Positions 1 to 64,000 of a stretch of DNA of 64,000 nucleotides are shown piece by piece. Source of the stretch: an uncultured Pseudomonadota bacterium (GTDB lineage: Bacteria; Pseudomonadota; Alphaproteobacteria; RF32; CAG-239). The position numbers and the translations under genes are program-made. How positions within the stretch are numbered: the stretch's first letter is position 1; every line of letters starts with the position of its first letter. A model generated the notes under the pieces. It made no database searches. It saw only the letters and a list, made by a program, of their open reading frames with translations, and was not told where the DNA came from. The DNA lies in NCBI GenBank assembly GCA_949297185.1, contig CASFRM010000006.1:16374-80373 (forward strand). The letters run 5' to 3'.

Positions 1-282
1 TTGATGGCAACTCTAAACACGGTAAGAGCGGTGTTAAAAGATGCTCATATGCGCGAACAAGCCGGTATTATTCAAAAAGAAGTCGGAGTTTTGATGGAAG
101 ATATCACAAGGCTTGACGAGAGAGTGGAGAATTTGTCAAAGCACTTTAAGCAGGCCGGAGACGATATCGATTCTATCAAAATATCCTCAGGCAAAATCTC
201 TCGCCGCATTCAAAAAATAGAAGATATAGAACTCGGCGAAGGAAATACTCAAGCCTTGGAACATTTATCCGGCAAGGACTAA
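1..282 (+). CDS. rmuC: DNA recombination protein RmuC, C-terminal fragment (5' end lies outside the window)
   Basis: Frame is open from the window edge to a stop at 280-282. The translation (...REQAGIIQKEVGVLMEDITRLDERVENLSKHFKQAGDDIDSI...) resembles the conserved C-terminal part of RmuC-family proteins. Confidence 0.6.
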   Translation: MMATLNTVRAVLKDAHMREQAGIIQKEVGVLMEDITRLDERVENLSKHFKQAGDDIDSIKISSGKISRRIQKIEDIELGEGNTQALEHLSGKD

Positions 283-380
283 AAACTTTGGATAAAAGGG
301 AAAATAGCCCTTGGCTTTTTGTAAATTTGATATATTGATAAAATAAGAAATGTTTAACTAAATTAAAAAGGAATAAAAAA

Positions 381-662
381 GTGACCAGATCAGAATTAAT
401 AGAAAAAATCGCTGCCAAAAATCCGCATTTAACTATGAAAGATGTTGAACGCATTGTTGCGGTGGTTTTCGATTCTATAATTGACGCCTTGTCCCGCGGC
501 GACAGAGTTGAATTTAGAGGTTTCGGTGCATTTTCGGTTCGCACTCGCAGCCCTCGCATGGCCAAAAATCCGCGTACCGGTGAGCAGGTAAAAGTAGACG
601 AACGCAAGATTCCTCACTTCAAAACCGGTAAACAGTTGTTTGAATCATTAAACAAAAAATAG
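381..662 (+). CDS. ihfB: Integration host factor beta subunit
   Basis: 93 aa with a GTG start. Full-length resemblance to IHF-beta/HU fold ([11 protein letters not shown]...[39 protein letters not shown]). Confidence 0.9.
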
Positions 663-703
663 TTCTAAAGTTATTGTCACATATTTAACAAGGAGCAAAC
701 ACC

Positions 704-1114
704 ATGGGATTTATTAAAGTACTTATAGGTCTACCTTTGATATTTATTATTTTGGTGTTTGCCTTTGTTAACAATGATATGGCTGTTTTTAGCTTATGGC
801 CCACGGGAATAGAAATTACCGTTTCGCTCAGTGTGGCAATAGTATTTTTGTTGCTTGTCGGCTATATTTTGGGTTGGTTCTTTACTTGGTTGTCATATTC
901 GCCGGTTCGTTCTGCCTTGCGCCAACAAAAGAAACAAAACAAAAAGCTGTCCAAAGAACAAGAAAAGTTGGTCAAAGAGGTTGAAGGCCTGCAAGATAAT
1001 ATCGAAAACCTAAAAAATATTGTACCGGCTGAAGAAAAAAAGTCTTTTAAAGAAAGAATAAAAAACTTTTTCTCTTTATCAAAAGATAACTCTTTATCGG
1101 AGAAAAGCGAATGA
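704..1114 (+). CDS. LapA-family (DUF1049) inner-membrane protein
   Basis: Two N-terminal TM helices followed by a K/E-rich coiled tail. The position directly after ihfB is the typical alphaproteobacterial arrangement. 4-nt ATGA overlap with accD. Confidence 0.6.
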   Translation: MGFIKVLIGLPLIFIILVFAFVNNDMAVFSLWPTGIEITVSLSVAIVFLLLVGYILGWFFTWLSYSPVRSALRQQKKQNKKLSKEQEKLVKEVEGLQDNIENLKNIVPAEEKKSFKERIKNFFSLSKDNSLSEKSE

Positions 1115-1956
1115 ATTGGATTTCCGATTTTGTTCGCCCCAAAATAAAAAAAGCCTCCCCAAAAGAGCTGTCCGACAATTTGTGGACCAAATGTCCCGAA
1201 TGCGGGCAGATGTTGTTTAATAAAGAACTCGAAAAAGATTTTTATGTTTGCTCATTTTGCGGACACCATTTGCGCTTGCCGGTATTAAAAAGGCTGCAAA
1301 TGCTTTTTGATGATGGCAAATACCGAGCCCTAAGCCTCCCCAAACTTCAAGATGATCCGCTCAATTTTAAGGATTCCAAGAAATACACCGACCGATTGCG
1401 TTCGTATCGTAAACTAAGCGGCAGAGACGACGCGATAGTGGTTGCCTATGGCGAAATTGGCGGTATAAAGGCCGTCGTAGCCATACTTGACTTTAGCTTT
1501 ATGGGCGGTTCAATGGGAACGGCCGTCGGTGAAGGAATAGTCCGCGGCGCCGAGTTTGCTCTCAAGACCAAAAGTCCGTTTATTGCCATCTCAGCCTCCG
1601 GCGGAGCCAGAATGCAAGAAGGCATTTTGTCTCTAATGCAAATGGCGCGTACCACGGCGGCAATCAATCAATTAAAAGAAAAAGGTTTTCCCTACATTTC
1701 GGTAATGACCGATCCCACCACCGGCGGAGTTTCGGCATCATTTGCTATGTTAGGTGATATTAATATCGCCGAAAAGGGAAGTGTAATCGGCTTTGCCGGA
1801 GCCAGAGTCATCGAACAGACGATTCGCGAGCAGTTACCCGAAGGTTTTCAAAAGGCTGAGTATTTGCAAGCTCATGGTATGGTCGATATCGTTGTTAACC
1901 GAACCGAGCTGCGTGACAAACTCATAAAAATACTAAAACTGTTGTTAAATCGCTAA
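1111..1956 (+). CDS. accD: Acetyl-CoA carboxylase carboxyltransferase beta subunit
   Basis: N-terminal Zn ribbon (CPECGQ...CSFCGHH) and a carboxyltransferase core (FSFMGGSMG, ASGGARMQEG). Confidence 0.92.
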   Translation: MNWISDFVRPKIKKASPKELSDNLWTKCPECGQMLFNKELEKDFYVCSFCGHHLRLPVLKRLQMLFDDGKYRALSLPKLQDDPLNFKDSKKYTDRLRSYRKLSGRDDAIVVAYGEIGGIKAVVAILDFSFMGGSMGTAVGEGIVRGAEFALKTKSPFIAISASGGARMQEGILSLMQMARTTAAINQLKEKGFPYISVMTDPTTGGVSASFAMLGDINIAEKGSVIGFAGARVIEQTIREQLPEGFQKAEYLQAHGMVDIVVNRTELRDKLIKILKLLLNR

Positions 1957-2001
1957 AGTCGTGTCATAATCAGTCCGTCAGATTTTCAAAAGGGAAGAAC
2001 C

Positions 2002-3492
2002 ATGCTATCGATTAAGCACATTAATATAAATTCCTTCAACGAAAACATTGTGTATCTGCACAGAGACTGTGACACTTACAAACTTGATGAAATTAAAAGT
2101 TTGACCAAAGTTGAAATACATGGCGGTGCCGTACCGGTTTTTGCCTTTTTGGAAATAGTCGAAGACGACAGTATCGTAAAAACCAACGAAATCGGACTAA
2201 ATAACGAAGCTTTTTCCAAGGTCAATTTACCCGAAGGAGCAAATGTCACCATAAGCATGGCCGGCCCTCCGACATCATCAGGAGCTCTGCAACGCAAAAT
2301 ATCCGGCAATGTACTATCTTCCAATGAATACTCAATGGTTATGAAAGACATTGTTGCCGGTCGCTATTCCAACATGGACATCGCGTCATTTTTGGTTGCT
2401 TCCGGTTCATTTATGACTTCATCAGAGGTTTTGTCCCTAACTGAGTCATTGGTTGGAGATGAGATTATCCGCTGGGATGAAGAGAATATAGTCGTAGATC
2501 ATCACTGTCTTGGGGGTGTTCCCGGCAATAAAACCGATATCATAATCACGGCAATAGTTTCGGCATATGGTCTGCCGATGCCCAAAACCGCTGCTCGCTC
2601 TCTTACATCATGTGCCGGAGTTGCCGACACATTTTCGGTTTTGGCCAATGTCGACATGACCGAAAGCAAGTTAAAAAAGATGATAAAAGAGTGCCGCGGA
2701 GCCATTGTTGATTACAATTCTTTACCCATAGCTTCTGCCAGCAAGATTGTTTCCGCCGTAGAAAAAGCCTTAGGCATTACTCAGCAACAGCATATAGTTT
2801 CTTCCGTTTTGGCAATCAAACTTGCTGCCGGAGTAACACATATGGTTCTTGATATTCCGGTAGGCCCGTCCTCACGAATAAAAACCACCAACGAGGCTAT
2901 GCGCATACGCAAAATGGTCGAATATATCGGAGATATGTTGTCATTGGAAATAGATGCGGTAATTACCGACGGCAGCGAACCGGTAGGAAATGGTGTCGGA
3001 GCAATCCTTGAAGCCAGAGATGTTATGAAAATTTTGCGCCATAAAGAAGATGCACCGCAAGATTTGCTTGAAAAATCGTTATTTTTGGCCGGACGAATAT
3101 TGGAATTTGATCCCAAACTCAGAGGCGGACAAGGCTATCATGTAGCCAAAGAGATATTAACTTCCGGCAGAGCTTTAGAAAGCCTAAACAGAATAATTTA
3201 CGCCCAAGGCAAAGCTCCGCAAGCTCAACTCGGACATTTAACTCGCGATATTGTTTCTTCGCGAGCCGGAATAGTAGAAAGCATAGACAATTATCAAATA
3301 AACAAAATTGGCGTTATGGCCGGAGCTTCACAATACCCCGGAGCCGGTCTTGATTTATTGAAAAAAGTCGGTGATTTGGTAGAACCCGGAGAGACCATCT
3401 ATCGCATACATTCGCTCACTTCAAATGACTTTGCCCATGCCAATTCGTTAGCCGATGCCAATTCCGGTTACGAGATAGTTTCCAAGAGGTAG
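2002..3492 (+). CDS. Thymidine phosphorylase family protein (long ~500-aa form)
   Basis: 496 aa. Glycosyl-transferase family-3 / pyrimidine nucleoside phosphorylase-like core (HHCLGGVPGNKTD, SLTSCAGVADT) with the N-terminal extension typical of the putative-thymidine-phosphorylase subgroup. Confidence 0.72.
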   Translation: MLSIKHININSFNENIVYLHRDCDTYKLDEIKSLTKVEIHGGAVPVFAFLEIVEDDSIVKTNEIGLNNEAFSKVNLPEGANVTISMAGPPTSSGALQRKISGNVLSSNEYSMVMKDIVAGRYSNMDIASFLVASGSFMTSSEVLSLTESLVGDEIIRWDEENIVVDHHCLGGVPGNKTDIIITAIVSAYGLPMPKTAARSLTSCAGVADTFSVLANVDMTESKLKKMIKECRGAIVDYNSLPIASASKIVSAVEKALGITQQQHIVSSVLAIKLAAGVTHMVLDIPVGPSSRIKTTNEAMRIRKMVEYIGDMLSLEIDAVITDGSEPVGNGVGAILEARDVMKILRHKEDAPQDLLEKSLFLAGRILEFDPKLRGGQGYHVAKEILTSGRALESLNRIIYAQGKAPQAQLGHLTRDIVSSRAGIVESIDNYQINKIGVMAGASQYPGAGLDLLKKVGDLVEPGETIYRIHSLTSNDFAHANSLADANSGYEIVSKR

Positions 3493-3530
3493 AAAAAATC
3501 ACATTTTTTATAAAAAAAATTACTTTAGCT

Positions 3531-3560
3531 CTTGCAGCAGCCAAAAGTGATTCCTATATA
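3531..3560 (+). promoter_or_regulatory. Candidate RpoH (sigma-32)-type heat-shock promoter of dnaK
   Basis: CTTG (3531-3534), an 18-nt spacer, then CCTATATA (3553-3560), about 45 nt upstream of the dnaK ATG. Resembles the alphaproteobacterial heat-shock consensus CTTG-N17-CYTATNT. The same architecture recurs at 9279 and 22573. Confidence 0.4.
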
Positions 3561-3605
3561 AGCACTTAGAAGGTTAAAATTACAATATGAAAAGAGGGAT
3601 AAATT

Positions 3606-5519
3606 ATGAGCAATAAAGTAATAGGAATAGACTTGGGAACCACCAATTCCTGTTTTGCGGTAATGGAAGGCGGCGAAGCAAAAGTTTTGGAAAACTCCGA
3701 AGGTGCCCGCACTACTCCGTCTATGGTAGCATTTACCGACACTGAAAGGTTGGTAGGCTTTCCGGCTAAAAGACAAGCGGTTACTAATCCGGAAAACACC
3801 TTGTTTGCCATTAAAAGACTAATCGGTCGTCGCTATAATTCTCCGGAAGTAGCCAAAGACAAATCTTTGGTGCCGTTTAAGATTATTGAGGGTGACAATG
3901 GTGACGCCTGGGTTGAAGTAAAGGGACAAAAGTATGCTCCGTCACAAATTTCGGCGATTGTACTGCAAAAGATAAAAGAATATGCCGAGAGCTATTTGGG
4001 TGAAAAAATTGAAAAAGCAGTAATTACCGTACCGGCATACTTCAATGACTCGCAAAGACAAGCGACTAAAGACGCCGGAAAAATTGCTGGTTTGGAAGTT
4101 TTGCGTATCATCAACGAGCCGACGGCCGCTGCTTTGGCCTATGGTTTGGATAAAAAGACCAATGGTACTATAGCCGTATACGACCTTGGTGGTGGTACTT
4201 TTGATATTTCTATTTTGGAAATAGGTGACGGTGTATTTGAAGTTAAGTCGACCAATGGTGATACTTTCTTGGGTGGTGAGGACTTCGACCAGAGATTGGT
4301 TAACTACCTGTCTGAAGAATTCAAAAAAGAGACCGGTATTGATTTGAAAAATGACCGTTTAGCTTTGCAAAGATTAAAAGAAGCTGCCGAAAAGGCCAAG
4401 ATTGAATTGTCATCGACCACTCAAACCGAAGTAAACTTGCCGTTTATTACCGCTGACGCTACCGGCCCGAAACACTTGAATATCAAGTTGACCAGAGCAA
4501 AGTTGGAATCTTTGGTTGAAGATTTGATTGATAAGACGGTTGAGCCCTGCAAAAAAGCCATGGCCGATGCCGGTGTTTCGCCTTCTGACATCAGCGAAGT
4601 AATCTTGGTCGGTGGTATGACTCGTATGCCTAAAGTCCAAGAAAAGGTAAAAGAGATTTTCGGCAAAGAGCCGCATAAAGGTGTAAACCCCGATGAAGTA
4701 GTTGCCGTCGGTGCCGCAATCCAAGGCGGTGTCTTGATGGGCGATGTAAAAGATGTGTTGTTGTTGGATGTAACTCCGTTGTCTTTGGGTATCGAAACCT
4801 TAGGCGGCGTGTTCACTCGCTTGATTGACCGCAACACCACTATTCCGACCCGCAAGTCTCAAGTATTTTCAACCGCCGAAGATGGTCAAACCGCAGTTAC
4901 CATCAGAGTATTCCAAGGTGAGCGTGAAATGGCTGCCGATAACAAATTGCTTGGTCAGTTTGATTTGGTAGGAATTCCGCCTGCACCGCGTGGTATGCCG
5001 CAAATTGAAGTAACCTTTGATATTGATGCCAACGGTATTGTAAATGTTTCGGCCAAAGATAAAGCCACCAACAAAGAACAAGCAATCAGAATTCAAGCCA
5101 GCGGTGGTTTGTCTGATGCCGATATAGAAAAGATGGTAAAAGACGCCGAAGCCAATGCCGAGGCCGATAAGAAGAAAAAAGAAGTAGTTGAGGCCAAAAA
5201 CCAAGGTGAAGCTTTGGTTCATTCAACCGAAAAAACCTTAAAAGAACACGGCGACAAGATTTCCGCAGCCGAAAAAGAAGCTATCGAAAAAGAAATTAAT
5301 GCTTTGAAGACAGCTTTGGAAGCCGAAGACTTGGCCGTTATCAAAGAAAAGACCGAAAGCCTAATGCAAGCTTCGATGAAATTGGGCGAAGCAATGTACA
5401 AAGCTCAGGCCGCAGCTCAACAAGCACAAGGTGCAACTCAGGGGGCCGATACCGGTGCTGCCGGAGAGCAACCTAAAGACGACAAAGTTGTTGATGCTGA
5501 CTTTGAAGAAGTTAAATAA
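3606..5519 (+). CDS. dnaK: Molecular chaperone DnaK (Hsp70)
   Basis: 637 aa, unmistakable Hsp70 sequence ([22 protein letters not shown]-type C-terminus). AGAGGG RBS upstream. Confidence 0.98.
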
Positions 5520-5536
5520 GGTAAAAAAGCACAAAG

Positions 5537-5567
5537 AAAGCCCCGTCGTAATTGGCGGGGCTTTTTC
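5537..5567. terminator. Bidirectional rho-independent terminator between convergent dnaK and the 1186-aa ORF
   Basis: 7-bp GC stem AGCCCCG (5539-5545) / CGGGGCT (5556-5562), flanked by an A-run on the left and a T-run on the right. Confidence 0.6.
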
Positions 5568-5579
5568 TATCAATTCAAA

Positions 5580-8500
5580 CTATCTGGCGTTTGCGTTTCC
5601 TTTCAAATTATAAGTGCCGCCATGTGGTTTGTTTGACTTTCCGCGAGGTAGAGGCGTTCTCGATGTATCACGAGCCGCTGTCAACTTTGCATGTTCGGCA
5701 TTATTCTTTCCTATTGACGCAATTTCGGTAAAATGACGCAGTGTCATATCCTTAGTTGCCAGCGGCTTTCCGTCATAAGACAAGTTTGTTTTCCAAGCTG
5801 TCTCTCTGGTAGAATTTATATACTCCATCCCTTTTTTAGTTTCTGCAGAGCCTTTAGAATCATTGAGAGGTTCGGTTGCATAACCAACCTCTTTTTCAAA
5901 AGTATTCCATCTTGTTTCAAGGTATATGCCGAAAGATGCCTCTGCATTTTCTTCTTTCCATTCGTTTTGTACTAAAGATTTGTAACGGATACGCTCAGAT
6001 TCGTTTGGCTTAATACCGTGGACTACTTTATATTCACGATCAAGCATTTCATTTATGGATGAATCTGTATACTCCGGCAAAGCTTTAGCCTCCTGATGCT
6101 CCGGCAAAGCTTTAGCTTCCTGATGCTCAGGTAGAGCCTTTAGTTCTTTCACAGGTTTAGGAGGATTTGGCGGAATAACAGGATCTTCGCGCTCATCTTT
6201 GTTTTTGCGTTTTCCGTTAGCTCCCATAATAACATTCAAAAATTTGCTCTTAGCAGAGGTCCAAACCTTATCAAACGTAACGGTAAACGGAATAAAGCTG
6301 TGTTGTTCGGCTTTAGAGAATTGGTCAAACCTTTCATGATGAGCTTCTTCCGGAATATTAATAATTTCTTTTCCGGCCGCACCACCGGCATAGGTCGTAA
6401 ACACGGTTCCTTTACCACTTTCAGCATGTACCATTTCTCCTGCTTCATTTGCAGTTGCATTACGAGGCAAGACCCCATCATGATGAACCGGCGCGTTATC
6501 AACATGTCCTACTTCATTGTTTGCCGAAACCAGATTATCAAGTTTGGCGATAGTTTCCATAACCTCAGGAGTGAGTTTTTTAGGAATTAAATTACCATTT
6601 TCGTCAGTTATTGCTGCTACAGCTTTAATTTCTTCCGAACTAAAGCCGTATTTGCTACACCATCCTTCACCAAACACTTTGTGGTTTCCGTTTACTTCAA
6701 CCGGAGTATTACTGTTGTCAACATGGTTGAGGTTTGTATCGACCTCGGCATTGACCATCTGAGCTCCGCAATCACCTGCAATCAACAAAGCACGGTGTAC
6801 ATCAACGGCTTGTTCAGGGTGTGAAGCATTCCATTGTTCAATAGTACTCTGAGCCGCATTAACATTATTCTCCAGCAAATCAGGAACATCTTTGGTCCAT
6901 CTTTCCAAAATATCTTGAGCTTTTTCGGTAGCATTATCAAGATATCTGACCTCTGTTTTTGCGGGTTCATCAATTATTTTTACGCCATTTGCATCATCCG
7001 CATTAGTTTCTGAGCGAATAATGCCGTCTTCGGCAAGACTTGCATCATCTCTACCTAACAAATTAACGGCATCTTCTTTAGTAATGGGTTCTTTTAGAAC
7101 TCCGTTTTCATTAAGCTCATCAGGAGTCATGTTTTTATAATCATTTAACTCCTCGCCCGTAACCACGGTTTTGGTATAACTTGCATCATTAGGATCGTAC
7201 TCATCGGCTCTGACTTGTCTGGTTCCGTGTTCTCCCCACAAATCAAGCGATACATTATTCAGATGTTCTGATGCCAAGTTAACTCCGTACGATAATCCCA
7301 TGCCGCTTAATACGGCAGTACCGGTAGAAAGGGATGAGTTTGTGACAGATTTCAAAATAGCCTTACCCCATTTATCTCCGGCTTTTCTATTGTTGTGAAC
7401 TCCTTTGATAACCGATGTTGCAAAACCAAAAGCCATCATACCATAGCGAGCTGCTGCCTGCATACCATGTTCGGCAATTTTACCTCCGAACACAATTGCC
7501 GTGGTTGTTGCCGCGGTCATCAAAATCTCAGGAGATTTTTGCAATAGGAATTTACCAAAGAATTTTAATCCCTTCTCCTTAGATGCTTTCCGCTCTTCAA
7601 TATAGGATCTTGTTAATCTGTAAATAGCTTGAGTAGCATAAACACCGGCATAAATTTGTGAGCCAAGTCCCGGTACTCCCAAAGCCAAACCGGCGGTATT
7701 GCAACCGATTCGCAAAGCTTGGTTAAGAGCTTGGGCTCCCATATTTTTAGCCATCATTTTACCGAAAGTTCTGACAACCTCATAAGATTTGCCGAAACGA
7801 GCAATACAAGTCTTATCAATTTTAGCTATTGGAGCATACATTTTGCTCAAAACCGGAGCAGCACGATTTTTAAGGTGAGCCTTTCCGGCCAAGCGATTCA
7901 AAAAGCTGACATGGTTGTTAACTGTTGCAGCTTGAAAAGCTGCCAACCCTTTATCGGAAATTGGCTCATTACTGTTTAGTGCTTTTCCTATAGCCTCTCT
8001 GCGTTGTTCATCGGTAGCATTTTCCGGCAAATTGGCAAGAGCATCAGTTGATTTTAGAGTATTAATATATGTTCCGGTAACCACTTGCAGTTGATTTTTT
8101 AATTCGTCGGCAAGGGCTTGCTTATCCTTACCATATGCGGCTACAGCTGCATTTCTGACTGCTGTTAATTTAATGGTTTCAATAAATGTTTCTTTTTTCT
8201 TATCAGCATCGGGATTTTCAAAATTCAAGCTCTGAAACCAGGTTCCGGTTTCTGCAAACCAAGTTTCATTTTGCTTTTTATCGTTAACATCGATATTTTT
8301 AGCAATTTCCCAAGCGTCATCAAAAGCCTCTTCAAGCTTTTTGTCATCGCCTTCTTTTACATCGACCAAGCCATTTATTCTGTCATAATTATCAATGGTC
8401 TCGTTCATGCGATTTCTGGCAGCATTAAGCTTATTAGCCAAATCCTGTCTTACATTTTCCGGCAAGCGAGAGAGGTTGTTTTCTATATAATCGAACATCT

Positions 8501-9140
8501 CCATAGCGCCGTCATAAACATCGGCGACATTGCTTCCATCGACAATAATATCGCCTAAAACATAGCCGTTAAGCTTGCTATACATAGCCTCCAAGAGGAC
8601 CTTGCCTTGTGTTTCAAGAGAGGCAAGTTCGTCTTCTTTTCCGTTCTTTCCTTCAAGTCTTTTATCAATATCCTGACTCATCACTACCAACTGATGCGGC
8701 GGCATAACCTCGGCCAAATCTTTAGCCTTTTGTATCAGAGAAATATTAAATTTAGACAATTCCGGAGCATTAAGATTGTCTTTTAATTCTTGAATTTTGT
8801 CTTCTTTTTCTTCAGGGGAAAGGTTGGCAAAGTCCTTTGGAAATTTATCTTCCAAAACATCTTTTAAAGCAGTGATTTCCAGACCTTCGGTCATTTTAAG
8901 GCTATCATATGTCGCTTCCAAAAAAATCGGAGCTGTATCTCCATCAACGCTTCCGTCCAATAACTGTTTCCACTCATCCGAAGTATAGCCTGCAGCAGAA
9001 GATTGAGCCGTTTGCGATTTCAAAGGAGTATTGTTTTTGGGTTTATCCTCTGAGTTGATATTCTCTTTATTTTTAGAAGCAACAGATTGCATCTGATTTC
9101 TTTTTTCATCATCGTCTTCTTCGTTTACTTTAATAGCCAT
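5580..9140 (-). CDS. Large hypothetical protein (1186 aa), candidate secreted effector
   Basis: Long uninterrupted ORF with no recognisable family. No signal peptide and an acidic N-terminus. A central Gly/Ala-rich hydrophobic block is encoded around 7290-7740. Contains a KALPEHQEA tandem repeat and a basic C-terminal tail. Confidence 0.8.
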   Translation of the reverse strand: MAIKVNEEDDDEKRNQMQSVASKNKENINSEDKPKNNTPLKSQTAQSSAAGYTSDEWKQLLDGSVDGDTAPIFLEATYDSLKMTEGLEITALKDVLEDKFPKDFANLSPEEKEDKIQELKDNLNAPELSKFNISLIQKAKDLAEVMPPHQLVVMSQDIDKRLEGKNGKEDELASLETQGKVLLEAMYSKLNGYVLGDIIVDGSNVADVYDGAMEMFDYIENNLSRLPENVRQDLANKLNAARNRMNETIDNYDRINGLVDVKEGDDKKLEEAFDDAWEIAKNIDVNDKKQNETWFAETGTWFQSLNFENPDADKKKETFIETIKLTAVRNAAVAAYGKDKQALADELKNQLQVVTGTYINTLKSTDALANLPENATDEQRREAIGKALNSNEPISDKGLAAFQAATVNNHVSFLNRLAGKAHLKNRAAPVLSKMYAPIAKIDKTCIARFGKSYEVVRTFGKMMAKNMGAQALNQALRIGCNTAGLALGVPGLGSQIYAGVYATQAIYRLTRSYIEERKASKEKGLKFFGKFLLQKSPEILMTAATTTAIVFGGKIAEHGMQAAARYGMMAFGFATSVIKGVHNNRKAGDKWGKAILKSVTNSSLSTGTAVLSGMGLSYGVNLASEHLNNVSLDLWGEHGTRQVRADEYDPNDASYTKTVVTGEELNDYKNMTPDELNENGVLKEPITKEDAVNLLGRDDASLAEDGIIRSETNADDANGVKIIDEPAKTEVRYLDNATEKAQDILERWTKDVPDLLENNVNAAQSTIEQWNASHPEQAVDVHRALLIAGDCGAQMVNAEVDTNLNHVDNSNTPVEVNGNHKVFGEGWCSKYGFSSEEIKAVAAITDENGNLIPKKLTPEVMETIAKLDNLVSANNEVGHVDNAPVHHDGVLPRNATANEAGEMVHAESGKGTVFTTYAGGAAGKEIINIPEEAHHERFDQFSKAEQHSFIPFTVTFDKVWTSAKSKFLNVIMGANGKRKNKDEREDPVIPPNPPKPVKELKALPEHQEAKALPEHQEAKALPEYTDSSINEMLDREYKVVHGIKPNESERIRYKSLVQNEWKEENAEASFGIYLETRWNTFEKEVGYATEPLNDSKGSAETKKGMEYINSTRETAWKTNLSYDGKPLATKDMTLRHFTEIASIGKNNAEHAKLTAARDTSRTPLPRGKSNKPHGGTYNLKGNANAR
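6074..6143. repeat. 27-bp tandem repeat (2 full units plus a partial) inside the 1186-aa ORF
   Basis: Unit ccggcaaagctttagcYtcctgatgct at 6074-6100 and 6101-6127, with a degenerate third unit to ~6143. Encodes KALPEHQEA repeats on the minus strand. Confidence 0.9.
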
Positions 9141-9278
9141 GGCTTTTCTCCCGAGGTTATACTGTCTTTATGTCTATATTGACACAAAATGCAAATTTTG
9201 TCAAATTTTTTATTAAAGCATTATAAAGCTTATTTATTAATATTTATTTATAATTAATTCAAAAAGTTGGCTAAAGTT

Positions 9279-9307
9279 CTTGCTTTTTTACATAAATGTA
9301 CCTAAAT
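9279..9307 (+). promoter_or_regulatory. Candidate RpoH-type promoter of dnaJ
   Basis: CTTG (9279-9282), an 18-nt spacer, then CCTAAAT (9301-9307), 32 nt upstream of the dnaJ ATG. Same spacing as the dnaK and cbpA-like motifs. Confidence 0.35.
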
Positions 9308-9338
9308 AAGAAGCAAAAGATAAGAAAAGAGAACTGTT

Positions 9339-10487
9339 ATGACCGAAAAAGACTATTACGAAATACTAGAAGTATCAAAAAGTGCCAGCGGAGAAGAGAT
9401 AAAAAAATCATTTCGCCGCTTGGCTATGCAATACCATCCGGATCGCAACCCCGGCAATAAAGAGGCCGAAGCTAGATTCAAGGAAATTAACGAGGCCTAT
9501 GAAGTACTGAAAGATGAGCAGAAAAGAGCTGCTTACGACCGTTACGGGCATGCTGCATTTGCTAACGGAGGCATGGGCGCTGGCGGAGGTTTTGGCGGGT
9601 TTAATTTTGATTTTGGCGGCGGAGCCGGTGGATTTGCCGATATCTTTTCTGAGGTGTTTTCCGAGTTTATGGGCGGTGGTCGTGGTAGACAAAAAAGTTA
9701 TGCTCAAAGGGGGCAAGATGTTCGCTACAATATGACCATCACATTGGAAGAAGCCTTTTCCGGTCTGGAAAAAGAAATAACCTTGCCCTCAAGCGAAACC
9801 TGCGAAACCTGTCATGGTCACGGCACCAAAGACGGCAAAGAGGCTCCGGTTTGCACACAATGCGGTGGTTCAGGCAAGGTAAGATTGCAACAAGGCTTTT
9901 TTGTGGTTGAACAAACCTGCCCGCAATGCAAAGGCACCGGCAGAGTTGTAAAAGATGCTTGTCCCGATTGCAAAGGAAAAGGATTTATCAGTAAAAATAA
10001 AACAATCAAAGTAAAAATACCTGCCGGTATTGAAGACGGTACCCGCATGCGCATAGAAGGTGGCGGAGAAGCCGGAATCCGAGGTGGCGCAAATGGCGAT
10101 TTGTATATATTTGTTTCGGTAAAAGAACATAAGCTATACGAACGCGAAGGAGCCAATTTATATACCAGAATACCAATTTCGATGTGCTGTGCGGCTCTAG
10201 GCGGCAAGGTAGAGATACCATCAATCGATGGCAGCAAATTGGAGATTGACATTTCGGCAGGCTCCCAATCTGATCAGGTTGTAAAAGTCAAAGGACAGGG
10301 AATGACCATGGTTCGTTCGGAACGCAGAGGTGATTTGTTTGTTAAATTGCGTGTCGAAACACCTGTTAACTTATCTGCTCGCCAAAAGGAGCTTTTGGAA
10401 GAATTCAGAAGCATAAGCAAAGAAGATTCTTGCCAACCTGAGTCAAAAAGCTTTTTTGACAAGATAAAAGACCTGTTTGCTGCTTAA
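9339..10487 (+). CDS. dnaJ: Molecular chaperone DnaJ (type I Hsp40)
   Basis: J domain with HPD, a G/F-rich region, four CxxCxGxG zinc-finger repeats and a DnaJ C-terminal domain. Confidence 0.97.
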
Positions 10488-10567
10488 AAATCAATAAATT
10501 AATTGTTTATTTAATAAATATATGCTACACTACACAATGTAGATGAAATTTTATAAGGAGAAGTTTC

Positions 10568-11476
10568 ATGCCGTTGGAGAGTGTCAGCAATAAAGTTGAC
10601 GGCGTTGCCGGATGGGATAAAACGGTTGCCGATGTAAACAATATTGATGAAAATTTTGCCAATGCCCGTGACTTAGGTTATGCGCGTTTGAACAACTCGC
10701 GTATATCTGTTATTGCCCAACTGGGTAAATACGACAACAAAGACATGTACATGGTTCAGGTACAGTCCAACGGTAAATTATTTGTAAACCTCCGCACCGG
10801 TAACTCCACCGGAGACGAAAAAGTTTTGGATTTATCCAAATACGACACTACCCTTAACGAGATAAAAGCAGATTTGGAAGCAATGGGTGTCAAGACCGAA
10901 GAAGAGGTTATTGATACTACTCCCAAAACTCCATACGATATTGCCAAAGCCGAAGTTGAAAAAATGAAAGCCGAGAGAGAAGCCGAAAAAGCAGGCTTGC
11001 TTGATGATATTGCTCCGGGAATGACAATAAAGGTTTATATGAAAAAGGGCAATCGCACTATATGTTTGGGAGATTCTACAGCAGATAAAAATTCTGATGA
11101 ATATGCAATTATGAAGTCGATTCTTTCCGGTGAATACAAGGCCAAAAAAGGAATGTATTATATTGAGGTGGGCAGTGCGGAAGAAACTCCGAAAGAAAAT
11201 ATACCCTACATTATGCAAATTAAGCAAGGCGACAAGTACATAAACGACTATTTGGTTACCGAAACAGAGTCTGAAGATAGCAAAAACGAAACCATATCCT
11301 TAACATCATCCACTTCATCTTCGGAATATATTTCCTCGGCCTATGCTGCACAAATACAAGCACAGAAATATGATGCTACGGTAACCATGATGACCAACGC
11401 TTATCAAAATCTGGCCTCAATCAAAAATAAGCAAACCGGAGCCGCCAAGATGTTTTCAACTTTGTTAAATGTATAG
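10568..11476 (+). CDS. Hypothetical protein (302 aa)
   Basis: GGAG RBS 8 nt upstream. Clean ORF followed by a terminator. No family recognised; the C-terminus is Ser/Thr-rich. Confidence 0.6.
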   Translation: MPLESVSNKVDGVAGWDKTVADVNNIDENFANARDLGYARLNNSRISVIAQLGKYDNKDMYMVQVQSNGKLFVNLRTGNSTGDEKVLDLSKYDTTLNEIKADLEAMGVKTEEEVIDTTPKTPYDIAKAEVEKMKAEREAEKAGLLDDIAPGMTIKVYMKKGNRTICLGDSTADKNSDEYAIMKSILSGEYKAKKGMYYIEVGSAEETPKENIPYIMQIKQGDKYINDYLVTETESEDSKNETISLTSSTSSSEYISSAYAAQIQAQKYDATVTMMTNAYQNLASIKNKQTGAAKMFSTLLNV

Positions 11477-11497
11477 CAGTTCTAGTTTTAATTAACA

Positions 11498-11527
11498 AAA
11501 GCCGCCGTTTAATGGGCGGTTTTTTTA
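11498..11527 (+). terminator. Rho-independent terminator
   Basis: aaaagCCGCCgtttaatgGGCGGttttttt hairpin plus T-run, directly after the 302-aa ORF. Confidence 0.6.
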
Positions 11528-11528
11528 T

Positions 11529-11693
11529 ATTCTCGGGACACCATACATACCTACCTCCTCGGACACCACACATAAAGTCATCCTCGGATTTATTCCGTGG
11601 GGCTACCATATGTCGTCATCCTCGGATTTATTCCGAGGATCTCATACGCTATAGCACATTGTTTCATTAGATTCTCGGGACAAGCCCGAGAAT
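11529..11693. repeat. Cluster of short palindromic hairpin repeats (GTCATYCTCGGR-loop-YCCGAGRAT family)
   Basis: gtcatcctcggatttattccgaggatctca at 11614-11644, a degenerate copy at 11577-11602, and attctcgggacaagcccgagaat at 11671-11693. The same family occurs at 34178-35244. Confidence 0.75.
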
Positions 11694-11700
11694 AACTGGT

Positions 11701-13431
11701 CTAGAATGTACTCAGTATACTTTGTGCTGATTGAGAGGCAAGAGATAGGGAATTAATTGCTAACTGTTGACGCGTTTGCAAAGTGAGATATTGTGCCGAA
11801 GCCTCGTTCATATCGGCCAAGGTCAAATTATCGGCTCCGGTTTCCAACACATCGGTTAGAGCCTCGGTAAAATTAATACGGGTTTTAATTATTGAATAAT
11901 GATTGCCGAGTTCCTCTTGAAACGAACGGATTGAATTAACCGCTTTGGTTATTTCTTCCAACGACTTTTTAATTGCCGAGGTGTCAAACAAATCCCTAGT
12001 TTCTAACCCCAGCGACATACTATCAGCCAAAACACCGGCAATGCTGTATTTATTAGAACGACTTTCGTTAAAAGTAACTTCTAAATTGCCGCCCTTAAGC
12101 AGATTAATTCCCTGATACGAGCTGTCGTTCAATAAGTTGTCATATTCTTCCAATATTTTTTTGTATTGCTCGGCATAGTTATTTTCTTTAACCTCAAAAG
12201 CTTCTTCCAACTGTTTTTCTAAGGTACTTACAAAATCCGCCGAGTTTTTACTGTCTTCTTTTTTGGTCATAAATTGATCGTAATCGCCATTGGTTATAGT
12301 CGGCACGGTAACAGTTTGCCTAGCTACCCAATGAGACATAGCTACAGCATTTTTATTGGCTAAGTAAAATTCGGTGTTTATACTAACCACACTAGTGGGG
12401 TCTGAAAATTTGATAGCTGCACCAAATTTGGAAATAGCATATATGTATGCTGAAATTGTACAGTCTTTCACAAAATTTATTCCTGCAGCACCACCACCTT
12501 TGGCCTCAAGATTAAAAACTCCAGCAATTGATGATGATGTTATTTGAGCACAATGAGCACCTCCTCCAATAGTTGAAATATTACATTCTCCTACAAAACT
12601 TGAAGCATTTAACCACATTCCACTTCCATTTCCGAAGGTTTTTATATTTGTTGTTCCAGAAAAAACAGAACTAACTACATTTATACCTATTGCAACATAA
12701 CCATTTGTTGTAGCATTTAAATTACCACTAGCATTACTTTTTGACAAGTACACGGCATTTGCTCTGTCACCAGTTGTATTAATATTAATGTTATCAAAAT
12801 TTACCGTTGAATTACTTATGCTAACACAGTTTGAACTGTATACACTTAACGAATTAAGATTAACCGTGATATTTTGCAATGTGCATCCATCTTGCACAGT
12901 AAGCATACTATAAGTTTTGTTGGTATTATCTGTTCTTGTAAAATTCAAGCTGACATCTTGGGTTAGGCCGGCGAGGGTTTTGCCTTTAGTGAGGGTTATG
13001 GTTTCATTATCGGCAAAGGTCAAAGATTGAGTAACCACAATTTTATCAATATTACTGTCAGCAATAGCGGCTTTTAATTCCTCTACTGTTGATACTCTAG
13101 TATAGTCGCTAAAATCATATTTGACATTGCTTGCCGCCTTATTAACTACCGCGGTTGCTTGCTCCAAAAATTCCGCTCCCGAAGTCAAACCTTGGGTTGC
13201 AGCTTCAATAGTTTGGATACCTTGCCCCATCGCATCTAAAAGAGCGGTCAAATCAGCCGCCCGATTGGTCAGAGAGCGCGCTTGGTAATAGCTGGACGCA
13301 TTGTCTATCGCCGAGTTCACTTCCTTTCCCGTCGCTAAAACAAGCTGAGTTTTATCCATTTGTTTGGATATATTTCTCAAACTTAGCAAATTATTGCGCA
13401 TTGAGGCGTTTAAGGTGATGTTGTTATTCAT
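11701..13431 (-). CDS. Flagellin-like protein with a large non-flagellin central domain
   Basis: The N-terminus (ITLNASMRNNLLSLRNISKQMDKTQLVLATGKEVNSAIDNASSYYQARSLTNRAADL) and C-terminus (ADMNEASAQYLTLQTRQQLAINSLSLASQSAQSIL) look like flagellin D0/D1 helices of the alphaproteobacterial flagellin-like (DUF1522-type) group. The middle ~300 aa is rich in N/S/T/G/I/V periodic strands. Confidence 0.72.
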   Translation of the reverse strand: MNNNITLNASMRNNLLSLRNISKQMDKTQLVLATGKEVNSAIDNASSYYQARSLTNRAADLTALLDAMGQGIQTIEAATQGLTSGAEFLEQATAVVNKAASNVKYDFSDYTRVSTVEELKAAIADSNIDKIVVTQSLTFADNETITLTKGKTLAGLTQDVSLNFTRTDNTNKTYSMLTVQDGCTLQNITVNLNSLSVYSSNCVSISNSTVNFDNININTTGDRANAVYLSKSNASGNLNATTNGYVAIGINVVSSVFSGTTNIKTFGNGSGMWLNASSFVGECNISTIGGGAHCAQITSSSIAGVFNLEAKGGGAAGINFVKDCTISAYIYAISKFGAAIKFSDPTSVVSINTEFYLANKNAVAMSHWVARQTVTVPTITNGDYDQFMTKKEDSKNSADFVSTLEKQLEEAFEVKENNYAEQYKKILEEYDNLLNDSSYQGINLLKGGNLEVTFNESRSNKYSIAGVLADSMSLGLETRDLFDTSAIKKSLEEITKAVNSIRSFQEELGNHYSIIKTRINFTEALTDVLETGADNLTLADMNEASAQYLTLQTRQQLAINSLSLASQSAQSILSTF

Positions 13432-13520
13432 CTCTCACCTCCCGCCCATTCGCGATAAATCATATCATTTTGGCTAAGTCGATTCGTATGTATTTTAAAC
13501 ACAACAAAACTTTCCGCCAT

Positions 13521-13529
13521 ATTATAGCA
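13521..13529 (-). promoter_or_regulatory. Candidate extended -10 promoter element for the flagellin-like gene
   Basis: The minus strand reads TGCTATAAT (TGnTATAAT) about 90 nt upstream of the start codon. No convincing -35 element. Confidence 0.3.
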
Positions 13530-13609
13530 GAAAGCCCACAATTCCTCATTAAAGAGGCTATGTCTCAATCCTTGTGACAACAATTCTGTTGCGTCCTTAT
13601 ATCTTATTT

Positions 13610-13651
13610 CCTTAAGAAAATCCCGTATGGTTAATTACTCCATACGGGATT
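13610..13651 (-). terminator. Hairpin plus T-run (minus strand), probable terminator isolating the tRNA-Arg region from the flagellin-like gene
   Basis: Perfect 12-bp stem aatcccgtatgg / ccatacgggatt (13619-13651). On the minus strand it is followed by TTTTCTT. Confidence 0.45.
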
Positions 13652-13710
13652 CATCATACCAAAATTTTTCTTAAAAAGGAATTAATTTATTATATGTAAA
13701 CCAAATTTTG

Positions 13711-13796
13711 TGGTTCGAAAACTGCCGGAAAAAAAGTAACAAAAAAACCTCTGTTCAATTTGGAGGCTTTTACAAAAAAATGGCGCGCCCGGCAGG
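13711..13796. repeat. Direct repeat copy 1: 3'-terminal 16 nt of tRNA-Arg plus its downstream terminator/flank
   Basis: The ~86 bp from tggttcgaaaactgccggaaaaaa to ttttacaaaaaaatggcgcgcccggcagg is near-identical to 13967-14053, which overlaps the real tRNA-Arg 3' end. Confidence 0.9.
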
Positions 13797-13966
13797 CTAC
13801 AAGCTACAAAAACACCGTTGCTCCGGTGTTTTTTAGCGCAGAAGGCGAAGTTTATTTATCTTATAAGCGGCGGAGTAATCAGTCGCTTATAAGATTAAGA
13901 AACGAGAGACCGCAGCGAGTTAGCTTTTGACGCTGTTGCGTCAAAGCTTATGAGCCAGATGAACCT
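13797..13966 (+). other. tRNA-linked conserved noncoding element, copy A (candidate miniature integrative element or structured RNA)
   Basis: 170 bp between the two direct repeats and homologous to 32382-32583. The 57-nt core at 13904-13960 (gaccgcagcgagttagcttttgacgc-loop-gcgtcaaagcttatgagccaga) is nearly identical to copy B except in the hairpin loop. Two further hairpins lie upstream of the core. Confidence 0.55.
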
Positions 13967-14053
13967 TGGTTCGAAAACTGCCGGAAAAAAAGGTAACAAA
14001 AAAACCTCCGTTTTACTTGGAGGCTTTTACAAAAAAATGGCGCGCCCGGCAGG
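13967..14053. repeat. Direct repeat copy 2 (native flank plus 3' end of tRNA-Arg)
   Basis: Counterpart of 13711-13796. Includes the tRNA terminator hairpin (gcctcc...ggaggt plus T-run on the minus strand). Confidence 0.9.
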
Positions 14054-14114
14054 ATTCGAACTTACAACCTTCTGATCCGTAGTCAGATGCTCTATCCAAT
14101 TGAGCTACGGGCGC
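14038..14114 (-). tRNA. tRNA-Arg (anticodon ACG)
   Basis: The reverse complement folds as a 77-nt cloverleaf, GCGCCCG-TA-GCTC...GAGC-A-TCTGA-CTACGGA-TCAGA-AGGTT-GTAAG-TTCGAAT-CCTGC-CGGGCGC-G-CCA. CCA is encoded. The T stem has one A:C mismatch. Confidence 0.93.
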
Positions 14115-14321
14115 ATCTCAGACAACGAGATAGTTATTACAACATCAAAAATAAAAAAGCAAGAAAATTTTTAAAAAATTTATCTCGGTTAGCAATAATT
14201 TAACAAATTACTTTCTATAATGCGAGCAAATGTCATCAAACTTTTTTTGTAAAAATTCCTTTACAAAAATGCTAGATGGTGTAAAAACAAAAGGAAAGTT
14301 AAATTTTTAAGGGCTTTTTCA

Positions 14322-15416
14322 ATGACAAAAATCGCAAAAATATCATCTTTGGTACTGGCTATGGCAGCTCTTAGCGGCTGTACATATTCTTCGGATGCAA
14401 TATTCCCCTCGCTTTTTGGTGAAGATGTTGAGAATGTATCAAGTGAAAATGATGCCAAAACTGCCGGTATAGTTTTAGGAACTACAAATTTTGAACCGGT
14501 CAATATTTCAGAGGTAAATAATACCGGAACTTTTGTTGGGCAAAAAGTTCTCACATTTCGTAATGAATTAAGCCAATTACAGACCTCAATTAAAGAAAAT
14601 AATGCCGAATTGCAAAAATTGAGAAGCTCTGTTGTTAATAATGCTCTGCAATATCATAAAACTATTGGTATGATTGAGGCAAAATTACAAGTTGGTACCA
14701 CCCCCGGTAACCCTTTGATGTATGAGATGTTGGCAAAAGCTCAGAATAATATTCAGGTTATGAGCACCAACTCGGCAAGTCTTAATCAGTTGTCAGCCAA
14801 AGTTGCTGCCGACACTGCCAATACTGACTATTTGGTAGATGCAATTCGTTCGGCTTATAGCATATCAGGTGCCGTCGATGAAGACCATGTCCAATTGCGT
14901 ACACTGGAAAATGAAGCCGGACAGACCTCTATCTTGATGCACTCATTATTAAATGAAATTAATAGTGATATTTCTCGTCAACAACAATATGTTGATACGG
15001 CAAATAACAACATTGTCAAATTGAGTGACGCAATCAGAGTCGGTAGTTATGGAGTTAATAATGTCCCGATGGGCAACATGCCGATGATTGGTAATGCTAA
15101 CACAACTCGTGTAAATTCCAAGGCATCTCCGGCCATGATAAGCGGCAAGCCGTTGTTGGCAATTAAATTTTCTTCACCCGATGTCAAATATCAAGAAGGC
15201 TTAAAACAAGCTGTGGCCAATGCTGTAGCCAAAAAGCCGGATATTATTTTTGATGTCGTAGCCGTTAATCCGGCAAGAGGAGGCAGTGCACAAAAATATG
15301 CTTCTGAGGTTTTTCAAGATATAATAGACCTCGGAGTTAATGCCGACAAGGTAAATATTTCTTCAAAAACCGATGCTAAAGCCAAATCTCCGGCAGTCAT
15401 GGTTTTTGTTCGCTAG
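14322..15416 (+). CDS. Hypothetical lipoprotein (364 aa)
   Basis: Signal peptide with lipobox LSGC (MTKIAKISSLVLAMAALSGC). Coiled-coil-like middle region. Followed by a strong terminator. Confidence 0.7.
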   Translation: MTKIAKISSLVLAMAALSGCTYSSDAIFPSLFGEDVENVSSENDAKTAGIVLGTTNFEPVNISEVNNTGTFVGQKVLTFRNELSQLQTSIKENNAELQKLRSSVVNNALQYHKTIGMIEAKLQVGTTPGNPLMYEMLAKAQNNIQVMSTNSASLNQLSAKVAADTANTDYLVDAIRSAYSISGAVDEDHVQLRTLENEAGQTSILMHSLLNEINSDISRQQQYVDTANNNIVKLSDAIRVGSYGVNNVPMGNMPMIGNANTTRVNSKASPAMISGKPLLAIKFSSPDVKYQEGLKQAVANAVAKKPDIIFDVVAVNPARGGSAQKYASEVFQDIIDLGVNADKVNISSKTDAKAKSPAVMVFVR

Positions 15417-15432
15417 AAAATAATTTATTTTT

Positions 15433-15468
15433 AAGACCGCTTGGTTGCTACCCAAGCGGTCTTTTTTA
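15433..15468 (+). terminator. Rho-independent terminator
   Basis: 12-bp perfect stem aagaccgcttgg / ccaagcggtctt followed by a T-run. Confidence 0.8.
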
Positions 15469-15672
15469 TGACTATAAGACAAATATATACATCGAATGTT
15501 AGACAGAAGCGGTTAAAATCAGGTGCGGAATAAAATAGAATGCGCGCTATATAAATCATAAGATGTTGTTGGAAAATCAGACAATTAAATAGTCGCCTCC
15601 TTTTGCTGACAGAGCAGCTACTAGAGCACCGAATTGTAGAGATATCATTCATCCATACAAACTGTTTTGTGC

Positions 15673-15710
15673 AAAAAAAAGAAGCCCCCAGTTCGAGGAC
15701 TTCTTTTTTA
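15673..15710. terminator. Bidirectional terminator downstream of rpsA
   Basis: An A-run, a hairpin (agaagccc...ggacttct), then a T-run. On the minus strand it lies directly after the rpsA stop. Confidence 0.6.
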
Positions 15711-15726
15711 TTAAGAATTTTAAGCT

Positions 15727-17409
15727 TTAAGCGTTCTTCTTCAAAGCTTCACCGAGAGCATCGCCAAGGGCAGAGTTTCCGGTTGCAGAAGAGTATTCTT
15801 CCAAAGCTTTCTTTTCTTCGTCGATTTCCAAAGCCTTAATTGACAAACCAACTTTAGAGTTTTTCTTATCAACAGAAGTAACTTTGGCTTCAACTTTATC
15901 ACCTTCTTTGAAGTTTTCAGGATTTTGTGCAGCTTTATCTTTGGCTAAATCACCTTTTTTGATATAAGCAGACAAACCATTAACTTCAACGGTAATACCT
16001 TTGTCATCGATAGCTGTAACGGTTGCAGAAACAACATCACCTTTTTTCAATTCACTGATGGCAGCCGAAACACTGTCTTCGGTTAATTGTTTAATACCAA
16101 GGCTGATGCGTTCTTTTTCAACATCAACATCAATGATTTTAGCTTGGATTTCTTGACCTTTGGTGTAATCCTTAACGGCTTCTTCACCTGATTTATCCCA
16201 AGCGATATCAGACAAGTGGATCATACCATCGATTTCGTCAGACAAACCAACAAACAAACCAAATTCGGTAATGTTTTTGATTTTTCCTTCGATTACAGAA
16301 CCGAGCGGGTGCTCTTCAATATAAGCAGCCCAAGGATTCGGGGTGCATTGTTTAATGCCCAAAGAGATGCGTCTTTTATCAACATCAACTTCCAAAACCT
16401 TAACTTCAACTTCTTGAGAAGTAGAAACGATTTTGCCCGGATGAACATTTTTACGAGTCCAGCTCATTTCAGAAACGTGGACCAAACCTTCGATTCCATC
16501 TTCCAATTCAACGAAAGCACCATAATCGGTAATATTGGTAACTTTACCTTTGTAGATTTCACCGACTTTATATTTGCCTTCAACATTAGCCCAAGGATCA
16601 GATTCGAGTTGTTTCATACCCAAGCTGATGCGTTGAGTATCTTCATTGAACTTGATAACCTGAACTTTAACGGTTTGACCAACCGACAAAACTTCTGCCG
16701 GGTGATTAATACGACGCCAAGAAATATCGGTAACATGGAGCAAGCCGTCAACGCCGCCCAAGTCAATGAATGCACCGTAATCGGTAATGTTTTTAACAAC
16801 ACCCTCGAGAACAGAACCTTCTTTGAGGTCGTTAATCAATTCGGCTCTTGCTTCGGCTCTGGTTTCTTCCAATACAACGCGGCGAGAAACAACGATGTTT
16901 CCTCTAACCTTATCCATTTTCAAAATTTGGAACGGTTGAACCACACCCATCAAAGGAGTGATGTCGCGTATCGGGCGGATATCGATTTGAGAACCAGGCA
17001 AGAAAGCGATTGCACCGTTAAGATCAACGGTAAATCCGCCTTTAACTCTTCCGAAGATAACACCGTTAACTCTTTCGCCGGCGTTAAGAGATTTTTCCAA
17101 ATCATGCCAAGCTTCTTCACGGCGAGCTTTTTCACGAGACAAAACGATATTTCCGTCTTTATCTTCATAGCGGTCAACATAAACTTCAACCACATCGCCC
17201 ACTTTCAATTCCGGATTTTGCCCGAATTCACGCAACGGAATGCGGCCTTCAGACTTCAAACCGACATCTACAGTAGCAAAATCGGGAGTTAAGCGAATGA
17301 TAGTACCTTTAACAACCGAACCGGTAATACCGTTGTCACCGAATTGTTCATTCAACAATTCTTCAAAATTTTCGGTCATTTCAGGGATTTTAAATTCAGT
17401 ATTAGTCAT
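15727..17409 (-). CDS. rpsA: 30S ribosomal protein S1
   Basis: 560 aa with six S1 RNA-binding repeats (repeated GxVxxxxxxGxFVxL motifs). Confidence 0.97.
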   Translation of the reverse strand: MTNTEFKIPEMTENFEELLNEQFGDNGITGSVVKGTIIRLTPDFATVDVGLKSEGRIPLREFGQNPELKVGDVVEVYVDRYEDKDGNIVLSREKARREEAWHDLEKSLNAGERVNGVIFGRVKGGFTVDLNGAIAFLPGSQIDIRPIRDITPLMGVVQPFQILKMDKVRGNIVVSRRVVLEETRAEARAELINDLKEGSVLEGVVKNITDYGAFIDLGGVDGLLHVTDISWRRINHPAEVLSVGQTVKVQVIKFNEDTQRISLGMKQLESDPWANVEGKYKVGEIYKGKVTNITDYGAFVELEDGIEGLVHVSEMSWTRKNVHPGKIVSTSQEVEVKVLEVDVDKRRISLGIKQCTPNPWAAYIEEHPLGSVIEGKIKNITEFGLFVGLSDEIDGMIHLSDIAWDKSGEEAVKDYTKGQEIQAKIIDVDVEKERISLGIKQLTEDSVSAAISELKKGDVVSATVTAIDDKGITVEVNGLSAYIKKGDLAKDKAAQNPENFKEGDKVEAKVTSVDKKNSKVGLSIKALEIDEEKKALEEYSSATGNSALGDALGEALKKNA

Positions 17410-17566
17410 TAAATATATATTTCAAAAAATGCCGGCCCAAAAAAATACAGGCGGACTTGTGCGAGTTACAATTCCGATAAAGCAACGCACCTTGCATTAT
17501 CGACAGAGGTATTTATACACGCAAATATTTATTTTTCAAGCAAAAAAGACAGCTCAAAACCAAGTT

Positions 17567-18223
17567 TTAGAGTCTTTCATCTACGATTCTGCATACTTTT
17601 GCAAAAACTTCGTCGATTCCCATATCTGAAGTATCGATAATTATGGCGTCATCAGCCGGTTTTAGAGGAGAAGCGGCTCTGGAAGAATCTCTTAAGTCAC
17701 GTTCTTTGGTTTGCGCCAAAACCTCTTCATACACCGAAGGCAATCCTTTTTGCAGATATTCTTTGTGTCGGCGCATTGCTCTTACTTCCGGAGAGGCGGT
17801 TACAAAAAGCTTTACTTCGGCTTGTGGGCAAACCGTGGTTCCGGTATCTCTGCCGTCATAGACTACACCTGCAATCAAAGAACCGTCCTTTGCGATAGGT
17901 TTTTTTGCAAAATCTTGCTGCATTTTAAGCAATGCCTCTCTGACTTTAGGCATTGCAGCAACTTTTGAAGCAGCTTGTCCTCCAACCGAAGAGCGGAAAT
18001 CCGGATTTTGTGCCAATTCCAACATCTTGGAAAAGGTCATATTTTGTGCCGATTTTTCTGCTTCTGCAACATTGTCTGGAGCAATTCCGTTGGAAACCAA
18101 ATCGATTCCAACTGCACGGTAAACCATTCCGGTATCAAAGTATGCCAAATTATATTTATCTGCTAATTTCTGAGCAAGAGTGCCTTTTCCGGCGGCAGCT
18201 GGGCCATCAATTGTTATAATCAT
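17567..18223 (-). CDS. cmk: Cytidylate kinase
   Basis: P-loop IITIDGPAAAGKGT. The cmk-rpsA adjacency is widely conserved. Confidence 0.95.
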   Translation of the reverse strand: MIITIDGPAAAGKGTLAQKLADKYNLAYFDTGMVYRAVGIDLVSNGIAPDNVAEAEKSAQNMTFSKMLELAQNPDFRSSVGGQAASKVAAMPKVREALLKMQQDFAKKPIAKDGSLIAGVVYDGRDTGTTVCPQAEVKLFVTASPEVRAMRRHKEYLQKGLPSVYEEVLAQTKERDLRDSSRAASPLKPADDAIIIDTSDMGIDEVFAKVCRIVDERL

Positions 18224-18347
18224 GAAAAAAACTCAAAAAAAATTTATTTTGTAACCAAATATTCACTTTATTGAGAGTAAAATAACCGATATAATAAATA
18301 TAAGGAAGCCCAAAAAAGTGAATGTGTATATTTAGCGGAGAAGAGAA

Positions 18348-18815
18348 ATGATAAGGTTTTTGATATTCAGCTTTTGTTTATTTTTTAGTTTAAATGCCGA
18401 AGCTTTGGTCAAACAAAGTGTTTCGCAAGCCTTGTCATACCGCAATGTCGTAAGCGGTGTTTCCGTCAGTGAGCCGGAAGAAAAAGTTTTAGATGTTCCT
18501 TCGACACCAGCCCCCAGACCGGTAGAGGATGAAAAAATAGAAGAAGTAGATTTAAGAACATCTTCTTCAAAGACGGTATCTCTCGGTAATAAAGGCAAGG
18601 TATTGATAAGGCTTCCTGAAGAAAGCGGATCTCGCTGGAAAGTTTCTTATAACAACAGCAATGTTATAATGGTAAGCAATGTTGTTAAAAGCAGCACTAG
18701 GGAAGTGATGTTTATGAAAAAAAGAACGGGCGGTAGCACCATCTTTTTCGATAAGACCAATTCTCAAGGTGATGTAGTTACTAATAAAGCAGTCTATATT
18801 AAGGACAGCTTATGA
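18348..18815 (+). CDS. Hypothetical secreted protein (155 aa)
   Basis: N-terminal signal peptide (MIRFLIFSFCLFFSLNAEA). 4-nt overlap with rsmE. No family recognised. Confidence 0.55.
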   Translation: MIRFLIFSFCLFFSLNAEALVKQSVSQALSYRNVVSGVSVSEPEEKVLDVPSTPAPRPVEDEKIEEVDLRTSSSKTVSLGNKGKVLIRLPEESGSRWKVSYNNSNVIMVSNVVKSSTREVMFMKKRTGGSTIFFDKTNSQGDVVTNKAVYIKDSL

Positions 18816-19558
18816 GACAGCAACGCAACATAAGAATATATCTGGACAATAAATTAAAAACATCGGAACTTATTGAAGTATCCGAAGATTTGTCGCATTA
18901 TTTATGCAATGTAATGCGCTGTAATTATGGTGACATAATAAAATGTTTTAATTCGTCAGATGGTGAATATTCATGTCAAATAGTAAATATTGACAAGAAA
19001 AAAACCATAATCAAGGTCGTGGAAGAGCTTTCAAGACCAAAAGCAGTTCCAGACATATGGTTGCTTTTTGCTCCGTTAAAGAAAGACAAAACAGATTTTG
19101 TTATAGAAAAGGCTGTAGAGCTGGGAGTTAAGAAAATATTTCCGATTATAACATCATATACCAACACGGAAAAAGTTCGTCACGAAAGGTTTGTATCTCA
19201 AGCAAAAGAGGCGGCAGAACAATGCGGAAGATTTGATATCCCTGAGATATCATCAGAGTCTAAGCTGTCTCAAGTTTTGGCCGAATGGGACGATAACAGG
19301 ATATTATTTTTTATGGATGAAACCAGACAAGGTTATCCGATAGCAGAGCAATTTATTAAGCATTTATCAAAACCTGCGGCTATACTCATAGGTCCGGAAG
19401 GGGGATTCAGTGATGAAGAAAGACAGTTTCTTAATCAACAATCCTATGTAGTAAATGTAAATTTAGGTCCAAGGATTTTGCGAGCAGAAACAGCTGCGGC
19501 AGCATCATTGGCAATATGGCAATCTCTTTGCGGAGATTGGGCAAAAAAGAATGGCTAA
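18812..19558 (+). CDS. rsmE: 16S rRNA (uracil1498-N3)-methyltransferase
   Basis: RsmE-like length and motifs (HYLCNVMR, LFAPLKKDKTDFVIEKAVELGV, LIGPEGGFS, LGPRILRAETA). Confidence 0.9.
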   Translation: MRQQRNIRIYLDNKLKTSELIEVSEDLSHYLCNVMRCNYGDIIKCFNSSDGEYSCQIVNIDKKKTIIKVVEELSRPKAVPDIWLLFAPLKKDKTDFVIEKAVELGVKKIFPIITSYTNTEKVRHERFVSQAKEAAEQCGRFDIPEISSESKLSQVLAEWDDNRILFFMDETRQGYPIAEQFIKHLSKPAAILIGPEGGFSDEERQFLNQQSYVVNVNLGPRILRAETAAAASLAIWQSLCGDWAKKNG

Positions 19559-19589
19559 CACTAAGGACTAGAAGGAATATGGTAGAATA

Positions 19590-19937
19590 ATGACTAAAAT
19601 AAATCATAAACAATTGGGTGAATATCTTGATATTTTCGGTAAGAACACAATTCAAGGCTTGTTCAAAGATTATATGGCCTTATCGGCAAAGTCGTGGGAA
19701 ACCTTAGACAAAGTATCAGATGCTGAAAGATGTCGAGTTTTTCATTGTTGGAGGTCAAGTAGCTTGGTCTTTGGTATGGACGATTTTTCAAAGCTATGCA
19801 CCAAAATAGAAGATGATATGCTTAATAACCGTATGGCAAAAGTTCAAAAGCTCATTCCGGAAAGTCAAGATTGCTACCAAAAAAGCATCTTGAAAGTCAT
19901 AGAAATTTTGCAAGAGAGGGAAAATGACAACAAATAG
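19590..19937 (+). CDS. Hpt (histidine phosphotransfer) domain-like protein
   Basis: 115 aa, helical. FHCWRSSSLVFGMDDFSKLCTKIE fits the Hpt signature H-x2-(K/R)-(G/S)-S-x4-G...L...C..(I/L)E. Confidence 0.45.
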   Translation: MTKINHKQLGEYLDIFGKNTIQGLFKDYMALSAKSWETLDKVSDAERCRVFHCWRSSSLVFGMDDFSKLCTKIEDDMLNNRMAKVQKLIPESQDCYQKSILKVIEILQERENDNK

Positions 19938-20682
19938 CGCGGTAGTAAAACTTCCGGCATATATGGATATCACCTATGGCGATATTAAAAATGATATGTC
20001 CGGCCTGATGGCAATGGATAATGTTTTTTACTGCAAATTAAGGACACTTATGCAGTACAACAAGTTGGTTGATGCGGCGACAAAAGAAATCAAAATGAAC
20101 CAAAGCGTTTTGCAACTGGGGGTCGTTTTTGGAAATGAGCTTGATGAAGTTGCTCTATCAGCTGGATCATATGGACAGGTTGATATCGTTGACATCAATC
20201 CAATGCAGGTAAATCGTACCCTTGAAAAATATTGGAATATATATCCTTGTATGAAGGTTTTCAGACAAGATGCAGCAAAACTAAAATTAAAAAATTTCTA
20301 TGACAATGTACTGGTCTTTATGCTGCTTTCGGAAGTTCCTGCCGCAACCAAGAAAAAGATAGTTGATAATGCTCTTAAAATGGTTAAGCCGGGCGGAAAG
20401 GCGATATTTATAGATTGGCACAATCCGCTGTATTATCATCCGTTACGATATGTGGTTAGGATGTATAATCGTCTGTATAATCCGTTTGTTGAACCGCTAT
20501 GGGATCATGATATTGAAACCTATTCCGATACAAATTTGCGAAGACAATTTGTATGGCGTAAGAGTACTTACTTTGGCAGAATGTTTCAAAAAGTTGTTGC
20601 CGTACGCAAAACCGACGCCATCAATTCTGGAAAGACTTCGTCATCCATAAGTAAAGAAGAAAGCGAGCTATTTAATTTCTAG
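19924..20682 (+). CDS. Class I SAM-dependent methyltransferase, RquA-like (rhodoquinone biosynthesis candidate)
   Basis: The atypical motif I VLQLGVVFGNE and the C-terminal FIDWHNPLYYHPLRYVVRMYNRLYNPFVEPLW closely resemble my recollection of Rhodospirillum RquA (VLQxACVYG..., FVDYHRP..HPL...LEPF..LW). Confidence 0.55.
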   Translation: MTTNSAVVKLPAYMDITYGDIKNDMSGLMAMDNVFYCKLRTLMQYNKLVDAATKEIKMNQSVLQLGVVFGNELDEVALSAGSYGQVDIVDINPMQVNRTLEKYWNIYPCMKVFRQDAAKLKLKNFYDNVLVFMLLSEVPAATKKKIVDNALKMVKPGGKAIFIDWHNPLYYHPLRYVVRMYNRLYNPFVEPLWDHDIETYSDTNLRRQFVWRKSTYFGRMFQKVVAVRKTDAINSGKTSSSISKEESELFNF

Positions 20683-21648
20683 AATTTTTTCTGCGATTTC
20701 ATAAGCGGGATTAAGAATAGCTTTAGGTGTAAAGGGCTCGAAGTTTTCCTCTTCCAAGAGCCTTGCGTATCCGTCTTTCACCAAAGTCTCGGCAAAATTC
20801 AAGTGTTTAGGCAACAGCCAGTCGTTTCCCTTAAACAGAAAAACAGGTTTTCCGGTTTCGCAAGCTTCCGAACACATTGAAACTGAATCGGCTGTTGCGA
20901 TAACAAAATCGGAACACGCATAAAATCCCATAATTGGATTTTCTTTTTGCTCACCCCACAAGTAGGTATACATAGGGATATCTTTAAGCTGACCGAGTAA
21001 TAATTTCTCCGCATCTTCGCCGGTTCTTCTGGATGTCGTTAAGAGAAAGGAACCTCCGAACTTTTCATGAAATTTTTTTAATAAATCAGCTAATTTGGAT
21101 ATGTTTTCAGTCGGATAAGGTTTCCCTTTAATTCGTCCTCCGATAATAACCGTAGTCCAAGGTTTAGGTAAATTCGCAAAAACAGGCTCCCACCTATCTT
21201 TTTCTGCTTGCAAAAGTTTGTTCGTAATTTGCGTAGGAGCGCCAAGAATAACCATTGCATTTGGTTTTTGCTGTTTTTTCGAACGGTCATGAGATGGAAT
21301 TACCACTAATTCCATATCCTTAATGCCGATTCCCCCGCTGGGATACATTAGCTGTACAATTTTTACCGAGTTATTAGATTTTTTTCTGATATATCTAGCT
21401 ACCGGCACTGTTCTTCTGGAAGAAGACAAAACAATATCCGGATAAGGAGGGTTAAGATCAGAAGATTTTTCTTTATCTACTCCGAGCAGAGATCTGCCTC
21501 TTATCCAATTAGGAAACCAACCATGCTCAGTATACACAATATTCTTTTCGACTATATTCATTCGCTCGCCTATAGCCGTAACAATGCCCATTGTTTGGTT
21601 GACACTACCCTTTCTGTCATCAAGCAATAGCCAGATAGTCTTTTTCAT
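20668..21648 (-). CDS. ELM1/DUF1022-family putative glycosyltransferase
   Basis: 326 aa. N-terminal IWLLLDDRKGSVNQTMGI and overall layout match the mitochondrial-fission ELM1 family. Convergent 15-nt overlap with the upstream methyltransferase gene. Confidence 0.65.
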   Translation of the reverse strand: MKKTIWLLLDDRKGSVNQTMGIVTAIGERMNIVEKNIVYTEHGWFPNWIRGRSLLGVDKEKSSDLNPPYPDIVLSSSRRTVPVARYIRKKSNNSVKIVQLMYPSGGIGIKDMELVVIPSHDRSKKQQKPNAMVILGAPTQITNKLLQAEKDRWEPVFANLPKPWTTVIIGGRIKGKPYPTENISKLADLLKKFHEKFGGSFLLTTSRRTGEDAEKLLLGQLKDIPMYTYLWGEQKENPIMGFYACSDFVIATADSVSMCSEACETGKPVFLFKGNDWLLPKHLNFAETLVKDGYARLLEEENFEPFTPKAILNPAYEIAEKILEIK

Positions 21649-21748
21649 ATATGATAACTCTCAAAAAATCATAGTAAATCGATTCTAATGACTGTAGTAT
21701 AAAGCTAATCGAAATTAAAACAATATCAAATAAAAGAGAGGTTTATAA

Positions 21749-22051
21749 GTGAAGTTTATCGGTATTCTTTTATGCAGCATGGTGCTTTTTTGCAGCGTAG
21801 CAAAAGCGCAACTTTCCGCCCAAAAAGAGGCAGCCTATATGGCAACCTTGAAAGCGGTGGTCGACTATAAAATTAATGATGAAGAAAACTATAGAGATAT
21901 AGAAGAGCTGCGCGAAAACAAAAGATTTAACGAAGATTTGCTGAGAATGCTCAGTAAGCTGTCTAACCGTCGCACTAAAAACTCGACTAATTCCAGAGTA
22001 TATAAAATATTGCTCAAAGCCGGTAAAGACATCTACAACGAGCTTAATTAA
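21749..22051 (+). CDS. Hypothetical small secreted protein (100 aa)
   Basis: GTG start preceded by an AGAGAGG RBS. Signal peptide MKFIGILLCSMVLFCSVAKA. Confidence 0.5.
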   Translation: MKFIGILLCSMVLFCSVAKAQLSAQKEAAYMATLKAVVDYKINDEENYRDIEELRENKRFNEDLLRMLSKLSNRRTKNSTNSRVYKILLKAGKDIYNELN

Positions 22052-22111
22052 TAGTTATTTAACTTGGCATCGGTACAATACTAATATGCTAATTGCAAGA
22101 GGGTGATGGCA

Positions 22112-22270
22112 ATGGATAAGGAACAAATAAACAAGTTTAAGATGAGTATCGACAATATGCGCGCCAAGGTCATACAAGCTAAAGGTGAAAGCGTCGAAGG
22201 ATTAAGCAAGTTGCCGGTGATGGACAAATCAAAAATAGTAAAAAAATCAAAAGAATTGGAGAATAACTGA
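22112..22270 (+). CDS. Small hypothetical protein (52 aa; not in the ORF track)
   Basis: ATG at 22112 sits 8 nt after AGAGGG. The stop overlaps the next start (TGATG at 22268-22272), suggesting translational coupling. Confidence 0.35.
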   Translation: MDKEQINKFKMSIDNMRAKVIQAKGESVEGLSKLPVMDKSKIVKKSKELENN

Positions 22271-22560
22271 TGTTAAAAGCTGCTTTATCCTTTGCCGCGT
22301 TATTAGTGTTGGCTGCTTGCTCAACAGAACCCAAAGAAGAGATAATTATGGAGCCTCAATACAATTATTTGGTAGATAATATGGTCGTTATTGAACAAAG
22401 CTCCCGCCATGTGATATACGAATATCGCGATGTCAGAATAGACGAGGTTGCGCCTGTCGCCGCTGTGTATTGTCTTAACCAAGGCAACAAACAGGCTACA
22501 CTGTACAATATAACTTTGCGTCCGGATAATCGTCGCCGCGCTACTTTTGTTTGCGAATAA
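22270..22560 (+). CDS. Hypothetical lipoprotein (96 aa)
   Basis: Lipobox LAAC (MLKAALSFAALLVLAAC). Confidence 0.55.
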   Translation: MLKAALSFAALLVLAACSTEPKEEIIMEPQYNYLVDNMVVIEQSSRHVIYEYRDVRIDEVAPVAAVYCLNQGNKQATLYNITLRPDNRRRATFVCE

Positions 22561-22572
22561 TGGTCGGCCTCT

Positions 22573-22601
22573 CTTGCAAAGCCTTTTTTGTTACCCTATA
22601 T
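22573..22601 (+). promoter_or_regulatory. Candidate RpoH-type promoter of the cbpA-like gene
   Basis: CTTG (22573-22576), an 18-nt spacer, then CCTATAT (22595-22601), 38 nt upstream of the ATG. Confidence 0.4.
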
Positions 22602-22638
22602 AAAATATAAGGGATATAAGGAGGGGTTAGATTAAACG

Positions 22639-23562
22639 ATGGTCAAAAATCTTTATCAGGTATTAGGCGTCAACAAAGATGCCTCAGAAAATGAAATAAA
22701 ATCAGCATACAGAAAGCTCGCTCGCAAATATCATCCGGACTTAAACAAAGATGATAAAACTGCAGCTGAAAAGTTTAAGGAGATTTCTTGTGCTTATGAT
22801 ATCTTAGGCGATAAAGAGAAGCGCAAGAAATACGATAATAACGAAATAGATGCCGACGGCAAACCTACAGGATTTGGAGCAGGCGGTTTCGGAGGCGGAT
22901 TCGGCGGTGGCAATTACCGTACCTATACTCAAGAAGGATTCGGCCCGCAAGGTGCAGAGTTTGATTTTTCATCTATTTTCGGAGATGACATATTCTCGGC
23001 TTTTGGCGGACGTGGCGGAGCCAGAGGTTTTGGTGGCGGCTTCGGTGGACAACCCAGAGCCAGAAAAGGCGCGGATATTAATTACACCATGAAAATAGAT
23101 TTTCTTTCCGCAGTTCTGGGCAGTGAGCAAAATGTTAATATCGGTGGCAAAAAGATAAATGTCAAAATACCTGCCGGCACGGTTGACGGTCAAACACTGC
23201 GACTAAAAGGACTGGGAGAGGCTGGTATAAACGGCGGAGCTGCCGGCGATGTTATGATAACCCTAAATGTTATGCCGCACCCGTATTTCAAGCTCGACGG
23301 TAAAAACATATTGCTGGAATTGCCCATAAGTTTAAAAGAGGCTGTGCTGGGGGCAAAGATAACGGTTCCTACCATAAGTGGCAAAGTAATGCTTACTATT
23401 CCTTCATACGCCTCAAACGGCGAAAAAATGCGTCTTAAAGGAAAGGGAATTAAAGGCGGCGACCAAATTATTACCCTAAAAGTAATCACCCCGCAAAACA
23501 AGAGTGCAGAATTAGAAAAAGCGCTCTCTGCTATGCCCGATGAAAAGGTGCGCAATTTTTAA
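22639..23562 (+). CDS. cbpA: DnaJ-family co-chaperone lacking the zinc finger (CbpA-like)
   Basis: J domain (YHPDLNKDD), a G/F-rich linker and DnaJ C-terminal domains. No CxxCxGxG repeats. Confidence 0.82.
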
Positions 23563-24137
23563 TGATTTTAGACAATGTAAAAGATTTTAGCTGGTATAAT
23601 GACCCTCTCAATGTCAGATTTGTTGAGGAGGGTATGCTTATTGAAGCCGCAGCGCGAACCGATTTTTGGCAAAACAGCGATATCAACTTCCACAAAGATA
23701 ACGGTCATATTTTTGCTCGCGCAACCGAGGGCGATTTTATGTCTTCTTGCGGGTGGTGCTTTCCGACTGTAAAAGAAGGAGGTCAATGCGGAATTATAGT
23801 TCGCGGCGATAGCCAGAATTGGATAAAAGCCGGCCTTATGCCCACGGCAGATAATTTAGTGCAAATAGGCGTGGTCGTATCTAATCAAGGCTCCTGCGAC
23901 TGGTCTATTGTGAATTTGCCGTCAGATTGTCGCAGGTTATGGTTTAAGCTGCGTAGAAGAGGGCAGGATTTTGTCGTCTTGTACTCATTGGACGGCAATG
24001 TTTATGTTCAAGCCCGTATGGTACATCATTCCCGCATACCCAGTTTGAGCGATGTAGGAGGGTTCGTCTGCTCTTCAAAGTCCGAAAGTTTCGAAAGTAT
24101 TTTAACCGATATTGCAATAGATGAAATTAAGGCTTAA
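23562..24137 (+). CDS. DUF1349 (concanavalin-A-like lectin/glucanase fold) protein
   Basis: 191 aa. FSWYNDP...FVEEGMLIEAAARTDFWQ and later motifs match the DUF1349 family. The start overlaps the cbpA-like stop (TAATG). Confidence 0.65.
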   Translation: MILDNVKDFSWYNDPLNVRFVEEGMLIEAAARTDFWQNSDINFHKDNGHIFARATEGDFMSSCGWCFPTVKEGGQCGIIVRGDSQNWIKAGLMPTADNLVQIGVVVSNQGSCDWSIVNLPSDCRRLWFKLRRRGQDFVVLYSLDGNVYVQARMVHHSRIPSLSDVGGFVCSSKSESFESILTDIAIDEIKA

Positions 24138-24769
24138 TTTTCGACAAACGAAGCTATTTCCGCCCTTAAAAAATCGATTCCATAGTTTTTTTCCGAGCTT
24201 GTAGTTAAGACGCGGACATAGGCCGCCGGATGTTTTTTTATTTTTTCTTGAGTTTCGTGCAGCACTTTTTCCAAATTACCTTTACCGACCTTATCTTGTT
24301 TTGTCAGAACAATTTGATAGGTAACCGCAGCTTTATCAAGCATATCCATGATTTCTTCGTCAACTTTTTTTATGCCGTGACGAGAGTCAATCAACAAGAA
24401 CACTCTTTTAAGATTTACTCTGCCTTTAAGGTAAGCAAAAATAACCTGCTGCCACTGTTTAACCTGAGCCTCCGGTGCCTGCGCAAAACCATACCCTGGA
24501 AGGTCAACAATGTGGATTTTATCATCCAAATTAAAAAAATTAAGTTGTTGCGTGCGTCCCGGAGTATTAGATGTTTTAGCCAGATTTTTCTTTCCGCTTA
24601 AGGCATTTATTATGCTTGATTTTCCAACATTCGAGCGGCCGGCCAAAGCCACCTCCGGCAGCTCCGATAACGGCAACTGATTCAAATTTGCCACACCCAG
24701 CACAAAAGAAATGTCCTTCTTAAACAAGGCATTGGCTTGTTTTAATTGCTCGTCTGAAAAATCATCCAT
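24134..24769 (-). CDS. engB: Ribosome biogenesis GTP-binding protein YihA/EngB
   Basis: G1 GRSNVGKSS, G3 DLPGYG, G4 TKQDK. Confidence 0.93.
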   Translation of the reverse strand: MDDFSDEQLKQANALFKKDISFVLGVANLNQLPLSELPEVALAGRSNVGKSSIINALSGKKNLAKTSNTPGRTQQLNFFNLDDKIHIVDLPGYGFAQAPEAQVKQWQQVIFAYLKGRVNLKRVFLLIDSRHGIKKVDEEIMDMLDKAAVTYQIVLTKQDKVGKGNLEKVLHETQEKIKKHPAAYVRVLTTSSEKNYGIDFLRAEIASFVEN

Positions 24770-26454
24770 TAATCAACTCCGACCTTTTTCATAATGACCC
24801 GTTGTTGAATAATTGACAGCACATTACTCAAAGTCCAGTAGATAACCAAACCGGCGGCAAAGTGTCCCAACATAAATGTAAATATCACCGGCATCAGTGC
24901 AAACATTCTAGCCTGATCCTTATTAGCAGGTTTGGGTGATAATTTTTGTTGAATGTACATGGTAACACCCATCAATATCGGCCATACGCCAAGGTCTAAA
25001 AGCGACGGGATAGGAATACCTGTCATTGCCGACAAAGTCATCGGATCCGGAGCCGACAAGTCCTTAATCCAAGCAATAAATGGAGCATGACGAATTTCAA
25101 TAGCGATATTAAGCACCTTGTACAAAGAGAAGAATACCGGAATTTGAATAAGCATCGGCAAACAACCCGAAGCCGGATTAATTTTTTCTTTTTTGTAGAG
25201 GTTCATCATCTCTTGTTGCAAGCGCATTTTGTCATCTTTGTAGGTTTCTTGCAAAGCCATTATTTTAGGCTGAACCTTTTTCATCTTAGACATACTCTCA
25301 TAAGATTTGTTTGCAATCGGGAACATAACCAATCTGAGCAATACGGCAAACAAGATAATTGCCCAGCCCATATTACCTATGAAATGATACAAGAAATCCA
25401 GAATATAGAAGAACGGTTTGGTTAAGAAATAATACCACCCAAAATCAACCGCTAAATCAAACTTTTCGATATTTAAGTTTTTGGTGTATTTATCCAATAA
25501 GGCAATTTCCTTAGCACCGGCAAAGAATTTTACGCTGTTTGTGCCGACCGAGCCGTTTGCAACCACCACCGGAGCACCTACATAATCAGCCTGATAGGTG
25601 TTGTCGTCGGTTTTGCTGAATTTTACCTTGTTTTGCGAATTAGCATCACCAAGAATGATTGCCGAAAACCAATACCTCTCGCCAAATCCGAGCCAGCCGG
25701 AAGCGGTCTCAAACTTTTCGGATTCACCTTTATCAAGGTCTTTGGGCTTAATTTCTTTAAGGTTAGAATCAACGACCCCGAGCAAACCTTCGTGTACTAC
25801 TGCAGAAGTGCTGTTTTGCGGAGTGTAGACTTTGTTTACTAGACCATAAGGATACAAAGTAACTGATTTCCCGGAGTTGTTCTCAACAATTTGCTCAACA
25901 TTAAACATATAATTTTTATCAAGCGAAATACGGCGTACAAACTTCAAGCCTTGGCCGTTATTCCATTCCAGAGTAATCGAAGTTTCCGGAGTTAATTTTG
26001 AGCCGACAAGTTTCCAATTGGTTTGTGCATTTGGCAACTTGATATTAGGATTATTGCTGAGCCAGCCAAATTCGGCATAATAAGGATTTTCGGTTTTTGC
26101 CGGAGTTAAAAGGCGTACATCTGCACTGTCGGGATTGATGGTTTCTTTATATTTGCTCAAAAGCAAATCATCAAATCTGGCACCTTTAAGTCTGATAGAG
26201 CCCACGATATTTGCATTGGCAATATCAACGCGCTTATCTTCATCCAATGCCTCATTTGCAGATAAAACCGCAGCTTTTTCAGATTCCGTGGCTTTTAGTT
26301 CTTTGGCCTCAGGTTGTACTTCGGCAACCACTTCCGAAGAGTCGGTTGCAGGCTGAGAGCCACTGGGCCACAACCAATTAACGGCCAAGATGGCAATGGT
26401 AGAAAGAATAATAGCAGTATAAAGTCCTTTAATTTCGTCTTTCATTTTATTCAC
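24769..26454 (-). CDS. yidC: Membrane protein insertase YidC
   Basis: 561 aa. Large periplasmic domain plus a conserved C-terminal 60-kDa IMP core (GCLPMLIQIPVFFSLY). Confidence 0.95.
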   Translation of the reverse strand: MNKMKDEIKGLYTAIILSTIAILAVNWLWPSGSQPATDSSEVVAEVQPEAKELKATESEKAAVLSANEALDEDKRVDIANANIVGSIRLKGARFDDLLLSKYKETINPDSADVRLLTPAKTENPYYAEFGWLSNNPNIKLPNAQTNWKLVGSKLTPETSITLEWNNGQGLKFVRRISLDKNYMFNVEQIVENNSGKSVTLYPYGLVNKVYTPQNSTSAVVHEGLLGVVDSNLKEIKPKDLDKGESEKFETASGWLGFGERYWFSAIILGDANSQNKVKFSKTDDNTYQADYVGAPVVVANGSVGTNSVKFFAGAKEIALLDKYTKNLNIEKFDLAVDFGWYYFLTKPFFYILDFLYHFIGNMGWAIILFAVLLRLVMFPIANKSYESMSKMKKVQPKIMALQETYKDDKMRLQQEMMNLYKKEKINPASGCLPMLIQIPVFFSLYKVLNIAIEIRHAPFIAWIKDLSAPDPMTLSAMTGIPIPSLLDLGVWPILMGVTMYIQQKLSPKPANKDQARMFALMPVIFTFMLGHFAAGLVIYWTLSNVLSIIQQRVIMKKVGVD

Positions 26455-26529
26455 AAAACCCTAATAGAAATTAACAAATTGAGTAAAAGTTATTACAAAA
26501 ACGGCTTTTAAGCAAGGATATATAAGCAA

Positions 26530-26760
26530 TTATCCGTTTTTATTTTTCGGCGGCACGGGGTCATAACCGCTTCCGCCCCAAGGGTGGCAACGCAAAATGC
26601 GCTTTATGCCCAAAACAGACCCTTTTATCACTCCGTGCACCTGCAGAGCTTCGATAAAATATTCCGAGCAAGAAGGCTTGTAGCGGCATACATTCGGCAA
26701 TAACGGGGAGATTATTTTTTGATAAAATTTTATTGCGGCAATCATAAGTTTTTTAATCAT
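26530..26760 (-). CDS. yidD: Membrane protein insertion efficiency factor YidD
   Basis: 76 aa with [10 protein letters not shown] and [14 protein letters not shown] motifs. Confidence 0.9.
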
Positions 26761-27125
26761 TTTGCCTCATTTTTCATATTGATTTGGCTGTTTATGTCTT
26801 TGATAGCCTCGGTTAATTTTTTAACCAGATAAGCAAAATTCAAATCTGCGGTATTATGCCTTCCGATAAGCACATATTTAGCACCGGCCACGGCATTAAG
26901 CGGTAATACGTTTTGAGCAGCGGCTCGCAATCTGCGTTTTACGCGATTCCTGATATGTGCCTTTCCGAGTTTTTTGGTTGCGGTATATCCGACAAAACAA
27001 ATATCCTCATTGTTGTTATCGGGCAAAGTAAAAGCCGCCTGAACGACCACACCGTTAACAACGGCTTTGAGTTCACTGGCGGCTTTAAGAAAATCTCTGC
27101 GTTTTTTTAATGTAAAAACTTTCAT
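26757..27125 (-). CDS. rnpA: Ribonuclease P protein component
   Basis: The internal ATG at 27125 ([13 protein letters not shown]...) was chosen because the longer tracked ORF (to 27224) would overlap rpmH. Position between rpmH and yidD is conserved. Confidence 0.85.
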
Positions 27126-27135
27126 ATCGCGGTTA

Positions 27136-27270
27136 TTAAGCAGAAAGTTTTTTACGATTATGAGCGCGACGAGCAGCCAACACTTTACGACCGCCGGCAG
27201 TAGCCATGCGAGCGCGGAAACCATGACGGCGAGCTCTAACCAATTTAGAAGGTTGATATGTGCGTTTCAT
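27136..27270 (-). CDS. rpmH: 50S ribosomal protein L34 (not in the ORF track, 44 aa)
   Basis: The minus-strand translation [44 protein letters not shown] is canonical L34. Confidence 0.95.
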
Positions 27271-27371
27271 ATTTTTTCTCCGGTTAATTATTGTTATTTA
27301 AAGCTCCGGTAAAACGAGCCGGAGTCCTCGGACAAGAGCTTTATAAAGCCAAAAGCCTATTCTGTCAACAC

Positions 27372-28112
27372 CTAAATTGCCTCGCCGGCACGCAAGATTT
27401 TTTCGGCATAATCGGAGTAAGAGCCATCGTCGTTATGAACCAAAATTGCCGGATGGATTACGAGCGGTGCCTTAGAATCTTTTTGTGCTCTGACAATAAC
27501 TCTTTTAGCATTTTGCTCTGTTTTTGAATAAAGCGGAAAAATTTCGATTCCGCCGAGCTTGCCGCTGATGGTGGTTATGATGTTTTCCAAAGCCTCAGCG
27601 CGATTTATCATATAAAAATACCCTTTGGGCTTAATCATTTTTATGCAAAATTCAATCCACTTTTTTAGCGAAGCATTGCTAAAGTTGTGAGCGGTTGCTT
27701 TGCTCTTGTTAGGCGAGGGCATATCATCTTCGGCGTATGGAGGATTGGTAATTACATGGGCAAAGGAGCAGGGTTCAATTTTGCACTCAAAAATATTGTT
27801 GTTTATGATGTTAACAAAGCCAAAATCATTTTCTTTGGCGCTCATTTGTGCTGCTTCTGCCAACAGCGGCTGGATTTCAATTCCGGTAATACTAATATCT
27901 TGAGATTTTAACCTATGAGCCAAACACAAAGATATCGCACCGGTACCGCAGCCCACATCAAGAATATTATCTCCTTTTTTTACTTTAGTTACGGCTGATG
28001 CTAACCATACTGCATCAGAAGAGGCTCTGTACCCGTCTTCCGGCTGAAATATAGCCACCTTTTGGTCGAGCAGATAGTTCCGGCTGAATTTTTCCATCAC
28101 ATTTATTTCCAT
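27372..28112 (-). CDS. N6-adenine methyltransferase, TrmN6/YfiC-like (methyltransferase small domain)
   Basis: SAM motif VGCGTGAIS and catalytic NPPY (VITNPPYAED). Confidence 0.72.
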   Translation of the reverse strand: MEINVMEKFSRNYLLDQKVAIFQPEDGYRASSDAVWLASAVTKVKKGDNILDVGCGTGAISLCLAHRLKSQDISITGIEIQPLLAEAAQMSAKENDFGFVNIINNNIFECKIEPCSFAHVITNPPYAEDDMPSPNKSKATAHNFSNASLKKWIEFCIKMIKPKGYFYMINRAEALENIITTISGKLGGIEIFPLYSKTEQNAKRVIVRAQKDSKAPLVIHPAILVHNDDGSYSDYAEKILRAGEAI

Positions 28113-28840
28113 TCGATTATGGCTCTAGCCAATTCACGCTCATTTTCCGAATCATAAGTGCGAATGCTGTGGTAAGACTTAAGCCCGTCCATCTTTGTCG
28201 TTACCATAATTTTTTCGCCCATATAACCTTCTTTACGGAAATTAATTTCTATTTTGGCGGGGTCGTGAGCCAAACGAAATTCCGGCTCAACGGCTTCGCA
28301 GGCCCATAAGATGTATACGGCATTATTGATATGTTTGTTTAAGTCAATATCATCAAATCTGACTCTGAATTTAAATTGAGAATCACCTTCCGTAATCTCG
28401 GCAATCTTAGGAAAATCGGTTTCAATTGCTCTCTCTGTAATTGGTGTATGGTAAGGCATATTTTCTTCAACCGAAATCGGTCGCCATCTTTTGAGGTCGA
28501 TTAACACCCATTGGCTCGAGGCTTTTACAATGGATTCACCGTCTTCGCCAAAAATTTCAAAGTCACGATATGCCGAAAGTTTATTGATTGCCGATGGCCA
28601 CGACTTGATAGTTATGTTTTCGTGTATTTTAGGAAGTCTGGTAATTTCCAGAGCATAATTAGAGCCAACCCAAGTCATGCCGTTATCAATGCAGAACTGC
28701 AAACCGAAACCTCTTTGTGCGGCATCCACATCGGCCATATCTTGCAATATATTCATCAAGGTCAAAATACGCAGATTATTGTTGCGGTCACATTCATAAG
28801 AACGAACACTATATTGCTTAGAAAATTTACCTTCTTGCAT
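28103..28840 (-). CDS. Acyl-ACP thioesterase family protein
   Basis: 245 aa. Double hot-dog layout with N-terminal YSVRSYECDRNNNLRILTLMNILQD, typical of FatA/B-type acyl-ACP thioesterases. Confidence 0.7.
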   Translation of the reverse strand: MQEGKFSKQYSVRSYECDRNNNLRILTLMNILQDMADVDAAQRGFGLQFCIDNGMTWVGSNYALEITRLPKIHENITIKSWPSAINKLSAYRDFEIFGEDGESIVKASSQWVLIDLKRWRPISVEENMPYHTPITERAIETDFPKIAEITEGDSQFKFRVRFDDIDLNKHINNAVYILWACEAVEPEFRLAHDPAKIEINFRKEGYMGEKIMVTTKMDGLKSYHSIRTYDSENERELARAIIEWK

Positions 28841-30307
28841 TTATTTTCTCCGTTTGCAGAGCATCATTTCAAATTTTTGTACGGTTCGCCGACGGCTGAA
28901 AGTTCTTTTAAGAAAGCCGATTCCCGAAGTCGCTTTTTGCCAAACTTCGGCCAAAGCCAAATCGTCTTTTGCCACCAACCATACGGCAGGTTGTTTTGAC
29001 AACAGAGTATATTGATTCTTTTCCAGTTTGTACAAGTAATTATTTTTAGGTATGGGATTAATCAGTTTAATTCCCAAAAAGTCCGCCAGCGGTCTAAAAC
29101 TTTCTGCCACAAAACACGGGCAGTGTGTCGGAATAAAAGTTGCATTAGGTAAAATAGCGGCAATTTTGTTCCAGTCTTCAACAAAACCATGTCCAGCACC
29201 TTGCAAAATAGGATACTCTTTAACGGTAACAAACTTTATGTTGCGGGCATTCATTTGTCCTTTTAGCGGATTAAAAAAAGTTTTTGCCGTAATCAAGGCA
29301 AAAGAATCTTTTGAGTTTGCATTAAAAATATTACCGACATCATTAAATACACCGATAACCATATAGTCATCACCAAGTTCGTCCATTTCCGGAGACGGAG
29401 CATAAAGCAGTTTTATTTTCCCTTTAGCCATTTTAGCAAAATCGATACCGTATCTGTTCATCTGCTTAAGGTAATCATAAAAATCTTCATTGCCGAAAAA
29501 TATAACATTTTTCCTGAGTTTTAGAGCGGCTAAAAAGGACAAAATATACATGTCCGCATGGGTTGGATATACCGGAAAGAATATTTTTTTCTTTTGTGAT
29601 TTTTTTATTATTTTTACCAAACATTTTAATACATCGGCCTCTCTAAAGGCAAATCCGTCATTATCGATTCCGCAAAAATCGGCAACGGCGTAGTTTATAC
29701 TATCGGCCAATTCGGCGATTCTTTTTAAGTTAGTAGGCTTGCGAAAATAAGTTGTTTGGTCAACCTTCATATCGCCGGTATGATATACGGTAGTTTCTCC
29801 ATCCGATATAATAAATCCAAAACAGTCAAAACTGGTGTGCGATGCGGATATTGCTTCAATTTTCATTTTACCGAATTTGAAACAATCGCCGTCGTTTATT
29901 ACAACGAAAGTAGGACGCAAAATTTTTCCGATTTGATAATACTCATAAAGATTATCCAAAATCATTTTGGTATACTTTCCGCCATAAATGGTGGGGAGTT
30001 TATATCCGGCTCTTATATAGTGAACAATACCGTTTAAGTGGTCAGGGTGAGAGTGGGTAATAAATATTGCTTTTAGATTTAATGATTCGTCGGTCAAAAG
30101 ATTTTTGATATCAGGCACTGCGGCCACGGAATTTTTAATACCCAAAGCCTGATGATTATCAAATTTCCCCAAATCAATGATTATGGAAGTTTTTTTAAGA
30201 GCCTGATGAACGCAAGTATACTGATAACAATGCCCGCTAATCTGGTCTATATTATTACCGCCCAAAGGACGCCAATATAGACCGGGATTAAACAAAGACA
30301 CATTCAT
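28841..30307 (-). CDS. MBL-fold metallo-hydrolase (possibly beta-CASP/RNase J-like)
   Basis: HxHxDH motif (THSHPDH) and a later HTGD motif. 488 aa. Confidence 0.68.
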   Translation of the reverse strand: MNVSLFNPGLYWRPLGGNNIDQISGHCYQYTCVHQALKKTSIIIDLGKFDNHQALGIKNSVAAVPDIKNLLTDESLNLKAIFITHSHPDHLNGIVHYIRAGYKLPTIYGGKYTKMILDNLYEYYQIGKILRPTFVVINDGDCFKFGKMKIEAISASHTSFDCFGFIISDGETTVYHTGDMKVDQTTYFRKPTNLKRIAELADSINYAVADFCGIDNDGFAFREADVLKCLVKIIKKSQKKKIFFPVYPTHADMYILSFLAALKLRKNVIFFGNEDFYDYLKQMNRYGIDFAKMAKGKIKLLYAPSPEMDELGDDYMVIGVFNDVGNIFNANSKDSFALITAKTFFNPLKGQMNARNIKFVTVKEYPILQGAGHGFVEDWNKIAAILPNATFIPTHCPCFVAESFRPLADFLGIKLINPIPKNNYLYKLEKNQYTLLSKQPAVWLVAKDDLALAEVWQKATSGIGFLKRTFSRRRTVQKFEMMLCKRRK

Positions 30308-30323
30308 AAATCAACCTGTAAAG

Positions 30324-31058
30324 TTATAGTTGACGGGCCTTTTTCAAACGATACTCAGCCAATTTAGCTTCCCGCCACGCATTAGCTCGGGCAGCGGTGT
30401 CAGCCTCAATTTTATTTTTTCCGAGATTAAGAGTTTTTACTTTATCAAGTTCTCTCGGGTTGGGTAATCTGGTATTATTTTTTTCAAGCGAAGCCTGAAC
30501 GATACCCTTATATGCTTTTGATAATTTCTGAGCATATTTTTTAGCTTTTTTCGGTAAGCTGGAGTGATATGCGGTTGCAGCTTTATTCCAGTCGTTACCT
30601 TTTTTCTTATAAAGTTTTTTTAAGAACTTTGCGCCGTACTCAACGTTTCTGTACGGATTGAAAGCCTGATCCAAATTTTCGAAAGCATCCGGATGGTAAG
30701 CCAAATTAATTTGCATACATCCGACATCAATACTTTTTACACCTCTTGCCTGCAGTTTTTTAACTGCGGCAATAGCCTCTTGTTTAGTCTCGTAATAGCG
30801 TCCTTTACCTTGAGCATTAACGGTCCACGGCCAAGCAGTGTTACGTTGCTTTTGCTGATTCCATCTACCGGATTCAACATTGGTAATAGTAGAAAGCAGG
30901 TGTTTTTTAATTTGGTATTTTTCTTCAAACTGCTGAGCCGCTACTGTGCAAACTTCTGTGTCATCAACAAATTTAGGGTATTCAGAAGCTTCCACCGGCT
31001 GAATAAACATCAGCAAGAATAACAAAAACATCAAAAATTTTGATACGAAAAGTCGCAT
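30324..31058 (-). CDS. Lytic transglycosylase (SLT domain)
   Basis: Catalytic ES motif (ITNVESGRW), plus WPWTVNAQGKG and DVGCMQINLAYH. An alternative start at 31097 is created by a 39-bp tandem duplication. Confidence 0.8.
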   Translation of the reverse strand: MRLFVSKFLMFLLFLLMFIQPVEASEYPKFVDDTEVCTVAAQQFEEKYQIKKHLLSTITNVESGRWNQQKQRNTAWPWTVNAQGKGRYYETKQEAIAAVKKLQARGVKSIDVGCMQINLAYHPDAFENLDQAFNPYRNVEYGAKFLKKLYKKKGNDWNKAATAYHSSLPKKAKKYAQKLSKAYKGIVQASLEKNNTRLPNPRELDKVKTLNLGKNKIEADTAARANAWREAKLAEYRLKKARQL

Positions 31059-31108
31059 CCCTCTGTTCCTCAAAAATTTTGATACGAAAAGTCGCATCCC
31101 TCTGTTCC
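31031..31108. repeat. Perfect 39-bp tandem duplication covering the RBS, start codon and first 9 codons of the SLT gene
   Basis: tcaaaaattttgatacgaaaagtcgcatccctctgttcc occurs at 31031-31069 and again at 31070-31108. Confidence 0.95.
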
Positions 31109-31322
31109 CTTAAGTTTGCCACAAATATCCCTTATGCAACAATTGTGCCAATTTCAATTTGCTTAACTGCGATAGATGTTAACTTAAAAAACATCAAAAC
31201 TTAAGGTTAAGTTAGCCAAAACTTTTAAGGAAGGACAAGCCTTAACAAAAACCTCAAAAGCCCATAACTCGCACCCCAAAGGTTAACGAATTATTAACAC
31301 ACGAAAACGGTTTATAGCATAA

Positions 31323-32207
31323 TTAAATTTTAAAATCCAGCAAAAAATTAGCTAACTCTATAATAGAATTGCTTATATGAGTGCTAACTGATTGAAAATT
31401 AGCCTTTTTTTGATATGATAATTCGTCCATATACAAGCTTCGGTTTATCTCGAGCTGCATGGTGTATATTTTCTTGCGTGGCTGGCAATAATTAAAGGTA
31501 ATAAAGGCGCCGGCATACGGGCGGTTAAACTCGGCACGAAAGTCATCTTTTGCCAAAGATTGAAATATATTCTGCGATATTTCATCAGGGCAACTTTCGC
31601 CAAACAGATTGCATACACAAAAATCCAAAGCATTGGATTCGTTCATGATGTTGCAAATCATTGAGGGCATTGAGTGGCAGTCAATAAGCAAGCAAAATCC
31701 AAATTTTCTGACACATTTATCCACCAACTGTTTAAGTTTTTTGTGATACGGTTCATAAACATTTTGGATTCGTTCACGAGCTTCGTTGTAATCGAGTTTG
31801 CCGTCATAAATATTTTTGTTAGGGTAAACAATACGGTGCAATACCCCAAGTCCGACGCGGCATCTGCGAGAGTTAATATCAGAGCTCTGTGGCGGATTAA
31901 AAAACATAGTGTCATCAATCTCGATTTTGTCGCGATTGACATCAACAAAAGTTCTTGGAATATTAAGACTCAACAGCGGAATTCCGGCATTTGAGGCGGG
32001 CATTACAAGTTCTGTAACAAAAGCATCTTCCGATGCGCGTAATTCATGTTCGCTCAAAGCAGAGTTATCCAAAAACTCTTTTGGAAACAATCTTCCGGCA
32101 TGAGGAGAAGATAAGACTATAGGAAACTTAGGCTCTTTGGTGTTAAATTCATCAAAGACCTTAAGTTTGCTATAATCAACGGTAAAGCTCAAATTTTTTT
32201 CACTCAT
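31323..32207 (-). CDS. N-formylglutamate amidohydrolase family protein
   Basis: FGase-family motifs (VLSSPHAGR, IDCHSMP). ATG at 32207 is preferred over the upstream GTG at 32222. Confidence 0.72.
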   Translation of the reverse strand: MSEKNLSFTVDYSKLKVFDEFNTKEPKFPIVLSSPHAGRLFPKEFLDNSALSEHELRASEDAFVTELVMPASNAGIPLLSLNIPRTFVDVNRDKIEIDDTMFFNPPQSSDINSRRCRVGLGVLHRIVYPNKNIYDGKLDYNEARERIQNVYEPYHKKLKQLVDKCVRKFGFCLLIDCHSMPSMICNIMNESNALDFCVCNLFGESCPDEISQNIFQSLAKDDFRAEFNRPYAGAFITFNYCQPRKKIYTMQLEINRSLYMDELSYQKKANFQSVSTHISNSIIELANFLLDFKI

Positions 32208-32333
32208 GTTATCTCTTCTCACAAACAGCTTTCAGATATGACAAGCTATCACCAAAACCTTAAATATTCGCTAATGAAGTCAAAAAAGTTCTTGCAATTA
32301 AATTTGATATATATTATCTAGTTTAGGCATCAA

Positions 32334-32381
32334 GGGTGTGTAGCTCAGGTGGTCAGTCGCGTTACGTTGACATCGTAGAGG
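32334..32381 (+). pseudogene. Partial, slightly diverged copy of the 5' 46-48 nt of tRNA-Val
   Basis: GGGTGTGTAGCTCAGGTGGTCAGTCGCGTTACGTTGACATCGTAGAGG versus the intact gene at 32584. The D-loop region differs (GGTCAGTCGCG vs GGTTAGAGCG). Homology stops in the variable loop. Confidence 0.8.
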
Positions 32382-32583
32382 CTTGAGGCAGAAAACGGCT
32401 CCGGTGGAGCGGTTTTCAACGAAAGGCGAGAGTTTGTTGGTTTATGAGCCAGCTTTAGCGCCGCGAAATAAACGCTACAAACCGAGTGACCGCAGCGAGT
32501 TAGCTTTTGACGCCCAAGCGTCAGAGCTTACGAGCCAGAACAAGCTCGCTTGCGACCGAATTATTAAGGAATTTTATCTATAT
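32382..32583 (+). other. tRNA-linked conserved noncoding element, copy B
   Basis: Homologous to 13797-13966, with the core at 32484-32540. Same order of hairpins. The tracked ORF 32383-32619 runs into the tRNA and is not conserved in copy A. Confidence 0.55.
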
Positions 32584-32660
32584 GGGTGTGTAGCTCAGGT
32601 GGTTAGAGCGTTACGTTGACATCGTAGAGGTCGCAAGTTCGAGTCTTGCCACTCCCACCA
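32584..32660 (+). tRNA. tRNA-Val (anticodon GAC)
   Basis: 77-nt cloverleaf GGGTGTG-TA-GCTC...GAGC-G-TTACG-TTGACAT-CGTAG-AGGTC-GCAAG-TTCGAGT-CTTGC-CACTCCC-A-CCA. One U:U mismatch at acceptor pair 4:69. Confidence 0.9.
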
Positions 32661-32669
32661 ATTAAATAA

Positions 32670-32698
32670 AGGCCGGAACTAAGTTTCCGGCTTTTTTG
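32670..32698 (+). terminator. Rho-independent terminator after tRNA-Val
   Basis: Stem gccggaa / ttccggc followed by TTTTTT. Confidence 0.7.
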
Positions 32699-32792
32699 CA
32701 TTCTGTTATATCAAAAAAACAAATATCTGCTTGCCAACCCAAACAAAAGTTTTTAATATACCCGACGGTTTAAAACAAATGAGGCACAAAGG

Positions 32793-33584
32793 ATGAAAAT
32801 AGGGGTTTTTGATTCCGGTTTAGGCGGTTTGGTTATTACCAAGGCGTTTGTAGAGGCCATGCCCGAATACGACTATGTATACTATGGCGACACGGCTCAT
32901 TTACCCTATGGCGAAAAAACATCCGGACAAATCTTATCCTATAGCATAGAGGCAATAAAATATCTGATTTCACAAAAATGCGGTATAATAATAATTGCCT
33001 GCAATACTGCAACATCCATAGCCTTAAGATATCTTCAGCAAAGATTTATTCCCGAATACGCACCGGATGTTAAAGTTTTGGGAGTAGTGATTCCCACGGT
33101 TGAAGAGGCTCTAAGTGACAATGCTGCCAAAGTAGGAGTTTTGGCAACTCAAGCCACGGTTCGTTCACATATTTATCAAACCGAACTAAAAAAGATAAAG
33201 CCGGATTTAGAGGTCTTTGAAACGGCGGCGCCCGAGCTGGTACCGGCAATTGAGAGCAATGATTTTAGTGTAGCAGAAAGCAAGGCACAAGAATATGCCA
33301 AAAGTTTTTCGGATATAGATTCTTTGATATTGGGTTGTACACATTACCCATTGCTCAAACAAGCAATTCGTCAAGCTTTGCCCGAGCGGGTCAAGGTTGT
33401 ATCGCAAGATGAGTTGATGGGAGCAAAACTCAAAGATTATTTATTCAGACATATGGAAATTGACATATGTTTGAGCAGAGGAGGCAGTCTGCAGATTTTG
33501 GTAAGCAAGCTAAATGAGCATTACCGCCAAACCGCATTAAGATTATTTCCCGAAGTAGAGGTAGAAGAGAGAGAAAATGCGTAA
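32793..33584 (+). CDS. murI: Glutamate racemase
   Basis: GVFDSGLGGL, IIACNTA and LGCTHYP motifs with the two catalytic Cys. Confidence 0.93.
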   Translation: MKIGVFDSGLGGLVITKAFVEAMPEYDYVYYGDTAHLPYGEKTSGQILSYSIEAIKYLISQKCGIIIIACNTATSIALRYLQQRFIPEYAPDVKVLGVVIPTVEEALSDNAAKVGVLATQATVRSHIYQTELKKIKPDLEVFETAAPELVPAIESNDFSVAESKAQEYAKSFSDIDSLILGCTHYPLLKQAIRQALPERVKVVSQDELMGAKLKDYLFRHMEIDICLSRGGSLQILVSKLNEHYRQTALRLFPEVEVEERENA

Positions 33585-34152
33585 AGATTTTTATATGTTT
33601 CGTCATGGCGAAACCGACTACAACAAAGAAGGCAGATGGCAAGGATGCGGAGTAGATTTACCGCTAAATGCCAACGGTGTCAGCCAAGCCGGAGTTTTAG
33701 CCGAGAAGTTAAAACCGTTGGGTTTAGAGGTAATATACTCTTCTCCTTTACAAAGAGCTCTTGAAACAGCACAAATAGCGGCAGCACCGCAGCACCTAAA
33801 AGTAATACCTCTGCCCGAACTACGCGAAGGATGTTTAGGTGTTTGCGAAGGTATGCTAAAAGAAGATATTGCCGCCCAATACCCAAAGTTGTGGCAAGAA
33901 TGGTACGGCGATGAAATAAAAATGGATACCAGATGGCCGGGCGGCGAAAGCAAACTCGAGATGCAACAGAGGATGTTCAAGGGATTTGAAAAGATGCTTT
34001 CGGCCAAAGAAAATGTAATCGGGGTTGCCTCACATAGTGGTTCAATGCGTTATTTCTTATTAGCCTTTGGCTATGGTCCGCACAAAATGCCTAACACATC
34101 ATTGTTTCATATCGTGTGGGAAGACGGCAAATGGAGCCTTAATCAAGGCTAG
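33577..34152 (+). CDS. Histidine phosphatase family protein (phosphoglycerate mutase-like)
   Basis: RHGETDYN catalytic motif and SPLQRALETA. 8-nt overlap with murI. Confidence 0.8.
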   Translation: MRKDFYMFRHGETDYNKEGRWQGCGVDLPLNANGVSQAGVLAEKLKPLGLEVIYSSPLQRALETAQIAAAPQHLKVIPLPELREGCLGVCEGMLKEDIAAQYPKLWQEWYGDEIKMDTRWPGGESKLEMQQRMFKGFEKMLSAKENVIGVASHSGSMRYFLLAFGYGPHKMPNTSLFHIVWEDGKWSLNQG

Positions 34153-34177
34153 TGCAAATATTTAAGTGATACATACA

Positions 34178-34500
34178 GTCATTCTCAATGATGTCTTATT
34201 TTCATGTCATTCTCGGGCGGTGTTTTTTTATTGTCATTCTCGGGCTTGTCCCGAGAATCTCATTAAGGAGTCAAGTTTTGCGAGACCCTCGGAACGAGTC
34301 CGAGGGTGACGATAAAAAAGAAATGTCATTCTCGGGCGGTGTTTTTTTTATGTCATTCTCGGGTGGTGTTTTTTTATTGTCATTCTCGGGCTTGACCCGA
34401 GAATCTAATAAGTTTTAGGCACGGTCATTTTCAGCCTTGTCCCGAGAATCTCATAAGTTTTAAGCCCAATCATTCAAAGACCTTGACCCGAGAACCTAAT
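34178..34500. repeat. Array of short palindromic hairpin repeats upstream of the GIY-YIG gene
   Basis: Unit A is GTCATTCTCGGGCTTGTCCCGAGAATCT, unit B is GACCCTCGGAACGAGTCCGAGGGTGACGA, and half-units are GTCATTCTCGGGCGGTGTTTTTTTAT. At least 8 units are present. Confidence 0.9.
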
Positions 34501-34517
34501 AGATATAAAACAGCAAT

Positions 34518-34805
34518 ATGAAGAACATGTATGTTTACATAATGAGTAATAAGCCGAATGGTACATTATATATTGGTGTAACTAATGATTTATGTCGTCG
34601 AGTTTATGAGCATAAAAATAAACTGATAGAAGGATTTACAAAGCGATACAATCTTAATATTCTGGTCTATTATGAAGTATTTGACAGTGAAATACAGGCC
34701 ATACAACGCGAAAAGAACTTAAAACACTATACACGACAATGGAAACTTAATCTGATAAATAGTATAAATCCCGAGTGGAAAGATTTATATGATTCCATAC
34801 AATAG
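34518..34805 (+). CDS. GIY-YIG nuclease family protein (small UPF0213-type)
   Basis: 95 aa. MYVYIMSNKPNGTLYIGVTNDLCRRVYEHKN...REKNLKHYTRQWKLNLI is the classic GIY-YIG / URI-domain signature. Confidence 0.9.
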   Translation: MKNMYVYIMSNKPNGTLYIGVTNDLCRRVYEHKNKLIEGFTKRYNLNILVYYEVFDSEIQAIQREKNLKHYTRQWKLNLINSINPEWKDLYDSIQ

Positions 34806-34839
34806 GCCAAGCATTTATTGTTACTTTGGTTGTGTTTTT

Positions 34840-35244
34840 TTTATTGTTATTCTCGGGCGGTGTTTTTTTATTGTCATTCTCGGGCTTGACCCGAGAATCT
34901 AATAAGTTTTAGGCACTGTCATTCTCGGGCTTGTCCCGAGAATCCATAATGAATAGACCCTCGGAACAAGTCCGAGGGTGACGATTATGTGGTGTCCGAG
35001 TGTGATGATAAAAAACAAATGTCATTTTCAGCCTTGTCCCGAGAACCTCATAATGAATAGACCCTCGGAACAAGTCCGAGGGTGACGAGAAAAAAGAAAT
35101 GTCATTCTCGGGCTTGTCCCGAGAATCTCATTAAGGAGTCAAGTTTTGCGAGACCCTCGGAACGAGTCCGAGGGTGACGATTATGTGGTGTCCGAGGGTG
35201 ACGATAAAAAAGAAATGTCATTCTCGGGCTTGTCCCGAGAATCT
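34840..35244. repeat. Array of the same hairpin repeats downstream of the GIY-YIG gene
   Basis: At least 10 A/B-type units. The 80-bp block 35101-35180 is identical to 34233-34312. The last hairpin abuts the patatin stop codon. Confidence 0.9.
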
Positions 35245-36112
35245 AATTTTGCTCTAAAAACTTCTTGATTTTCTCAAGGTTGCTTAATGCGTCAAAACGC
35301 CCCAGCTCATACATCTGCTTGACAATATCAAGGTTACGCTCCATCTTGCCGATTTTTATTTTTTTTGACGGTCGCAAAACTAAAGTGTTACCACTCTTTT
35401 CCTCTTTGGCAATATAATCGAGCTCTTGATTATACATAATATGCCTTTGGGCAATAGCTTTGGCAAACAAAGGATATTTACGATATACCAAGTTAGCCAA
35501 CCAACCGTTGTGCGCCGGAGGTTTGCGATAACCGTCCGGTCGGGTCAAAATCACGATATTACGGTTATATCCCATATTTTGAGCGGCCTCAAGCGGGATA
35601 CTGTCGCAAATGCCGCCGTCCAATAATTTTAGCCCGCCCACTTCAACGATTTGCGAAAAAAACGGTAGAGAAGCAGAAGCTCTGAGATAATTGATATTGT
35701 CACCTCTTAATGAAGGACAATGGATATATTCGGCTTTTCCGGTTTCGATATTAGAGCAGACGGCAAAAAATTTACATTTACTGTTTTCAAAAGCATCATG
35801 GTCAAACGGGTCGAGGATATCCGGCAACTCATGATAGCAGAATTCGGTATCAACCACATTTCCGGTTTTGAGCCAATTTTTAAGGCTCATAAATCTGGGG
35901 TCGTTGCCGTATTTAAGGTTATAACGGATTGAACGACCATTTTGTTCGGCCACATAAGTACAGCCATGTATAGCTCCCGCCGACACCCCGAATACGGCAT
36001 CAGCCATGATATTATTTTCAAGCAACACATCCAATACACCGGCGGTATAGATACCGCGTTTAGCCCCGCCTTCCAAAACCAATGCCGTCGTCATAATCAA
36101 TTCATCCTTCAT
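35243..36112 (-). CDS. Patatin-like phospholipase
   Basis: Oxyanion GGAKRG, nucleophile elbow GVSAG and catalytic DGG (LLDGGICD). Confidence 0.85.
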   Translation of the reverse strand: MKDELIMTTALVLEGGAKRGIYTAGVLDVLLENNIMADAVFGVSAGAIHGCTYVAEQNGRSIRYNLKYGNDPRFMSLKNWLKTGNVVDTEFCYHELPDILDPFDHDAFENSKCKFFAVCSNIETGKAEYIHCPSLRGDNINYLRASASLPFFSQIVEVGGLKLLDGGICDSIPLEAAQNMGYNRNIVILTRPDGYRKPPAHNGWLANLVYRKYPLFAKAIAQRHIMYNQELDYIAKEEKSGNTLVLRPSKKIKIGKMERNLDIVKQMYELGRFDALSNLEKIKKFLEQN

Positions 36113-36167
36113 ACTAAAAGAGCCCCGTCAGGTGCAACGAGGCTCAAGTAATTAATAAAACACGAGA

Positions 36168-36773
36168 CTAGTAATATACCCATGTAATATCCGGAGTGGC
36201 TTTATTTTCACCCTCAGGATAGCATAAACCGTCTGCGGCATCCATAGATAACGGCAATTCTGAGGATTTCTTGCCTTCGTCGCCAATTATCATTCCCATC
36301 ATGCCGTCAGAACCCCAATCAGCGGTAAGCATAGACATACATGCATCAGCAGTCAAACCTTCCATTTTAATATAAAAATACCCGTCTCCTTCAGCACCAA
36401 CATCAGTACAATCACTCTCACCACAAGCACTTACCGTGACTGCTCCGCCAAAAGCCCCATTCAACTCACCGCCATCAGCATCGGCAATCATATCTGCGGA
36501 AACCAAGTTAAATTTTGCAGCGGTGGCATTATCCAGACCATTATAAGTCGGACTGGAAGCATAGGCCGTACGCACATTCATAAGGGTCATTGTTATTTGA
36601 TCTTGAGCTTTTGTAAGTTTAAATTTTGCCATAGCCTTAGAATAACCGGCAATACCACCGACCGACAAGACGCCGACAATAGCCAACACACCAAGCATTT
36701 CGACCATCGAACGACCGGATTCATTTATTTTAGCACCTGATAACATTTTTTTATACTCCATAAAATTAAGCAT
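36168..36773 (-). CDS. Type IV (IVb-like) prepilin, analog of R64 PilS
   Basis: Class III signal: leader ending in G, then RSMVEMLGVLAIVGVLSVGGIAGY with Glu at +5. Four Cys in the C-terminal globular part. The true start may be the internal ATG at 36746. Confidence 0.7.
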   Translation of the reverse strand: MLNFMEYKKMLSGAKINESGRSMVEMLGVLAIVGVLSVGGIAGYSKAMAKFKLTKAQDQITMTLMNVRTAYASSPTYNGLDNATAAKFNLVSADMIADADGGELNGAFGGAVTVSACGESDCTDVGAEGDGYFYIKMEGLTADACMSMLTADWGSDGMMGMIIGDEGKKSSELPLSMDAADGLCYPEGENKATPDITWVYY

Positions 36774-36873
36774 TTCTAATTATCTATTATACACTCATGT
36801 TTGTTTTTATACAATTAAAAACTCCATTTAGGGACATTCTATACTCAAATAACTTAAAATAAAGTAAACAATC

Positions 36874-37464
36874 CTATTGTTCAAACCTAAAAATTACTTT
36901 ATTTACGTCGTCACAGACATCAGCAACATTATTTCGTTTTGCCGGCAAAGCAAACTCCTCGTTACTCCAGCTAAAAATCTGCTCAGATTTATTATTCTTG
37001 ATTACTAATTCGCTGACCGATAACCAAAAATCGTGTTCAAATTGATGTGAAGCCAAGGCTATACATTGTTTTTTATTTAAGTCGTTATAAGCAATTACAA
37101 AACTCCTCATTGACGGCATAACTGCCATACCGCTTTCATCAGCTCCAATCTCCACATCATTAGCAAAATATCCTTTTAACTTGCCGTTTTCTACCCGCAT
37201 ATCGGTCGGATAAAGCTTCTGATTTATCACTTCTTTTGTGCTTAAACCCCAAAAGTCCGGTCGCATCTTATAAGCCCCGCAGATGTTTTTTGCCAAAATT
37301 GTAACTTGATTACCGGCCTCAAAAGCGCCCACATTTTGCTGTCCGCGAACTATTGCTAATAAAGACAAGGCCAAGGCAAACACAATCACTGCCGAAATTA
37401 TGGCAACCTTCCATTGGCAAAACATTACCCACAAAATTGTAAAAAAGGCTTTTATCTTTCCCAT
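36874..37464 (-). CDS. Hypothetical bitopic membrane protein in the pilus operon (minor-pilin-like or PilM-like?)
   Basis: A single N-terminal TM (VAIISAVIVFALALSLLAIV) and a ~150-aa periplasmic domain with 3 Cys. Lacks a G/xxxxE prepilin site. Confidence 0.5.
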   Translation of the reverse strand: MGKIKAFFTILWVMFCQWKVAIISAVIVFALALSLLAIVRGQQNVGAFEAGNQVTILAKNICGAYKMRPDFWGLSTKEVINQKLYPTDMRVENGKLKGYFANDVEIGADESGMAVMPSMRSFVIAYNDLNKKQCIALASHQFEHDFWLSVSELVIKNNKSEQIFSWSNEEFALPAKRNNVADVCDDVNKVIFRFEQ

Positions 37465-37473
37465 AGTTTCACC

Positions 37474-38610
37474 CTAAGTTCCCATATTGCTTGTAATTTG
37501 GTCTTGCATGTCAAAGGTTCCCATAACCGCCCAAGCAATAACACCACCGATAGCCAACAATGCCACCATGTTAAGAATTCCGGCTTTTTCTTCAATGGTA
37601 TAAACCGATTCTTCCAGCCACTCGTTAGCCAGATTGTCCAAAGCTTCTTCAAAGTTATCTAATTCGGAGTATATTTTCAAATCGTCAATAATTTCCTTAT
37701 CCGGAAACACCAAGCCTGTTTTTGCCAAAGCTTGCCCCAAGTTATCACCGTTATTGACATAAACCAAAGTCTTATCAATTCGTTCTTTTAGATATTTGGT
37801 TGCATCACGCCGTAACGCACGCAATGCCGTAGAAACCGGAGTTCCCCCCTTAACCAAAGCGGCCATAGCCAACAACCAACTAATTCCGACGAAGGTTTTA
37901 TATAATGACCATGGCGGAATGTTGTCAAATACGGCTCTTATTTTTCCGGTCCATATACTGATGGTAAAATATATGACAGCCATTAATATAGGCAAAGAAG
38001 AAAAAGCGATTAACCAATTGTCTTTAATCCATGCCGACAAGTCAACCAAGTCTCTGGCAAGACCTGTCCATTTAACATTCGGAGCAGCATCAATCATTGG
38101 CGGCACCATGTACACACCAATAGCATAAATGATCAAAATTGCCATCATCATCAAAAAGCTCGGATAAGAAATTGCTCCGATGATAGGTCTAATCATTTTG
38201 GTCGAGCCCTCGGTAACTTTAATCAGGTTTAACAAAGCACCTTCCAAGTCTGATACATCACCTACCGAAAGCATCAATCTTTCTCTGTCCGGAGCCCAAC
38301 CTTTTAAAGCATCGGAAAAAGTATTACCGTTATTTAAGCTTCTTCCCCAAGCAGCAATGGCAATGGCCAATGGTTCCCCGGGGTTTTTTCCTCCGTTTGA
38401 TGCTCCATCGTGTAACATATCCAGAGCATCCATCAATGAAAAGCGGTTACGCATCAAAGAGGCAATTTTACGATAGAGCTTCAATCTGGTCTTACTTGCA
38501 AACATAATCATTAAGCGGGCGTACATTTCCTCGGCTTTGTTAAGATTACGCATCGCTTTTTGTAAAGATTTTGAGTTTTTTTTCTTACTTACCAGTTCTT
38601 CATCAACCAT
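37474..38610 (-). CDS. Type II/IV secretion platform protein (GspF/PilC family; analog of R64 PilR)
   Basis: 378 aa. Two T2SSF-like repeats and three TM segments. Operon position is directly after the ATPase. Confidence 0.85.
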   Translation of the reverse strand: MVDEELVSKKKNSKSLQKAMRNLNKAEEMYARLMIMFASKTRLKLYRKIASLMRNRFSLMDALDMLHDGASNGGKNPGEPLAIAIAAWGRSLNNGNTFSDALKGWAPDRERLMLSVGDVSDLEGALLNLIKVTEGSTKMIRPIIGAISYPSFLMMMAILIIYAIGVYMVPPMIDAAPNVKWTGLARDLVDLSAWIKDNWLIAFSSLPILMAVIYFTISIWTGKIRAVFDNIPPWSLYKTFVGISWLLAMAALVKGGTPVSTALRALRRDATKYLKERIDKTLVYVNNGDNLGQALAKTGLVFPDKEIIDDLKIYSELDNFEEALDNLANEWLEESVYTIEEKAGILNMVALLAIGGVIAWAVMGTFDMQDQITSNMGT

Positions 38611-38625
38611 TTTATCGCCCTCAAA

Positions 38626-40299
38626 CTAGTATACCGGACGCTGATCAAGCAATCCGCACCATCTTTCAACTTCGTCCAAATCAATAAGTCCTTTGAGCAT
38701 TCGCTCCATGGCAGCTTCTTTTAATGTTCTGCCGTTCAAATCCGATGTCCAATAATCGATTGCACGTCGTGTTTCACCCTTAATCATCAATTCCAAGAAT
38801 GTTGCATCCGGCAAAATAATCTCGGGCACGCACATACGCCCCTTAATACCAGTGCCGTTACAGAACTTACATCCCGGACCACGGACATAAGTATTTTCCA
38901 CACCAAAGTCACCCAAGGCCGTACGCAAACGACTAAATGACGGATCATTTTGTCTTTCTTTAACCGACATCCTGCAATGCGGGCAAAGCTTTCTGAATAA
39001 GCGTTGAGAAATCAACCCCTTAATCAATTCTGGGTCAAGCAGCTTAAAAGTTTCAACCCCCATATCTCTAAAACGGTTAATAATTGCCGGAGCAGAGTTT
39101 GCGTGTAGGGTAGACCACATTCCGTGACCTGACAAGGCACCTTGGAAAGTAAGCTGTGCTGCCGCTAAGGCTCTGATCTCGCCCACCATAATAACATCAG
39201 GGTCCGAACGCAAAGCTGCCGACAAAGCTTTGGTAAATTGTTCGGCCTTTTCTTCCTCGGTATTGGCGTTTGTAACCGGCATTTGTCTTGCGCCCGGAAT
39301 TGGGTACTCAGGAGGATCTTCCACCGTCAACAAATTAAGCTCATAATTTTTTTCTTGCAAAAGCTTAATCATATTTCTTTGCAAAGTGGTGGATTTGCCC
39401 GAACCGGTGGGGCCGGCAACGATGCTCATTCCGACCGGAACGGCGCGTAAACGATAAAATAAATCTTCTTCAAATTGACCAAAGCCCAGAGCCGCCAAAT
39501 CACCTGAACCATCAGGATTATCATCGGCATAAAGTAAACGCATAACCAAATATTGCGAGCCGAAAGCAATTGGGTTAAATTGCAAACGGATAGCCAATAC
39601 ATTATGTGGCAGCATCAATTTGCCCTTAGAACCTCTCAGCGGAGTAGAACCTAATTTCTGTGCTCCTTGGAATTCGTTTTGCGCATAGTTTGAGTCAGAA
39701 ATATCTGCCGAAGCAAAAGCTGCGCGGACAAATGATTCGCCCCATTCTTTATTATATTCCATCTCAACTTGCATCATACCGTTAACTCTAAACATAATTA
39801 CGGTATTATCAGCGACCACGACATGAATATCCGACACCTTTTTGCTTGCAGCTCTTGCCACCACATTAACAAAGTCTTTTTGCATTTGTAGTTGGTCAAG
39901 CTCTGCATCAGCCGAAACTTCTTCGGCAGCTTGAGCACGCTCGCCTATTGCGTAAATCGCATTTAATTCATTTTGCGAAACATATGTTGGTTTCGCAATA
40001 GCAACTTTCTTCTTACGAGCCAAAACCTCAAAGCTTAAAACTCGTCCGTCAAATTTATGGGCTTCTACAACCAAAAAACGGCCATCAGAGAATAAAGCCA
40101 AAAGTCTTCTGGTATCATCATTTACGGCCAGCGGTGAACCGGGTAGGGTAAGGAGCTTGTTATTATTAGAAAAATAAACCTCGGTTATTGAGCCTTTCTC
40201 AGCCTCCGATGCTTTATCAGCGTCTTCAGACACAGGAGCAGCCGAGGCTGGAGCCTCGGCTTGAGTTAAGTTTTTTTCCTGCTCTTCAGAATTTTCCAT
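38626..40299 (-). CDS. Type II/IV secretion ATPase (GspE/PilB family; analog of R64 PilQ)
   Basis: Walker A GPTGSGKST, Asp/His boxes, Walker B DPDVIMVGEIR, and a tetracysteine motif CPHC...CKFC. Confidence 0.92.
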   Translation of the reverse strand: MENSEEQEKNLTQAEAPASAAPVSEDADKASEAEKGSITEVYFSNNNKLLTLPGSPLAVNDDTRRLLALFSDGRFLVVEAHKFDGRVLSFEVLARKKKVAIAKPTYVSQNELNAIYAIGERAQAAEEVSADAELDQLQMQKDFVNVVARAASKKVSDIHVVVADNTVIMFRVNGMMQVEMEYNKEWGESFVRAAFASADISDSNYAQNEFQGAQKLGSTPLRGSKGKLMLPHNVLAIRLQFNPIAFGSQYLVMRLLYADDNPDGSGDLAALGFGQFEEDLFYRLRAVPVGMSIVAGPTGSGKSTTLQRNMIKLLQEKNYELNLLTVEDPPEYPIPGARQMPVTNANTEEEKAEQFTKALSAALRSDPDVIMVGEIRALAAAQLTFQGALSGHGMWSTLHANSAPAIINRFRDMGVETFKLLDPELIKGLISQRLFRKLCPHCRMSVKERQNDPSFSRLRTALGDFGVENTYVRGPGCKFCNGTGIKGRMCVPEIILPDATFLELMIKGETRRAIDYWTSDLNGRTLKEAAMERMLKGLIDLDEVERWCGLLDQRPVY

Positions 40300-40326
40300 T
40301 TTTCACCTTAATTAATCAAATCAAAG

Positions 40327-41664
40327 TTATAAAGGAGTAGATATTAAACCAGATCTGGAATTATTGTTGTTCACACTGGAAGCATTACTGCCCTGTGCTT
40401 GAGCAGCTTGCATTCTGGCAGCAACTTCAGGATCAAGCTGGAAGCCGGATGTTTCCATTGGAACTATGCCGCCGGCAGAAAAATAGAGGTAACTTTTACT
40501 GCTTCCTTTACTTGCTGCAACATAAGTTGTGGTAATTTCATCTACAATATGTCCTGATTGCAGAGCCGTTCCTTTTTTAACATAGAAAGAGACACCGCCT
40601 GTATTCAGTAATTTTGCAACCAATTCTCCACCTTGTCCTCTAATTTCGGTAACGGCATATAGTTGCGATAAATCAGTTTCCACCGGCTCATTGGCGGATT
40701 TTTCTGCGGAACTATCTTCGTCACTGTTGGGGGTGGCACTACCATTTGCAAAAGGATTATTTCTCATTTGCTCATTCTCTCTTTCCAGAGTTTCTGTTCT
40801 CTGGCGCAGAATGTCAATTTGGGCTCTCAGGTTCTCAGCATCTTTTTCATATTGATCAACCTTAGCCATAAAAGATTTTTTAGCATCGGTAGCTGCGGTA
40901 TTCAATGCCGTAACCTTTGTTTTCATGTCTTCCAAAAGTGCTTTTTTAGAATTTCTCAAGTCCTCAATTTGCTTATAAAATTTGGCATTATTTTCAATCC
41001 AGAGTTGGTTTTCTTCAAGCATTTTGTTTTTGTATGCTCCCAATACTCTTTCCTGACGCAAGGTCTCAAATTTTATATCCAAATCGCGTAACTTTTGTTG
41101 TTCAACCAAAACCTTCTGCTCTTGTTCTTTTTCAAAAGCCAAATTTTTAAGCTTTAGTTGCTCGATTCTCTCTTTTTCTTGCTGCAAAGCTTGGCGTCGC
41201 TGATTTTTTACGGCTTCAATCTCATTTTTAAGCTTTTCTCTCTTTAATTCCAAGTTCAAAAGAGCTGTTCTTTTTTCAATATCAGACATCTGTGAAAACA
41301 AATCAGTGCCCTCGGCAGTGGCGTTTTCCTGCTCTGCAAGCAGAGTTAACTCCTCAGCTCCGCCGTTGTTATTATCTTCCTCCACAATGTCAATTTCGCT
41401 GACCAAAACATCATTTGCCAGCGGTAAAGGAGCATTTGCAGACTGTTTTGGAGCATTGATAATAGGCAACTCTGGAGAAGTCTGCCCTTCTTCGGTTATA
41501 TTTGGAACTTCTTGTGCCGGCAATTCCATTTCTGTATCCAAGCCATCGTCAAACATAGCTTCTTCTGACAAAGAAACTAAACCCTGAGCCTTTACTTGTC
41601 CAGCCGCAAGCGCCAAAGAACAAAAGATTGTCGTCAATAATAAATTTAAATTCTTACAAGACAT
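40327..41664 (-). CDS. PilP-like pilus biogenesis protein with a long coiled-coil insertion
   Basis: Start reset to the ATG at 41664 (AAGGAG RBS 7 nt upstream). Signal peptide and a ~250-aa E/K/Q-rich coiled coil. The C-terminal beta domain (LYAVTEIRGQGGELVAKLLNTGGVSFYVKKGTALQSGHIVDEI) resembles PilP/GspC HR domains. Confidence 0.5.
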   Translation of the reverse strand: MSCKNLNLLLTTIFCSLALAAGQVKAQGLVSLSEEAMFDDGLDTEMELPAQEVPNITEEGQTSPELPIINAPKQSANAPLPLANDVLVSEIDIVEEDNNNGGAEELTLLAEQENATAEGTDLFSQMSDIEKRTALLNLELKREKLKNEIEAVKNQRRQALQQEKERIEQLKLKNLAFEKEQEQKVLVEQQKLRDLDIKFETLRQERVLGAYKNKMLEENQLWIENNAKFYKQIEDLRNSKKALLEDMKTKVTALNTAATDAKKSFMAKVDQYEKDAENLRAQIDILRQRTETLERENEQMRNNPFANGSATPNSDEDSSAEKSANEPVETDLSQLYAVTEIRGQGGELVAKLLNTGGVSFYVKKGTALQSGHIVDEITTTYVAASKGSSKSYLYFSAGGIVPMETSGFQLDPEVAARMQAAQAQGSNASSVNNNNSRSGLISTPL

Positions 41665-42988
41665 ATATAGCTCCTTCATAATGCCAAACATTATTGTCTG
41701 GTGAATAGGTTATCAGTCTAAACTCAAGACCTGAATATTTTGTTAACAATTTTGCCCACACAGTCGGATCATGTGGCGAACTAAAAGAAAACTTTAGCGC
41801 TCTAAACACTGTAGGCTGCTGAGTTGGAACTCTCGCCGCTGGCCCTTTACCCTTGGGGGCAGCTTGCGCGGGTGCACTAGTCTTAATTGTTTCTTCCGAC
41901 AAAGAAATCTGCAACCCCAATGACTGAAATTGATTGTTTATTTTATTACGCAAGTCGACCATATTATATTCCGGAGGGGATAATAATTGCGGTGCCGGTT
42001 CCAAGTTTATAGAGGCAGTAATATTGTTTCCGGTATTATCAAACTGGTATCCCGCAAACTTGATTCCCGATTTTTCTAAAGCGTCACTCATCCAATCCAT
42101 AATGCCGAACTCTCGTCTCCACGATGTCGCTACAAAGTTTTTTGAGCAGCTTATCAAACCAATATCCCATCCGGGAGGCATAATCTGCGCCAGCTGATTA
42201 ATTCCCTCAAAGCACCTATCCATAACCTCTGCTGGATTATTAATTTTTTCCCATGGTTTAGGAACTTCTTTAACCTCAACCGGTTGAATAACTTTCGGTC
42301 TAACCGGGACGGATACTGGTCTTTTAACCGGTGTAAAAAATATTTTATCAACCAAAGTTGAAACCAACCATAATCCAACGACGGCCGAAACCACAACAAC
42401 GGCAATCAGTTTAGAACCTCGTAGGCCTTTTATCTTCTGTAACTTGGCTTTGGCACCACGGGAAAGTAAATCGCCCAAGTCTGCATCTTCGGTGTCGTCA
42501 AGTCCCCACTCTGCCGGAGCAATTTTCTTACCCCAATCAGGCACTGCCAACATTGATAAGAACTGATTTTTTGCTTCTTCTTCATTCAAAAACAGCATAT
42601 CGCCGTCAGATAAGATGATATCATTACGAACGCATGTATACCACCAACCTTCTTGAGTTTTAAAAACCGCAACGAACGAAGATACATCGGATAAAGCTGT
42701 AACCAAAGCCACAATTGCTGATGATTGCCCTTTTTTAAAGCCTTCATGCGATACACAAATACCAAACTGAGGAGCTTTACCTCCTTTTATACAGAACAGA
42801 TCAGCACCTTCTAAGATACTATTTGAAGCATCTTCAACTTCCTGCAAATAATCCTTGGCATTTTGTAATGGCTGCCAGAACAAACTTGTAGCGTAACTAA
42901 TGCCATCGACATTAATTGATGTGCCCCAAGTCTTACGGGAGTTTCCTCCCTCTAAATCGTCATCTAACAGCTTTGCTTCATCAAGCAC
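41654..42988 (-). CDS. PilO-like (R64-type pilin accessory) protein
   Basis: 444 aa with a cytoplasmic N-domain, one TM (LIAVVVVSAVVGLWLV) and a periplasmic C-domain. Size and position (between secretin and PilP-like) match R64 PilO. The call rests on synteny only. Confidence 0.4.
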   Translation of the reverse strand: MLDEAKLLDDDLEGGNSRKTWGTSINVDGISYATSLFWQPLQNAKDYLQEVEDASNSILEGADLFCIKGGKAPQFGICVSHEGFKKGQSSAIVALVTALSDVSSFVAVFKTQEGWWYTCVRNDIILSDGDMLFLNEEEAKNQFLSMLAVPDWGKKIAPAEWGLDDTEDADLGDLLSRGAKAKLQKIKGLRGSKLIAVVVVSAVVGLWLVSTLVDKIFFTPVKRPVSVPVRPKVIQPVEVKEVPKPWEKINNPAEVMDRCFEGINQLAQIMPPGWDIGLISCSKNFVATSWRREFGIMDWMSDALEKSGIKFAGYQFDNTGNNITASINLEPAPQLLSPPEYNMVDLRNKINNQFQSLGLQISLSEETIKTSAPAQAAPKGKGPAARVPTQQPTVFRALKFSFSSPHDPTVWAKLLTKYSGLEFRLITYSPDNNVWHYEGAIYVL

Positions 42989-43010
42989 TTTTTTATCTCC
43001 TGCAAAGAAG

Positions 43011-44621
43011 CTAGTTCATAGTCATTCTGGTTTCCGGTGACAACGGAGTTTCCAAAACCACCGGTGTCAAAACAATAACCAAGATATTACGCTCTCTTGC
43101 TGCATTGGCATTTCCACCTAACAGAGAAGATTCTGCCGAGCCGGTGCCGGTTTTTGTAGTTTCGTCGGAAGTTTTTTCATATCCGGTCAAAATCAACGAT
43201 TCACCTGAACTCAGGGCAACTTCTTGAGTAAAGGCACGAGATTCAACTTTCGGGTTTTGAATATATTGGTTCTCATCTTCATTTCCGAAGCTTACCTTTT
43301 CAAGAGAAATCAAATCTGATAATGTCATATTAAACATAACCAACATTCTTCCGTGCTCCAAAATTCTAGGTAACACGTCCAAAGTGAAACCGGTTTCGAT
43401 TTCCTCTGTTGTAACAGAGATATCATAATTATCTCCATCGGTGCCGTTATTTGTCTTTGTCATCTCAGAAATGTAATTTTGTTTCTGCGTTACTTGAATC
43501 GGCGCTGGTTTATTATTCAAAGTAGTTACCGTACCGCTGGTGATCAGAGTGGTTCTGTTTTTCTTAGATATTGCCTGCATAATAGCATCGGCAGACCAAT
43601 TATCTTTTAATATACCCCAAGATATCGCATTAGACAAATCATCGGATGCCGCGATTCCTTGTGTTCCGGTAATTCCAACCGAAGTAACACCATCATCGAA
43701 TGTTGCCTTCAAATCAAGACCGTAAGAATCAGAATCACTTATTGTAACCTGCATAATTTTAACCGAAATTGCAACTTGTCTTGCCAAACGTGCATTTTGT
43801 TCATTAACATATTTAGCAACCAGCTTTATATCATTTGGTGTAGCAGTTAATGTAATTGTGCCGTCTGACGGTGAAACAGTCAATTTTGCATCAGAACCGA
43901 TCATTGAAGAGATGGTTTTTTCAAACTGTGTCCACATTTCAACATCAATTGAAGATGTTAAACTGATAGACGAAGAACCTCCGCTTCCCGAAGCAGAACC
44001 ACCGATATTAACATTCATATTCGGCTTGGTCGGCAAAGAGTACATAACAAAAGTTTTGGTAATAAAACGATAGAAATAAATATCTTTATTGTCATATTTC
44101 CACCAAACACCAAAGCGCGAAGATACTTCATCCAAGAAACCGCTCAAAGGTCCTTGATACGAAACCATCATGGTATCAGGAGAAGCCCATTCACCTCCGG
44201 TCGGCAATAAAGACGAAGGCTTGTTGCTTTCACCTTTTGCTCTAACATCTGCTTCCAAATCATAAGAATATCTTATTCCAAGTCCGGTAGTACGATTGAG
44301 CATATCACCGATTTCATACAAGCTTATAGGTCTGTTAGAAACCAAAGTTATACCGTCATTTTTCTCCAAATAAGAAGGCAACGGCTCACCCTCATACTCA
44401 ATTTTACTGGTATTGCCCAACCAAATATCGTCATTAACTTTAACCAAATCTTGATTGGCAATTTTAGTTGGAGCTTTAGCTTCTTCGCGTAGTGTCGAAG
44501 CAGCTTCAATATTTTTCTCAACCACATCGTCCATCGTAGTAGAAACAGAGCATGAAGCAACAACGGTGATGGCGCAGATACTGGCACCTATCTTTTTCAA
44601 ATTAGTTATAAGCATTTTCAT
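43011..44621 (-). CDS. Secretin lipoprotein (analog of R64 PilN / BfpB-type)
   Basis: Lipobox VVASC. C-terminal secretin domain (TLITSGTVTTLNNKPAPIQV..., GFTLDVLPRI..., ERNILVIVLTPVV). The start is uncertain: TTG 44636, ATG 44621 or ATG 44615. Confidence 0.85.
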   Translation of the reverse strand: MKMLITNLKKIGASICAITVVASCSVSTTMDDVVEKNIEAASTLREEAKAPTKIANQDLVKVNDDIWLGNTSKIEYEGEPLPSYLEKNDGITLVSNRPISLYEIGDMLNRTTGLGIRYSYDLEADVRAKGESNKPSSLLPTGGEWASPDTMMVSYQGPLSGFLDEVSSRFGVWWKYDNKDIYFYRFITKTFVMYSLPTKPNMNVNIGGSASGSGGSSSISLTSSIDVEMWTQFEKTISSMIGSDAKLTVSPSDGTITLTATPNDIKLVAKYVNEQNARLARQVAISVKIMQVTISDSDSYGLDLKATFDDGVTSVGITGTQGIAASDDLSNAISWGILKDNWSADAIMQAISKKNRTTLITSGTVTTLNNKPAPIQVTQKQNYISEMTKTNNGTDGDNYDISVTTEEIETGFTLDVLPRILEHGRMLVMFNMTLSDLISLEKVSFGNEDENQYIQNPKVESRAFTQEVALSSGESLILTGYEKTSDETTKTGTGSAESSLLGGNANAARERNILVIVLTPVVLETPLSPETRMTMN

Positions 44622-45324
44622 CCTCCCTTGTTTCAACTACTAAGACACGGTTTCCTTTATAAAAAGTAGCCATGGGCGCAGGTTTTGCTCTGGCAAAATT
44701 TCTGATTAATGCCGAAGACACATCAGCAAATCTTCCTCTAAACATAGCTCCTGCAGCTAAAGTATAATTTCTGTTAGAATTCCATACCAATCTCCAACCG
44801 GATCTTTCGCACCAGTCAGAAAGTAGACCTTTCAAAGTGCTGCCTTCTTCCGCAAGCCAATCCTCGACTGCGTCGTCCCCGCTGTTATACTCAGCGTCGC
44901 TGGCATTTGCGGTTTCAGCTTCGGAAATAGCCTCGTTAACAGCTTCTTCGTAATCTGTAACTTCTTCATCTATTGTCGGAGGAATTGCAGCAGCCATATT
45001 GCTCCCGACACCGTTAGACAAGATGTACTGATCTGTAACACTTCTTTCGCCGAATTCACGATAATCAGCATCAGTCATTCTATAATCAACAAAACGGTCG
45101 TTAGCATTGTTCTGCGCGGTGGGCGTGATGGTGGGTGCCGGTTGATTTCCTTCTTGGGTGTAAATTACCACTTCCTCTACCGGCGCTTCCTCATCATTCC
45201 ATGGTAAGCTCCAAAGAGTATATGTATTGCTACATCCGCTAAGAGCAATAACAGACAATACCGCCAGAAGGCAATTCTTTTTTAAGTACATCTTTGCAAT
45301 CCTTTGAATAGATTTTCCCATCAT
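44602..45324 (-). CDS. TcpQ/PilL-like pilus lipoprotein
   Basis: Lipobox LSGC. The C-terminal STLKGLLSDWCERSGWRLVWNSNRNYTLAAGAMFRGRFADVSSALIRNF matches the TcpQ (toxin-coregulated pilus protein Q) / R64 PilL domain pattern. Confidence 0.7.
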   Translation of the reverse strand: MMGKSIQRIAKMYLKKNCLLAVLSVIALSGCSNTYTLWSLPWNDEEAPVEEVVIYTQEGNQPAPTITPTAQNNANDRFVDYRMTDADYREFGERSVTDQYILSNGVGSNMAAAIPPTIDEEVTDYEEAVNEAISEAETANASDAEYNSGDDAVEDWLAEEGSTLKGLLSDWCERSGWRLVWNSNRNYTLAAGAMFRGRFADVSSALIRNFARAKPAPMATFYKGNRVLVVETREDENAYN

Positions 45325-45378
45325 ATTTTCCTTATCATACTATTGAAAAATAAATAATCAAGCACCGTCAAACAGTTA

Positions 45379-47046
45379 TTACCATTGTATATGCTGTGGC
45401 GAGTTTATTGTATTTATTTTTCCGTTTGTTCCTCCTTTGTTTTTGCTTTTTATTGTTCGCAAAACAAAACTATTTGGCTCTCGCGAGGTAAACACTGTGT
45501 TTATTTTCGCGTAATCAAGCCCCTTATTGGTTAAAATGTTATACAGCAGGTTAAGCCTCTTCTGTTGTAGGTTTGTTGAGCTGGTGCCGTCAATGCGTAT
45601 CTCCAATGCTGCATCCGGTGTCTCCGCAATTTTTCCGGCAAACGCCTGTACCCAACGCAAGGTTTGTCCTGAAATTTCGGCTCGATTTGGCTGAAACGAA
45701 AGTCTAATTTCTGTCGGCATTATCGATAGCCTTTTTGTGACTTTGCCTTTTTGAGAAATAGATCTTTTGATTTTTGCTTTAGCCAAGGCGCGTTCTTTTG
45801 CTTGGTTTATCTCCTCTTCGGAGCTTTGCTTGCCAAATACGGAGTTTAGAGCCCGTAAAATTGTAGGCTTTTCTTCTTTCGCCGGTTCTGCCTTTTTTTG
45901 TTTATCCTCGACCAAGGGCTGTTCTTTTGTCTTTTCAGCATCCGAAGGGGGTGTTGTGAGTTCCTCTATGTCTTCATCTTCAATAGCGGACAATAGGGCG
46001 GTATTTCTTTTTTCTGAATGTTCTTTGGCTTCTTTGATTTTTTCTTGGTTTTTTATTTTTGCTTCAATAATTTTCTCTTTCTTGGCATCTTCCGAAGTCG
46101 CAGGATATGCAAGCGTGGGGGTCAGATTTTCATCTTTTATTATTTCTTCTGGTATTGGTATAATAAGATTTTTTACTGTCTCGGCTGCAACTTTTACTCC
46201 GCCTTCTTTTATTTCTGGAGACAGGTGTTTTTTGATTTCGTCATTCGTTGCCTTTGAGGATAACCTGTTTTTTGATTTTCCTCCTATTTGAGCAACTTCC
46301 CAAGGTGAATCTTTTAACGACTTCCATTCTTGTTGCTCAACAGCTTCGTCTTTTTCAGTAGATGATTTTTTTAATTCTTTTTCCATGCTTTCTATAGGAA
46401 TGTTTTTTTCATTCAAAGCCACATGGTTAAGCTTCTGGGGGTCACCGATTTTAATCTGTTTGTCGGCCAAAAGTATTTTCTGCTGTTTATCATCCTGCAA
46501 AGGTATTGAAATGTCATCATATTTTACAACATTTTTCTTAGGTAAAAGTTGTTCTTCTTGTTCGCTCCCGTTATAAACCTTTGCTGCAACTATTTTTACA
46601 TCTGCTTTCTTTTGAGGCGCGGTTTGTGGTGTGTATACAGCCTCGGTCTCAATCTTAGGACTTTCCAAAGGTTTATCTGGCGAGTACAGCACATCAGCTA
46701 ATATAACCTTGTTATTATCCTCAATTTTTTCTTCTATCGGATCAATGCTTCGTTCGATTTCCAGCGGAAAATCAAAATTGTCTAATGTATCTGCCAATAT
46801 CACCTCATGGGATTTGTCGTCTAGAGGTTGTTTGGTGACTTCGGGCAGCACATTAAGAGCAATTTTTTTTACGGGATAAGGCGAAGCGGAAGTGTCTTTT
46901 AAGAATAGCACAATGCTTTTATCTTTAATGTCAAGGGGTTGAATTTCAGTGGGTTTTTCATACCAAAAAGCCCTGTTTGCAGCCATTATAGCAAACAGAG
47001 ATACCGAAAAACTGTAAGCAAAAGCTTTAAGAACTGTTTTTGGCAT
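45379..47046 (-). CDS. Hypothetical first gene of the pilus operon (555 aa; K/E-rich, possible degenerate OmpA/MotB-like C-terminus)
   Basis: Start set at ATG 47046 (AGAGGGG RBS). N-terminal TM or signal sequence, a long K/E/P-rich region with VILAD-x-L repeats, and a C-terminal ~110 aa (EIRIDGTSSTNLQQKRLNLLYNILTNKGLDYAKI) weakly OmpA_C-like. Confidence 0.6.
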   Translation of the reverse strand: MPKTVLKAFAYSFSVSLFAIMAANRAFWYEKPTEIQPLDIKDKSIVLFLKDTSASPYPVKKIALNVLPEVTKQPLDDKSHEVILADTLDNFDFPLEIERSIDPIEEKIEDNNKVILADVLYSPDKPLESPKIETEAVYTPQTAPQKKADVKIVAAKVYNGSEQEEQLLPKKNVVKYDDISIPLQDDKQQKILLADKQIKIGDPQKLNHVALNEKNIPIESMEKELKKSSTEKDEAVEQQEWKSLKDSPWEVAQIGGKSKNRLSSKATNDEIKKHLSPEIKEGGVKVAAETVKNLIIPIPEEIIKDENLTPTLAYPATSEDAKKEKIIEAKIKNQEKIKEAKEHSEKRNTALLSAIEDEDIEELTTPPSDAEKTKEQPLVEDKQKKAEPAKEEKPTILRALNSVFGKQSSEEEINQAKERALAKAKIKRSISQKGKVTKRLSIMPTEIRLSFQPNRAEISGQTLRWVQAFAGKIAETPDAALEIRIDGTSSTNLQQKRLNLLYNILTNKGLDYAKINTVFTSREPNSFVLRTIKSKNKGGTNGKINTINSPQHIQW

Positions 47047-47247
47047 AAGACAAACCCCTCTAAAGTCTAGATAAATCAAAATGCGACTCTTGGCAATAGC
47101 GGCATAAAAAAATCCACAAATTTTTAGAAAAAAATAAAAAATTTTGTTGAAATAAAAAAATCAAAAAATTGTAACACTTTTTAAGTAATTTATATGTTAT
47201 AATTTCTTCAATAGGATAAATTTGTCCCATAAGCTTGGCGAAAAACG

Positions 47248-49329
47248 ATGAAAAAAAGCAGACAAAACATACTAAAAATAGCCTTTGCAGTATTGCTATT
47301 TAGCATTACGATACCGACATTTGCGTCTGCTCAAACTTTTGAAGCTCAATCCGCCGCCGAGTTTGCCAAAGGCCACGGAGGAATGGAATATCTTGAGATT
47401 CTTGATAAAAGCTCTGGCTCGCGCAAAATAATTTGCGGAGACAACGATACAGTTTGTGATGGCAATACGCAAGTTTGCTTGAGGTGCAGACACATCGCTT
47501 CAAAAAAAGAATTTGGAAAAGCTTGGGAAACATACAGAAAAGAAGAAGATTGGTCCAGATGTGTTTCTAAACAAGACGTTGCTGTTGATGATTTATATAC
47601 TGTTTGGCCGGAATGTACACCTTTCAATACCTCTGTGGAGAGTTTTTTTGGGACGGTAATAGATACGGATCAGCAATTTCTTGTGATAGAACCGAATGGT
47701 TTTTTGTCAGAAAACATGCACAAGGAATTAGGGATAACATGGAGTAAAGAAAAACACCCCTTTACTGACAGTCAAGGCAGAAGTTATAACTTGATAATGT
47801 CAGGAGATACTTCTATTGCCTATGGTGGCGGTTCTTTCTCTGGCTGTGAAGTTTTGCCTGTTAAGCTCTATAATATGCAAAAATGTTTTTTCTGCCCGCT
47901 GACTGCGGTTGTTTTCGGAACTTCCAATAATGTGACTATCCATTCTTTTGACACATTTGCAGCCCCGTTTGCTACCATAGTAGGTCTTCTTTTTGCTCTA
48001 TGGCTTGCCTTGCATGCGCTAAAACAAGTTTTCCCGATGACCAAACAAGATGCTCCAAAATTCCTGTCAGCTATCGTCAAGCAAGGTTTTAAGGTCGCGC
48101 TGGCAATTCTACTTCTCACGCATTCTTCCGATTTGTTTCGCTATTTCATAATTCCTGTTTTGGATGGCGGATTACAAATGGGACAGCAAATAATATCAGC
48201 AAAATTGCCTGATGACACCAAGGCAGCAGAGCCTATTACCACCACCACAATGCAATATTTTAATCTCAGAACCGGAGGAAGTGATGAGGCTCCGCGAACA
48301 TTGTATAGCGATATAGAATATTATCTGAGATCTGTTCAATATCAGCTCTCCTATATGCAAGCAATCGGAACCTCGTTATTTTGCGTCGGCAGCAAGGAAG
48401 CTATTGCAATAGATGCAGAAAAGATCGTTTCAGGGCTGAGAATGGTAGTTCTGGGGGCAATATTTGTTATTTTCGGATTTTTGCTGACAATAACCTTTGC
48501 TTTTTACTTTATGGACGCGTTGTTGCAGCTTGCTATCATCGGAGCGATGATGCCGCTGATGATTGCCGGATGGCCTTTTCGAGCAACCGGACAGTATGCT
48601 TCAACGGGATTTAAAATGCTCTTAAACACATTTTTTGTAATGTTCTTTACCGGATTTGTAGTTAGTGTATGTTTTGAAATCCTTAACCAGTCGATGGTAT
48701 TTGCTCAACGATCAAAAGAAGATTCAACGGCATTGCAAGATGCAATGGGGTATGGCTTTGACAAAATAGCCGCCGCTATTAATGAGCAAAATATTGAGGC
48801 GTTATACCAGGCTACGGAAATTGGCGGCATAGGATTTTTATTGATAATATTCTCTTGTCTTATGGGATATAAATTTGTTTCACAAGTAAATCCGTTAGCC
48901 AACAAACTGGCTTCAGGCGGAGCCTTTGCCGGCATGACCGGAAAAATAGGAACAATGGCCGCTTCCACAGTCAAAGGAATGGCAAATAAAGTCTCCCAGC
49001 CATTGGGTAATGCTGTTGCCAATAAATACCACGATGCCGGTGGTTTGGTTGGAATTGTCGGCGGTGCGGCATCAGAAGTTAGTGGCGGAGTAAAGGCTAT
49101 TGGCAGTGGCGTTCAAAAGGTCGGAAGCGGTATAAGTAAAGCCGGAAAAACTTTGGTCGCCGGAGGCGGCGTCATAGGCAAGGCCGCCGGTGCAGCCATG
49201 ATGGGGGTAGGTGCAGCTACCCAAGCTGCCGGAGCTGCAACCAAAGCCGCAGGAACAGCTACTCAAAAGGTGAGCGATGTAGCCAAAGAAGGAGCCAAAA
49301 AAGTCCATAGTGCATACGAAAGAAAGTAG
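47248..49329 (+). CDS. virB6: TrbL/VirB6-like polytopic T4SS membrane protein
   Basis: Signal peptide, a Cys-rich periplasmic N-domain, at least 6 TM helices and a G/A/K-rich C-terminal tail, as in TrbL/VirB6 and the enlarged rickettsial VirB6 paralogs. No sequence search was done. Confidence 0.5.
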   Translation: MKKSRQNILKIAFAVLLFSITIPTFASAQTFEAQSAAEFAKGHGGMEYLEILDKSSGSRKIICGDNDTVCDGNTQVCLRCRHIASKKEFGKAWETYRKEEDWSRCVSKQDVAVDDLYTVWPECTPFNTSVESFFGTVIDTDQQFLVIEPNGFLSENMHKELGITWSKEKHPFTDSQGRSYNLIMSGDTSIAYGGGSFSGCEVLPVKLYNMQKCFFCPLTAVVFGTSNNVTIHSFDTFAAPFATIVGLLFALWLALHALKQVFPMTKQDAPKFLSAIVKQGFKVALAILLLTHSSDLFRYFIIPVLDGGLQMGQQIISAKLPDDTKAAEPITTTTMQYFNLRTGGSDEAPRTLYSDIEYYLRSVQYQLSYMQAIGTSLFCVGSKEAIAIDAEKIVSGLRMVVLGAIFVIFGFLLTITFAFYFMDALLQLAIIGAMMPLMIAGWPFRATGQYASTGFKMLLNTFFVMFFTGFVVSVCFEILNQSMVFAQRSKEDSTALQDAMGYGFDKIAAAINEQNIEALYQATEIGGIGFLLIIFSCLMGYKFVSQVNPLANKLASGGAFAGMTGKIGTMAASTVKGMANKVSQPLGNAVANKYHDAGGLVGIVGGAASEVSGGVKAIGSGVQKVGSGISKAGKTLVAGGGVIGKAAGAAMMGVGAATQAAGAATKAAGTATQKVSDVAKEGAKKVHSAYERK

Positions 49330-50226
49330 TCAAAGTTTAAGTTTGGCTAAGGGATGCTTGCTTTTTACTTCATCAATCAATTTTTCGGTTATTATATGAG
49401 TATAAATTTCGGTTGTGGTGATATCTTTATGTCCCAGCATCATCTGCACCGAACGTAAATCCACATCATTATTTAATAAATGTGTAGCAAAAGAATGTCT
49501 CAGCACATGGGGGGATACTTTTTCCGGTGAAATTCCTGCTAAGACAGCCAGATTCTTAATTGCCTTAAAGAAGGCATCACGGGTCAGGTGCCCCTCCTTA
49601 GAGTTAGAAGGAAACAAGAAAGGTTTTTCTGCTCCTTTTAGCAGTTTTTTTCTAATCTCTAAATATTGCAATATTTCTTTCAGTGCGACATCCGCGACCG
49701 GAATAAGCCTTTCTTTGGCACCTTTGCCTTTGACCAAAATTTGCTTTTTATCAAAGTTAATACAATTAAGCGGCAGAGATACCAGTTCAGACACCCTTAG
49801 TCCGCAGGCATACATTAACTTAAGCATGGTAGCGGTTCGTTTGTGAGTGTTATCAGGATTATGTTCGGCCGCCTCAATTAATAGATTTATTTCATCCCTT
49901 GTTAAAAATTTAGGCAGGCTACGGCTTTTTTTAGGTGCCGAAATATTTAGCATCGGGTTTTTTGCAATTTCATTTTCGGACATCAAAAATTTGCAAAAAT
50001 CATTTAATGCCGATATTTTTCTGGCAATAGAACGAGCGGCATAACCTTGTGACTTAAGAAAGGCGATAAATTCTTTAATATCTTTCTCGTTGATATCGTG
50101 ATAATCCTTACTGCAGGATTCAAAGAACTGTTCCAAATCACGCTCATAGGAGCGTAAAGTATTTTCGGCCAAACCATGTTCGGCAGCCATCATATCCAAA
50201 AAATCGGCAAGAATATCGCGATTCAT
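49330..50226 (-). CDS. xerD: Site-specific tyrosine recombinase XerD
   Basis: 298 aa. SAM-like N-domain and catalytic R...HxxR...Y (LRHSFATHLL, MLGHKDITTTEIYTHI). Divergent from aroK, as in many alphaproteobacteria. Confidence 0.85.
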   Translation of the reverse strand: MNRDILADFLDMMAAEHGLAENTLRSYERDLEQFFESCSKDYHDINEKDIKEFIAFLKSQGYAARSIARKISALNDFCKFLMSENEIAKNPMLNISAPKKSRSLPKFLTRDEINLLIEAAEHNPDNTHKRTATMLKLMYACGLRVSELVSLPLNCINFDKKQILVKGKGAKERLIPVADVALKEILQYLEIRKKLLKGAEKPFLFPSNSKEGHLTRDAFFKAIKNLAVLAGISPEKVSPHVLRHSFATHLLNNDVDLRSVQMMLGHKDITTTEIYTHIITEKLIDEVKSKHPLAKLKL

Positions 50227-50232
50227 TTCCTT

Positions 50233-50358
50233 TTATTTCAACACTTCTTCAACATGTTCCTGTGTTAACGGCACCTCATGAACCAAAGCCACGCCGGCGG
50301 CAATTAGTACTACGGCAGCTATTACATAATACAAAGTATATGATTTTTCTCTACGCAT
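50233..50358 (-). CDS. Small hypothetical membrane protein (41 aa; not in the ORF track)
   Basis: AAGGAG RBS 8 nt before the ATG. MRREKSYTLYYVIAAVVLIAAGVALVHEVPLTQEHVEEVLK has one TM helix. It ends 6 nt before the xerD start. Confidence 0.4.
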   Translation of the reverse strand: MRREKSYTLYYVIAAVVLIAAGVALVHEVPLTQEHVEEVLK

Positions 50359-50444
50359 AAAAAAACTCCTTATCAAAAAAGATGTTGCGAAAAAAATATG
50401 TTATTTATATATTTAGCAAAATAATTTTGAAAGATAAACGAAAA

Positions 50445-50987
50445 ATGAATATACAAACAGATAAAATAATATTGTTGGTAGGTTTGATGGGCAGTGGTAA
50501 GACCTCGGTCGGCAAAAGATTGGCCCAAAGACTTGCCTTACCGTTTATCGACGGGGATATGGAAATAGAAAAAGCAGCAGGGCTTAGCTTAGTAGATGTG
50601 TTAAAATGTTTTGGTGCCGAGGAATATAGAGCCGGAGAAGCCAGAGTGATGAAGAGACTTTTGTCCGGTAATAGCTGCGTTTTAGCCTCCGGAGGAGGTT
50701 CTTTTGTCTGCGAACAAACTCGCAAGTTAGCCAAAGAAAGAGCTATAACCGTTTGGCTTAAAGCCGATGTTGATGTTTTGTGCAATCGCACGGCCGGACG
50801 CCAGCACCGTCCTTTCCTAAATGGCGACGATGAAAAGTTGCGCGACAAGATAAGTAACTATATCAACGAAGAATATCCATACTACTCACAAGCTGACATA
50901 GTCGTTGAGAGCAAAGACGAAAAAATAAACGATACGGTATCAAGAGTATTAGCGGCCATAGATAGCTATTTACAGCAAATCCAATAG
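50445..50987 (+). CDS. aroK: Shikimate kinase
   Basis: The internal ATG at 50445 gives MNIQTDKIILLVGLMGSGKTSVGKRLA (P-loop). The tracked ORF start at 50382 is likely too far upstream. Confidence 0.85.
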   Translation: MNIQTDKIILLVGLMGSGKTSVGKRLAQRLALPFIDGDMEIEKAAGLSLVDVLKCFGAEEYRAGEARVMKRLLSGNSCVLASGGGSFVCEQTRKLAKERAITVWLKADVDVLCNRTAGRQHRPFLNGDDEKLRDKISNYINEEYPYYSQADIVVESKDEKINDTVSRVLAAIDSYLQQIQ

Positions 50988-51653
50988 CTTTTCCACCATA
51001 TCAACCGATTTTTTGGGCGCATCATTCCAGAAATCAAGATATTGCTGGTTATGATTTTCGATTCCCGGTGTATCGCTGATAATTCGCATTGATAAAAACG
51101 GTTTGTTATAAATAAAGCAAGTTTGTGCTATTGCGGCCGATTCCATATCCACGGCAACGGCTTCGGGGAAATTTGCTTTTATTTTTCTAAGTTCATCAAT
51201 ATCAGAAATAAATTGATCACCCGACACAATATCGGCACAAACAATTTTTACATCAGACTTTATGGATTCAAACAGCTTAACCAATTTTTCGTCGGAGGCA
51301 AATTTAGCCGGCAGACCTTGTACCTGTCCTTTTTCATTACCTGTTCCGCACCAAACATCGTGGTAAGCAATATTTTTGGCTGCGACAATATCCATAACTC
51401 CGATTACTTTATCGATTCCTCCGGCAACACCAAGGTTGATAATACAATCGGGATTAAAGTTTTTTATCATTTCTATGCAGGCTATTGCCGCACATACTTT
51501 CCCTATACCGCTTTGTACCAAATAAATTTGGTGACTGCCGAGATTACCGCAGTAAAACTCCAGGTGATTAACATTTGTTTTTTTGCAATTCACCAATTTA
51601 TCGGCAAAAAGCTTTAGTTCTTTTTGCATGGCAACAATAAGGCCTATTTTCAT
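50970..51653 (-). CDS. mtnN: 5'-methylthioadenosine/S-adenosylhomocysteine nucleosidase
   Basis: MKIGLIVAMQKE, GIGKV and VDMESAAIAQ motifs. Confidence 0.85.
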   Translation of the reverse strand: MKIGLIVAMQKELKLFADKLVNCKKTNVNHLEFYCGNLGSHQIYLVQSGIGKVCAAIACIEMIKNFNPDCIINLGVAGGIDKVIGVMDIVAAKNIAYHDVWCGTGNEKGQVQGLPAKFASDEKLVKLFESIKSDVKIVCADIVSGDQFISDIDELRKIKANFPEAVAVDMESAAIAQTCFIYNKPFLSMRIISDTPGIENHNQQYLDFWNDAPKKSVDMVEKLLDLL

Positions 51654-51668
51654 CAGATTTTCCTTTAT

Positions 51669-52190
51669 TTAATATTTAAGTACAGAAATGACGGGAGCAT
51701 ATTTTTCAACTTTTTTAGAGCCGTTCAAGTCAGTAAGCTCAATCAAGAATGCCGTTGCAACAATATTTCCCTCAAGTCGATTTACCAATTTACAAGCAGC
51801 CTCGACCGTACCGCCGGTGGCTAAAAGATCGTCAATAATCAGGATACTTTCTCCTTTTTCAATGGAGTCAGTATGAATTTCAAGTTGTGCCTGACCATAT
51901 TCCAAATCATAACTTTCGCTTATGGTTTGAGCGGGTAGTTTCCCCGGTTTTCTCATCAAGATCAATCCGCAGCCAAGTTTATAGGCCAAAGGAGCGCCAA
52001 AGATATATCCTCGAGATTCAATAGCGGCAATTTTATCGATTTTTTTATCTTTGAACAGGCTGTAAAACTCATCAATAATAGCCTTGAAACAATCCGGATC
52101 TTTGATCGCTGTGGTAATATCCTTAAACAGAATACCTTTTTTAGGAAAATCAGGTACATCGCGAATAAATTGTTTAATAAAATCAGACAT
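51669..52190 (-). CDS. apt: Adenine phosphoribosyltransferase
   Basis: PRPP-binding motif ILIIDDLLATGGT. DFPKKGILFKDIT at the N-terminus. Confidence 0.93.
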   Translation of the reverse strand: MSDFIKQFIRDVPDFPKKGILFKDITTAIKDPDCFKAIIDEFYSLFKDKKIDKIAAIESRGYIFGAPLAYKLGCGLILMRKPGKLPAQTISESYDLEYGQAQLEIHTDSIEKGESILIIDDLLATGGTVEAACKLVNRLEGNIVATAFLIELTDLNGSKKVEKYAPVISVLKY

Positions 52191-52205
52191 AATCGGTTCT
52201 TTCTG

Positions 52206-52685
52206 TTATTTAGGGTAAATAAGGTTTTCATCGGTTGCAACAAGAAGTGTTTCATTTAGGTAGCGGTTAGCCAGGAACTTGGCCATTGGCAAGTTCATAT
52301 CCAAATAATTTCCGCAATCTTTGGCGGCAGCTCCCGGTACTTCGCCCTCAAAATCGCGGATAAAAGCAAACATTTCAATAACCAAGGGCAATATTTGCCT
52401 AGAAGAGTATTCCCCGCTTATGAGCATATAAAATCCGGTGCGGCATCCCATAGGGCCGAAATATACGGTCTTTTTTGCAAATTCGGGATGATTTCGTAAA
52501 AAAGTAGCTCCAAGGTGCTCAATAGTATGAATTTCTGCGGTGTTCATTACCGGTTCAAAATTAGGTTTGGTCATTCTTAAATCAAAAGATGTGATTGTTT
52601 GTCCCTCAAAATTATCGATTCTTGAAACATAGACCCCGCGGTTTAGACGCAGATGATCAACGGTAAAGCTGGCAATTTTTTCCAT
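52206..52685 (-). CDS. luxS: S-ribosylhomocysteine lyase LuxS
   Basis: SFTVDH, metal site HTIEH and catalytic GPMGCRTGFY. Confidence 0.9.
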   Translation of the reverse strand: MEKIASFTVDHLRLNRGVYVSRIDNFEGQTITSFDLRMTKPNFEPVMNTAEIHTIEHLGATFLRNHPEFAKKTVYFGPMGCRTGFYMLISGEYSSRQILPLVIEMFAFIRDFEGEVPGAAAKDCGNYLDMNLPMAKFLANRYLNETLLVATDENLIYPK

Positions 52686-52827
52686 AGAAACCTCTTTTCA
52701 TAACAATTAATCTGAGGCGATTATATATAAAGTGCAAAAATAGACAACAACGGATTTAAAAAAACACCAAAAATTAACAATTAGCGATTATAACAAGCAA
52801 TATATATGTGTATAAGGAGGAGTATTT

Positions 52828-53724
52828 ATGAGTAAAGTACTATCTTTTGATATCGGAGGCACCAAGATAGCTTATTCGATAATTAATGAACACGGTGAGT
52901 TTTTAAACGAAATCATAAAAGTCTCAACCCCAAAAACCCCACAAGGTATTTATGAGCTGTTAAAAACAACGGTTAAAGGTTTGGAGGAAGAAATTGACGG
53001 TGTTGCCATTGCCACAGCCGGAGCCATAAATCGCGATGGAACGGCCATCACCTCAAATGTCGGCAATTTGCCGGAAGGCTATAACAAGACAGACTTTATG
53101 AGCTTGACCGACAAACCGGTATTGCTTGAAAACGATGCCAACTCAGCCGGTTGGGCCGAATATTCAATCGGAGCGGCGCAAGGTTGTAGAGATGTTGTTG
53201 TCCTGACGCTGGGAACCGGTGTCGGAGCCGGCATAATTGTAGACGGTAAATTGTTAAAAGGCAAATCAGGTGCCGCCGGAGAGATGCATTTTCCGGTAGA
53301 TTCAGGTCATAAGAGAATATGCGGTGGTTGTGGAATGTACGATTGTTTTGAATCTTTTGCATCCGGTACCGGATTAAATGTCAATGCCCGAGAGAGTATG
53401 GGACCTGAGGCCACCAGTTATGATGTAATAAGAGGCCTAAAAGAGGGTAATCATCAAGCTAAGGTAGCATTTGACCGCTGGCAAGATTACCTAAAACGAG
53501 GTCTGACCATGCTTGCCAATATATTTGATCCTGAGATGATAGTATTATCCGGTTCTATGGCCAAATTTGTTGAGTATGAGAAGCTTAATCAAGATGTAAA
53601 TTCGCAAATTTTGACCCAGCCGTTTGAACTAAAAGAGGCCAAATTTGAGAATAATGCAGGTATGATAGGAGCAGCACTTTTGCTGATTAGTAAATTAAAT
53701 TCTTCAGCTGAAAGAGGTCAATAA
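52828..53724 (+). CDS. ROK family sugar kinase
   Basis: N-terminal FDIGGTKIA ATP-binding motif and a ROK zinc motif (GHKRICGGCGMYDCFE). Confidence 0.8.
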   Translation: MSKVLSFDIGGTKIAYSIINEHGEFLNEIIKVSTPKTPQGIYELLKTTVKGLEEEIDGVAIATAGAINRDGTAITSNVGNLPEGYNKTDFMSLTDKPVLLENDANSAGWAEYSIGAAQGCRDVVVLTLGTGVGAGIIVDGKLLKGKSGAAGEMHFPVDSGHKRICGGCGMYDCFESFASGTGLNVNARESMGPEATSYDVIRGLKEGNHQAKVAFDRWQDYLKRGLTMLANIFDPEMIVLSGSMAKFVEYEKLNQDVNSQILTQPFELKEAKFENNAGMIGAALLLISKLNSSAERGQ

Positions 53725-53867
53725 AAAACGATTCTTTTTATATTCACGAGGCAAAGACTGCTAAAAATGCCGTTTAGAAATTTTTAAGGTCTGTGAATTT
53801 TTTGTTACAGCAAAAATAATTAAGTGTAAACAATATGTTAACCATTTTTTGTTAAGAGTGTTTTTGC

Positions 53868-53882
53868 TGGCAAAATTTGCCA
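53868..53882. promoter_or_regulatory. Perfect palindrome TGGCAAAATTTGCCA upstream of the first virB2-like gene (candidate operator)
   Basis: A 7-1-7 inverted repeat 59 nt upstream of the ATG. A second palindrome, TTTTGCAAAA, lies at 53913-53922. Confidence 0.25.
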
Positions 53883-53940
53883 AAATTATGTATTCTAAAA
53901 GAGTAAATTAAGTTTTGCAAAATTTAAAAGGAGAAAGACT

Positions 53941-54282
53941 ATGCAATTTATAAAGAACAATATTTGGACCTTGTGTCTTGTAGTTTTGGCAGGTTTGTTT
54001 GCCTTTACTGGTGATGCAGCCGCTCAGGGTTCAGTAATGGAACTTGGTAAACAAAAAGCATTGAATGTGTTTACCTCAGTTAAAACAATTATTTTCATCG
54101 TTGGTGGTTTTGGTCTTGTAGGTATTGCCTTTGCCGCTATTTTCGGAAAAGTAAACTGGAAATGGTTTGCAGCTTTGGCTGTAGGTTTGGCAATTTTGGC
54201 TGCTGCCGGATCAATTGTTAACTACGCAACCGGTGATAGCATTAGTGGCTTTAACGATACCTTCTCGTCAGCTACTAACTAA
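53941..54282 (+). CDS. virB2: VirB2/TrbC-like T4SS pilin (paralog 1, canonical size)
   Basis: 113 aa. Signal peptide (…GDAAA/QG) and two hydrophobic helices separated by GKVNWKW. AAAGGAG RBS. Lies upstream of virB3-virB4. Confidence 0.7.
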   Translation: MQFIKNNIWTLCLVVLAGLFAFTGDAAAQGSVMELGKQKALNVFTSVKTIIFIVGGFGLVGIAFAAIFGKVNWKWFAALAVGLAILAAAGSIVNYATGDSISGFNDTFSSATN

Positions 54283-54295
54283 GGTTTTAGGTCAA

Positions 54296-54334
54296 GGCTT
54301 CGAGGCTTATGCAAAAGCCTCGGGGCCTAAGGCC
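54296..54334 (+). other. Stem-loop directly after the pilin gene (no T-run; possible mRNA-stabilising or attenuating hairpin)
   Basis: cgaggctt-atgcaa-aagcctcg core (54301-54322) with an extended imperfect stem, plus a ggcctaaggcc palindrome. Confidence 0.35.
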
Positions 54335-54430
54335 TAAATAAAAGAAGGCTGGATTTATTTTTATACAAGTAACGGTGTGCAAAAACAAACTCAGTCAATA
54401 AAAGCGAACTAAGGCAAATAGGAGGATAAG

Positions 54431-55108
54431 ATGTATAAGTTAAAAGACATATTAAAAGTGCTTCTTATAGCCTTGTTTGTTTGTGTTTACAGCGCCGGAG
54501 ATGTTTACGCACAGACTGATATGTGCGGAGGCCCGTGTCCAGAAGGAAGTGTATGTACTAAAACAATGTCAAATGTAAATGGTGCAGACGAATGGAGATG
54601 CGTGACCAAAGCAAAACCGACAGGAGATGTTAATACGGAAGGCCAAGGAGGTGCGACACAAAATGCCAACTTCTGCGGTACTGACGGCGGAGCGTTTTCT
54701 CAACTTGTAACTACCGGAGTTCTGATTTTCAAAAGATTACGCGATTTGATATATGTTGTAGCCGGTTTTGGTATTATAGCGGTAGCTGTCGGAGGATTCT
54801 TTGGTAACCTCAACTGGAAGTGGCTGGGCGCGATAATCATTTCGCTGGTGGTTATAGCTTCTGCCGGAGAAATTGTTGCCATGATAACAGGATGTAGCAG
54901 TTTTGATGGAGGTCTCATTACCAACACACTAACACATCCCACCGGCATGAGTACACAAGAATTTAATGATACCTATACCGAAAGAGTAAAGTTAAACAAG
55001 ACCATAGACTGGAACGACAGTATGGATGTTTATACTCCACCTAACAGTTCTAGTGCTGCCGAAGCAGCCATTGAAGAGACTGGTTTAGAAGAAAACACTG
55101 CAGAATAA
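54431..55108 (+). CDS. VirB2-like pilin paralog 2 with a Cys-rich N-domain and C-terminal extension
   Basis: 225 aa. Signal peptide and CGGPCPEGSVCTK...WRCV. The core LIYVVAGFGIIAVAVGGFFGNLNWKWLGAIIISLVVIASAGEIV aligns with paralog 1. Confidence 0.6.
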   Translation: MYKLKDILKVLLIALFVCVYSAGDVYAQTDMCGGPCPEGSVCTKTMSNVNGADEWRCVTKAKPTGDVNTEGQGGATQNANFCGTDGGAFSQLVTTGVLIFKRLRDLIYVVAGFGIIAVAVGGFFGNLNWKWLGAIIISLVVIASAGEIVAMITGCSSFDGGLITNTLTHPTGMSTQEFNDTYTERVKLNKTIDWNDSMDVYTPPNSSSAAEAAIEETGLEENTAE

Positions 55109-55143
55109 GATTATAAGGACGGATAAGGATACAGGAGGGAGCC

Positions 55144-58100
55144 ATGATGAAATTATCTAAAATAAGCAAGGTAATAATGCTGATTGGCATAATTATGGCC
55201 TTCTCAACTAGTAATGTTTTTGCAGCCAGTGACTGCGAAAAGCAATGTAGCGAAACATACAAAGGTAATCGCTCGCAAATATCTGCTTGTAAAGCTCAGT
55301 GTAAAGCCGACGAGGCTAACCAAAAAGCAACAAATACACAGGCGGCACAAGATACTGCGATAAATGATAGATGGAAGCAAGCGCAGTCAACAAAAGAAAT
55401 GACGCAGAACACCTATACAGATGCTTCGGTAAAATATAATACCTGTGTCGCAACTAAAGGTGCAAATGCTTGTCAGGCTGAAAAGAAAGCAATGGAAGAT
55501 GCCAAGTTTGACCTTGACGCTGCCAATGAATCTTATAACGATGCTCAAAAAGATGCTTCAAAGGCCTACTGGGAAAATAAAAAAATGCAAGAGAAGGCTG
55601 ATGCGGCAGCCGCCAAGGCTGAGCAGAAGCAGTTAAAAGCCGATCAAAAAGCATTAAAAGATGCCGAAAAAGCTCTCAAAAAATGTGAAAAAGAAAACGG
55701 AGAAGGTAATTGCGCTGCAGAAGAATCCGCTGTTGCCGAGGCTCAGCAAAAGGTTGATTCTCATAATCAAGCCGTTGAAGGTACATCAGGAGAAGATGCG
55801 CAACTAAACGCATTACAAAATGAATTTACCAGCGCTGGTTCAGATTATGGTAAACAATCTGATGCTCTCAACTCGATGAAAAATTATAGCAATGAACTTA
55901 CGGTCGCAGCCGCAGCCGCCTCTGCGGAATGTACAAGATACAGTGCAATGACATCTCAAGATGCCAGAGCAAAGGCAAAAGATGCCTGTGCTCAGGCAGA
56001 GGCATTAAAAGCTCAAGCAGAAGCCGCTCAATCAGCATATGAAGAAGCAAAAAATGCTATGGCCGACAGACCGTTATCAGAAAGTGTATTGGCTGCTCAG
56101 GGTCGTGTAAAACAAGGAACAAAAAACGACAATAGCTACGGAATAGTAGACATAGATGAAGCTCGCCAAATATCAATGAGTGGCAGCGATGCAAACAGTT
56201 TTGCCGGCTATAGGTCTGAAAAATTTAATTATGACTCCGGAGGAGATGTTCTAGAAAAGATAACTCGTCGTGCAGCCAGAGTTGTCGTTGGTCTCAAACC
56301 CTTAGTGTATATATTTGCCGGTTTTGGCTTAATCGGCTTTGCGTGGGCTGCAATTTTCAATAAATTAAGCTGGAAGTGGTTTGCTAATATTGCAATGGGT
56401 TTGTTCTTGGTCGCTAATATGGGACGACTGATTGAATATATGGTTGCCGGAGATGGTGGTACCCACTATTATATAGGGGTGTGGGACGATGGCGCGACAC
56501 CAACCGGAACTAAAACCGATGGCGCTAACCAACTAGCCAATGCCTTCAAAGATAGCTATTATGTATATGGTGATAATGTAGATAGACAAACAGGTTTAAG
56601 AATGTTTGAGCTTAGCGCGCAGGGTACAGATACGGAAAAAGTCGCAGAAGAATTCACGGCATCTGCAGCAGGGTTCTGCCAAGGTACCAGCGGTTCTGGT
56701 TGGGCTAACTTCACCAGCTGTGTCAAAGATGTTATTTCAACGGCTAAAAAAGCTGCCGATACTGTAAAGACAACGGTTGCCGTTGCTCAAGATATGAAGG
56801 CTCGTGTCGATACCGTAAAAGATACTGTTTCCAATATCACGCAGGCTGCTAAAAATATGAAAGGGGCAAGCTTAACTGAAATTGTAACCAATACAGGTAT
56901 AATTTTAAGCAATGTTAACACAGCTGTCTCTACCACCACTGGAGCTATTGGTTCGGTTACCAATGCTATGTCTACAATATCTAACAACGTCCAAGATATG
57001 GGCAAGAGTGTAGAACAACAAAAAGAATTGCAAGACCGCCGCAACAGCGGAGAAGCCACCAATGCCTTTGACGCTATGTTGAAAGGTCAGGAGTGGGATG
57101 CTTCAACCGGAGGTGTAGAAAATGTTGATGGCGAATGGGCCGGCCAGAGTAATTTCATAACAACGACCAATGACTTAGCTTCAGATATCAGCGACAAGTC
57201 ATCACAACTTAACGGTTTAGCTCAAGACGGTTTGATGCAGGTCGGTGTGGTTACCAACGCTATAGAAAGTGCACCAATCCTTCCGGGAGGTAAGAGCCTG
57301 TATGATAAATATGCAGATAATAAAGAGCAAAAGGTACAACAAAATCGTGCTCAAGCACAGGCTGCCGCCGATCAAGCTTATCGCGAAAGCAATGCCGGCA
57401 AAAATGAGGATTATCGAGCCAAGAGCGAACAAGTAAGCAATATGTATAACGATATGCAGAAGCAAGAACAAGAAGTTAAGCAGTTGCAAAATCAAAAAGC
57501 CAGTGCCGAAAAGGCAGTTGAGCAGAATTGTAACGGCGATAACGATACCTCTCCTTTGTGTCAAGCTTCGCGCAATAGCTTGAAGGCAGTTGAGGATTCT
57601 CTACAGGCCAAAGAAGAGCAATTAAATAAGACCAAAGATGAGTATGATGAGGCCAAGAGGTCAATGGAACACGCCTATAACGAGGCTCTAGATAGTAACA
57701 TATCTAAGGCTGAGGAAGATTACGAAAAGGCAGCTAAGGATGCAGATGATATTTGTAGCAAAAATCCTGGAAGTTCTGAATGCGCAAATGCTCGTCAAAA
57801 AGCTCTTGATGCCGCCAATACTCTGACTTCTTATGTAAATGAGAAAGAAAATGCAACCGGCGATAGTCGCTATGAGACCTCAGAGGATACGGCCAATAAG
57901 CTGGTAAGCAATGAAGATGAACAAAAACTCAAAGAAATGGAAAAACAACTTGCCTATGAGCAAGAGCAAGAAGCCAATAGATTGAAACACGAGGCCGAGA
58001 TTGCTAACAGCCAGTATGAGCAAGCAATGTCTGAAGCAGACGCACTCTACTCTGCAGTTAATAGCCAAGAAGAACAAGTAAAACAACTTGAACAAGAAGC

Positions 58101-59418
58101 TAAGAATAAACAACAAAATGCAGATAAGGCTTGTGCAACAGATCCAAATAGCTCGCTTTGTGCAACAGCCAGAGAGGCTTCGTCTGCCGCCAATGCTGCT
58201 CTTAATAATAAAAAAGACCAGCTCGAGCAGACCAAAAATGATTATGATGCAGCCAAAAACAAAGCCGAAGACGCATATCAAAATGCTCTGACTGCCAACC
58301 AAAATCAGGCTCAAAGAGATTTGGAAAACGCTAAAGAAAAATCTGAAAATGCCAAAGCAACTCTTGATGAGGTTAATAGCAAGATTGATGGTGCCAAAGA
58401 TGATATGAATACGGCCAAAGATGAGTACAATCAAGCCATGAAAGACGCTCAGGCTGCGCAAGATGCATACAATCAAGCTGTTTCAAGCGGTGCAAATCAG
58501 TCCGAAATCAATAGATTGAAGCGCGAATACGAAAATAAGCTTGCTGAGATGAGTGACAAAAAGGACAATTACGAAGAAAAGAATAAAGAATACAATGATT
58601 TGTCCAAACAAAAAGAACAAGCTCAACGCGATTATAACAGCGCGTACTCAGAGGCTAACGATGCTGCCGGCAGACTGGATTCTTATACCAATGAGGATAT
58701 CAACCAGACCGGTGATAGTCGTTTAACCTCAAGTGAAGATGTTGCAAATCAAATATTGGTTAACCAATATGAGAGCGAAACTAATCCCAATGCAGTAGCT
58801 CAGGCTTCTAAAAACAGCTATGTCGAGCAAAAGAACAAAACCGATGTCGCCGAATATACCAAAAATGAGAAAGAAGCTGCAGCTAAGAATGCCTATAACG
58901 AGTATCAAAAGGCGCTACAACGTTGTCAACAAAGCGGAAATCCGAGTGATTGTCAGCTGGCAGACCGCCTGTCAAGCCAGTACAATCTTGCAGCCAGCGA
59001 AGCCGAGGCCGCTAAGCAAGAGTATGAAAGCTTAAACAATGAACTTCAAGGTTATGAAAGCGACTACAAACGCAAAGCTCTGGAGTCAGAAAAATATAAA
59101 CAGCGCGAATATCAGGCAGATATGCAAGAAGCATCCTCGGATATCAATAAATATGAGCGGTTGGTATCTCAACAACGCCGAGTAGTAGATGATGCTGCGC
59201 TTAGATACACTCAAGCCAAGAATAGCTTGCAAGAAGGCGATGAAGCCGGCTTAAAACTAGCAGCTCAGCTCTACGACGAATACAAAGAAGCCAAAGCTTT
59301 GTATGATGACTATCAGAGCAAGTTAAATCAAGCCAGAAATAGGCTGAGTACAGCTCAAAGCAATTATGATAAATCAGTAGCGGAAGCCAGAAGACTTGAA
59401 AAAGAACTAAACGGCTAA
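55144..59418 (+). CDS. Giant (1424 aa) coiled-coil protein with an embedded VirB2-like two-helix core
   Basis: Signal peptide. The core at 56281-56450 (LVYIFAGFGLIGFAWAAIFNKLSWKWFANIAMGLFLVANMGRLIEY) aligns with both upstream pilin paralogs. It is flanked by a ~380-aa N-terminal and a ~970-aa C-terminal A/E/K/Q-rich coiled coil with recurrent C-x8-9-C loops. Confidence 0.85.
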   Translation: MMKLSKISKVIMLIGIIMAFSTSNVFAASDCEKQCSETYKGNRSQISACKAQCKADEANQKATNTQAAQDTAINDRWKQAQSTKEMTQNTYTDASVKYNTCVATKGANACQAEKKAMEDAKFDLDAANESYNDAQKDASKAYWENKKMQEKADAAAAKAEQKQLKADQKALKDAEKALKKCEKENGEGNCAAEESAVAEAQQKVDSHNQAVEGTSGEDAQLNALQNEFTSAGSDYGKQSDALNSMKNYSNELTVAAAAASAECTRYSAMTSQDARAKAKDACAQAEALKAQAEAAQSAYEEAKNAMADRPLSESVLAAQGRVKQGTKNDNSYGIVDIDEARQISMSGSDANSFAGYRSEKFNYDSGGDVLEKITRRAARVVVGLKPLVYIFAGFGLIGFAWAAIFNKLSWKWFANIAMGLFLVANMGRLIEYMVAGDGGTHYYIGVWDDGATPTGTKTDGANQLANAFKDSYYVYGDNVDRQTGLRMFELSAQGTDTEKVAEEFTASAAGFCQGTSGSGWANFTSCVKDVISTAKKAADTVKTTVAVAQDMKARVDTVKDTVSNITQAAKNMKGASLTEIVTNTGIILSNVNTAVSTTTGAIGSVTNAMSTISNNVQDMGKSVEQQKELQDRRNSGEATNAFDAMLKGQEWDASTGGVENVDGEWAGQSNFITTTNDLASDISDKSSQLNGLAQDGLMQVGVVTNAIESAPILPGGKSLYDKYADNKEQKVQQNRAQAQAAADQAYRESNAGKNEDYRAKSEQVSNMYNDMQKQEQEVKQLQNQKASAEKAVEQNCNGDNDTSPLCQASRNSLKAVEDSLQAKEEQLNKTKDEYDEAKRSMEHAYNEALDSNISKAEEDYEKAAKDADDICSKNPGSSECANARQKALDAANTLTSYVNEKENATGDSRYETSEDTANKLVSNEDEQKLKEMEKQLAYEQEQEANRLKHEAEIANSQYEQAMSEADALYSAVNSQEEQVKQLEQEAKNKQQNADKACATDPNSSLCATAREASSAANAALNNKKDQLEQTKNDYDAAKNKAEDAYQNALTANQNQAQRDLENAKEKSENAKATLDEVNSKIDGAKDDMNTAKDEYNQAMKDAQAAQDAYNQAVSSGANQSEINRLKREYENKLAEMSDKKDNYEEKNKEYNDLSKQKEQAQRDYNSAYSEANDAAGRLDSYTNEDINQTGDSRLTSSEDVANQILVNQYESETNPNAVAQASKNSYVEQKNKTDVAEYTKNEKEAAAKNAYNEYQKALQRCQQSGNPSDCQLADRLSSQYNLAASEAEAAKQEYESLNNELQGYESDYKRKALESEKYKQREYQADMQEASSDINKYERLVSQQRRVVDDAALRYTQAKNSLQEGDEAGLKLAAQLYDEYKEAKALYDDYQSKLNQARNRLSTAQSNYDKSVAEARRLEKELNG

Positions 59419-59440
59419 AGTAAGTTAACTCATTATTCAT

Positions 59441-59491
59441 AAAACGGAAGTATGCTCTAACATAAAGTTGTGTAATACTTCCGTTTTTTTT
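59441..59491 (+). terminator. Rho-independent terminator between the giant gene and virB3
   Basis: 12-bp stem aaaacggaagta / tacttccgtttt with a 23-nt loop, followed by a T-run. Confidence 0.6.
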
Positions 59492-59589
59492 GAGCTTCAA
59501 ATAGGTGTAGGATAAAATTATTTGTATTGTTGCGAAAAAATAACGGATGTTTTATCATAACCTTGGCTGTAGTCTGAGAGATAATTGAT

Positions 59590-59880
59590 ATGCGAGAAGT
59601 AATATTAAAGGCAGTTGCTAATCCTCCCAAGATTCTGTGGGGTCCGTTTTTGCCGGTTCTGCTCAATCTCGGTGTGCAATTTCCGATAATGTTTATGTTT
59701 ATGGGGACATTTAATGTCAACCCGATATGGTTTATGGCATCCTTGGTTTTAGGGCATGTCATCAGTGTTTTTATGGGAATAAAAGAACCTCACATATCAG
59801 CCATGATACAGGCTTATGGTCAAAGCGCTAAAAAAACAACCAACCTCTATAAAGTAAAGGGGAATAAATTTGCACCCTGA
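59590..59880 (+). CDS. virB3: T4SS protein VirB3-like
   Basis: 96 aa with two TM helices. N-terminal LKAVANPPKILWGPFLPVLLNLGV resembles the VirB3 motif. Overlaps virB4 by 11 nt. Confidence 0.7.
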   Translation: MREVILKAVANPPKILWGPFLPVLLNLGVQFPIMFMFMGTFNVNPIWFMASLVLGHVISVFMGIKEPHISAMIQAYGQSAKKTTNLYKVKGNKFAP

Positions 59881-62299
59881 TTATGATTTTTTCTCGATCT
59901 TCGTCGAAGGTCTGTCAAGTTTTGAAATATTGGTGGCCGTTATAGGTTTTATTTCGGCAGCGGCATTTGCCGGCTTTTGGGCAACCAAATTCGGTCATTT
60001 GGTCTTGCCTCATCCGAGAGAGTCCCGCGTTTCGGACTTTATGCCGTTTGAAAAGCTCCTTTCTGACGGAATGACGATTCGTTGCTATAATGGTTCTTTG
60101 GCGCGTGTATTTAGGGTCACCGGAGCCGATTTGGCCTTTGCTACGGAAGAAAAGGTAGCCTCTATGCTGGAGGCCAGAAAGTCGTGGATAGACGGAATGT
60201 CTGACCTGCAAGTTACCTGTCGAGTAATTACCATAAGAGAAAAAGTACCTCTGGAAGAAAATGTTAGCAATTTTAACAACCCGTTGCTCGAACAGATATC
60301 TGAGGTTTGGCAAGAGAATATAAACAGAGTATTCTTCAATACCCACTACATAGTACTTTCGGTAGCAGACCGCGATGAAAATCTAAAAGACCTAAACTAT
60401 GCCTCGCAGTCTTTGGTTGCCACCTTAAACGACTATGGCGTAAAGCCCTTGATTGAGGAAGAGGGAAGTTCTGCTGATGACAGTCCGTTTATAGTCTACT
60501 CAAAACTATGTTCTCCGGTATCAAGACCTAAGCCCAAAGTTAGAGGTGCAGTTGGAGCGCAGCTCAATCAGCTGCTAACTGCTGACCATATCCACTTCAC
60601 GGGCGAAGATGGTATCATCAAATTTTTCTCCGGAGAAAAAGAGTTGTATGAAGTTGTTATGGGAATACGTTCTTCCGGAGACTATATGGACGAGGCGATG
60701 GTTTCTTCGCTTCTTGCAATAGATTGCGAACTGGTTTTGTTGCACAATATTCGCCCGATATTTAAGCCGCAAGCTCGCGCGTTATTGTTACAACAACAAA
60801 GAATGGCCGCCATGACCAGCTTTTCCGGCGATGTTATAGACCAATACAGTGAAGTCCTTTCCGCTATTGAAGAAAGCGATAGCGACCACCAAGCTCTTAC
60901 CGAATATGCTATGGCAATAATGCTAAGAGGTGAAAGCAAAGAAGAAATAGATAATGCCGAGAGCGAAGTTCAAAGAATATGTCGTTTGTTCAGTGTAACT
61001 CCGGTTAGGGAAGGCTGGGTCGCTCAAGCAACATTCTTCAATCAGTTTCCAACATATGAAACTCTACCCAGAACATATCGCTATTTATCAAGGGTTGTCG
61101 CGACGGCCGTTTCGTTTGACAAGCCTTCGGAAGGTTTCTCTAAGTCTGACTGGGGACCGGGAGCAATTACCATATTTCGCACCACCTCGGGTTCTGCGTA
61201 TCGTTTTCAGTTCCATGTTTCATCGGAAGATTCTGCAGTCGCTCACTGTTGCATTATCGGACCGACCGGTCAAGGTAAAACCACATTACTTACCTTTTTG
61301 GCCGGACAAGCTATGCGGCACGCCGATTTGAAAGTGTTCTTTTTTGACCGCCACCGAGGTGCCGAAATATTTACTCGTGCAGTTAAAGGCGCTTATGTAG
61401 GCTTTGAAGGTGATGAAAAAAATGTTTCTTTGAACCCGTTTGCATGTGCCAATACTCCCAATAACCGAGCTTTTCTGCGTCGCTGGATGCGTGCGATTAC
61501 GCTTGTTGATGATGCTGTTTCAGAAAAAGAAATTGCTCGTGCAGTAACTACAGCTTTTGATTACTTGCGTCCTGAAGAAAGAATTATGAGTAATCTGTAT
61601 AAAAGCTGCTTTTCTCCGACCGGCAATATGCGCCGAGAACTGTTTAAGTGGGTAAACCCTGATCAGTACGGTAATATTTTCAACTCTCAGGATGATAGTT
61701 TGGATCTAAAAAGCAAGCGCTTTATGGCATTTGACTTTACTCATATATTTGAGGACGAAACTTTAGCTCCTGCCGTAATTAGTTACATCATGCACCGAAT
61801 ACAGTCCGAAACCGGAGACACAGGTGTTCCTTCGCTAATTATGATTGATGAAACAGCGCCGATGTTAAAACACCCGATGTTTAGAGACTATTTTGCCATT
61901 GGTTTGCAAGAAGGTCGTAAAAAACGCCAAGCCTATTTGTGCGCATTCCAGCAGCCCAATATTATCGATAAGCTTGGTGTTGGCGAGGTTATTCGTGGTC
62001 AATGCCAAACCGTAATCTTTTTCCGCAACCCTCAAGCCATGCCGGAAGACTATGTAAACTGGAACTTAACCGAGGCGGAAACAGACTTTATTTTTGGTAA
62101 AAGTTATCGTGATTTTCCATATGCAATCCTTTTGTCCAGACCGGCAACAGGTGAGTCAGTTATATTAGATGTCGATTTAAGCGGATTAGGTCCCTATCTC
62201 AAAATATACAATTCCGGAAGAAAGAATGTTTTGTTGGTAGAAGAACTGATAAAAGAATATGGTGAAGACAACTTTGTTACAAAATATTTAAATCTTTAG
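59870..62299 (+). CDS. virB4: T4SS ATPase VirB4 (CagE/TrbE family)
   Basis: 809 aa with a TTG start. Walker A GPTGQGKTT, Walker B LIMIDETAP and typical VirB4 length. Confidence 0.92.
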   Translation: MHPDYDFFSIFVEGLSSFEILVAVIGFISAAAFAGFWATKFGHLVLPHPRESRVSDFMPFEKLLSDGMTIRCYNGSLARVFRVTGADLAFATEEKVASMLEARKSWIDGMSDLQVTCRVITIREKVPLEENVSNFNNPLLEQISEVWQENINRVFFNTHYIVLSVADRDENLKDLNYASQSLVATLNDYGVKPLIEEEGSSADDSPFIVYSKLCSPVSRPKPKVRGAVGAQLNQLLTADHIHFTGEDGIIKFFSGEKELYEVVMGIRSSGDYMDEAMVSSLLAIDCELVLLHNIRPIFKPQARALLLQQQRMAAMTSFSGDVIDQYSEVLSAIEESDSDHQALTEYAMAIMLRGESKEEIDNAESEVQRICRLFSVTPVREGWVAQATFFNQFPTYETLPRTYRYLSRVVATAVSFDKPSEGFSKSDWGPGAITIFRTTSGSAYRFQFHVSSEDSAVAHCCIIGPTGQGKTTLLTFLAGQAMRHADLKVFFFDRHRGAEIFTRAVKGAYVGFEGDEKNVSLNPFACANTPNNRAFLRRWMRAITLVDDAVSEKEIARAVTTAFDYLRPEERIMSNLYKSCFSPTGNMRRELFKWVNPDQYGNIFNSQDDSLDLKSKRFMAFDFTHIFEDETLAPAVISYIMHRIQSETGDTGVPSLIMIDETAPMLKHPMFRDYFAIGLQEGRKKRQAYLCAFQQPNIIDKLGVGEVIRGQCQTVIFFRNPQAMPEDYVNWNLTEAETDFIFGKSYRDFPYAILLSRPATGESVILDVDLSGLGPYLKIYNSGRKNVLLVEELIKEYGEDNFVTKYLNL

Positions 62300-62362
62300 C
62301 AAAAGGCAGTTAACCTATTTAATCTACGCCGGAATTATGATAAAATATAGGAAAGTTGACCG

Positions 62363-63691
62363 ATGGGGAGAACAGAGATGAACAGGCACATAAAGACATT
62401 TGCAATATTGGCTTGCATATTTTTTTCGCACTCATCCTATGCCATTATCCCTACGGCAGATATTCCCGGTACCATTCAGGCTGCGAATGAGGTTAGCAAT
62501 ACAATTAACAATGTGAAGGAAAGTGTTGCACAGGTTACACAATATCAAAAGACTATGGCGGCCATCGGTACAGCCAAGAAGAGCGTTTCGGAATTTATAA
62601 GTAATCAAAAAGAAAAATTGCAAGAAAAGCTTGATAAGATTGAGGAATATAAGAAAAAAGCTGAAGAATATAAAGCTATGGCCTTGTCATATAAGCAAGA
62701 AGCAGAAGAGAGGGTAGCATATTACAAAGATTTAGCCGAAGACACGGTAGACACGGCACAAAGCTATAAACAACAAGCACAAGATGTTATTGGCGCAGTT
62801 TCTGATAAAACAAGCGGAGTTGCCGTAGCAAAAACAGAAGAAGCAAATGATACAGCCGAAACTGAACAAGATAAAGCGGTTGCAGAAGAAAACAACAATG
62901 CTGGAGAAATTGAGATGGTTGAGACTTCTCCCAGCACAAACAGGACCGCGTTTTCTTCAGCTGAAACAAGCTTCCCATCAAATGTAGAGGCAATAAAATC
63001 ACCAGCTGCAGCAGCATCTAACATATCTAAAACGACGCCTAAAGTGCAGCCGATTGAAGTAAAAGCTATTCAGAATGACACTGTATCTCCAGAAAATAAA
63101 GTAGAAATAAAAGCTCCGCAGCAAATCACTCCCACTCGCGCAACCTTTAAGAGCTCATTTTTAACACCCCATGTCATCAGAAATAGTTATCCGCTTGCTT
63201 TTGCCAGCATATTGGAGATAGACGCATTAAAAGGAGGAAGTACTCCCGATAAAGTGCTTATCGTTCCCGATGCCATATCCGTACATTGCGACCTAAATTA
63301 TGAGGACGCAACAGAAGAAGGCAAATTTGACGAGTGTCTGACTTCCATCAACCAAAAACTTAATTCCGAAGTGTCAGATGCCGCCGATATGCAAGAAAAG
63401 TCAACCGTACAAACGGATTTTATAAATGGTTATGTTGAATATGTTACAGCTTCTTTTCTGGAGGCTTTTGCCATATACAACGAAAGCTTAACTTTTAAAA
63501 ATAACATGGTGGATCCTGTAACTACCTCCAATATGGAGACCGTAGATTCTGCTTGGGCGTATGCAAAGGAGATGAACCGCATTATCGGTACTCGCTATAA
63601 TACATTGCGCCGTTTGTGGGCTCGGCAACTTGGTATAAAATCTTATAACTCGTATATTTACGCTGATTTGTCCCAAGAAGATGAAAAATAG
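62363..63691 (+). CDS. Hypothetical secreted T4SS-associated protein (possible VirB5/TrbJ analog)
   Basis: Signal peptide. The N-terminal helical segment IIPTADIPGTIQAANEVSNTINNVKESVAQVTQYQK is reminiscent of VirB5/TrbJ N-termini, followed by a low-complexity acidic linker and a C-terminal helical domain. Confidence 0.55.
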   Translation: MGRTEMNRHIKTFAILACIFFSHSSYAIIPTADIPGTIQAANEVSNTINNVKESVAQVTQYQKTMAAIGTAKKSVSEFISNQKEKLQEKLDKIEEYKKKAEEYKAMALSYKQEAEERVAYYKDLAEDTVDTAQSYKQQAQDVIGAVSDKTSGVAVAKTEEANDTAETEQDKAVAEENNNAGEIEMVETSPSTNRTAFSSAETSFPSNVEAIKSPAAAASNISKTTPKVQPIEVKAIQNDTVSPENKVEIKAPQQITPTRATFKSSFLTPHVIRNSYPLAFASILEIDALKGGSTPDKVLIVPDAISVHCDLNYEDATEEGKFDECLTSINQKLNSEVSDAADMQEKSTVQTDFINGYVEYVTASFLEAFAIYNESLTFKNNMVDPVTTSNMETVDSAWAYAKEMNRIIGTRYNTLRRLWARQLGIKSYNSYIYADLSQEDEK

Positions 63692-63700
63692 GAGGTGCAG

Positions 63701-64000
63701 ATGCTAAAATATCTCAAATATCTGTTTTTTTTAAGTTTTAGCTTCGGCTCATTAGCTGCCGTTGCTGCAGTTGTGGACAATGGCCGTGACGCCAACGGTA
63801 ACTTAATCGTATCAGAGGTTTTAGCAAAAAGATGTGGGTTAAGCTCCGGCAACCCCATAGTTACTAACGATTGCATAAACAGGCTTGCTTACGACTACAA
63901 GACGGGAATTATCACCGGCTATGCATCATATGCCGAGGAGCGTTCGGCAATAATGCACGACTATGTCGGAGAATATATATATAAAGCTGTTAAATCTTTG
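63701..64000 (+). CDS. Hypothetical secreted protein, 5' part (continues beyond the window; not in the ORF track)
   Basis: AGGAGG RBS 6 nt upstream of the ATG. Signal peptide MLKYLKYLFFLSFSFGSLAA. The frame stays open to the window end. Confidence 0.55.
   Translation, partial: MLKYLKYLFFLSFSFGSLAAVAAVVDNGRDANGNLIVSEVLAKRCGLSSGNPIVTNDCINRLAYDYKTGIITGYASYAEERSAIMHDYVGEYIYKAVKSL

What the first reader, a model, noticed from the sequence alone, without database searches (positions are those of the whole stretch)
34178..35244. GIY-YIG nuclease gene sits between perfect 80-bp direct repeats within dense hairpin-repeat arrays: a possible nuclease/repeat mobile module
The 95-aa GIY-YIG gene (34518-34805) is flanked on both sides by at least 18 short palindromes of two interleaved types (GTCATTCTCGGG-CTTGW-CCCGAGAAT and CCCTCGGA-ACRAG-TCCGAGGG). 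An 80-bp composite block is 100% identical at 34233-34312 and 35101-35180, giving direct repeats ~870 bp apart that enclose the gene. Small GIY-YIG proteins of this type recur next to GTCAT...-type hairpin repeats in many genomes (my recollection, not checked). To my knowledge, a functional link has not been established. Such a link could be the nuclease nicking or mobilising the hairpins, or the hairpins acting as homing or insertion sites. The perfect repeats suggest recent mobility or recombination.
Basis: partly seen in the sequence, partly recalled or inferred. Interest (0 to 1): 0.62.

Follow-up and report, generated by a model that had tools for sequence, protein, structure and literature searches.

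The report
Ssn nuclease inside its hairpin repeats
A tiny DNA-cutting enzyme gene sits in the middle of arrays of the short DNA hairpins it most likely recognises; this pairing (Ssn nuclease plus its hairpin repeats) was described in Neisseria in 2025, so this is a new example in an uncultured gut bacterium, not a new kind of system.

Summary
A 95-aa single-domain GIY-YIG gene (34518-34805) lies in a 1.09-kb intergenic array of two related tagged hairpins. It is enclosed by an 82-bp perfect direct repeat (34232-34313 / 35100-35181) and an inner 109-nt repeat (93%).

That is out of date. Chenal et al. 2025 (PMC11893778) showed that such small GIY-YIG proteins (Ssn family, cd10448) are site-specific ssDNA endonucleases. 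They bind exactly this kind of hairpin (NTS/SRM) and cut a few nt upstream, and their genes typically sit between SRMs.

- Both hairpin types here fit the published SRM motif: 28 genome hits vs 1-5 in shuffles.
- Type A differs from Neisseria NTSvar by one compensated base pair and the first tag base.
- Across 91 homologue loci I found 61 SRM hits vs 1.4 expected.
- The repeats are also CGTC-tagged REPs, the class said in 2013 to lack a dedicated enzyme. The genome has no RAYT.

The flanking direct repeats are array units, not target-site duplications. A second strain with an identical protein differs by whole-unit indels.

Extras: polar tandem "half-SRMs", and SRM arrays at the stop codons of 7 of about 10 large flagellin paralogues.

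Verdict: new member of a known kind. Mobility is unproven.

The parts
34518..34805 (+). ssn gene: 95-aa single-domain GIY-YIG nuclease (Ssn family candidate)
   Evidence: ORF. Pfam PF01541 E=2.5e-16. Y7, Y18, G20, R28 and E65 are invariant among 12 homologues. Homologues at 53-67% identity in other phyla are flanked by NTS/SRM hairpins.
34232..34259 (+). SRM type A hairpin (TGTC tag, 9-bp stem ATTCTCGGG, 5-nt loop, 3' C). Further perfect copies at 34378-34405, 34872-34899, 34917-34944, 35100-35127 and 35216-35243.
   Evidence: ssDNA fold -9.0 to -9.3 kcal/mol, z -5.7 to -6.3. Fits the published SRM motif.
34284..34311 (-). SRM type B hairpin (CGTC tag, stem ACCCTCGGA, loop CTYGT, 3' C). Further copies at 34956-34983, 35060-35087 and 35152-35179, all on the minus strand.
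   Evidence: Fold -10.6 kcal/mol. Matches the SRM motif.
34423..34450 (+). Decayed type A copies with a mutated 5' arm. Others at 34469-34496 (the copy in the canonical position about 20 nt before the ATG) and 35020-35047.
   Evidence: Sequence read. The copy at 34469-34496 no longer folds (-0.9 kcal/mol; 46 of 200 shuffles as good).
34205..34231 (+). Half-SRM units (tag + 5' arm + CGGTG + T-run, 27-nt period, no 3' arm). Others at 34324-34350, 34351-34377 and 34845-34871. A 5'-arm fragment lies at 34178-34190.
   Evidence: The unit does not fold (0 kcal/mol). Each lies directly 5' of a full type A copy or of another half unit.
35182..35205 (-). Half-B unit (minus strand ATCGTCACCCTCGGACACCACATA). 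It is the only difference between the two otherwise identical 106-nt blocks. A decayed copy lies at about 34986-35009.
34232..34313 (+). Outer direct repeat, left copy: an A(+)/26-nt linker/B(-) dimer. The right copy is 35100-35181, 100% identical, 868 bp away.
   Evidence: family D5. Other dimers in the genome are only 75-82% identical to it.
34342..34450 (+). Inner direct repeat, left copy (half-A + A + linker + A). The right copy is 34836-34944, 93% identical, 494 bp away.
   Evidence: family D1.
11576..11696 (.). Second SRM array of the same family in the window. It ends 5 nt from the stop codon of a large flagellin paralogue (11701-13431, minus strand).
   Evidence: G000:C6:27949-28069. 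Flagellin ends.

Best explanation
The gene encodes an Ssn-family nuclease. This family consists of single-domain GIY-YIG proteins that act as site-specific single-stranded-DNA endonucleases. The surrounding hairpins are its cognate Ssn-related motifs (SRMs). In the older REP nomenclature they are CGTC/TGTC-tagged REPs arranged in BIME/NIME-like mosaic arrays.

Inferred mechanism, by analogy with the four enzymes characterised in 2025: when DNA is single-stranded (incoming transforming or conjugative DNA, replication or recombination intermediates), the tagged strand folds into the 9-bp hairpin. The roughly 95-aa monomer binds stem sequence plus the C just 3' of the stem. It reads the GTC tag 5' of the stem and hydrolyses the strand a few nt upstream, here in the T/A-rich leader. 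dsDNA, RNA and the complementary strand would not be cut.

What is shown here: domain, size, conserved catalytic positions, motif fit, genome-wide repeat family, association across phyla, and absence of a RAYT.

What is inferred: binding and cleavage, and the biological role. The most likely role is trimming SRM-bearing ssDNA and so shaping recombination around SRM-flanked genes. ComEC and DprA are present, and SRM arrays abut hypervariable flagellin genes.

The 82-bp perfect and 109-nt repeats that enclose the gene are array units recently duplicated or homogenised by slippage or unequal recombination. They are not transposition scars.
For: Protein. It is 95 aa with only a GIY-YIG domain. Y7, Y18 and E65 are invariant. 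They sit one residue off the Y6, Y17 and E64 whose mutation kills the 94-aa SsnA.

Hairpins.
- Both types match the published SRM search sequence: 28 hits in the genome vs 1-5 in 20 shuffles.
- Type A (TGTCATTCTCGGG-N5-CCCGAGAATC) differs from NTSvar of N. wadsworthii (CGTCATACTCGGG-N5-CCCGAGTATC) by one compensated base pair and the first tag base.
- The C after the stem and the GTC before it, the positions critical for SsnA binding and cleavage, are conserved in all full copies.

Association.
- In 91 homologue loci from many phyla there are 61 SRM hits vs 1.4 in shuffles. They typically lie as SRM(+) just before the ATG and SRM(-) just after the stop. Several are within 1 mismatch of the Neisseria NTS.
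- G035 shows the exact SRM(+)-ssn-SRM(-) layout.
- The congeners G022, G018, G004 and G003 carry species-specific tagged hairpins on both sides of their ssn.
- The second paralogue on C14 has its own pair of tagged hairpins.

REP class. The repeats fit the CGTC-REP definition: tag CGTC or TGTC, 8-9-bp stem, 4-5-nt loop, mostly Alphaproteobacteria, no dedicated transposase. The genome has no Y1/RAYT transposase.

Array dynamics. Another strain has an identical protein and only 2 synonymous changes, but a 45-nt unit and a 28-nt half unit are missing and a different run of half units follows.
Against: - No sequence of a characterised Ssn was available, so homology to SsnA is indirect. I could not run the cd10448 assignment.
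- NCBIfam gave no family above cut-off. The only PDB relative is a UPF0213 protein at E=4e-5.
- The SRM copy in the canonical position just before the ATG is decayed and no longer folds.
- By my scan, 6 of the 11 relatives' ssn loci fetched (10 congeners plus one from another family) show no tagged hairpin within 1.5 kb. Congeners with ssn have 0-2 SRMs of this geometry. So ssn presence does not by itself predict repeat expansion.
- Activity and role are untested in this organism.
Confidence: 0.85

Rival explanations
1. SRM-ssn-SRM is a selfish, autonomous mobile cassette. The gene-less SRMs and SRM dimers are its non-autonomous derivatives (REPIN/MITE-like). Ssn nicking drives both its own movement and the amplification of the repeats. 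This is compatible with family membership; it differs on what the system is for.
For: - ssn lies in at least 6 different genomic contexts among the 11 relatives examined.
- In G004 it lies next to the same patatin gene but in the opposite relative orientation.
- G000 has an ssn-less SRM array where G003 and G008 carry ssn.
- The SRM expansion is specific to this species: 22-29 copies vs 0-2 in congeners.
- Arrays turn over quickly between strains.
- The IS-like layout was noted by the 2025 authors.
- No other candidate enzyme is present: no RAYT.
Against: - GIY-YIG nucleases hydrolyse DNA and are not known to rejoin strands.
- No target-site duplications or empty-site/filled-site pair were found.
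- The direct repeats around the gene are ordinary array units.
- There are only two ssn copies, 59% identical to each other, so there is no recent burst of the gene itself.
- The variable contexts could reflect ordinary rearrangement in a genus whose orthologues are 60-80% identical.
Confidence: 0.2
2. The hairpins are ordinary REP-like elements acting as RNA stabilisers or terminators at gene ends, and the nuclease gene sits among them by coincidence.
For: All 18 repeat loci are intergenic and most lie between convergent genes. This is typical of REPs. 16 of 18 loci have no nuclease gene.
Against: The same gene-hairpin pairing recurs across phyla far above chance and was shown biochemically. 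The closest homologue, in G022, is flanked by the only two perfect CTCGGG-N5-CCCGAG hairpins of that genome.
Confidence: 0.05
3. A free-standing GIY-YIG homing endonuclease that cuts a dsDNA site and spreads by gene conversion, with the repeats as its homing sites.
For: It has a GIY-YIG domain. There is a weak sub-threshold match to the group I intron endonuclease model (23.6 bits vs cut-off 56).
Against: Homing GIY-YIG enzymes carry a C-terminal DNA-binding domain and are about 200-250 aa. This protein is 95 aa with the catalytic domain only. There is no intron or intein context.
Confidence: 0.02
4. The perfect 82-bp repeat is an assembly artefact of a short-read metagenome bin.
For: The genome is a 44-contig draft. 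Five of the 18 repeat loci lie within about 1.3 kb of a contig end. The second strain's contig breaks inside the arrays.
Against: The two copies have different unique flanks and differ by a clean one-unit indel. An independent assembly reproduces the gene plus about 160 nt of array on each side at near identity.
Confidence: 0.05

Closest known systems
Ssn nucleases with NTS/SRM hairpin repeats (SsnA of Neisseria meningitidis; CDD cd10448; Chenal et al., Nat Commun 2025, PMC11893778)
   Same: - A roughly 94-95-aa single-domain GIY-YIG protein with conserved Tyr/Tyr/Glu.
- The gene is embedded between oriented hairpins carrying an HGTC tag, an 8-9-bp stem, a 4-5-nt loop and a C after the stem.
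- Hairpins are dispersed in intergenic clusters and lie next to surface-antigen genes.
- Hairpin type A is nearly identical to NTSvar.
   Different: - Two hairpin classes (A, and B with sub-variants) are strictly interleaved in opposite orientation.
- There are only about 52 copies, not hundreds.
- The proximal canonical SRM has decayed, and the gene is flanked by direct rather than inverted array units.
- Tandem half-SRMs are abundant.
- The host is an uncultured gut alphaproteobacterium.
- No biochemistry has been done for this member.
CGTC-tagged REPs (Di Nocera et al. 2013, PMC3733652), including Neisseria dRS3/NIMEs and Rickettsia RPE-4/RPE-6
   Same: - Tag CGTC or TGTC, 9-bp stem, 5-nt loop and a short tail.
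- Predominantly alphaproteobacterial.
- Head-to-head dimers and clusters between convergent genes.
- No RAYT associated.
   Different: The 2013 paper concluded that these repeats lack a dedicated enzyme. Here, as shown in 2025, a GIY-YIG gene sits within them. The type B stem starts AC rather than AT.
REP/BIME (REPIN) elements with RAYT tyrosine transposases (Nunvar 2010, PMC2817692; Bertels and Rainey 2011, PMC3116915)
   Same: Works alike in outline: a single-copy enzyme gene flanked by the tagged ssDNA hairpins it recognises, with the hairpins amplified genome-wide in alternating orientation.
   Different: The enzyme fold and chemistry are unrelated: a hydrolytic GIY-YIG against an HUH/Y1 enzyme with a covalent intermediate. 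The tag is GTC(A), not GTAG. No PF01797 gene is present in this genome. Not a member.
GIY-YIG homing endonucleases (I-TevI, Seg proteins)
   Same: The catalytic domain fold.
   Different: No DNA-binding domain, no intron or phage context, and the expected substrate is ssDNA hairpins rather than a dsDNA site.

Membership tests
Ssn nuclease family (cd10448) | Small (about 90-100 aa) protein consisting only of a GIY-YIG domain | tested here: met
   95 aa. PF01541 covers residues 4-78 and there is no other domain.
Ssn nuclease family (cd10448) | Catalytic Tyr (GIY), Tyr (YIG) and metal-binding Glu conserved (Y6, Y17, E64 in SsnA) | tested here: met
   Y7, Y18 and E65, plus G20 and R28, are invariant in 12 homologues. 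The correspondence to SsnA is by position (offset +1), not by direct alignment.
Ssn nuclease family (cd10448) | Gene flanked by Ssn-related motifs fitting HGTCWYN(0-2)YYVSBRHN(0-5)WNVSBRGN(0-2)RNCYNB | tested here: met
   Five strict matches lie in the ssn-flanking array (one upstream, four downstream of the gene), and six more full copies (type A) miss only the last motif position. Genome total is 28 vs 1-5 in shuffles.
Ssn nuclease family (cd10448) | Assignment to CDD cd10448, or blastp E<1e-10 to N. meningitidis SsnA | not testable with these tools
   No CDD library and no SsnA sequence were available, and the paper's supplements are not held. Indirect support: homologues at 53-67% identity are flanked by hairpins within 1 mismatch of the Neisseria NTS.
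Ssn nuclease family (cd10448) | Binds and cuts only ssDNA, strand-specifically, a few nt 5' of the hairpin | not testable with these tools
   Needs purified protein and oligonucleotides.
CGTC-tagged REPs (Di Nocera 2013) | Unpaired CGTC (or TGTC/CCTC) tag at one end, 8-9-bp stem, 4-5-nt loop, short tail | tested here: met
   Type A: TGTC + 9 bp + 5 nt + CTN/CCA tail. Type B: CGTC + 9 bp + 5 nt. Definition.
CGTC-tagged REPs (Di Nocera 2013) | Repeated, intergenic, mostly as oppositely oriented dimers downstream of genes | tested here: met
   About 52 copies at 18 intergenic loci. Ten of the 14 loci with both flanks known lie between convergent ORFs. A and B are in opposite orientation.
REP-RAYT (REPtron/REPIN) systems | A Y1/HUH transposase (PF01797) flanked by GTAG-tagged REPs | tested here: not met
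   There is no PF01797 match in the genome, while the control genomes respond. The tag is GTC(A), not GTAG.
GIY-YIG homing endonucleases | N-terminal GIY-YIG domain plus a C-terminal DNA-binding domain, in an intron, intein or phage free-standing context | tested here: not met
   95 aa with the catalytic domain only. TIGR01453 scores 23.6 bits against a cut-off of 56.

The most novel reading that the evidence does not exclude
The polar tandem 'half-SRMs' may be footprints of an Ssn-dependent copying process. Each consists of tag + 5' arm + loop followed by a T-rich stretch, with a 25-29-nt period. They always lie directly 5' of a full hairpin, and they are gained and lost between near-identical strains and between the two otherwise identical 106-nt blocks here.

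On this reading Ssn would be the long-missing enzyme that amplifies CGTC-type REPs, not only one that cuts at them. Alternatively, the half units provide several alternative 5' arms for one 3' arm, giving a ladder of cleavage sites. That fits the published finding that split hairpins and enlarged loops are still cut.

Combined with SRM arrays at the stop codons of most hypervariable flagellin paralogues, the system would set the boundaries of recombination tracts for flagellar antigen variation in a gut symbiont.
Probability: 0.15. Interest if true: 0.65.

Novelty: new member of a known kind. Interest (0 to 1): 0.3.

Why it matters
It files a suspected 'new nuclease/repeat module' under the Ssn/SRM system published in 2025. 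It extends that system to an uncultured gut alphaproteobacterial genus in which each species carries its own hairpin variant.

It also joins two literatures. The repeats are CGTC-tagged REPs, which a 2013 survey said had no dedicated enzyme.

The enzyme-hairpin pairs here offer new specificities for a family of interest as ssDNA tools. These are type A, type B, and the G.A-mismatched variants of congeners.

Three side observations are cheap, testable leads on what Ssn systems do outside Neisseria and on whether they build their own repeats:
- half-SRM tandems
- rapid unit turnover between strains
- arrays abutting flagellin paralogues

Tried and rejected
- RAYT/Y1 transposase as the partner enzyme: no PF01797 match in the genome.
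- Literature search pairing GIY-YIG with 'repetitive extragenic palindromic': 0 papers. The link surfaced only with the term CGTC.
- Strict hairpin patterns in congeners gave near-zero counts. At first this looked like absence of repeats. Reading the loci showed species-specific variants, some with tandem G.A mismatches or bulged stems, that the patterns miss.
- Assigning the two paralogues to two lineages by a tree: unresolved, because the protein is short and most forks have support under 80.
- NCBIfam gave only a sub-threshold intron-endonuclease match. The PDB holds only a distant UPF0213 relative.
- Direct alignment with characterised SsnA: no sequence was accessible and the supplements are not held.
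I used an exact-protein look-up instead, which gave one 606-bp contig from another sample.
- Reading the 82-bp repeats as target-site duplications: rejected. They are A/B dimers, the common array unit, and arrays without any gene show the same 80-116-nt periodicities (family D2, C13:76601-76878).
Full report
OBSERVATION

The window is G000:C6:16374-80373 of a 1.51-Mb, 39% G+C, 44-contig draft genome. Earlier notes of this scan call the organism an uncultured gut alphaproteobacterium.

Two convergent genes bound a 1,090-bp gap. A histidine-phosphatase gene ends at 34152 and a patatin-like phospholipase gene ends at 35243 on the minus strand. The gap holds one ORF, 34518-34805 (+), of 95 aa. Pfam sees only a GIY-YIG catalytic domain, PF01541, E=2.5e-16, residues 4-78.

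The perfect direct repeat exists. It is 82 bp, 34232-34313 and 35100-35181, 868 bp apart. A 109-nt repeat of 93% identity (34342-34450 / 34836-34944) lies immediately around the gene. The identical stretch is in fact 106 nt: 34232-34337 equals 35100-35229 except for a single 24-nt insertion in the right copy.

ANATOMY OF THE REPEATS

- Type A, on the + strand, is TGTC-ATTCTCGGG-CTTGW-CCCGAGAAT-C.
- Type B, read on the - strand, is CGTC-ACCCTCGGA-CTYGT-TCCGAGGGT-C.
- Each has an unpaired GTC-containing tag, a 9-bp stem, a 5-nt loop and a C after the stem.
- As single-stranded DNA they fold at -9 to -10.6 kcal/mol, and none of 200 shuffles does as well.

In the gap there are 6 perfect A copies, 4 perfect B copies and 3 decayed A copies. 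There are also about 6-7 units that are not palindromes: tag + 5' arm + loop, followed by a T-rich stretch instead of the 3' arm. So 'at least 18 palindromes' overstates the number of true hairpins.

A(+) and B(-) alternate. A 26-nt linker separates them tail to tail and an A-rich spacer of about 15 nt separates them head to head. This is the BIME/NIME type of mosaic.

GENOME-WIDE PICTURE

The family occupies 18 intergenic loci with about 52 tagged hairpins. These are type A (about 29 copies), type B with stem ACCCTCGGA, and a B variant with stem ATCCTCGGA. No locus overlaps a long ORF. Ten of the 14 loci with both flanks known lie between convergent genes. Five of the 18 lie within about 1.3 kb of a contig end, so the true copy number is probably higher.

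There are only two GIY-YIG paralogues: this one and C14:7937-8215, which is 59% identical. The C14 copy has its own pair of unique tagged hairpins upstream, CGTCATCCCGAACTTGTTTCGGGATC and CGTCATGCTGAACTTGTTTCAGCATC. The genome has no Y1/RAYT transposase, although the control genomes respond to the same search.

WHAT IT IS

A literature search with the tag sequence led to two papers.

Di Nocera et al. 2013 (PMC3733652) defined CGTC-tagged REPs. The tag is CGTC or TGTC, the stem 8-9 bp, the loop 4-5 nt, and they occur mainly in Alphaproteobacteria. Neisseria dRS3 and Rickettsia RPE-4/6 are members. The authors concluded that these repeats 'apparently lack a dedicated transposase'. The repeats here fit that definition.

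Chenal et al. 2025 (PMC11893778) then established four things:
- Small single-domain GIY-YIG proteins (cd10448, now called Ssn) are encoded between such hairpins. The hairpins are called NTS in Neisseria and SRM in general.
- SsnA of N. meningitidis (94 aa) binds the hairpin only as ssDNA and only on the tagged strand, and cuts a few nt upstream.
- Y6A, Y17A and E64A abolish cutting. The C just after the stem matters most for binding, and the three nt before the stem matter most for cutting.
- 71% of homologues have at least one SRM nearby, and 42% have one on both sides.

TESTS MADE HERE

Motif fit. The published SRM search sequence hits 28 sites in this genome against 1-5 in 20 shuffles, and nearly all hits are A or B copies. 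Type A differs from NTSvar of N. wadsworthii (CGTCATACTCGGG-N5-CCCGAGTATC) by one compensated base pair and the first tag base. One alphaproteobacterial homologue locus (L024) carries NTSvar exactly.

Catalytic positions. Y7, Y18, G20, R28 and E65 are invariant in 12 homologues.

Association across phyla. I examined the 80 best together with 11 loci from related genomes. In these 91 loci there are 61 strict SRM hits against 1.4 in shuffles, and 32 loci have at least one. The usual layout is SRM(+) ending 5-50 nt before the ATG and SRM(-) starting just after the stop. Several hairpins are within one mismatch of the Neisseria NTS. The complete genome G035 shows this layout exactly.

Limits. I could not align the protein with a characterised SsnA or run CDD. 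NCBIfam and the PDB gave nothing decisive. Membership therefore rests on size, domain, catalytic positions, motif fit and the behaviour of homologues. Enzymatic activity is inferred.

COMPARATIVE GENOMICS IN THE GENUS

Eleven of the 25 sampled genomes of the genus (this one included) have a homologue, 56-71% identical to the window's protein. The type A pattern is essentially confined to this species: 29 copies against 0-2 in congeners.

Congeners carry their own variants next to ssn:
- G022: GTCATGCTCGGG/GTCACTCTCGGG hairpins on both sides, the only two perfect ones in that genome.
- G018 and G004: stems with tandem G.A mismatches.
- G003: bulged stems.

In G004 ssn lies 152 bp beyond the 3' end of the same patatin gene, but in the opposite relative orientation. 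The racemase and phosphatase genes are not between it and the next shared gene. Overall the 11 loci fall into at least 6 different contexts. This is compatible with movement or with frequent rearrangement at hairpin arrays. I found no empty-site/filled-site pair or target duplication that would prove transposition.

THE DIRECT REPEATS

The 82-bp block is an A(+)/linker/B(-) dimer, the standard building block. Other dimers in the genome are 75-82% identical to it. The two copies around the gene are therefore a recent local duplication or conversion event.

Arrays without any gene show the same 80-116-nt periodicities (family D2, C13:76601-76878).

A second strain supports rapid turnover. It is ENA sample ERZ16268202, a 606-bp scaffold.
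- It encodes the identical protein with only two synonymous changes.
- It lacks one 45-nt A unit upstream. The deletion joins the loop of one copy to the 3' arm of the next.
- It lacks one 28-nt half unit downstream.
- It then continues with at least three half units where the window has a full A.

The arrays therefore change by whole units on a very short timescale. This supports 'recent recombination' but says nothing about transposition. One caveat: both assemblies are short-read.

HOW IT MOST LIKELY WORKS

Shown: a GIY-YIG gene of Ssn type sits inside arrays of hairpins that satisfy the Ssn recognition motif.

Inferred by analogy: on single-stranded DNA the tagged strand folds. The monomer binds the stem plus the 3' C, reads the GTC tag and cuts in the T/A-rich leader a few nt upstream.

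Possible role. ComEC and DprA are present, and a type IVb pilus and a T4SS lie next door. Trimming of SRM-bearing incoming or recombining ssDNA, as in Neisseria, is therefore plausible but untested.

Selfish element versus domesticated host system. I put about 0.2 on the fully selfish, self-amplifying reading.

SIDE OBSERVATIONS

Half-SRMs. At least 20 type A half units occur genome-wide. Each lies in tandem (25-29-nt period) directly 5' of a full A copy and in the same orientation. Half-B units behave alike, and one is the only difference between the two identical 106-nt blocks. Similar half units accompany SRMs at ssn loci in Deltaproteobacteria, Saccharibacteria, Dehalococcoidia and others: 33 half units against 61 full copies. 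The main text of the 2025 paper does not mention them. It does show that a 5' half plus a separate 3' half is still cut.

Flagellin paralogues. Seven of about ten large flagellin paralogues have an SRM array starting within about 10 nt of the stop codon. These paralogues are 580-690 aa, with conserved ends and hypervariable middles. This echoes NTS clustering around antigenic surface genes in Neisseria. The arrays may have been copied along with the genes, so these are not independent events.

VERDICT

The feature is real and its parts belong together, but it is an instance of the Ssn/SRM system described in 2025, in a new host and with its own hairpin variants. Novelty: new member of a known kind. 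Interest: about 0.3, mostly for the half-SRM and flagellin leads.

Noticed in passing
G000 genome-wide, e.g. window 34324-34377; C5:59790-59875; C13:76491-76573; C23:7944-8021 and 8212-8294: At least 20 'half-SRM' units (tag + 5' arm + loop, then about 10 T-rich nt, no 3' arm) stand in tandem with a 25-29-nt period. Each series lies directly 5' of a full type A hairpin in the same orientation. Similar units occur at ssn loci of other phyla (33 half vs 61 full). The main text of the 2025 Ssn paper does not describe them.
   Followed up: partly
window 11576-13431; also G000 C2:57217, C11:43232, C12:19891, C13:9674, C14:about 256-309, C32:1190: Seven of about ten large flagellin paralogues (580-690 aa, near-identical N- and C-termini, hypervariable middle) have an SRM array beginning within about 10 nt of the stop codon. 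The small flagellins (C11:260-1321, C20, C41) have none.
   Followed up: partly
G000 C14:7937-8374 and C14:8389-10374: The second ssn paralogue (59% identical) has two single-copy tagged hairpins upstream. It sits next to a 661-aa ORF with a DPPY motif, which looks like an N6-adenine DNA methyltransferase. This suggests a restriction-modification neighbourhood.
   Followed up: no
G000 C5:64321-64560 versus L006 (G003) and L008 (G008): G003 and G008 carry ssn a few hundred nt beyond the 3' end of the orthologue of the C5:64625-65233 gene, which has an outer-membrane beta-barrel-like C-terminus. At that position G000 has an SRM array without ssn.
   Followed up: partly
L004 1394-1483 and 1788-1819 (G004); L003 1341-1978 (G018): The SRM variants of these congeners keep the TGTC/AGTC tag and the 3' C but carry tandem G.A/A.G mismatches in the stem (e.g. 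ATCCTGAGC...GCGAAGGAT). The published degenerate motif and simple hairpin scans miss them.
   Followed up: partly
L006 1330-1441 and 1843-1938 (G003): The G003 ssn is flanked by two repeat blocks, X and Y, on the same strand but in swapped order: X-Y on one side and Y-X on the other. Block X is a bulged tagged hairpin (CGTCATCCCACCAAATCGCCAGATTTGGTCAAGGGATC).
   Followed up: no
G000 contig ends (C3:69-173, C14:303-347, C33:157-262, C32:1195-1262, C39:7884-7983): Five of the 18 SRM arrays lie within about 1.3 kb of a contig end. The assembly probably breaks at SRM arrays and at conserved flagellin ends, so SRM and flagellin copy numbers are underestimates.
   Followed up: no

Follow-up and report, generated by a model that had tools for sequence, protein, structure and literature searches.

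The described systems closest to the locus reported here are the Bfp pilus of enteropathogenic E. coli, the R64/IncI pilus with its island relatives (PAPI-1 pil2, SPI-7 and Tfp7), and a type IVb pilus (T4bP) cluster on the megaplasmid pBSY19_1 of Bosea sp. RAC05, which is alphaproteobacterial, has the same gene order and was the closest annotated relative found. In Bfp, encoded on plasmid pMAR2/EAF, BfpG-B-C-U-D-E correspond to a TcpQ-like protein, secretin, PilO2, PilP, ATPase and platform protein in the same internal order as here; the pilin gene comes first, and a peptidase (BfpP), BfpH, the minor pilins BfpI/J/K and BfpL are also encoded. We know of no comparable linkage of Bfp to a T4SS operon. 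The R64/IncI group shares with the present locus the order TcpQ/PilL, PilN, PilO2, PilP, PilQ, PilR and PilS with the pilin last, as well as a PilN-class lipoprotein secretin, and its pili are tied to a T4SS. The Tcp pilus of Vibrio cholerae is similar by description, being a T4b pilus with TcpQ as secretin partner and no retraction ATPase. Chromosomal copies in which TcpQ replaces PilL and pilU is absent have already been described for Tfp7 and PAPI-1 (PMC3984277).

In the window, the whole 64-kb stretch of DNA analysed, nine minus-strand ORFs at 36168-47046 were each found where the first-pass annotation had placed them and were co-directional, closely spaced and intact. In order they encode a candidate OmpA-like anchor, a TcpQ/BfpG-like lipoprotein, a PilN/BfpB-class secretin, PilO2, a coiled-coil PilP, an ATPase, a platform protein, a pilin paralog and a prepilin (Table 1). 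Profiles for TcpQ, PilN-family secretin, T2SSE, T2SSF and PilS/Bundlin were matched, and placement with type II secretion or type IVa systems was not found, as the secretin scored higher with the PilN family than with MshL or GspD and the ATPase higher with BfpD than with PilF or GspE. No pseudogenes were present and dN/dS values spanned 0.02-0.38, with 0.02-0.13 in eight genes and 0.22-0.38 in the pilin relative to the closest relatives. On this sequence evidence the nine-gene locus is a genuine, intact T4bP operon, as had been proposed, and is a variant of a known machine rather than a new kind. A terminator-like hairpin is predicted to mark the operon end.

Table 1. Coordinates of features of the pilus locus and its T4SS neighbourhood in the window
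Feature	Position	Strand	Details
Terminator-like hairpin	36120..36145	-	11-bp stem then TTTT, 23 nt past pilin stop; consensus match only
Major prepilin, PilS/bundlin type	36168..36773	-	processing site G|RSMVEMLGVLAIVGVLS; likely start ATG 36746
Uncleaved pilin paralog, 196 aa	36874..37464	-	no Gly(-1)/Glu(+5) processing site
Platform protein, GspF/BfpE/PilR family	37474..38610	-	T2SSF PF00482 E 8e-26, 91 bits
BfpD-like extension ATPase	38626..40299	-	Walker A GPTGSGKST; tetracysteine Zn motif CPHC...CKFC
PilP-family periplasmic protein	40327..41691	-	likely start 41664 (445 aa); TIGR03021
PilO2/BfpC-family bitopic inner-membrane protein, 444 aa	41654..42988	-	full-length alignment to annotated PilO2
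PilN/BfpB-class lipoprotein secretin, 534 aa	43011..44615	-	likely ATG start; TTG ORF to 44636; lipobox VASC
TcpQ/BfpG/PilL-like lipoprotein, secretin partner	44602..45324	-	lipobox LSGC; PF10671 E 8.7e-16
First gene, OmpA-like anchor candidate, 555 aa	45379..47046	-	start ATG 47046
Promoter-like motif	47067..47096	-	TTGCCA-N17-TATCTA, then AGAGGGG ribosome-binding site; upstream of first pil gene
Polytopic membrane protein, 693 aa	47248..49329	+	~7 hydrophobic segments; tentatively VirB6/TrbL-like
virB2-proximal half of ancestral divergent control region	53775..53940	+	conserved CTGTAACAAAAAATTCACAG and TAACATATTGTTTA motifs
VirB-type T4SS operon start	53941..63691	+	virB2, virB2', 1424-aa protein, virB3-like, virB4, 442-aa protein

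Comparison with Bfp gave identities of 36% to BfpG, 35% to BfpD (the top PDB match, 313 bits), 33% to BfpE, 29% to BfpB and 23% to BfpA. The Bosea cluster produced the top scores for the ATPase (39%), platform protein (35%), secretin (28%, 226 bits), PilO2 (25%, full-length) and TcpQ (40%). Identity to IncI was lower than to Bfp or Bosea for the platform protein (25%) and PilL (29%), and TcpQ, secretin and PilO2 all scored higher against Bfp or Bosea, with the secretin 28-29% identical over its full length to BfpB, Bosea and IncI PilN. The earlier label of R64-type fits only in a broad sense: the order L-N-O-P-Q-R-S, the PilN-class secretin, PilO2, PilP and TcpQ agree with it, but by alignment the proteins resemble those of Bfp and Bosea at least as closely.

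The window operon has its pilin gene last and none of the additional Bfp genes listed above, whereas Bfp has no OmpA-like first gene, uncleaved pilin paralog or coiled-coil PilP. PilV, a shufflon, PilM, PilI/J/K, the PilT transglycosylase and PilU of the R64/IncI group were not found in the window, the absence of PilV and the shufflon from its ORFs having been noticed at first pass; in further contrast to that group, the neighbouring T4SS is VirB/Trb-like rather than I-type or GI-type and the locus is vertically inherited, off mobile elements. The Bosea cluster differs in encoding a second, PilT-like ATPase and an adhesin of the PilV shufflon type and in having neither the OmpA-like first gene nor the uncleaved pilin paralog, and its PilP-position protein had no detectable similarity to the window PilP. 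A BfpF-like retraction ATPase (33% identity to BfpF, E 3e-43) follows the pilin in approximately 45 relatives, sister species of the window among them, and is absent from the window locus.

The TcpQ-like lipoprotein scored 58 bits with PF10671 (cut-off 27). The secretin matched PF00263 and scored 265.6 bits with TIGR02520, 'PilN family type IVB', below the curated cut-off of 287.65, followed by MshL (107 bits) and GspD (38 bits). PilO2 consists of a cytoplasmic N-domain, a transmembrane helix near residues 195-213 and a periplasmic C-domain, and aligned with annotated PilO2 of pBSY19_1 over 441 columns (pairwise E 4e-32) and with BfpC (E 3e-9). PilP combines a signal peptide and an acidic linker with a conserved coiled coil (approximately 125 aa) and the PilP domain itself (residues ~345-400); the window copy scored 31.9 bits with pilP_fam TIGR03021 (cut-off 34.65) and all 14 of 14 orthologs matched (best E 1.1e-11). 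The extension ATPase scored 219 bits with T2SSE PF00437, had BfpD (8dze) as its best solved structure ahead of PilF (176 bits) and GspE (165 bits), and was 77-97% identical across 80 species.

The first gene and the coiled-coil PilP had initially been listed as without recognised counterparts, which no longer holds, since the latter is a true PilP and the former a putative OmpA-like anchor. The first gene was also corrected from a 566-aa ORF, as the TTG-started version overruns a conserved promoter-like motif. Its product has a hydrophobic N-terminal segment and a long, charged, weakly conserved linker. Conservation is seen in a motif at residues 301-320 (566-aa numbering) and in the C-terminal domain, which is OmpA/Pal/MotB-like; the protein matched nothing in Pfam, NCBIfam or PDB sequences. 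Modelled with AF2 from a single sequence, the C-terminus had a mean pLDDT of 66 (core 75-87), and OmpA-like domains were 50 of the 50 top Foldseek matches in the PDB, including OprF (5u1h, E 5e-6, TM 0.56). The family comprised 346 clusters in 1.84 billion proteins, with identical architecture among the best 150 of the 346. Based on the modelled fold, we propose that the product is a peptidoglycan anchor.

The prepilin exceeded the cut-offs of both Bundlin PF05307 (32.4 bits) and PilS PF08805 (31.5 bits). Its translated cleavage site, G|RSMVE, has the Glu at +5 that was previously noted, but the leader is most likely approximately 11 aa rather than 20 because the Met at -11 is kept across species. 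The prepilin N-terminus with its class-III signal was nearly invariant in 66 of 69 species and is the sole such signal in the window, so that neither a minor pilin nor a tip adhesin bearing one was found; characterised T4b pili generally employ one or the other. The adjacent gene, earlier described as a small bitopic protein, does encode a single transmembrane helix, but its identity is that of a pilin paralog with a basic N-terminus and a pilin-like globular domain. Its family aligned with the pilin family by hhalign at 99.9% probability (E 1e-34, 158 columns), with BfpA at 94.6% and PilS at 88%, while scores with Pfam PilS and Bundlin were narrowly under the cut-off. The lack of a processing site was read from the N-termini of 45 orthologs. 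The minor pilin TcpB of Tcp initiates assembly and retraction (PMC5207764) and is a possible analogy for a paralog at the pilus base, although TcpB is a processed class-III pilin and the window paralog is unprocessed.

Peptidase_A24, relaxase and coupling-protein domains were absent from window ORFs of at least 100 aa, in agreement with the initial statement that no prepilin peptidase or relaxase was in view, and searches of the window and of 1.7 Mb of flanking DNA from relatives detected no prepilin peptidase. A peptidase-free locus is no novelty by itself, as PAPI-1 and B. pseudomallei Tfp7 loci are likewise without one (PMC3984277).

The VirB-type operon begins 6.9 kb from the first pil gene (47046 to 53941), as first reported. 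Among its products are a protein of 1424 aa in which a VirB2-like hairpin occurs and a fast-evolving one of 442 aa; the virB3-like gene lies at 59590-59880 and virB4 at 59870-62299. Traced in relatives as far as virB9, the operon has a further five unknown genes, then virB8, a 62-aa gene, virB8' and virB9. In 49 loci virB2 was directly divergent from the first pil gene, approximately 32 of them with a 269-425 bp gap bearing conserved motifs, and at loci L005, L006 and L008 the virB operon directly followed the pilin instead. The consensus drawn from 28 related intergenic regions matched once, with 1 mismatch (0 expected by chance), at the promoter-like motif upstream of the first pil gene, which is the pil-proximal half of an ancestral divergent pil/virB control region and has a presumed promoter function. 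Both halves were recognisable in the window, parted by approximately 6.6 kb, most of it housekeeping genes. Judged by these comparisons, the 6.9-kb gap is a derived state and pil is more strongly linked to the T4SS than the first-pass annotation saw, the operons being directly divergent in most relatives. Synteny suggests that pil and virB may be co-regulated and cooperate; with the operons 6.9 kb apart, shared control may have been lost in the window's clade.

The interpretation that we favour, with moderate confidence, is that one uncultured lineage of gut Alphaproteobacteria carries on the core chromosome a complete, functional T4bP assembly machine whose product would be a contact or adhesion fibre partnering the adjacent VirB-type T4SS. 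Cleavage of the prepilin (~11-aa leader, Gly -1, Glu +5) would fall to an A24 peptidase whose gene would lie elsewhere in the genome. By homology, the BfpD-like zinc-finger ATPase would power the BfpE/PilR-like platform to polymerise pilin, and PilO2 and PilP would connect this motor in the inner membrane with the secretin of PilN/BfpB class and its TcpQ-like partner, with the PilP coiled coil a possible periplasmic spacer. The first-gene product is predicted from its modelled structure to tether the machine to peptidoglycan through the OmpA-like domain, and the uncleaved paralog might be kept in the inner membrane, speculatively as a primer or stopper at the pilus base. As no retraction ATPase is encoded at its locus, the window's clade probably has a static fibre or one that retracts unaided by a dedicated ATPase. 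A joint role with the T4SS is suggested by the ancestral arrangement, in which the divergent operons have one conserved control region in common; conjugative T4b pili have such an association with their T4SSs.

It is possible, though rather doubtful, that the pilus instead stands alone in colonisation or aggregation, in the manner of Bfp, Tcp, Cof and Longus, forming microcolonies or attaching to mucus or epithelium, and that the T4SS adjacency is an uncoupled relic of a shared ancient mobile element. The core proteins are equally close to Bfp and conjugative systems, a PilV-type recipient-recognition adhesin is absent, and the pilin globular domain is fast-evolving (26-65% identity, with the elevated pilin dN/dS given above), as expected of a surface antigen. 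Record titles place the lineage in the gut of humans, ruminants, chickens, rabbits and mice, and the operons were parted in the window's clade with neither lost. However, the divergent pairing with virB2 and the intergenic motifs were kept in dozens of species despite dS saturation elsewhere, and after rearrangements the pil and virB operons were still within a few kb of each other, which favours the partnership with the T4SS.

Approximately 80 genomes at species level, all from gut Alphaproteobacteria (CAG:495, Ca. Scatocola), had the same operon, with the nine ORFs intact and in identical order in approximately 70-80, and its divergence tracked species. In the window it is flanked by housekeeping genes (dnaK, dnaJ, rpsA, yidC, rnpA, xerD), in keeping with the chromosomal location in a host-associated lineage that had been supposed. 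A mating-pair-stabilisation pilus of an integrated conjugative element (ICE), of the kind known from R64, PAPI-1 and SPI-7 and whether still mobile or only lately immobilised, would account for the L-N-O-P-Q-R-S order, the joint presence of PilO2, PilP and a PilN-class secretin, the nearest annotated pilus relative on an alphaproteobacterial megaplasmid with PilV, and the nearest plasmid relative of VirB4 in a cluster of conjugative type that also encodes VirD4 and a MobA/MobL relaxase. It is nevertheless unlikely given the constancy of the locus across these species and the absence of PilV and a shufflon: XerD (TIGR02225, 330.6 bits, cut-off 329.6) was the only recombinase in the window, neither the 64 kb nor the flanks searched with Microvirga proteins yielded a relaxase or a coupling protein, no att-like direct repeats flanked the locus, and its GC of 0.40-0.435 was the same as that of the flanks. 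The sequence comparisons thus place the locus in no recognisable ICE; it is vertically inherited and core chromosomal.

A short fibre serving as a piston for protein export or DNA uptake rather than as an adhesin, with the Tcp system, which exports TcpF, as precedent, the absence of a tip adhesin and minor pilin, an uncleaved paralog that could cap a short pseudopilus and a patatin-like phospholipase gene directly downstream in the window's clade in its favour, is highly improbable, as the patatin gene sits past the terminator-like hairpin and accompanies the operon at only 8 of 83 loci, the operon has no conserved candidate secreted substrate and the pilin belongs to the large bundlin/PilS type.

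The 693-aa protein lies within the block that parts pil from virB in the window's clade. Its gene is divergent from pil, as stated when it was called VirB6-like, but that assignment is weak, with 18.4 bits against PF04610 (cut-off 25.9) and no match in the PDB; five of eight orthologs matched the same profile below gathering, with a best E of 5.6e-4.

The minus strand carried nine tightly packed, co-directional ORFs in the region 36168-47079, a 566-aa ORF that begins the series included, and a terminator-like hairpin 3' of the pilin stop codon marked the operon end. The first-pass annotation had claimed a type IVb pilus operon here, and this was upheld by profile matches, by a BfpD-like ATPase and by motifs that were legible by eye in the translations, including lipoboxes, a tetracysteine motif and the processing site G↓RSMVE. 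The locus almost certainly encodes a functional type IVb pilus machine. The secretin was best matched by far by the NCBIfam model TIGR02520 (PilN family type IVB pilus formation outer membrane protein) with 265.6 bits, just below the curated cut-off of 287.65, while MshL and GspD models scored 107 and 38 bits, respectively, and it was 28-29% identical over its full length to both BfpB and PilN. Among solved structures, the ATPase scored 313 bits against BfpD and at most 176 bits against type IVa and T2SS ATPases. These secretin and ATPase scores both favoured type IVb models, against a T2SS or type IVa placement. A 444-aa bitopic protein of the PilO2/BfpC type aligned over its full length with the annotated PilO2 from the type IVb pilus cluster on the Bosea sp. 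RAC05 megaplasmid pBSY19_1 (25% identity, pairwise E 4e-32); its alignment with BfpC was weaker (E 3e-9). It had no Pfam match at E 0.01, PF06864 (PilO2 family) included, and the PilO2 family is poorly recognised by Pfam (PMC3984277).

Features of the pilus and T4SS loci and of the surrounding sequence
Feature	Position	Strand	Basis or remark
TcpQ-domain protein (BfpG, PilL partner), beside the secretin gene	44602-45324	minus	PF10671, 58.2 bits (cut-off 27)
Secretin, lipoprotein of the PilN/BfpB/TcpC class, not GspD or PilQ type	43011-44636	minus	TIGR02520; lipobox VASC
T2SSE ATPase, BfpD/PilQ/TcpT type	38626-40299	minus	Top PDB match BfpD
GspF-type platform, T2SSF	37474-38610	minus	PF00482 match
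Pilin paralog, 196 aa	36874-37464	minus	
Pilin	36168-36773	minus	PilS and Bundlin profiles, both above cut-off
Patatin-like phospholipase with DUF6363	35243-36112		
SLT-domain lytic transglycosylase	30324-31097		
T4SS start in the window: two VirB2 paralogs, 1424-aa protein, virB3, virB4, fast-evolving protein			
1424-aa protein between the second virB2 copy (virB2') and virB3	55144-59418		
T4SS continuation in relatives: five uncharacterised genes, one of them encoding ~1280 aa, virB8, 62-aa gene, second virB8, 524-aa virB9			
Segment of the intact tRNA-Val(GAC) matched by the truncated copy	32584-32630		
Truncated tRNA-Val(GAC) copy	32334-32381		5' two-thirds of the gene
Flagellin gene	11701-13431		
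ORF, 1186 aa	5580-9140		No Pfam match at E 0.001
ORF, 302 aa	10568-11476		No Pfam match at E 0.001
ORF, 364 aa	14322-15416		No Pfam match at E 0.001

The pilin had Arg at +1, Glu at +5 and a mature length of ~180 aa, and its N-terminus G↓RSM[VI]EMLGVLAI[IV]GVLS was all but unchanged across 66 of 69 species. Type IVb prepilins feature a large mature pilin, a residue other than Phe at +1, Glu at +5 and a leader of 15-30 aa. The leader is probably ~11 aa here since a Met is conserved 11 residues ahead of the cleavage site, and this would be short for the type. The 196-aa product previously labelled a small bitopic protein proved to be a paralog of the pilin, as the two families aligned by hhalign with a probability of 99.9% (E 1e-34, 158 columns). 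Its AF2 model had a pLDDT of 47 and meaningless Foldseek matches, and the identity rests on the profile-profile comparison instead. The paralog had a basic N-terminus followed by a single transmembrane helix, and the Gly(-1)/Glu(+5) site was absent from the N-termini of the 45 of 45 orthologs read. At one locus from a related gut alphaproteobacterium (L051, 13403-14890) the pilin gene was duplicated in tandem (204 and 206 aa) and was followed by two inserted genes, one of them Fic-like by eye and the other encoding 477 aa, and then by a BfpF-like ATPase gene.

A promoter-like motif, TTGCCA-N17-TATCTA, at 47067-47096 fell inside the longer ORF with the TTG start, and the first gene was therefore assigned the ATG at 47046 and a product of 555 aa, in agreement with the end coordinate of the first-pass annotation and with gene calls on identical contigs. 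In the product, a hydrophobic N-terminal segment was followed by a long, charged linker with little conservation, and the C-terminal domain was conserved. That this gene had no recognisable counterpart held at the sequence level, where profile searches of the PDB and Pfam with the C-terminal domain gave no match, and did not hold for predicted structure, where an OmpA-like fold was indicated. The core of the single-sequence AlphaFold model of this domain had a pLDDT of 75-87, and its top 50 Foldseek matches in the PDB were all OmpA/Pal/MotB peptidoglycan-binding domains. The family comprised only 346 clusters among 1.84 billion representatives, and the same architecture was found in the listed best 150 of the 346. 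The 454-aa protein described earlier as an unfamiliar coiled-coil PilP variant was placed in the PilP family by its orthologs: the copy in the window scored 31.9 bits against TIGR03021, just below the cut-off of 34.65, and 14 of 14 diverse orthologs matched this model (best E 1.1e-11). The coiled coil itself was kept across the lineage. No significant similarity was detected by BLAST or hhalign between this PilP and either BfpU or the protein in the PilP position of the Bosea cluster, and a PADLOC scan of the uncharacterised proteins returned nothing relevant.

The gene order TcpQ-PilN-PilO2-PilP-ATPase-platform-pilin was the same as in R64 and PAPI-1, and the presence of a PilP family protein (TIGR03021) is a trait shared with R64 and ICE loci. 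The internal order G-B-C-U-D-E of Bfp was likewise the same as here, although the Bfp operon begins with the pilin gene while here it was the last. The platform was 33-35% identical to its Bfp and Bosea counterparts versus 25% to IncI PilR, and the TcpQ-like protein scored 70-73 bits against Bfp and Bosea and 38 against IncI. By sequence, the system was no more distant from Bfp and the Bosea cluster than from IncI. Several R64 traits were not found, namely PilV, the shufflon, PilM, the PilT transglycosylase and PilU; for PilV there was no match, and no second ORF with a class III signal occurred in the window. Bfp genes without a homolog here included BfpP, BfpH and BfpI/J/K, while BfpF was absent from the window and present in 45 relatives. 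The designation R64-type was thus apt for gene order and less so for sequence and accessory parts, as the platform and TcpQ sequences were nearer to Bfp and Bosea and the parts that define R64 were missing. No earlier description of a pilus or T4SS in RF32 or CAG-239 was found in the searchable literature.

The window was chromosomal, with dnaK, dnaJ, rpsA, cmk, yidC, rnpA, accD and a flagellin gene. Homologs of the ATPase that were 77-97% identical occurred in 80 species-representative genomes, 264 relatives were detected overall, and for one cluster alone homologs were present on more than 1000 metagenome contigs. All 80 genomes were gut-derived MAGs labelled as Alphaproteobacteria, including 'Proteobacteria bacterium CAG:495', Candidatus Scatocola and 'uncultured Azospirillum sp. 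UMGS63', labels which we take to belong to the GTDB order RF32. Of the 80 related species genomes fetched, nearly all had the nine genes in unchanged order. Values of dN/dS against the two closest relatives were 0.02-0.13 for eight of the genes and 0.22-0.38 for the pilin, and the pil genes are therefore considered to be under purifying selection with the surface subunit evolving fastest. Pili of the R64/ICE kind are carried by plasmids or ICEs with an I-type or GI-type T4SS, a relaxase and an integrase, whereas here a conserved chromosomal context in ~80 species was combined with a VirB/Trb-like T4SS. That the locus is part of a recognisable ICE was rejected because the sole recombinase nearby was XerD (equivalog-level match), synteny was conserved, the distribution was not patchy, no att-like repeats bracketing the locus were found and its GC content was the same as that of the flanks. 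No integrase other than XerD was in view, no invertase occurred in the window, and there was no relaxase in the window or in relatives read as far as virB9.

A prepilin peptidase of family A24 was found neither in the window nor in 1.7 Mb of flanking sequence from relatives by tblastn with BfpP and IncI PilU as queries. The PAPI-1 and Burkholderia pseudomallei Tfp7 loci are also without a peptidase, and there the enzyme of a different pilus system serves or has been proposed to serve (PMC3984277). In 45 related species, for example in locus L074 (14239-15231), the pilin gene was closely followed by one for a BfpF/PilT-like ATPase of 320-330 aa, similar to the Bfp retraction ATPase BfpF (33% identity, E 3e-43). 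The ATPase was missing from the window and from every locus sharing the arrangement of the window, and the clades with and without this ATPase offer a natural contrast on retraction. The gene directly downstream of the pil operon in the clade of the window only (8 of 83 loci) encoded a patatin-like phospholipase. It was ruled out both as the missing peptidase and as a tenth operon gene, as it is a patatin/DUF6363 protein, lies beyond the terminator-like hairpin and was linked in only 8 loci. Patatin-like enzymes serve as effectors in some secretion systems, and no feature found here ties this one to the T4SS. The SLT-domain transglycosylase located ~5 kb downstream of the pilin weakly resembled BfpH, IncI PilT and IagB (E 0.002-0.006; NCBIfam E 4e-6). 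Its linkage to the pil operon was confined to a few close relatives, so that its involvement in assembling the pilus or the T4SS is possible and unsupported.

The adjacency of the pilus and T4SS genes was stronger than had been noted, as virB2 was the next gene upstream of the first pil gene, in divergent orientation, in 49 related loci, with the start points 269-425 bp apart in ~32 of them. Conserved blocks in the intergenic region included the promoter-like motif and the palindromes CACAAATTTGTG, TAACATATTGTTTA and CTGTAACAAAAAATTCACAG. Palindromes conserved there include the form CTGTAAC...CACAG. The window kept both halves of this intergenic region, the pil-proximal half at 47047 to ~47135 and the virB-proximal half at ~53775-53940, separated by ~6.6 kb with genes for a VirB6-like membrane protein, xerD, aroK, an MTA-nucleosidase-like gene, a phosphoribosyltransferase, luxS and a ROK kinase. 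The profile of the VirB6-like protein had no match in the PDB. A further three species had the virB operon directly after the pilin gene instead.

The T4SS was expanded, with three VirB2-like proteins, two VirB8 proteins and giant proteins of 1424 and ~1280 aa. Relatives (loci L085, 14872-21161; L087; L092; L094) had two VirB8 paralogs that were 30% identical to each other and a protein of ~1250-1330 aa in the VirB6 position. The 1424-aa protein had a signal peptide and a helical region rich in Ala, Lys, Glu and Cys; inside it, around residues 365-455, was a VirB2-like transmembrane hairpin with 29% identity to a Microvirga VirB2 (E 1e-10). The protein, conserved yet fast-evolving in the lineage, amounts to a third, giant VirB2-domain protein. 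The closest plasmid relative of the T4SS came from Microvirga, on a plasmid with a conjugative-type cluster that includes a MobA/MobL relaxase and VirD4 and whose VirB4 was 39.5% identical. Metagenome matches to the N-terminus of VirB9 were nearly all fragments cut at contig ends, which suggests that a repeat or hypervariable stretch in virB9 breaks assemblies.

By homology, the prepilin would be processed by a peptidase, the BfpD-like motor would drive the BfpE-like platform, and a PilO2/PilP bridge would join the lipoprotein secretin and its TcpQ partner. It is plausible that the OmpA-like product of the first gene anchors the machine to peptidoglycan, that the uncleaved pilin paralog acts at the pilus base and that the coiled coil of PilP is a spacer. 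All three parts lend themselves to inexpensive structural and genetic studies of type IVb assembly. The role of the pilus is the least certain step. A contact fibre cooperating with the adjacent T4SS is preferred because the divergent pairing of pil and virB2 is conserved, while a stand-alone colonisation pilus is a serious rival, and the clades with adjacent and with split operons provide a natural comparison for cooperation between the two systems. The cooperative reading can be extended to a single, co-regulated contact apparatus of two organelles, the pilus catching a cell of the host epithelium or another microbe as target and the T4SS delivering effectors or DNA. This apparatus would be a core trait, perhaps one that defines the lifestyle, of a widespread order of uncultured gut Alphaproteobacteria; we regard this extension as doubtful.

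Most known type IVb pili belong to enteric pathogens (Bfp, Tcp, Cof, Longus) or are encoded on conjugative plasmids and islands; here the pilus is a vertically inherited core feature of common uncultured gut Alphaproteobacteria. We know of no description in commensals of a domesticated pilus and T4SS pair with such lineage-specific parts (OmpA-like anchor, uncleaved paralog, coiled-coil PilP). The ancestral back-to-back layout of pil and virB leads to a testable hypothesis on how commensals with small genomes contact hosts or other microbes. Overall, this is a solid, lineage-wide type IVb pilus with some unusual parts and a suggestive linkage to a T4SS, and it shows no new principle.

Other observations in the window included two tRNAs and nothing else in an Rfam scan. 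The truncated copy of tRNA-Val(GAC), located 250 bp upstream of the intact gene and not called by ARAGORN, may be left over from a rearrangement or from an old integration event. A REP-like palindrome, TTCTCGGG-N5-CCCGAGAA, occurred in seven exact copies versus 0.01 expected. Six of these (34237-35241), together with longer repeat units of 80-110 nt, clustered in a gap of ~1.1 kb between the histidine-phosphatase and patatin genes, and the seventh (11672-11692) was just past the stop codon of the flagellin gene, in which a central insert matched a pectate-lyase-like adhesive domain (PF20585, E 1.7e-5).

Follow-up and report, generated by a model that had tools for sequence, protein, structure and literature searches.

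We found that three consecutive genes on the plus strand of the window (the whole 64,000-nucleotide stretch analysed here), which encode proteins of 113, 225 and 1424 aa (P1, P2 and P3), are paralogs that share one TrbC/VirB2 pilin hairpin. Sequence comparisons confirm that the three hairpins are homologous, far beyond chance, and indicate that decorated VirB2 paralogs, in which the hairpin is joined to extra domains, are a real and conserved feature. VirB2 is usually regarded as a small pilin with a single purpose. The paralogs of this locus differ clearly from one another, one being plain and probably abundant and two being decorated and probably rare, so that a concrete and testable division of labour can be proposed.

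Three VirB2 hairpins upstream of virB4

The genes lie in an assembly of 1.51 Mb (~40% GC; genome 94% complete), each with a GGAG/AGGAGG ribosome-binding site, and the locus is laid out as follows.

53941 to 54282, plus strand: P1, class A VirB2/TrbC pilin, 113 aa (PF04956, 36.9 bits; predicted signal peptide end between DAAA and Q)
54286 to 54338, plus strand: stem-loop without a T-run, directly 3' of P1 (22 pairs; z -4.5, intergenic fold)
54347 to 54396, no strand assigned: imperfect inverted repeat (GGCTGGATTTATTTTTA ... GCAAAAACAAACTCAGTC) 5' of the P2 ribosome-binding site (folding; arm sequence conserved in at least 10 related loci)
54431 to 55108, plus strand: P2, class B decorated VirB2 paralog, 225 aa (PF04956, 27.3 bits, E 4e-6; hhalign to class A 99.0%)
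54512 to 54673, plus strand: hypervariable N-domain of P2, aa 28-81, its four Cys spaced as C-x3-C-x5-C-x14-C (AF2, alignment, dN/dS)
54674 to 54895, plus strand: P2 pilin core, aa 82-155, comprising C82, helix 89-121, NLNWKW loop, helix 129-153 and C155 (62-homolog alignment, AF2)
54896 to 55105, plus strand: P2 C-terminal tail, aa 156-225, with a conserved LITNTL..PT.MST.EFNDTYTE and then a variable acidic end (alignment)
55144 to 59418, plus strand: P3, class C giant VirB2 paralog, 1424 aa (PF04956, E 0.016; hhalign 99.5%)
56251 to 56451, plus strand: pilin hairpin embedded in P3, aa 370-436 (hhalign; AF2 helices, pLDDT 72-82)
56452 to 57243, plus strand: conserved post-hairpin domain of P3, aa 437-700 (BLAST coverage in 59-64 of 65 orthologs)
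59441 to 59491, plus strand: terminator-like stem-loop with T8 that closes the three-gene unit (folding)
59590 to 59880, plus strand: membrane protein of 96 aa at the VirB3 position, which overlaps the start of virB4 (placed by position and size only; without a Pfam match)
59870 to 62299, plus strand: VirB4 ATPase (TIGR00929, E 3e-115; PF03135)

Against the Pfam TrbC/VirB2 profile (PF04956, cut-off 27.9 bits), P1 scored above the cut-off, reaching 39.4 bits in the genome scan, P2 fell slightly under it and P3 matched further below it (15.9 bits, aa 383-424). These were the only credible TrbC matches in the whole genome. Results from profile-profile comparisons of ortholog alignments showed that class A matched class B at E 7.9e-18 and class C at E 2.5e-23, and 42 of the 67 class C members gave a TrbC match. 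The TrbC/VirB2 profile search, which had been named beforehand as the refuting test of the original prediction that these genes are VirB2-like, thus came out positive, and the genes adjoin virB4 on its upstream side. The two-helix core that had been proposed for the 113-aa and 225-aa proteins was recovered by core alignment and hhalign, and its proposed recurrence inside the 1424-aa protein was recovered by hhalign of class A with class C. The core motif had been right in its general form, GFG-x13-(N/S)WKW-(F/L)-x-A being common to P1, P2 and P3, and wrong in details, as P1 has GGFG rather than AGFG and P3 has F-N-K-L-SWKW.

All three proteins carry a Sec-type signal peptide with an A-x-A type cleavage site, two hydrophobic helices and a short basic loop. 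The helices were placed by AF2 at residues 89-121 and 129-153 of P2 and at 35-70 and 76-100 of a P3 fragment, in models that are of low confidence outside the hairpins (pLDDT 64 and 55). The position of the trio, upstream of virB3-virB4 in the T4SS operon, is that of a pilin gene. With respect to size, the first paralog had been called a canonical pilin, and at ~85 aa after the predicted cleavage P1 does fall within the ~70-90 aa of mature pilins; mature P2 (~198 aa) and P3 (~1397 aa), if unprocessed, lie outside that range. The loop that joins the helices, F-x-x-x-(N/S)WKW, is kept in all three classes within the window's genus, which suggests a common partner or environment for all of them there; in distant genera the class C loop is SWKH or SFKH. 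Searches of solved structures with P1 and with the class A, B and C profiles returned low-complexity helical matches only, with no pilin and no VirB5 among them.

The VirB3 assignment is by position, and promoter-like sites were seen at 59490-59558, just 5' of that gene. A gene weakly resembling VirB6/TrbL is located 4.6 kb upstream of the trio. On the 3' side of virB4 there are six secreted, mostly coiled-coil proteins without a family match, followed further downstream by two copies of VirB8, a SPOR-domain VirB9, two giant repeat proteins (a VirB10/TrbI-like domain forms the end of the second) and VirB11; two VirD4-like genes are both on other contigs. A profile search of the genome with PF07996 gave no match to VirB5, a protein that is divergent in many systems and could hide among the secreted proteins after virB4 that have no family match.

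Age and stepwise growth of the three classes

All three genes were present in 23 of 24 same-genus genomes, and an HMM scan found the order A-B-C in ~75 of 80 named loci across genera. When a tree was built from 207 distinct hairpin cores, the three classes came out as separate clades, none of which contained a member of another class (support 0.80, 0.51 and 0.98), the hairpin being ~90% conserved within a class and ~40-50% identical between classes. As judged from these comparisons, the trio is old and consists of three individually conserved, monophyletic classes. The original picture of paralogs of increasing size was refined accordingly: the genes are ancient orthologous classes, not recent copies, and their decorations grew stepwise across genera, as the following sizes show.

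Class A, all loci: 111-135 aa
Class B, distant genera: ~121 aa (canonical size)
Class B, window's genus: 150-310 aa
Class C, distant genera: ~340-400 aa, with the hairpin immediately after the signal peptide
Class C, intermediate genera: 780-1100 aa
Class C, window's genus: 985-2058 aa, with arms flanking the hairpin on both sides

In comparison with the sister species, P1 was 100% identical, housekeeping proteins 88-97%, VirB4 94% and P2 63%. Related loci came mainly from MAGs of gut Alphaproteobacteria, including 'Proteobacteria bacterium CAG:495', 'Azospirillum sp. 51_20' and 'Candidatus Scatocola faecigallinarum', with source labels naming Hadza, roe and water deer, sheep and chicken (chicken by species name).

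These data bear on the suggestion that P2 and P3 have no function, being ORFs that contain a hydrophobic motif and are in decay or arose by chance, a suggestion that could draw on the fact that each of them individually scores under the Pfam cut-off. However, the reading frames of P2 and P3 orthologs are intact in nearly all of ~75 loci, the hairpin has a dN/dS of ~0.08 besides its conservation within each class, and the hhalign E-values range from 1e-18 to 1e-23. Lack of function is accordingly extremely improbable, and we regard it as excluded by the conservation data. A second candidate, that the trio is a variable VirB2 array of the Trw/Anaplasmataceae type, was rejected; what we found was three monophyletic classes conserved across genera.

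Domains added to P2 and P3

The search for P2 homologs returned 406 proteins, all of them metagenome-derived. Both additions that had been described for the second paralog, a four-Cys N-domain and a tail of ~70 aa, were present, the Cys residues being C32, C36, C42 and C57. The N-domain spans 54 aa and was modelled by AF2 with a beta-hairpin (40-45/54-59, pLDDT ~70). Relative to the sister species, identity is 91% in the core (dN/dS 0.08), 46% in the N-domain (dN/dS 0.46) and 53% in the tail (dN/dS 0.37). Across 62 homologs the class B N-domain varied freely in length and sequence, with its Cys module at times duplicated or absent, and the tail was missing in many same-genus class B orthologs, which end at ITDTLK.

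The Cys residues at the two ends of the class B core behaved as a pair. C82 was invariant and C155 was present in at least 90% of the 62 homologs, and they flank the helices, 47 residues before WKW and 26 after. In 27 whole-genome proteins both were present in 23 and neither in 4, and they never occurred singly. Because of this all-or-none co-occurrence, C82 and C155 probably form a disulfide clamp that joins the ends of the hairpin. Two DsbA-like genes were found in the genome, and neither DsbB nor VKOR was found in it at 94% completeness, so that the oxidation pathway appears incomplete.

P3 consists of a signal peptide, an N-arm (aa 28-369), the hairpin, the conserved domain and a C-arm (aa 701-1424). 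The arms are A/E/K/Q-rich and helical. Its 20 Cys fall into 10 short-range pairs, all outside the hairpin, of which 8 form C-x3-C or C-x8-9-C loops. A block of ~aa 330-700 is common to 59-64 of 65 orthologs by BLAST and can be aligned across genera. Within it, the post-hairpin domain is helical and T/S/N/G-rich, contains the Cys pair 512/526 and gave no family or fold match, a PDB profile search and Foldseek returning generic helical bundles only; for the two AF2 models (P2 and the P3 fragment) Foldseek gave nothing at E <= 0.001. The idea that this domain is a fused VirB5 was rejected, as PF07996 was matched neither in the genome nor in 67 class C fragments. The sister-species P3 is 1853 aa long, compared with 1424 aa here, and is 83% identical over the aligned part. 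Self-BLAST at E 1e-3 revealed no internal repeats in P3.

One explanation of these additions is that they are cleaved pro-regions, in which case the locus would supply three alternative mature pilins of ordinary size, in the manner of variable VirB2 arrays. It would fit the loss of C-terminal residues by TrbC and TrhA pilins before cyclisation, the ~50-60% difference among class A, B and C hairpins, and the canonical size of class B in distant genera. We nevertheless consider it improbable. A 260-aa domain conserved across genera, together with 10 paired-Cys loops, is unlike a discarded propeptide, and the clamp Cys residues of class B lie outside the helices, where they would tie the N-flank to the C-flank. 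Furthermore, unlike the members of a variable array, the classes are ancient groups of orthologs on which purifying selection is strong, and no TraF-like peptidase was seen in the locus.

Expression signals and a proposed division of labour

Several features single out P1. Compared with the sister species its dS is 0.14, against 0.9-1.4 in P2, and in all 8 unsaturated species pairs pS was lower in class A than in classes B and C. With GC3 equal, class A had a pooled ENC of 40.7 (computed on hairpins), class B 50.9 and class C 46.0. Among class A codons, GGT makes up 73% of Gly and ATA 3% of Ile, which is close to RpoC and GroEL of the same genome (71% and 1%), whereas the genome average is 36% and 30%, and classes B and C resemble that average. 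CAI-like values, for which the reference set consisted of these two genes only (RpoC and GroEL), were 0.607 for P1 (97th percentile of the genome), 0.368 for P2 and 0.488 for P3, the latter two ranking near or under the genome median.

The stem-loop without a T-run that had been noted after the first paralog was found again in our folding analysis (54286-54338); the downstream sequence is A-rich, not T-rich. The structure is followed by a second one not previously noted, the T8-bearing hairpin after P3 that closes the trio. A strong hairpin (z < -2) followed class A in 95% of the 79 related loci (median z -3.9), class B in 10% of loci and class C in 89% of 65 loci. Among unique loci, 75 of 76 had a hairpin 3' of class A, with sequences that were unrelated between species; 25% of the class A hairpins had a T-run and 75% did not. 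The possibility that the P1 hairpin is a dispersed REP-type repeat was rejected, as it occurs once in the genome. The suggestion that the stem-loop may be a differential-expression device gained comparative support from its presence after class A versus its rarity after class B, and from the codon bias, which is seen in P1 only. We propose that it acts as an mRNA 3' stabiliser or a partial terminator, and that P1, P2 and P3 may form a three-gene unit in which this hairpin, the first of the two, acts in that way on the P1 message. Such a unit would be the classic arrangement of a major fimbrial subunit. Four independent signals, namely the 100% identity, the low dS and pS, the codon bias and the stem-loop, therefore suggest that class A provides the abundant major pilin.

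Altogether, we think it fairly probable that P1 is the major pilin and that P2 and P3 are low-abundance display or tip subunits anchored by their VirB2 domain. The hairpin of P2 and P3 would be an inner-membrane insertion module that is handled by the T4SS. Given the signal peptide and the two-helix topology, the additions are expected on the periplasmic side, which would become the outer side of the assembled pilus. Solved structures of conjugative pili have the inter-helix loop on the lumen side and the termini close enough for joining (PMC11722321); with the loop luminal and the termini adjacent, the additions would project from the filament surface. P2 would contribute its small disulfide-rich N-domain and acidic tail, and P3 its conserved 260-aa domain together with a pair of long helical arms that have disulfide loops along them. 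Both proteins would be made in small amounts, at a ratio to P1 set by the intercistronic stem-loop 3' of P1 plus codon usage, and would enter the filament as minor or tip subunits, displaying fast-evolving surfaces and taking the job that VirB5 has in other systems. Entry would most plausibly be at the start of the filament and hence at its tip, since T4SS pili grow from the base, as stated in a current review (PMC12857230). As a filament subunit, P3 would need to be extracted from the membrane and to pass the outer-membrane channel with ~1,300 extra residues. A more specific form of this proposal, in which the T4SS filament is heteropolymeric and VirB5-less and in which class C, and perhaps class B, nucleates assembly and ends at the tip, is possible and is put forward tentatively.

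Alternatively, P2 and P3 might stay in the envelope, their hairpins acting as inner-membrane anchors beside the VirB3/VirB4/VirB6 platform and their arms as a periplasmic scaffold, stalk or sheath of a machine enlarged much as the Helicobacter Cag system is by CagY and further add-on parts. The very large, helical arms of P3 and the richness of the locus in secreted coiled-coil proteins without a family match are in keeping with such a role, as is the conserved 260-aa domain beside the hairpin, which resembles a fixed interaction module more than a variable tip. In addition, VirB2 is needed for substrate transfer even in pilus-less systems, according to the review (PMC12857230). On the other hand, the arms and the P2 N-domain diverge fast and change length, which is more typical of exposed surfaces, and within the window's genus the loop of the hairpin retains the form that it has in the major pilin. 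An envelope-bound role for P2 and P3 is the main rival, though a rather unlikely one in our estimation.

Canonical pilins (Agrobacterium VirB2, RP4 TrbC, R388 TrwL and pKM101 TraM), which form extracellular filaments, usually with phospholipid, are like the trio in having a signal peptide, two helices, a short basic loop and a gene upstream of virB4, and P1 matches canonical VirB2/TrbC both in size and in passing the profile cut-off. Unlike these pilins, P2 and P3 have additions of 70 to ~1,300 residues that flank the hairpin on both sides. Several VirB2 genes per system have been described for Bartonella Trw (trwL copies), for Anaplasma, Ehrlichia and Wolbachia, and for Patescibacteria (2-11 pilins), in agreement with the earlier remark that VirB2 is multiplied in Anaplasmataceae. 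In the descriptions consulted, the tandem arrays are sequence-variable copies of ordinary pilin genes, and added domains are not mentioned. In contrast to the arrays so described, the trio comprises exactly three ancient conserved classes in a fixed order, with an architecture graded from 113 to 1424 aa. The Rickettsiales rvh system also lacks VirB5 and has a duplicated VirB8, and in both respects it is like the system of the trio, in which VirB5 was undetected.

To our knowledge, the known tip protein of T4SS pili is VirB5, which is not derived from VirB2. In other machines an assembly module is combined with a large binding domain, as in FimH and PapG of chaperone-usher pili, GspK of the type II pseudopilus, and PilY1/PilC with minor pilins in type IV pili. 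The likeness to P2 and P3, as we read them, is one of principle, a pilin module that is fused to or capped by a binding domain and present in low amounts; the folds and the machines are unrelated. Helicobacter CagY is a VirB10 homolog with a large repeat region, in which long helical repeats carry regularly spaced Cys; its length changes between strains. CagY and P3 both combine a T4SS core domain with long, helical, Cys-bearing arms of variable length, although the core is VirB10 in CagY and VirB2 in P3. For class B, the nearest likeness is to the cyclic pilins TrbC (RP4) and TrhA (R27), in which the hairpin ends are covalently tied, as they may be in class B, where a disulfide would tie the flanks of the hairpin in a manner comparable to head-to-tail cyclisation. 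The link in TrbC and TrhA is a peptide bond, which forms once a TraF-type peptidase has trimmed the C-terminus; that of class B would be a side-chain disulfide, which would leave both termini free for domains.

The original prediction had not recognised domain-decorated VirB2 from any known system, and our literature search, whose coverage was partial so that absence is not proof, likewise yielded no description of it. The current T4SS review (PMC12857230) mentions extended VirB6 and not extended VirB2. Public records name the proteins 'hypothetical', with short class B forms entered as 'TrbC/VirB2 family', and the giant class C proteins have no functional name in public databases. A 2025 in situ study of Wolbachia, for one, lists among its open questions why some T4SSs have multiple VirB2 genes and how VirB5-less pili are started and tipped.

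If the more specific, heteropolymeric form of the proposal holds, P3, and perhaps P2, would be the first subunits known for T4SS pili that combine a pilin domain with an adhesin domain, and class B, through its clamp, would have arrived independently, by a second route, at the closed-ring topology of cyclic pilins. The lineage is often found in the guts of humans and animals, and the fast-evolving decorations are candidates for contact with the host or with neighbouring cells. Taken with extended or multi-hairpin VirB2 proteins in other small-genome Alphaproteobacteria, this form of the proposal would point to a general, overlooked design and would bear on the assembly of VirB5-less pili of the rvh type. 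As regards those other lineages, a sample of 200 other Alphaproteobacteria contained frames mostly of 100-180 aa, and a few small-genome lineages had extended or multi-hairpin VirB2 proteins, suggesting that the principle may be wider.

Possible regulatory elements around the pilin genes

The ordered class A, B and C pilin genes (the trio; P1, P2 and P3 in the window) are accompanied by two noncoding regions of note.

54347-54396: imperfect inverted repeat with arms of ~17 nt, of the TTGAGTTTATTTTTACA ... TGCAAAAACAAAYTCAA type, between the stem-loop that follows P1 and the P2 ribosome-binding site
59441-59558: terminator-like stem and T8 run 3' of P3, and two promoter-like sites before the VirB3-position gene

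The arm sequence of the inverted repeat is kept in at least 10 related loci, and its two A.C mismatches on the + strand become G.U pairs if the repeat is read on the - strand. An operator and a structured leader are both possible readings of this element. At the distal end of the trio, the pilin genes may form a transcription unit apart from virB3-virB11.

Other secretion and envelope components of the same genome

Further T4SS-like proteins and their neighbours were found in the window and in L006, the stretch downstream of it on the same contig.

Window 47248-49329: VirB6/TrbL-like protein, 693 aa (Pfam E 0.0019)
L006 11363-12937: VirB9/CagX-like protein whose C-terminal part is a SPOR domain (peptidoglycan-binding; score at the Pfam cut-off)
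L006 12945-16250: giant protein, 1101 aa
L006 16253-19999: giant protein, >1249 aa

The VirB6/TrbL-like protein shows 58% identity to its counterpart in the sister species, versus 88-97% for adjacent housekeeping proteins, and is by this comparison a further envelope component that evolves fast. Both giants, which lie between VirB9 and VirB11, are built from beta-flower/RHS-like repeats (PF21785, E 6e-64). The second would be a very large VirB10, because a TrbI/VirB10-like domain closes the protein.

Many envelope proteins of this genome carry paired Cys residues, yet its two DsbA-like genes (C14:32405-32911 and C4:3341-3802) occur without DsbB or VKOR, neither of which was found in the whole genome.

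Class B genes and VirB2 variants at other loci

Additional class B genes were observed in two genomes of the same genus, each on a separate contig away from the trio, and further VirB2 variants were found in other small-genome Alphaproteobacteria.

L044 2662-3894, - strand: class B gene, 410 aa (G024)
L045 2502-3656, - strand: class B gene, 384 aa (G021)
L127 2498-3826, - strand: 442-aa VirB2 with a Gly/Pro-rich N-extension (G056)
L128 1955-3241: 428-aa VirB2 whose tail is an acidic repeat (G102)
L129 1635-2402: 255-aa protein in which one VirB2-hairpin match is clear and a second is weak (G156)
L130 1522-2436, - strand: 304-aa protein with three tandem VirB2 hairpins, beside five single pilin genes (G198)

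Two contigs carrying the alphaproteobacterial trio (L085 and L119) are filed in MAGs labelled Lactobacillus sp. and Bacteroidaceae; these labels are probably binning errors.
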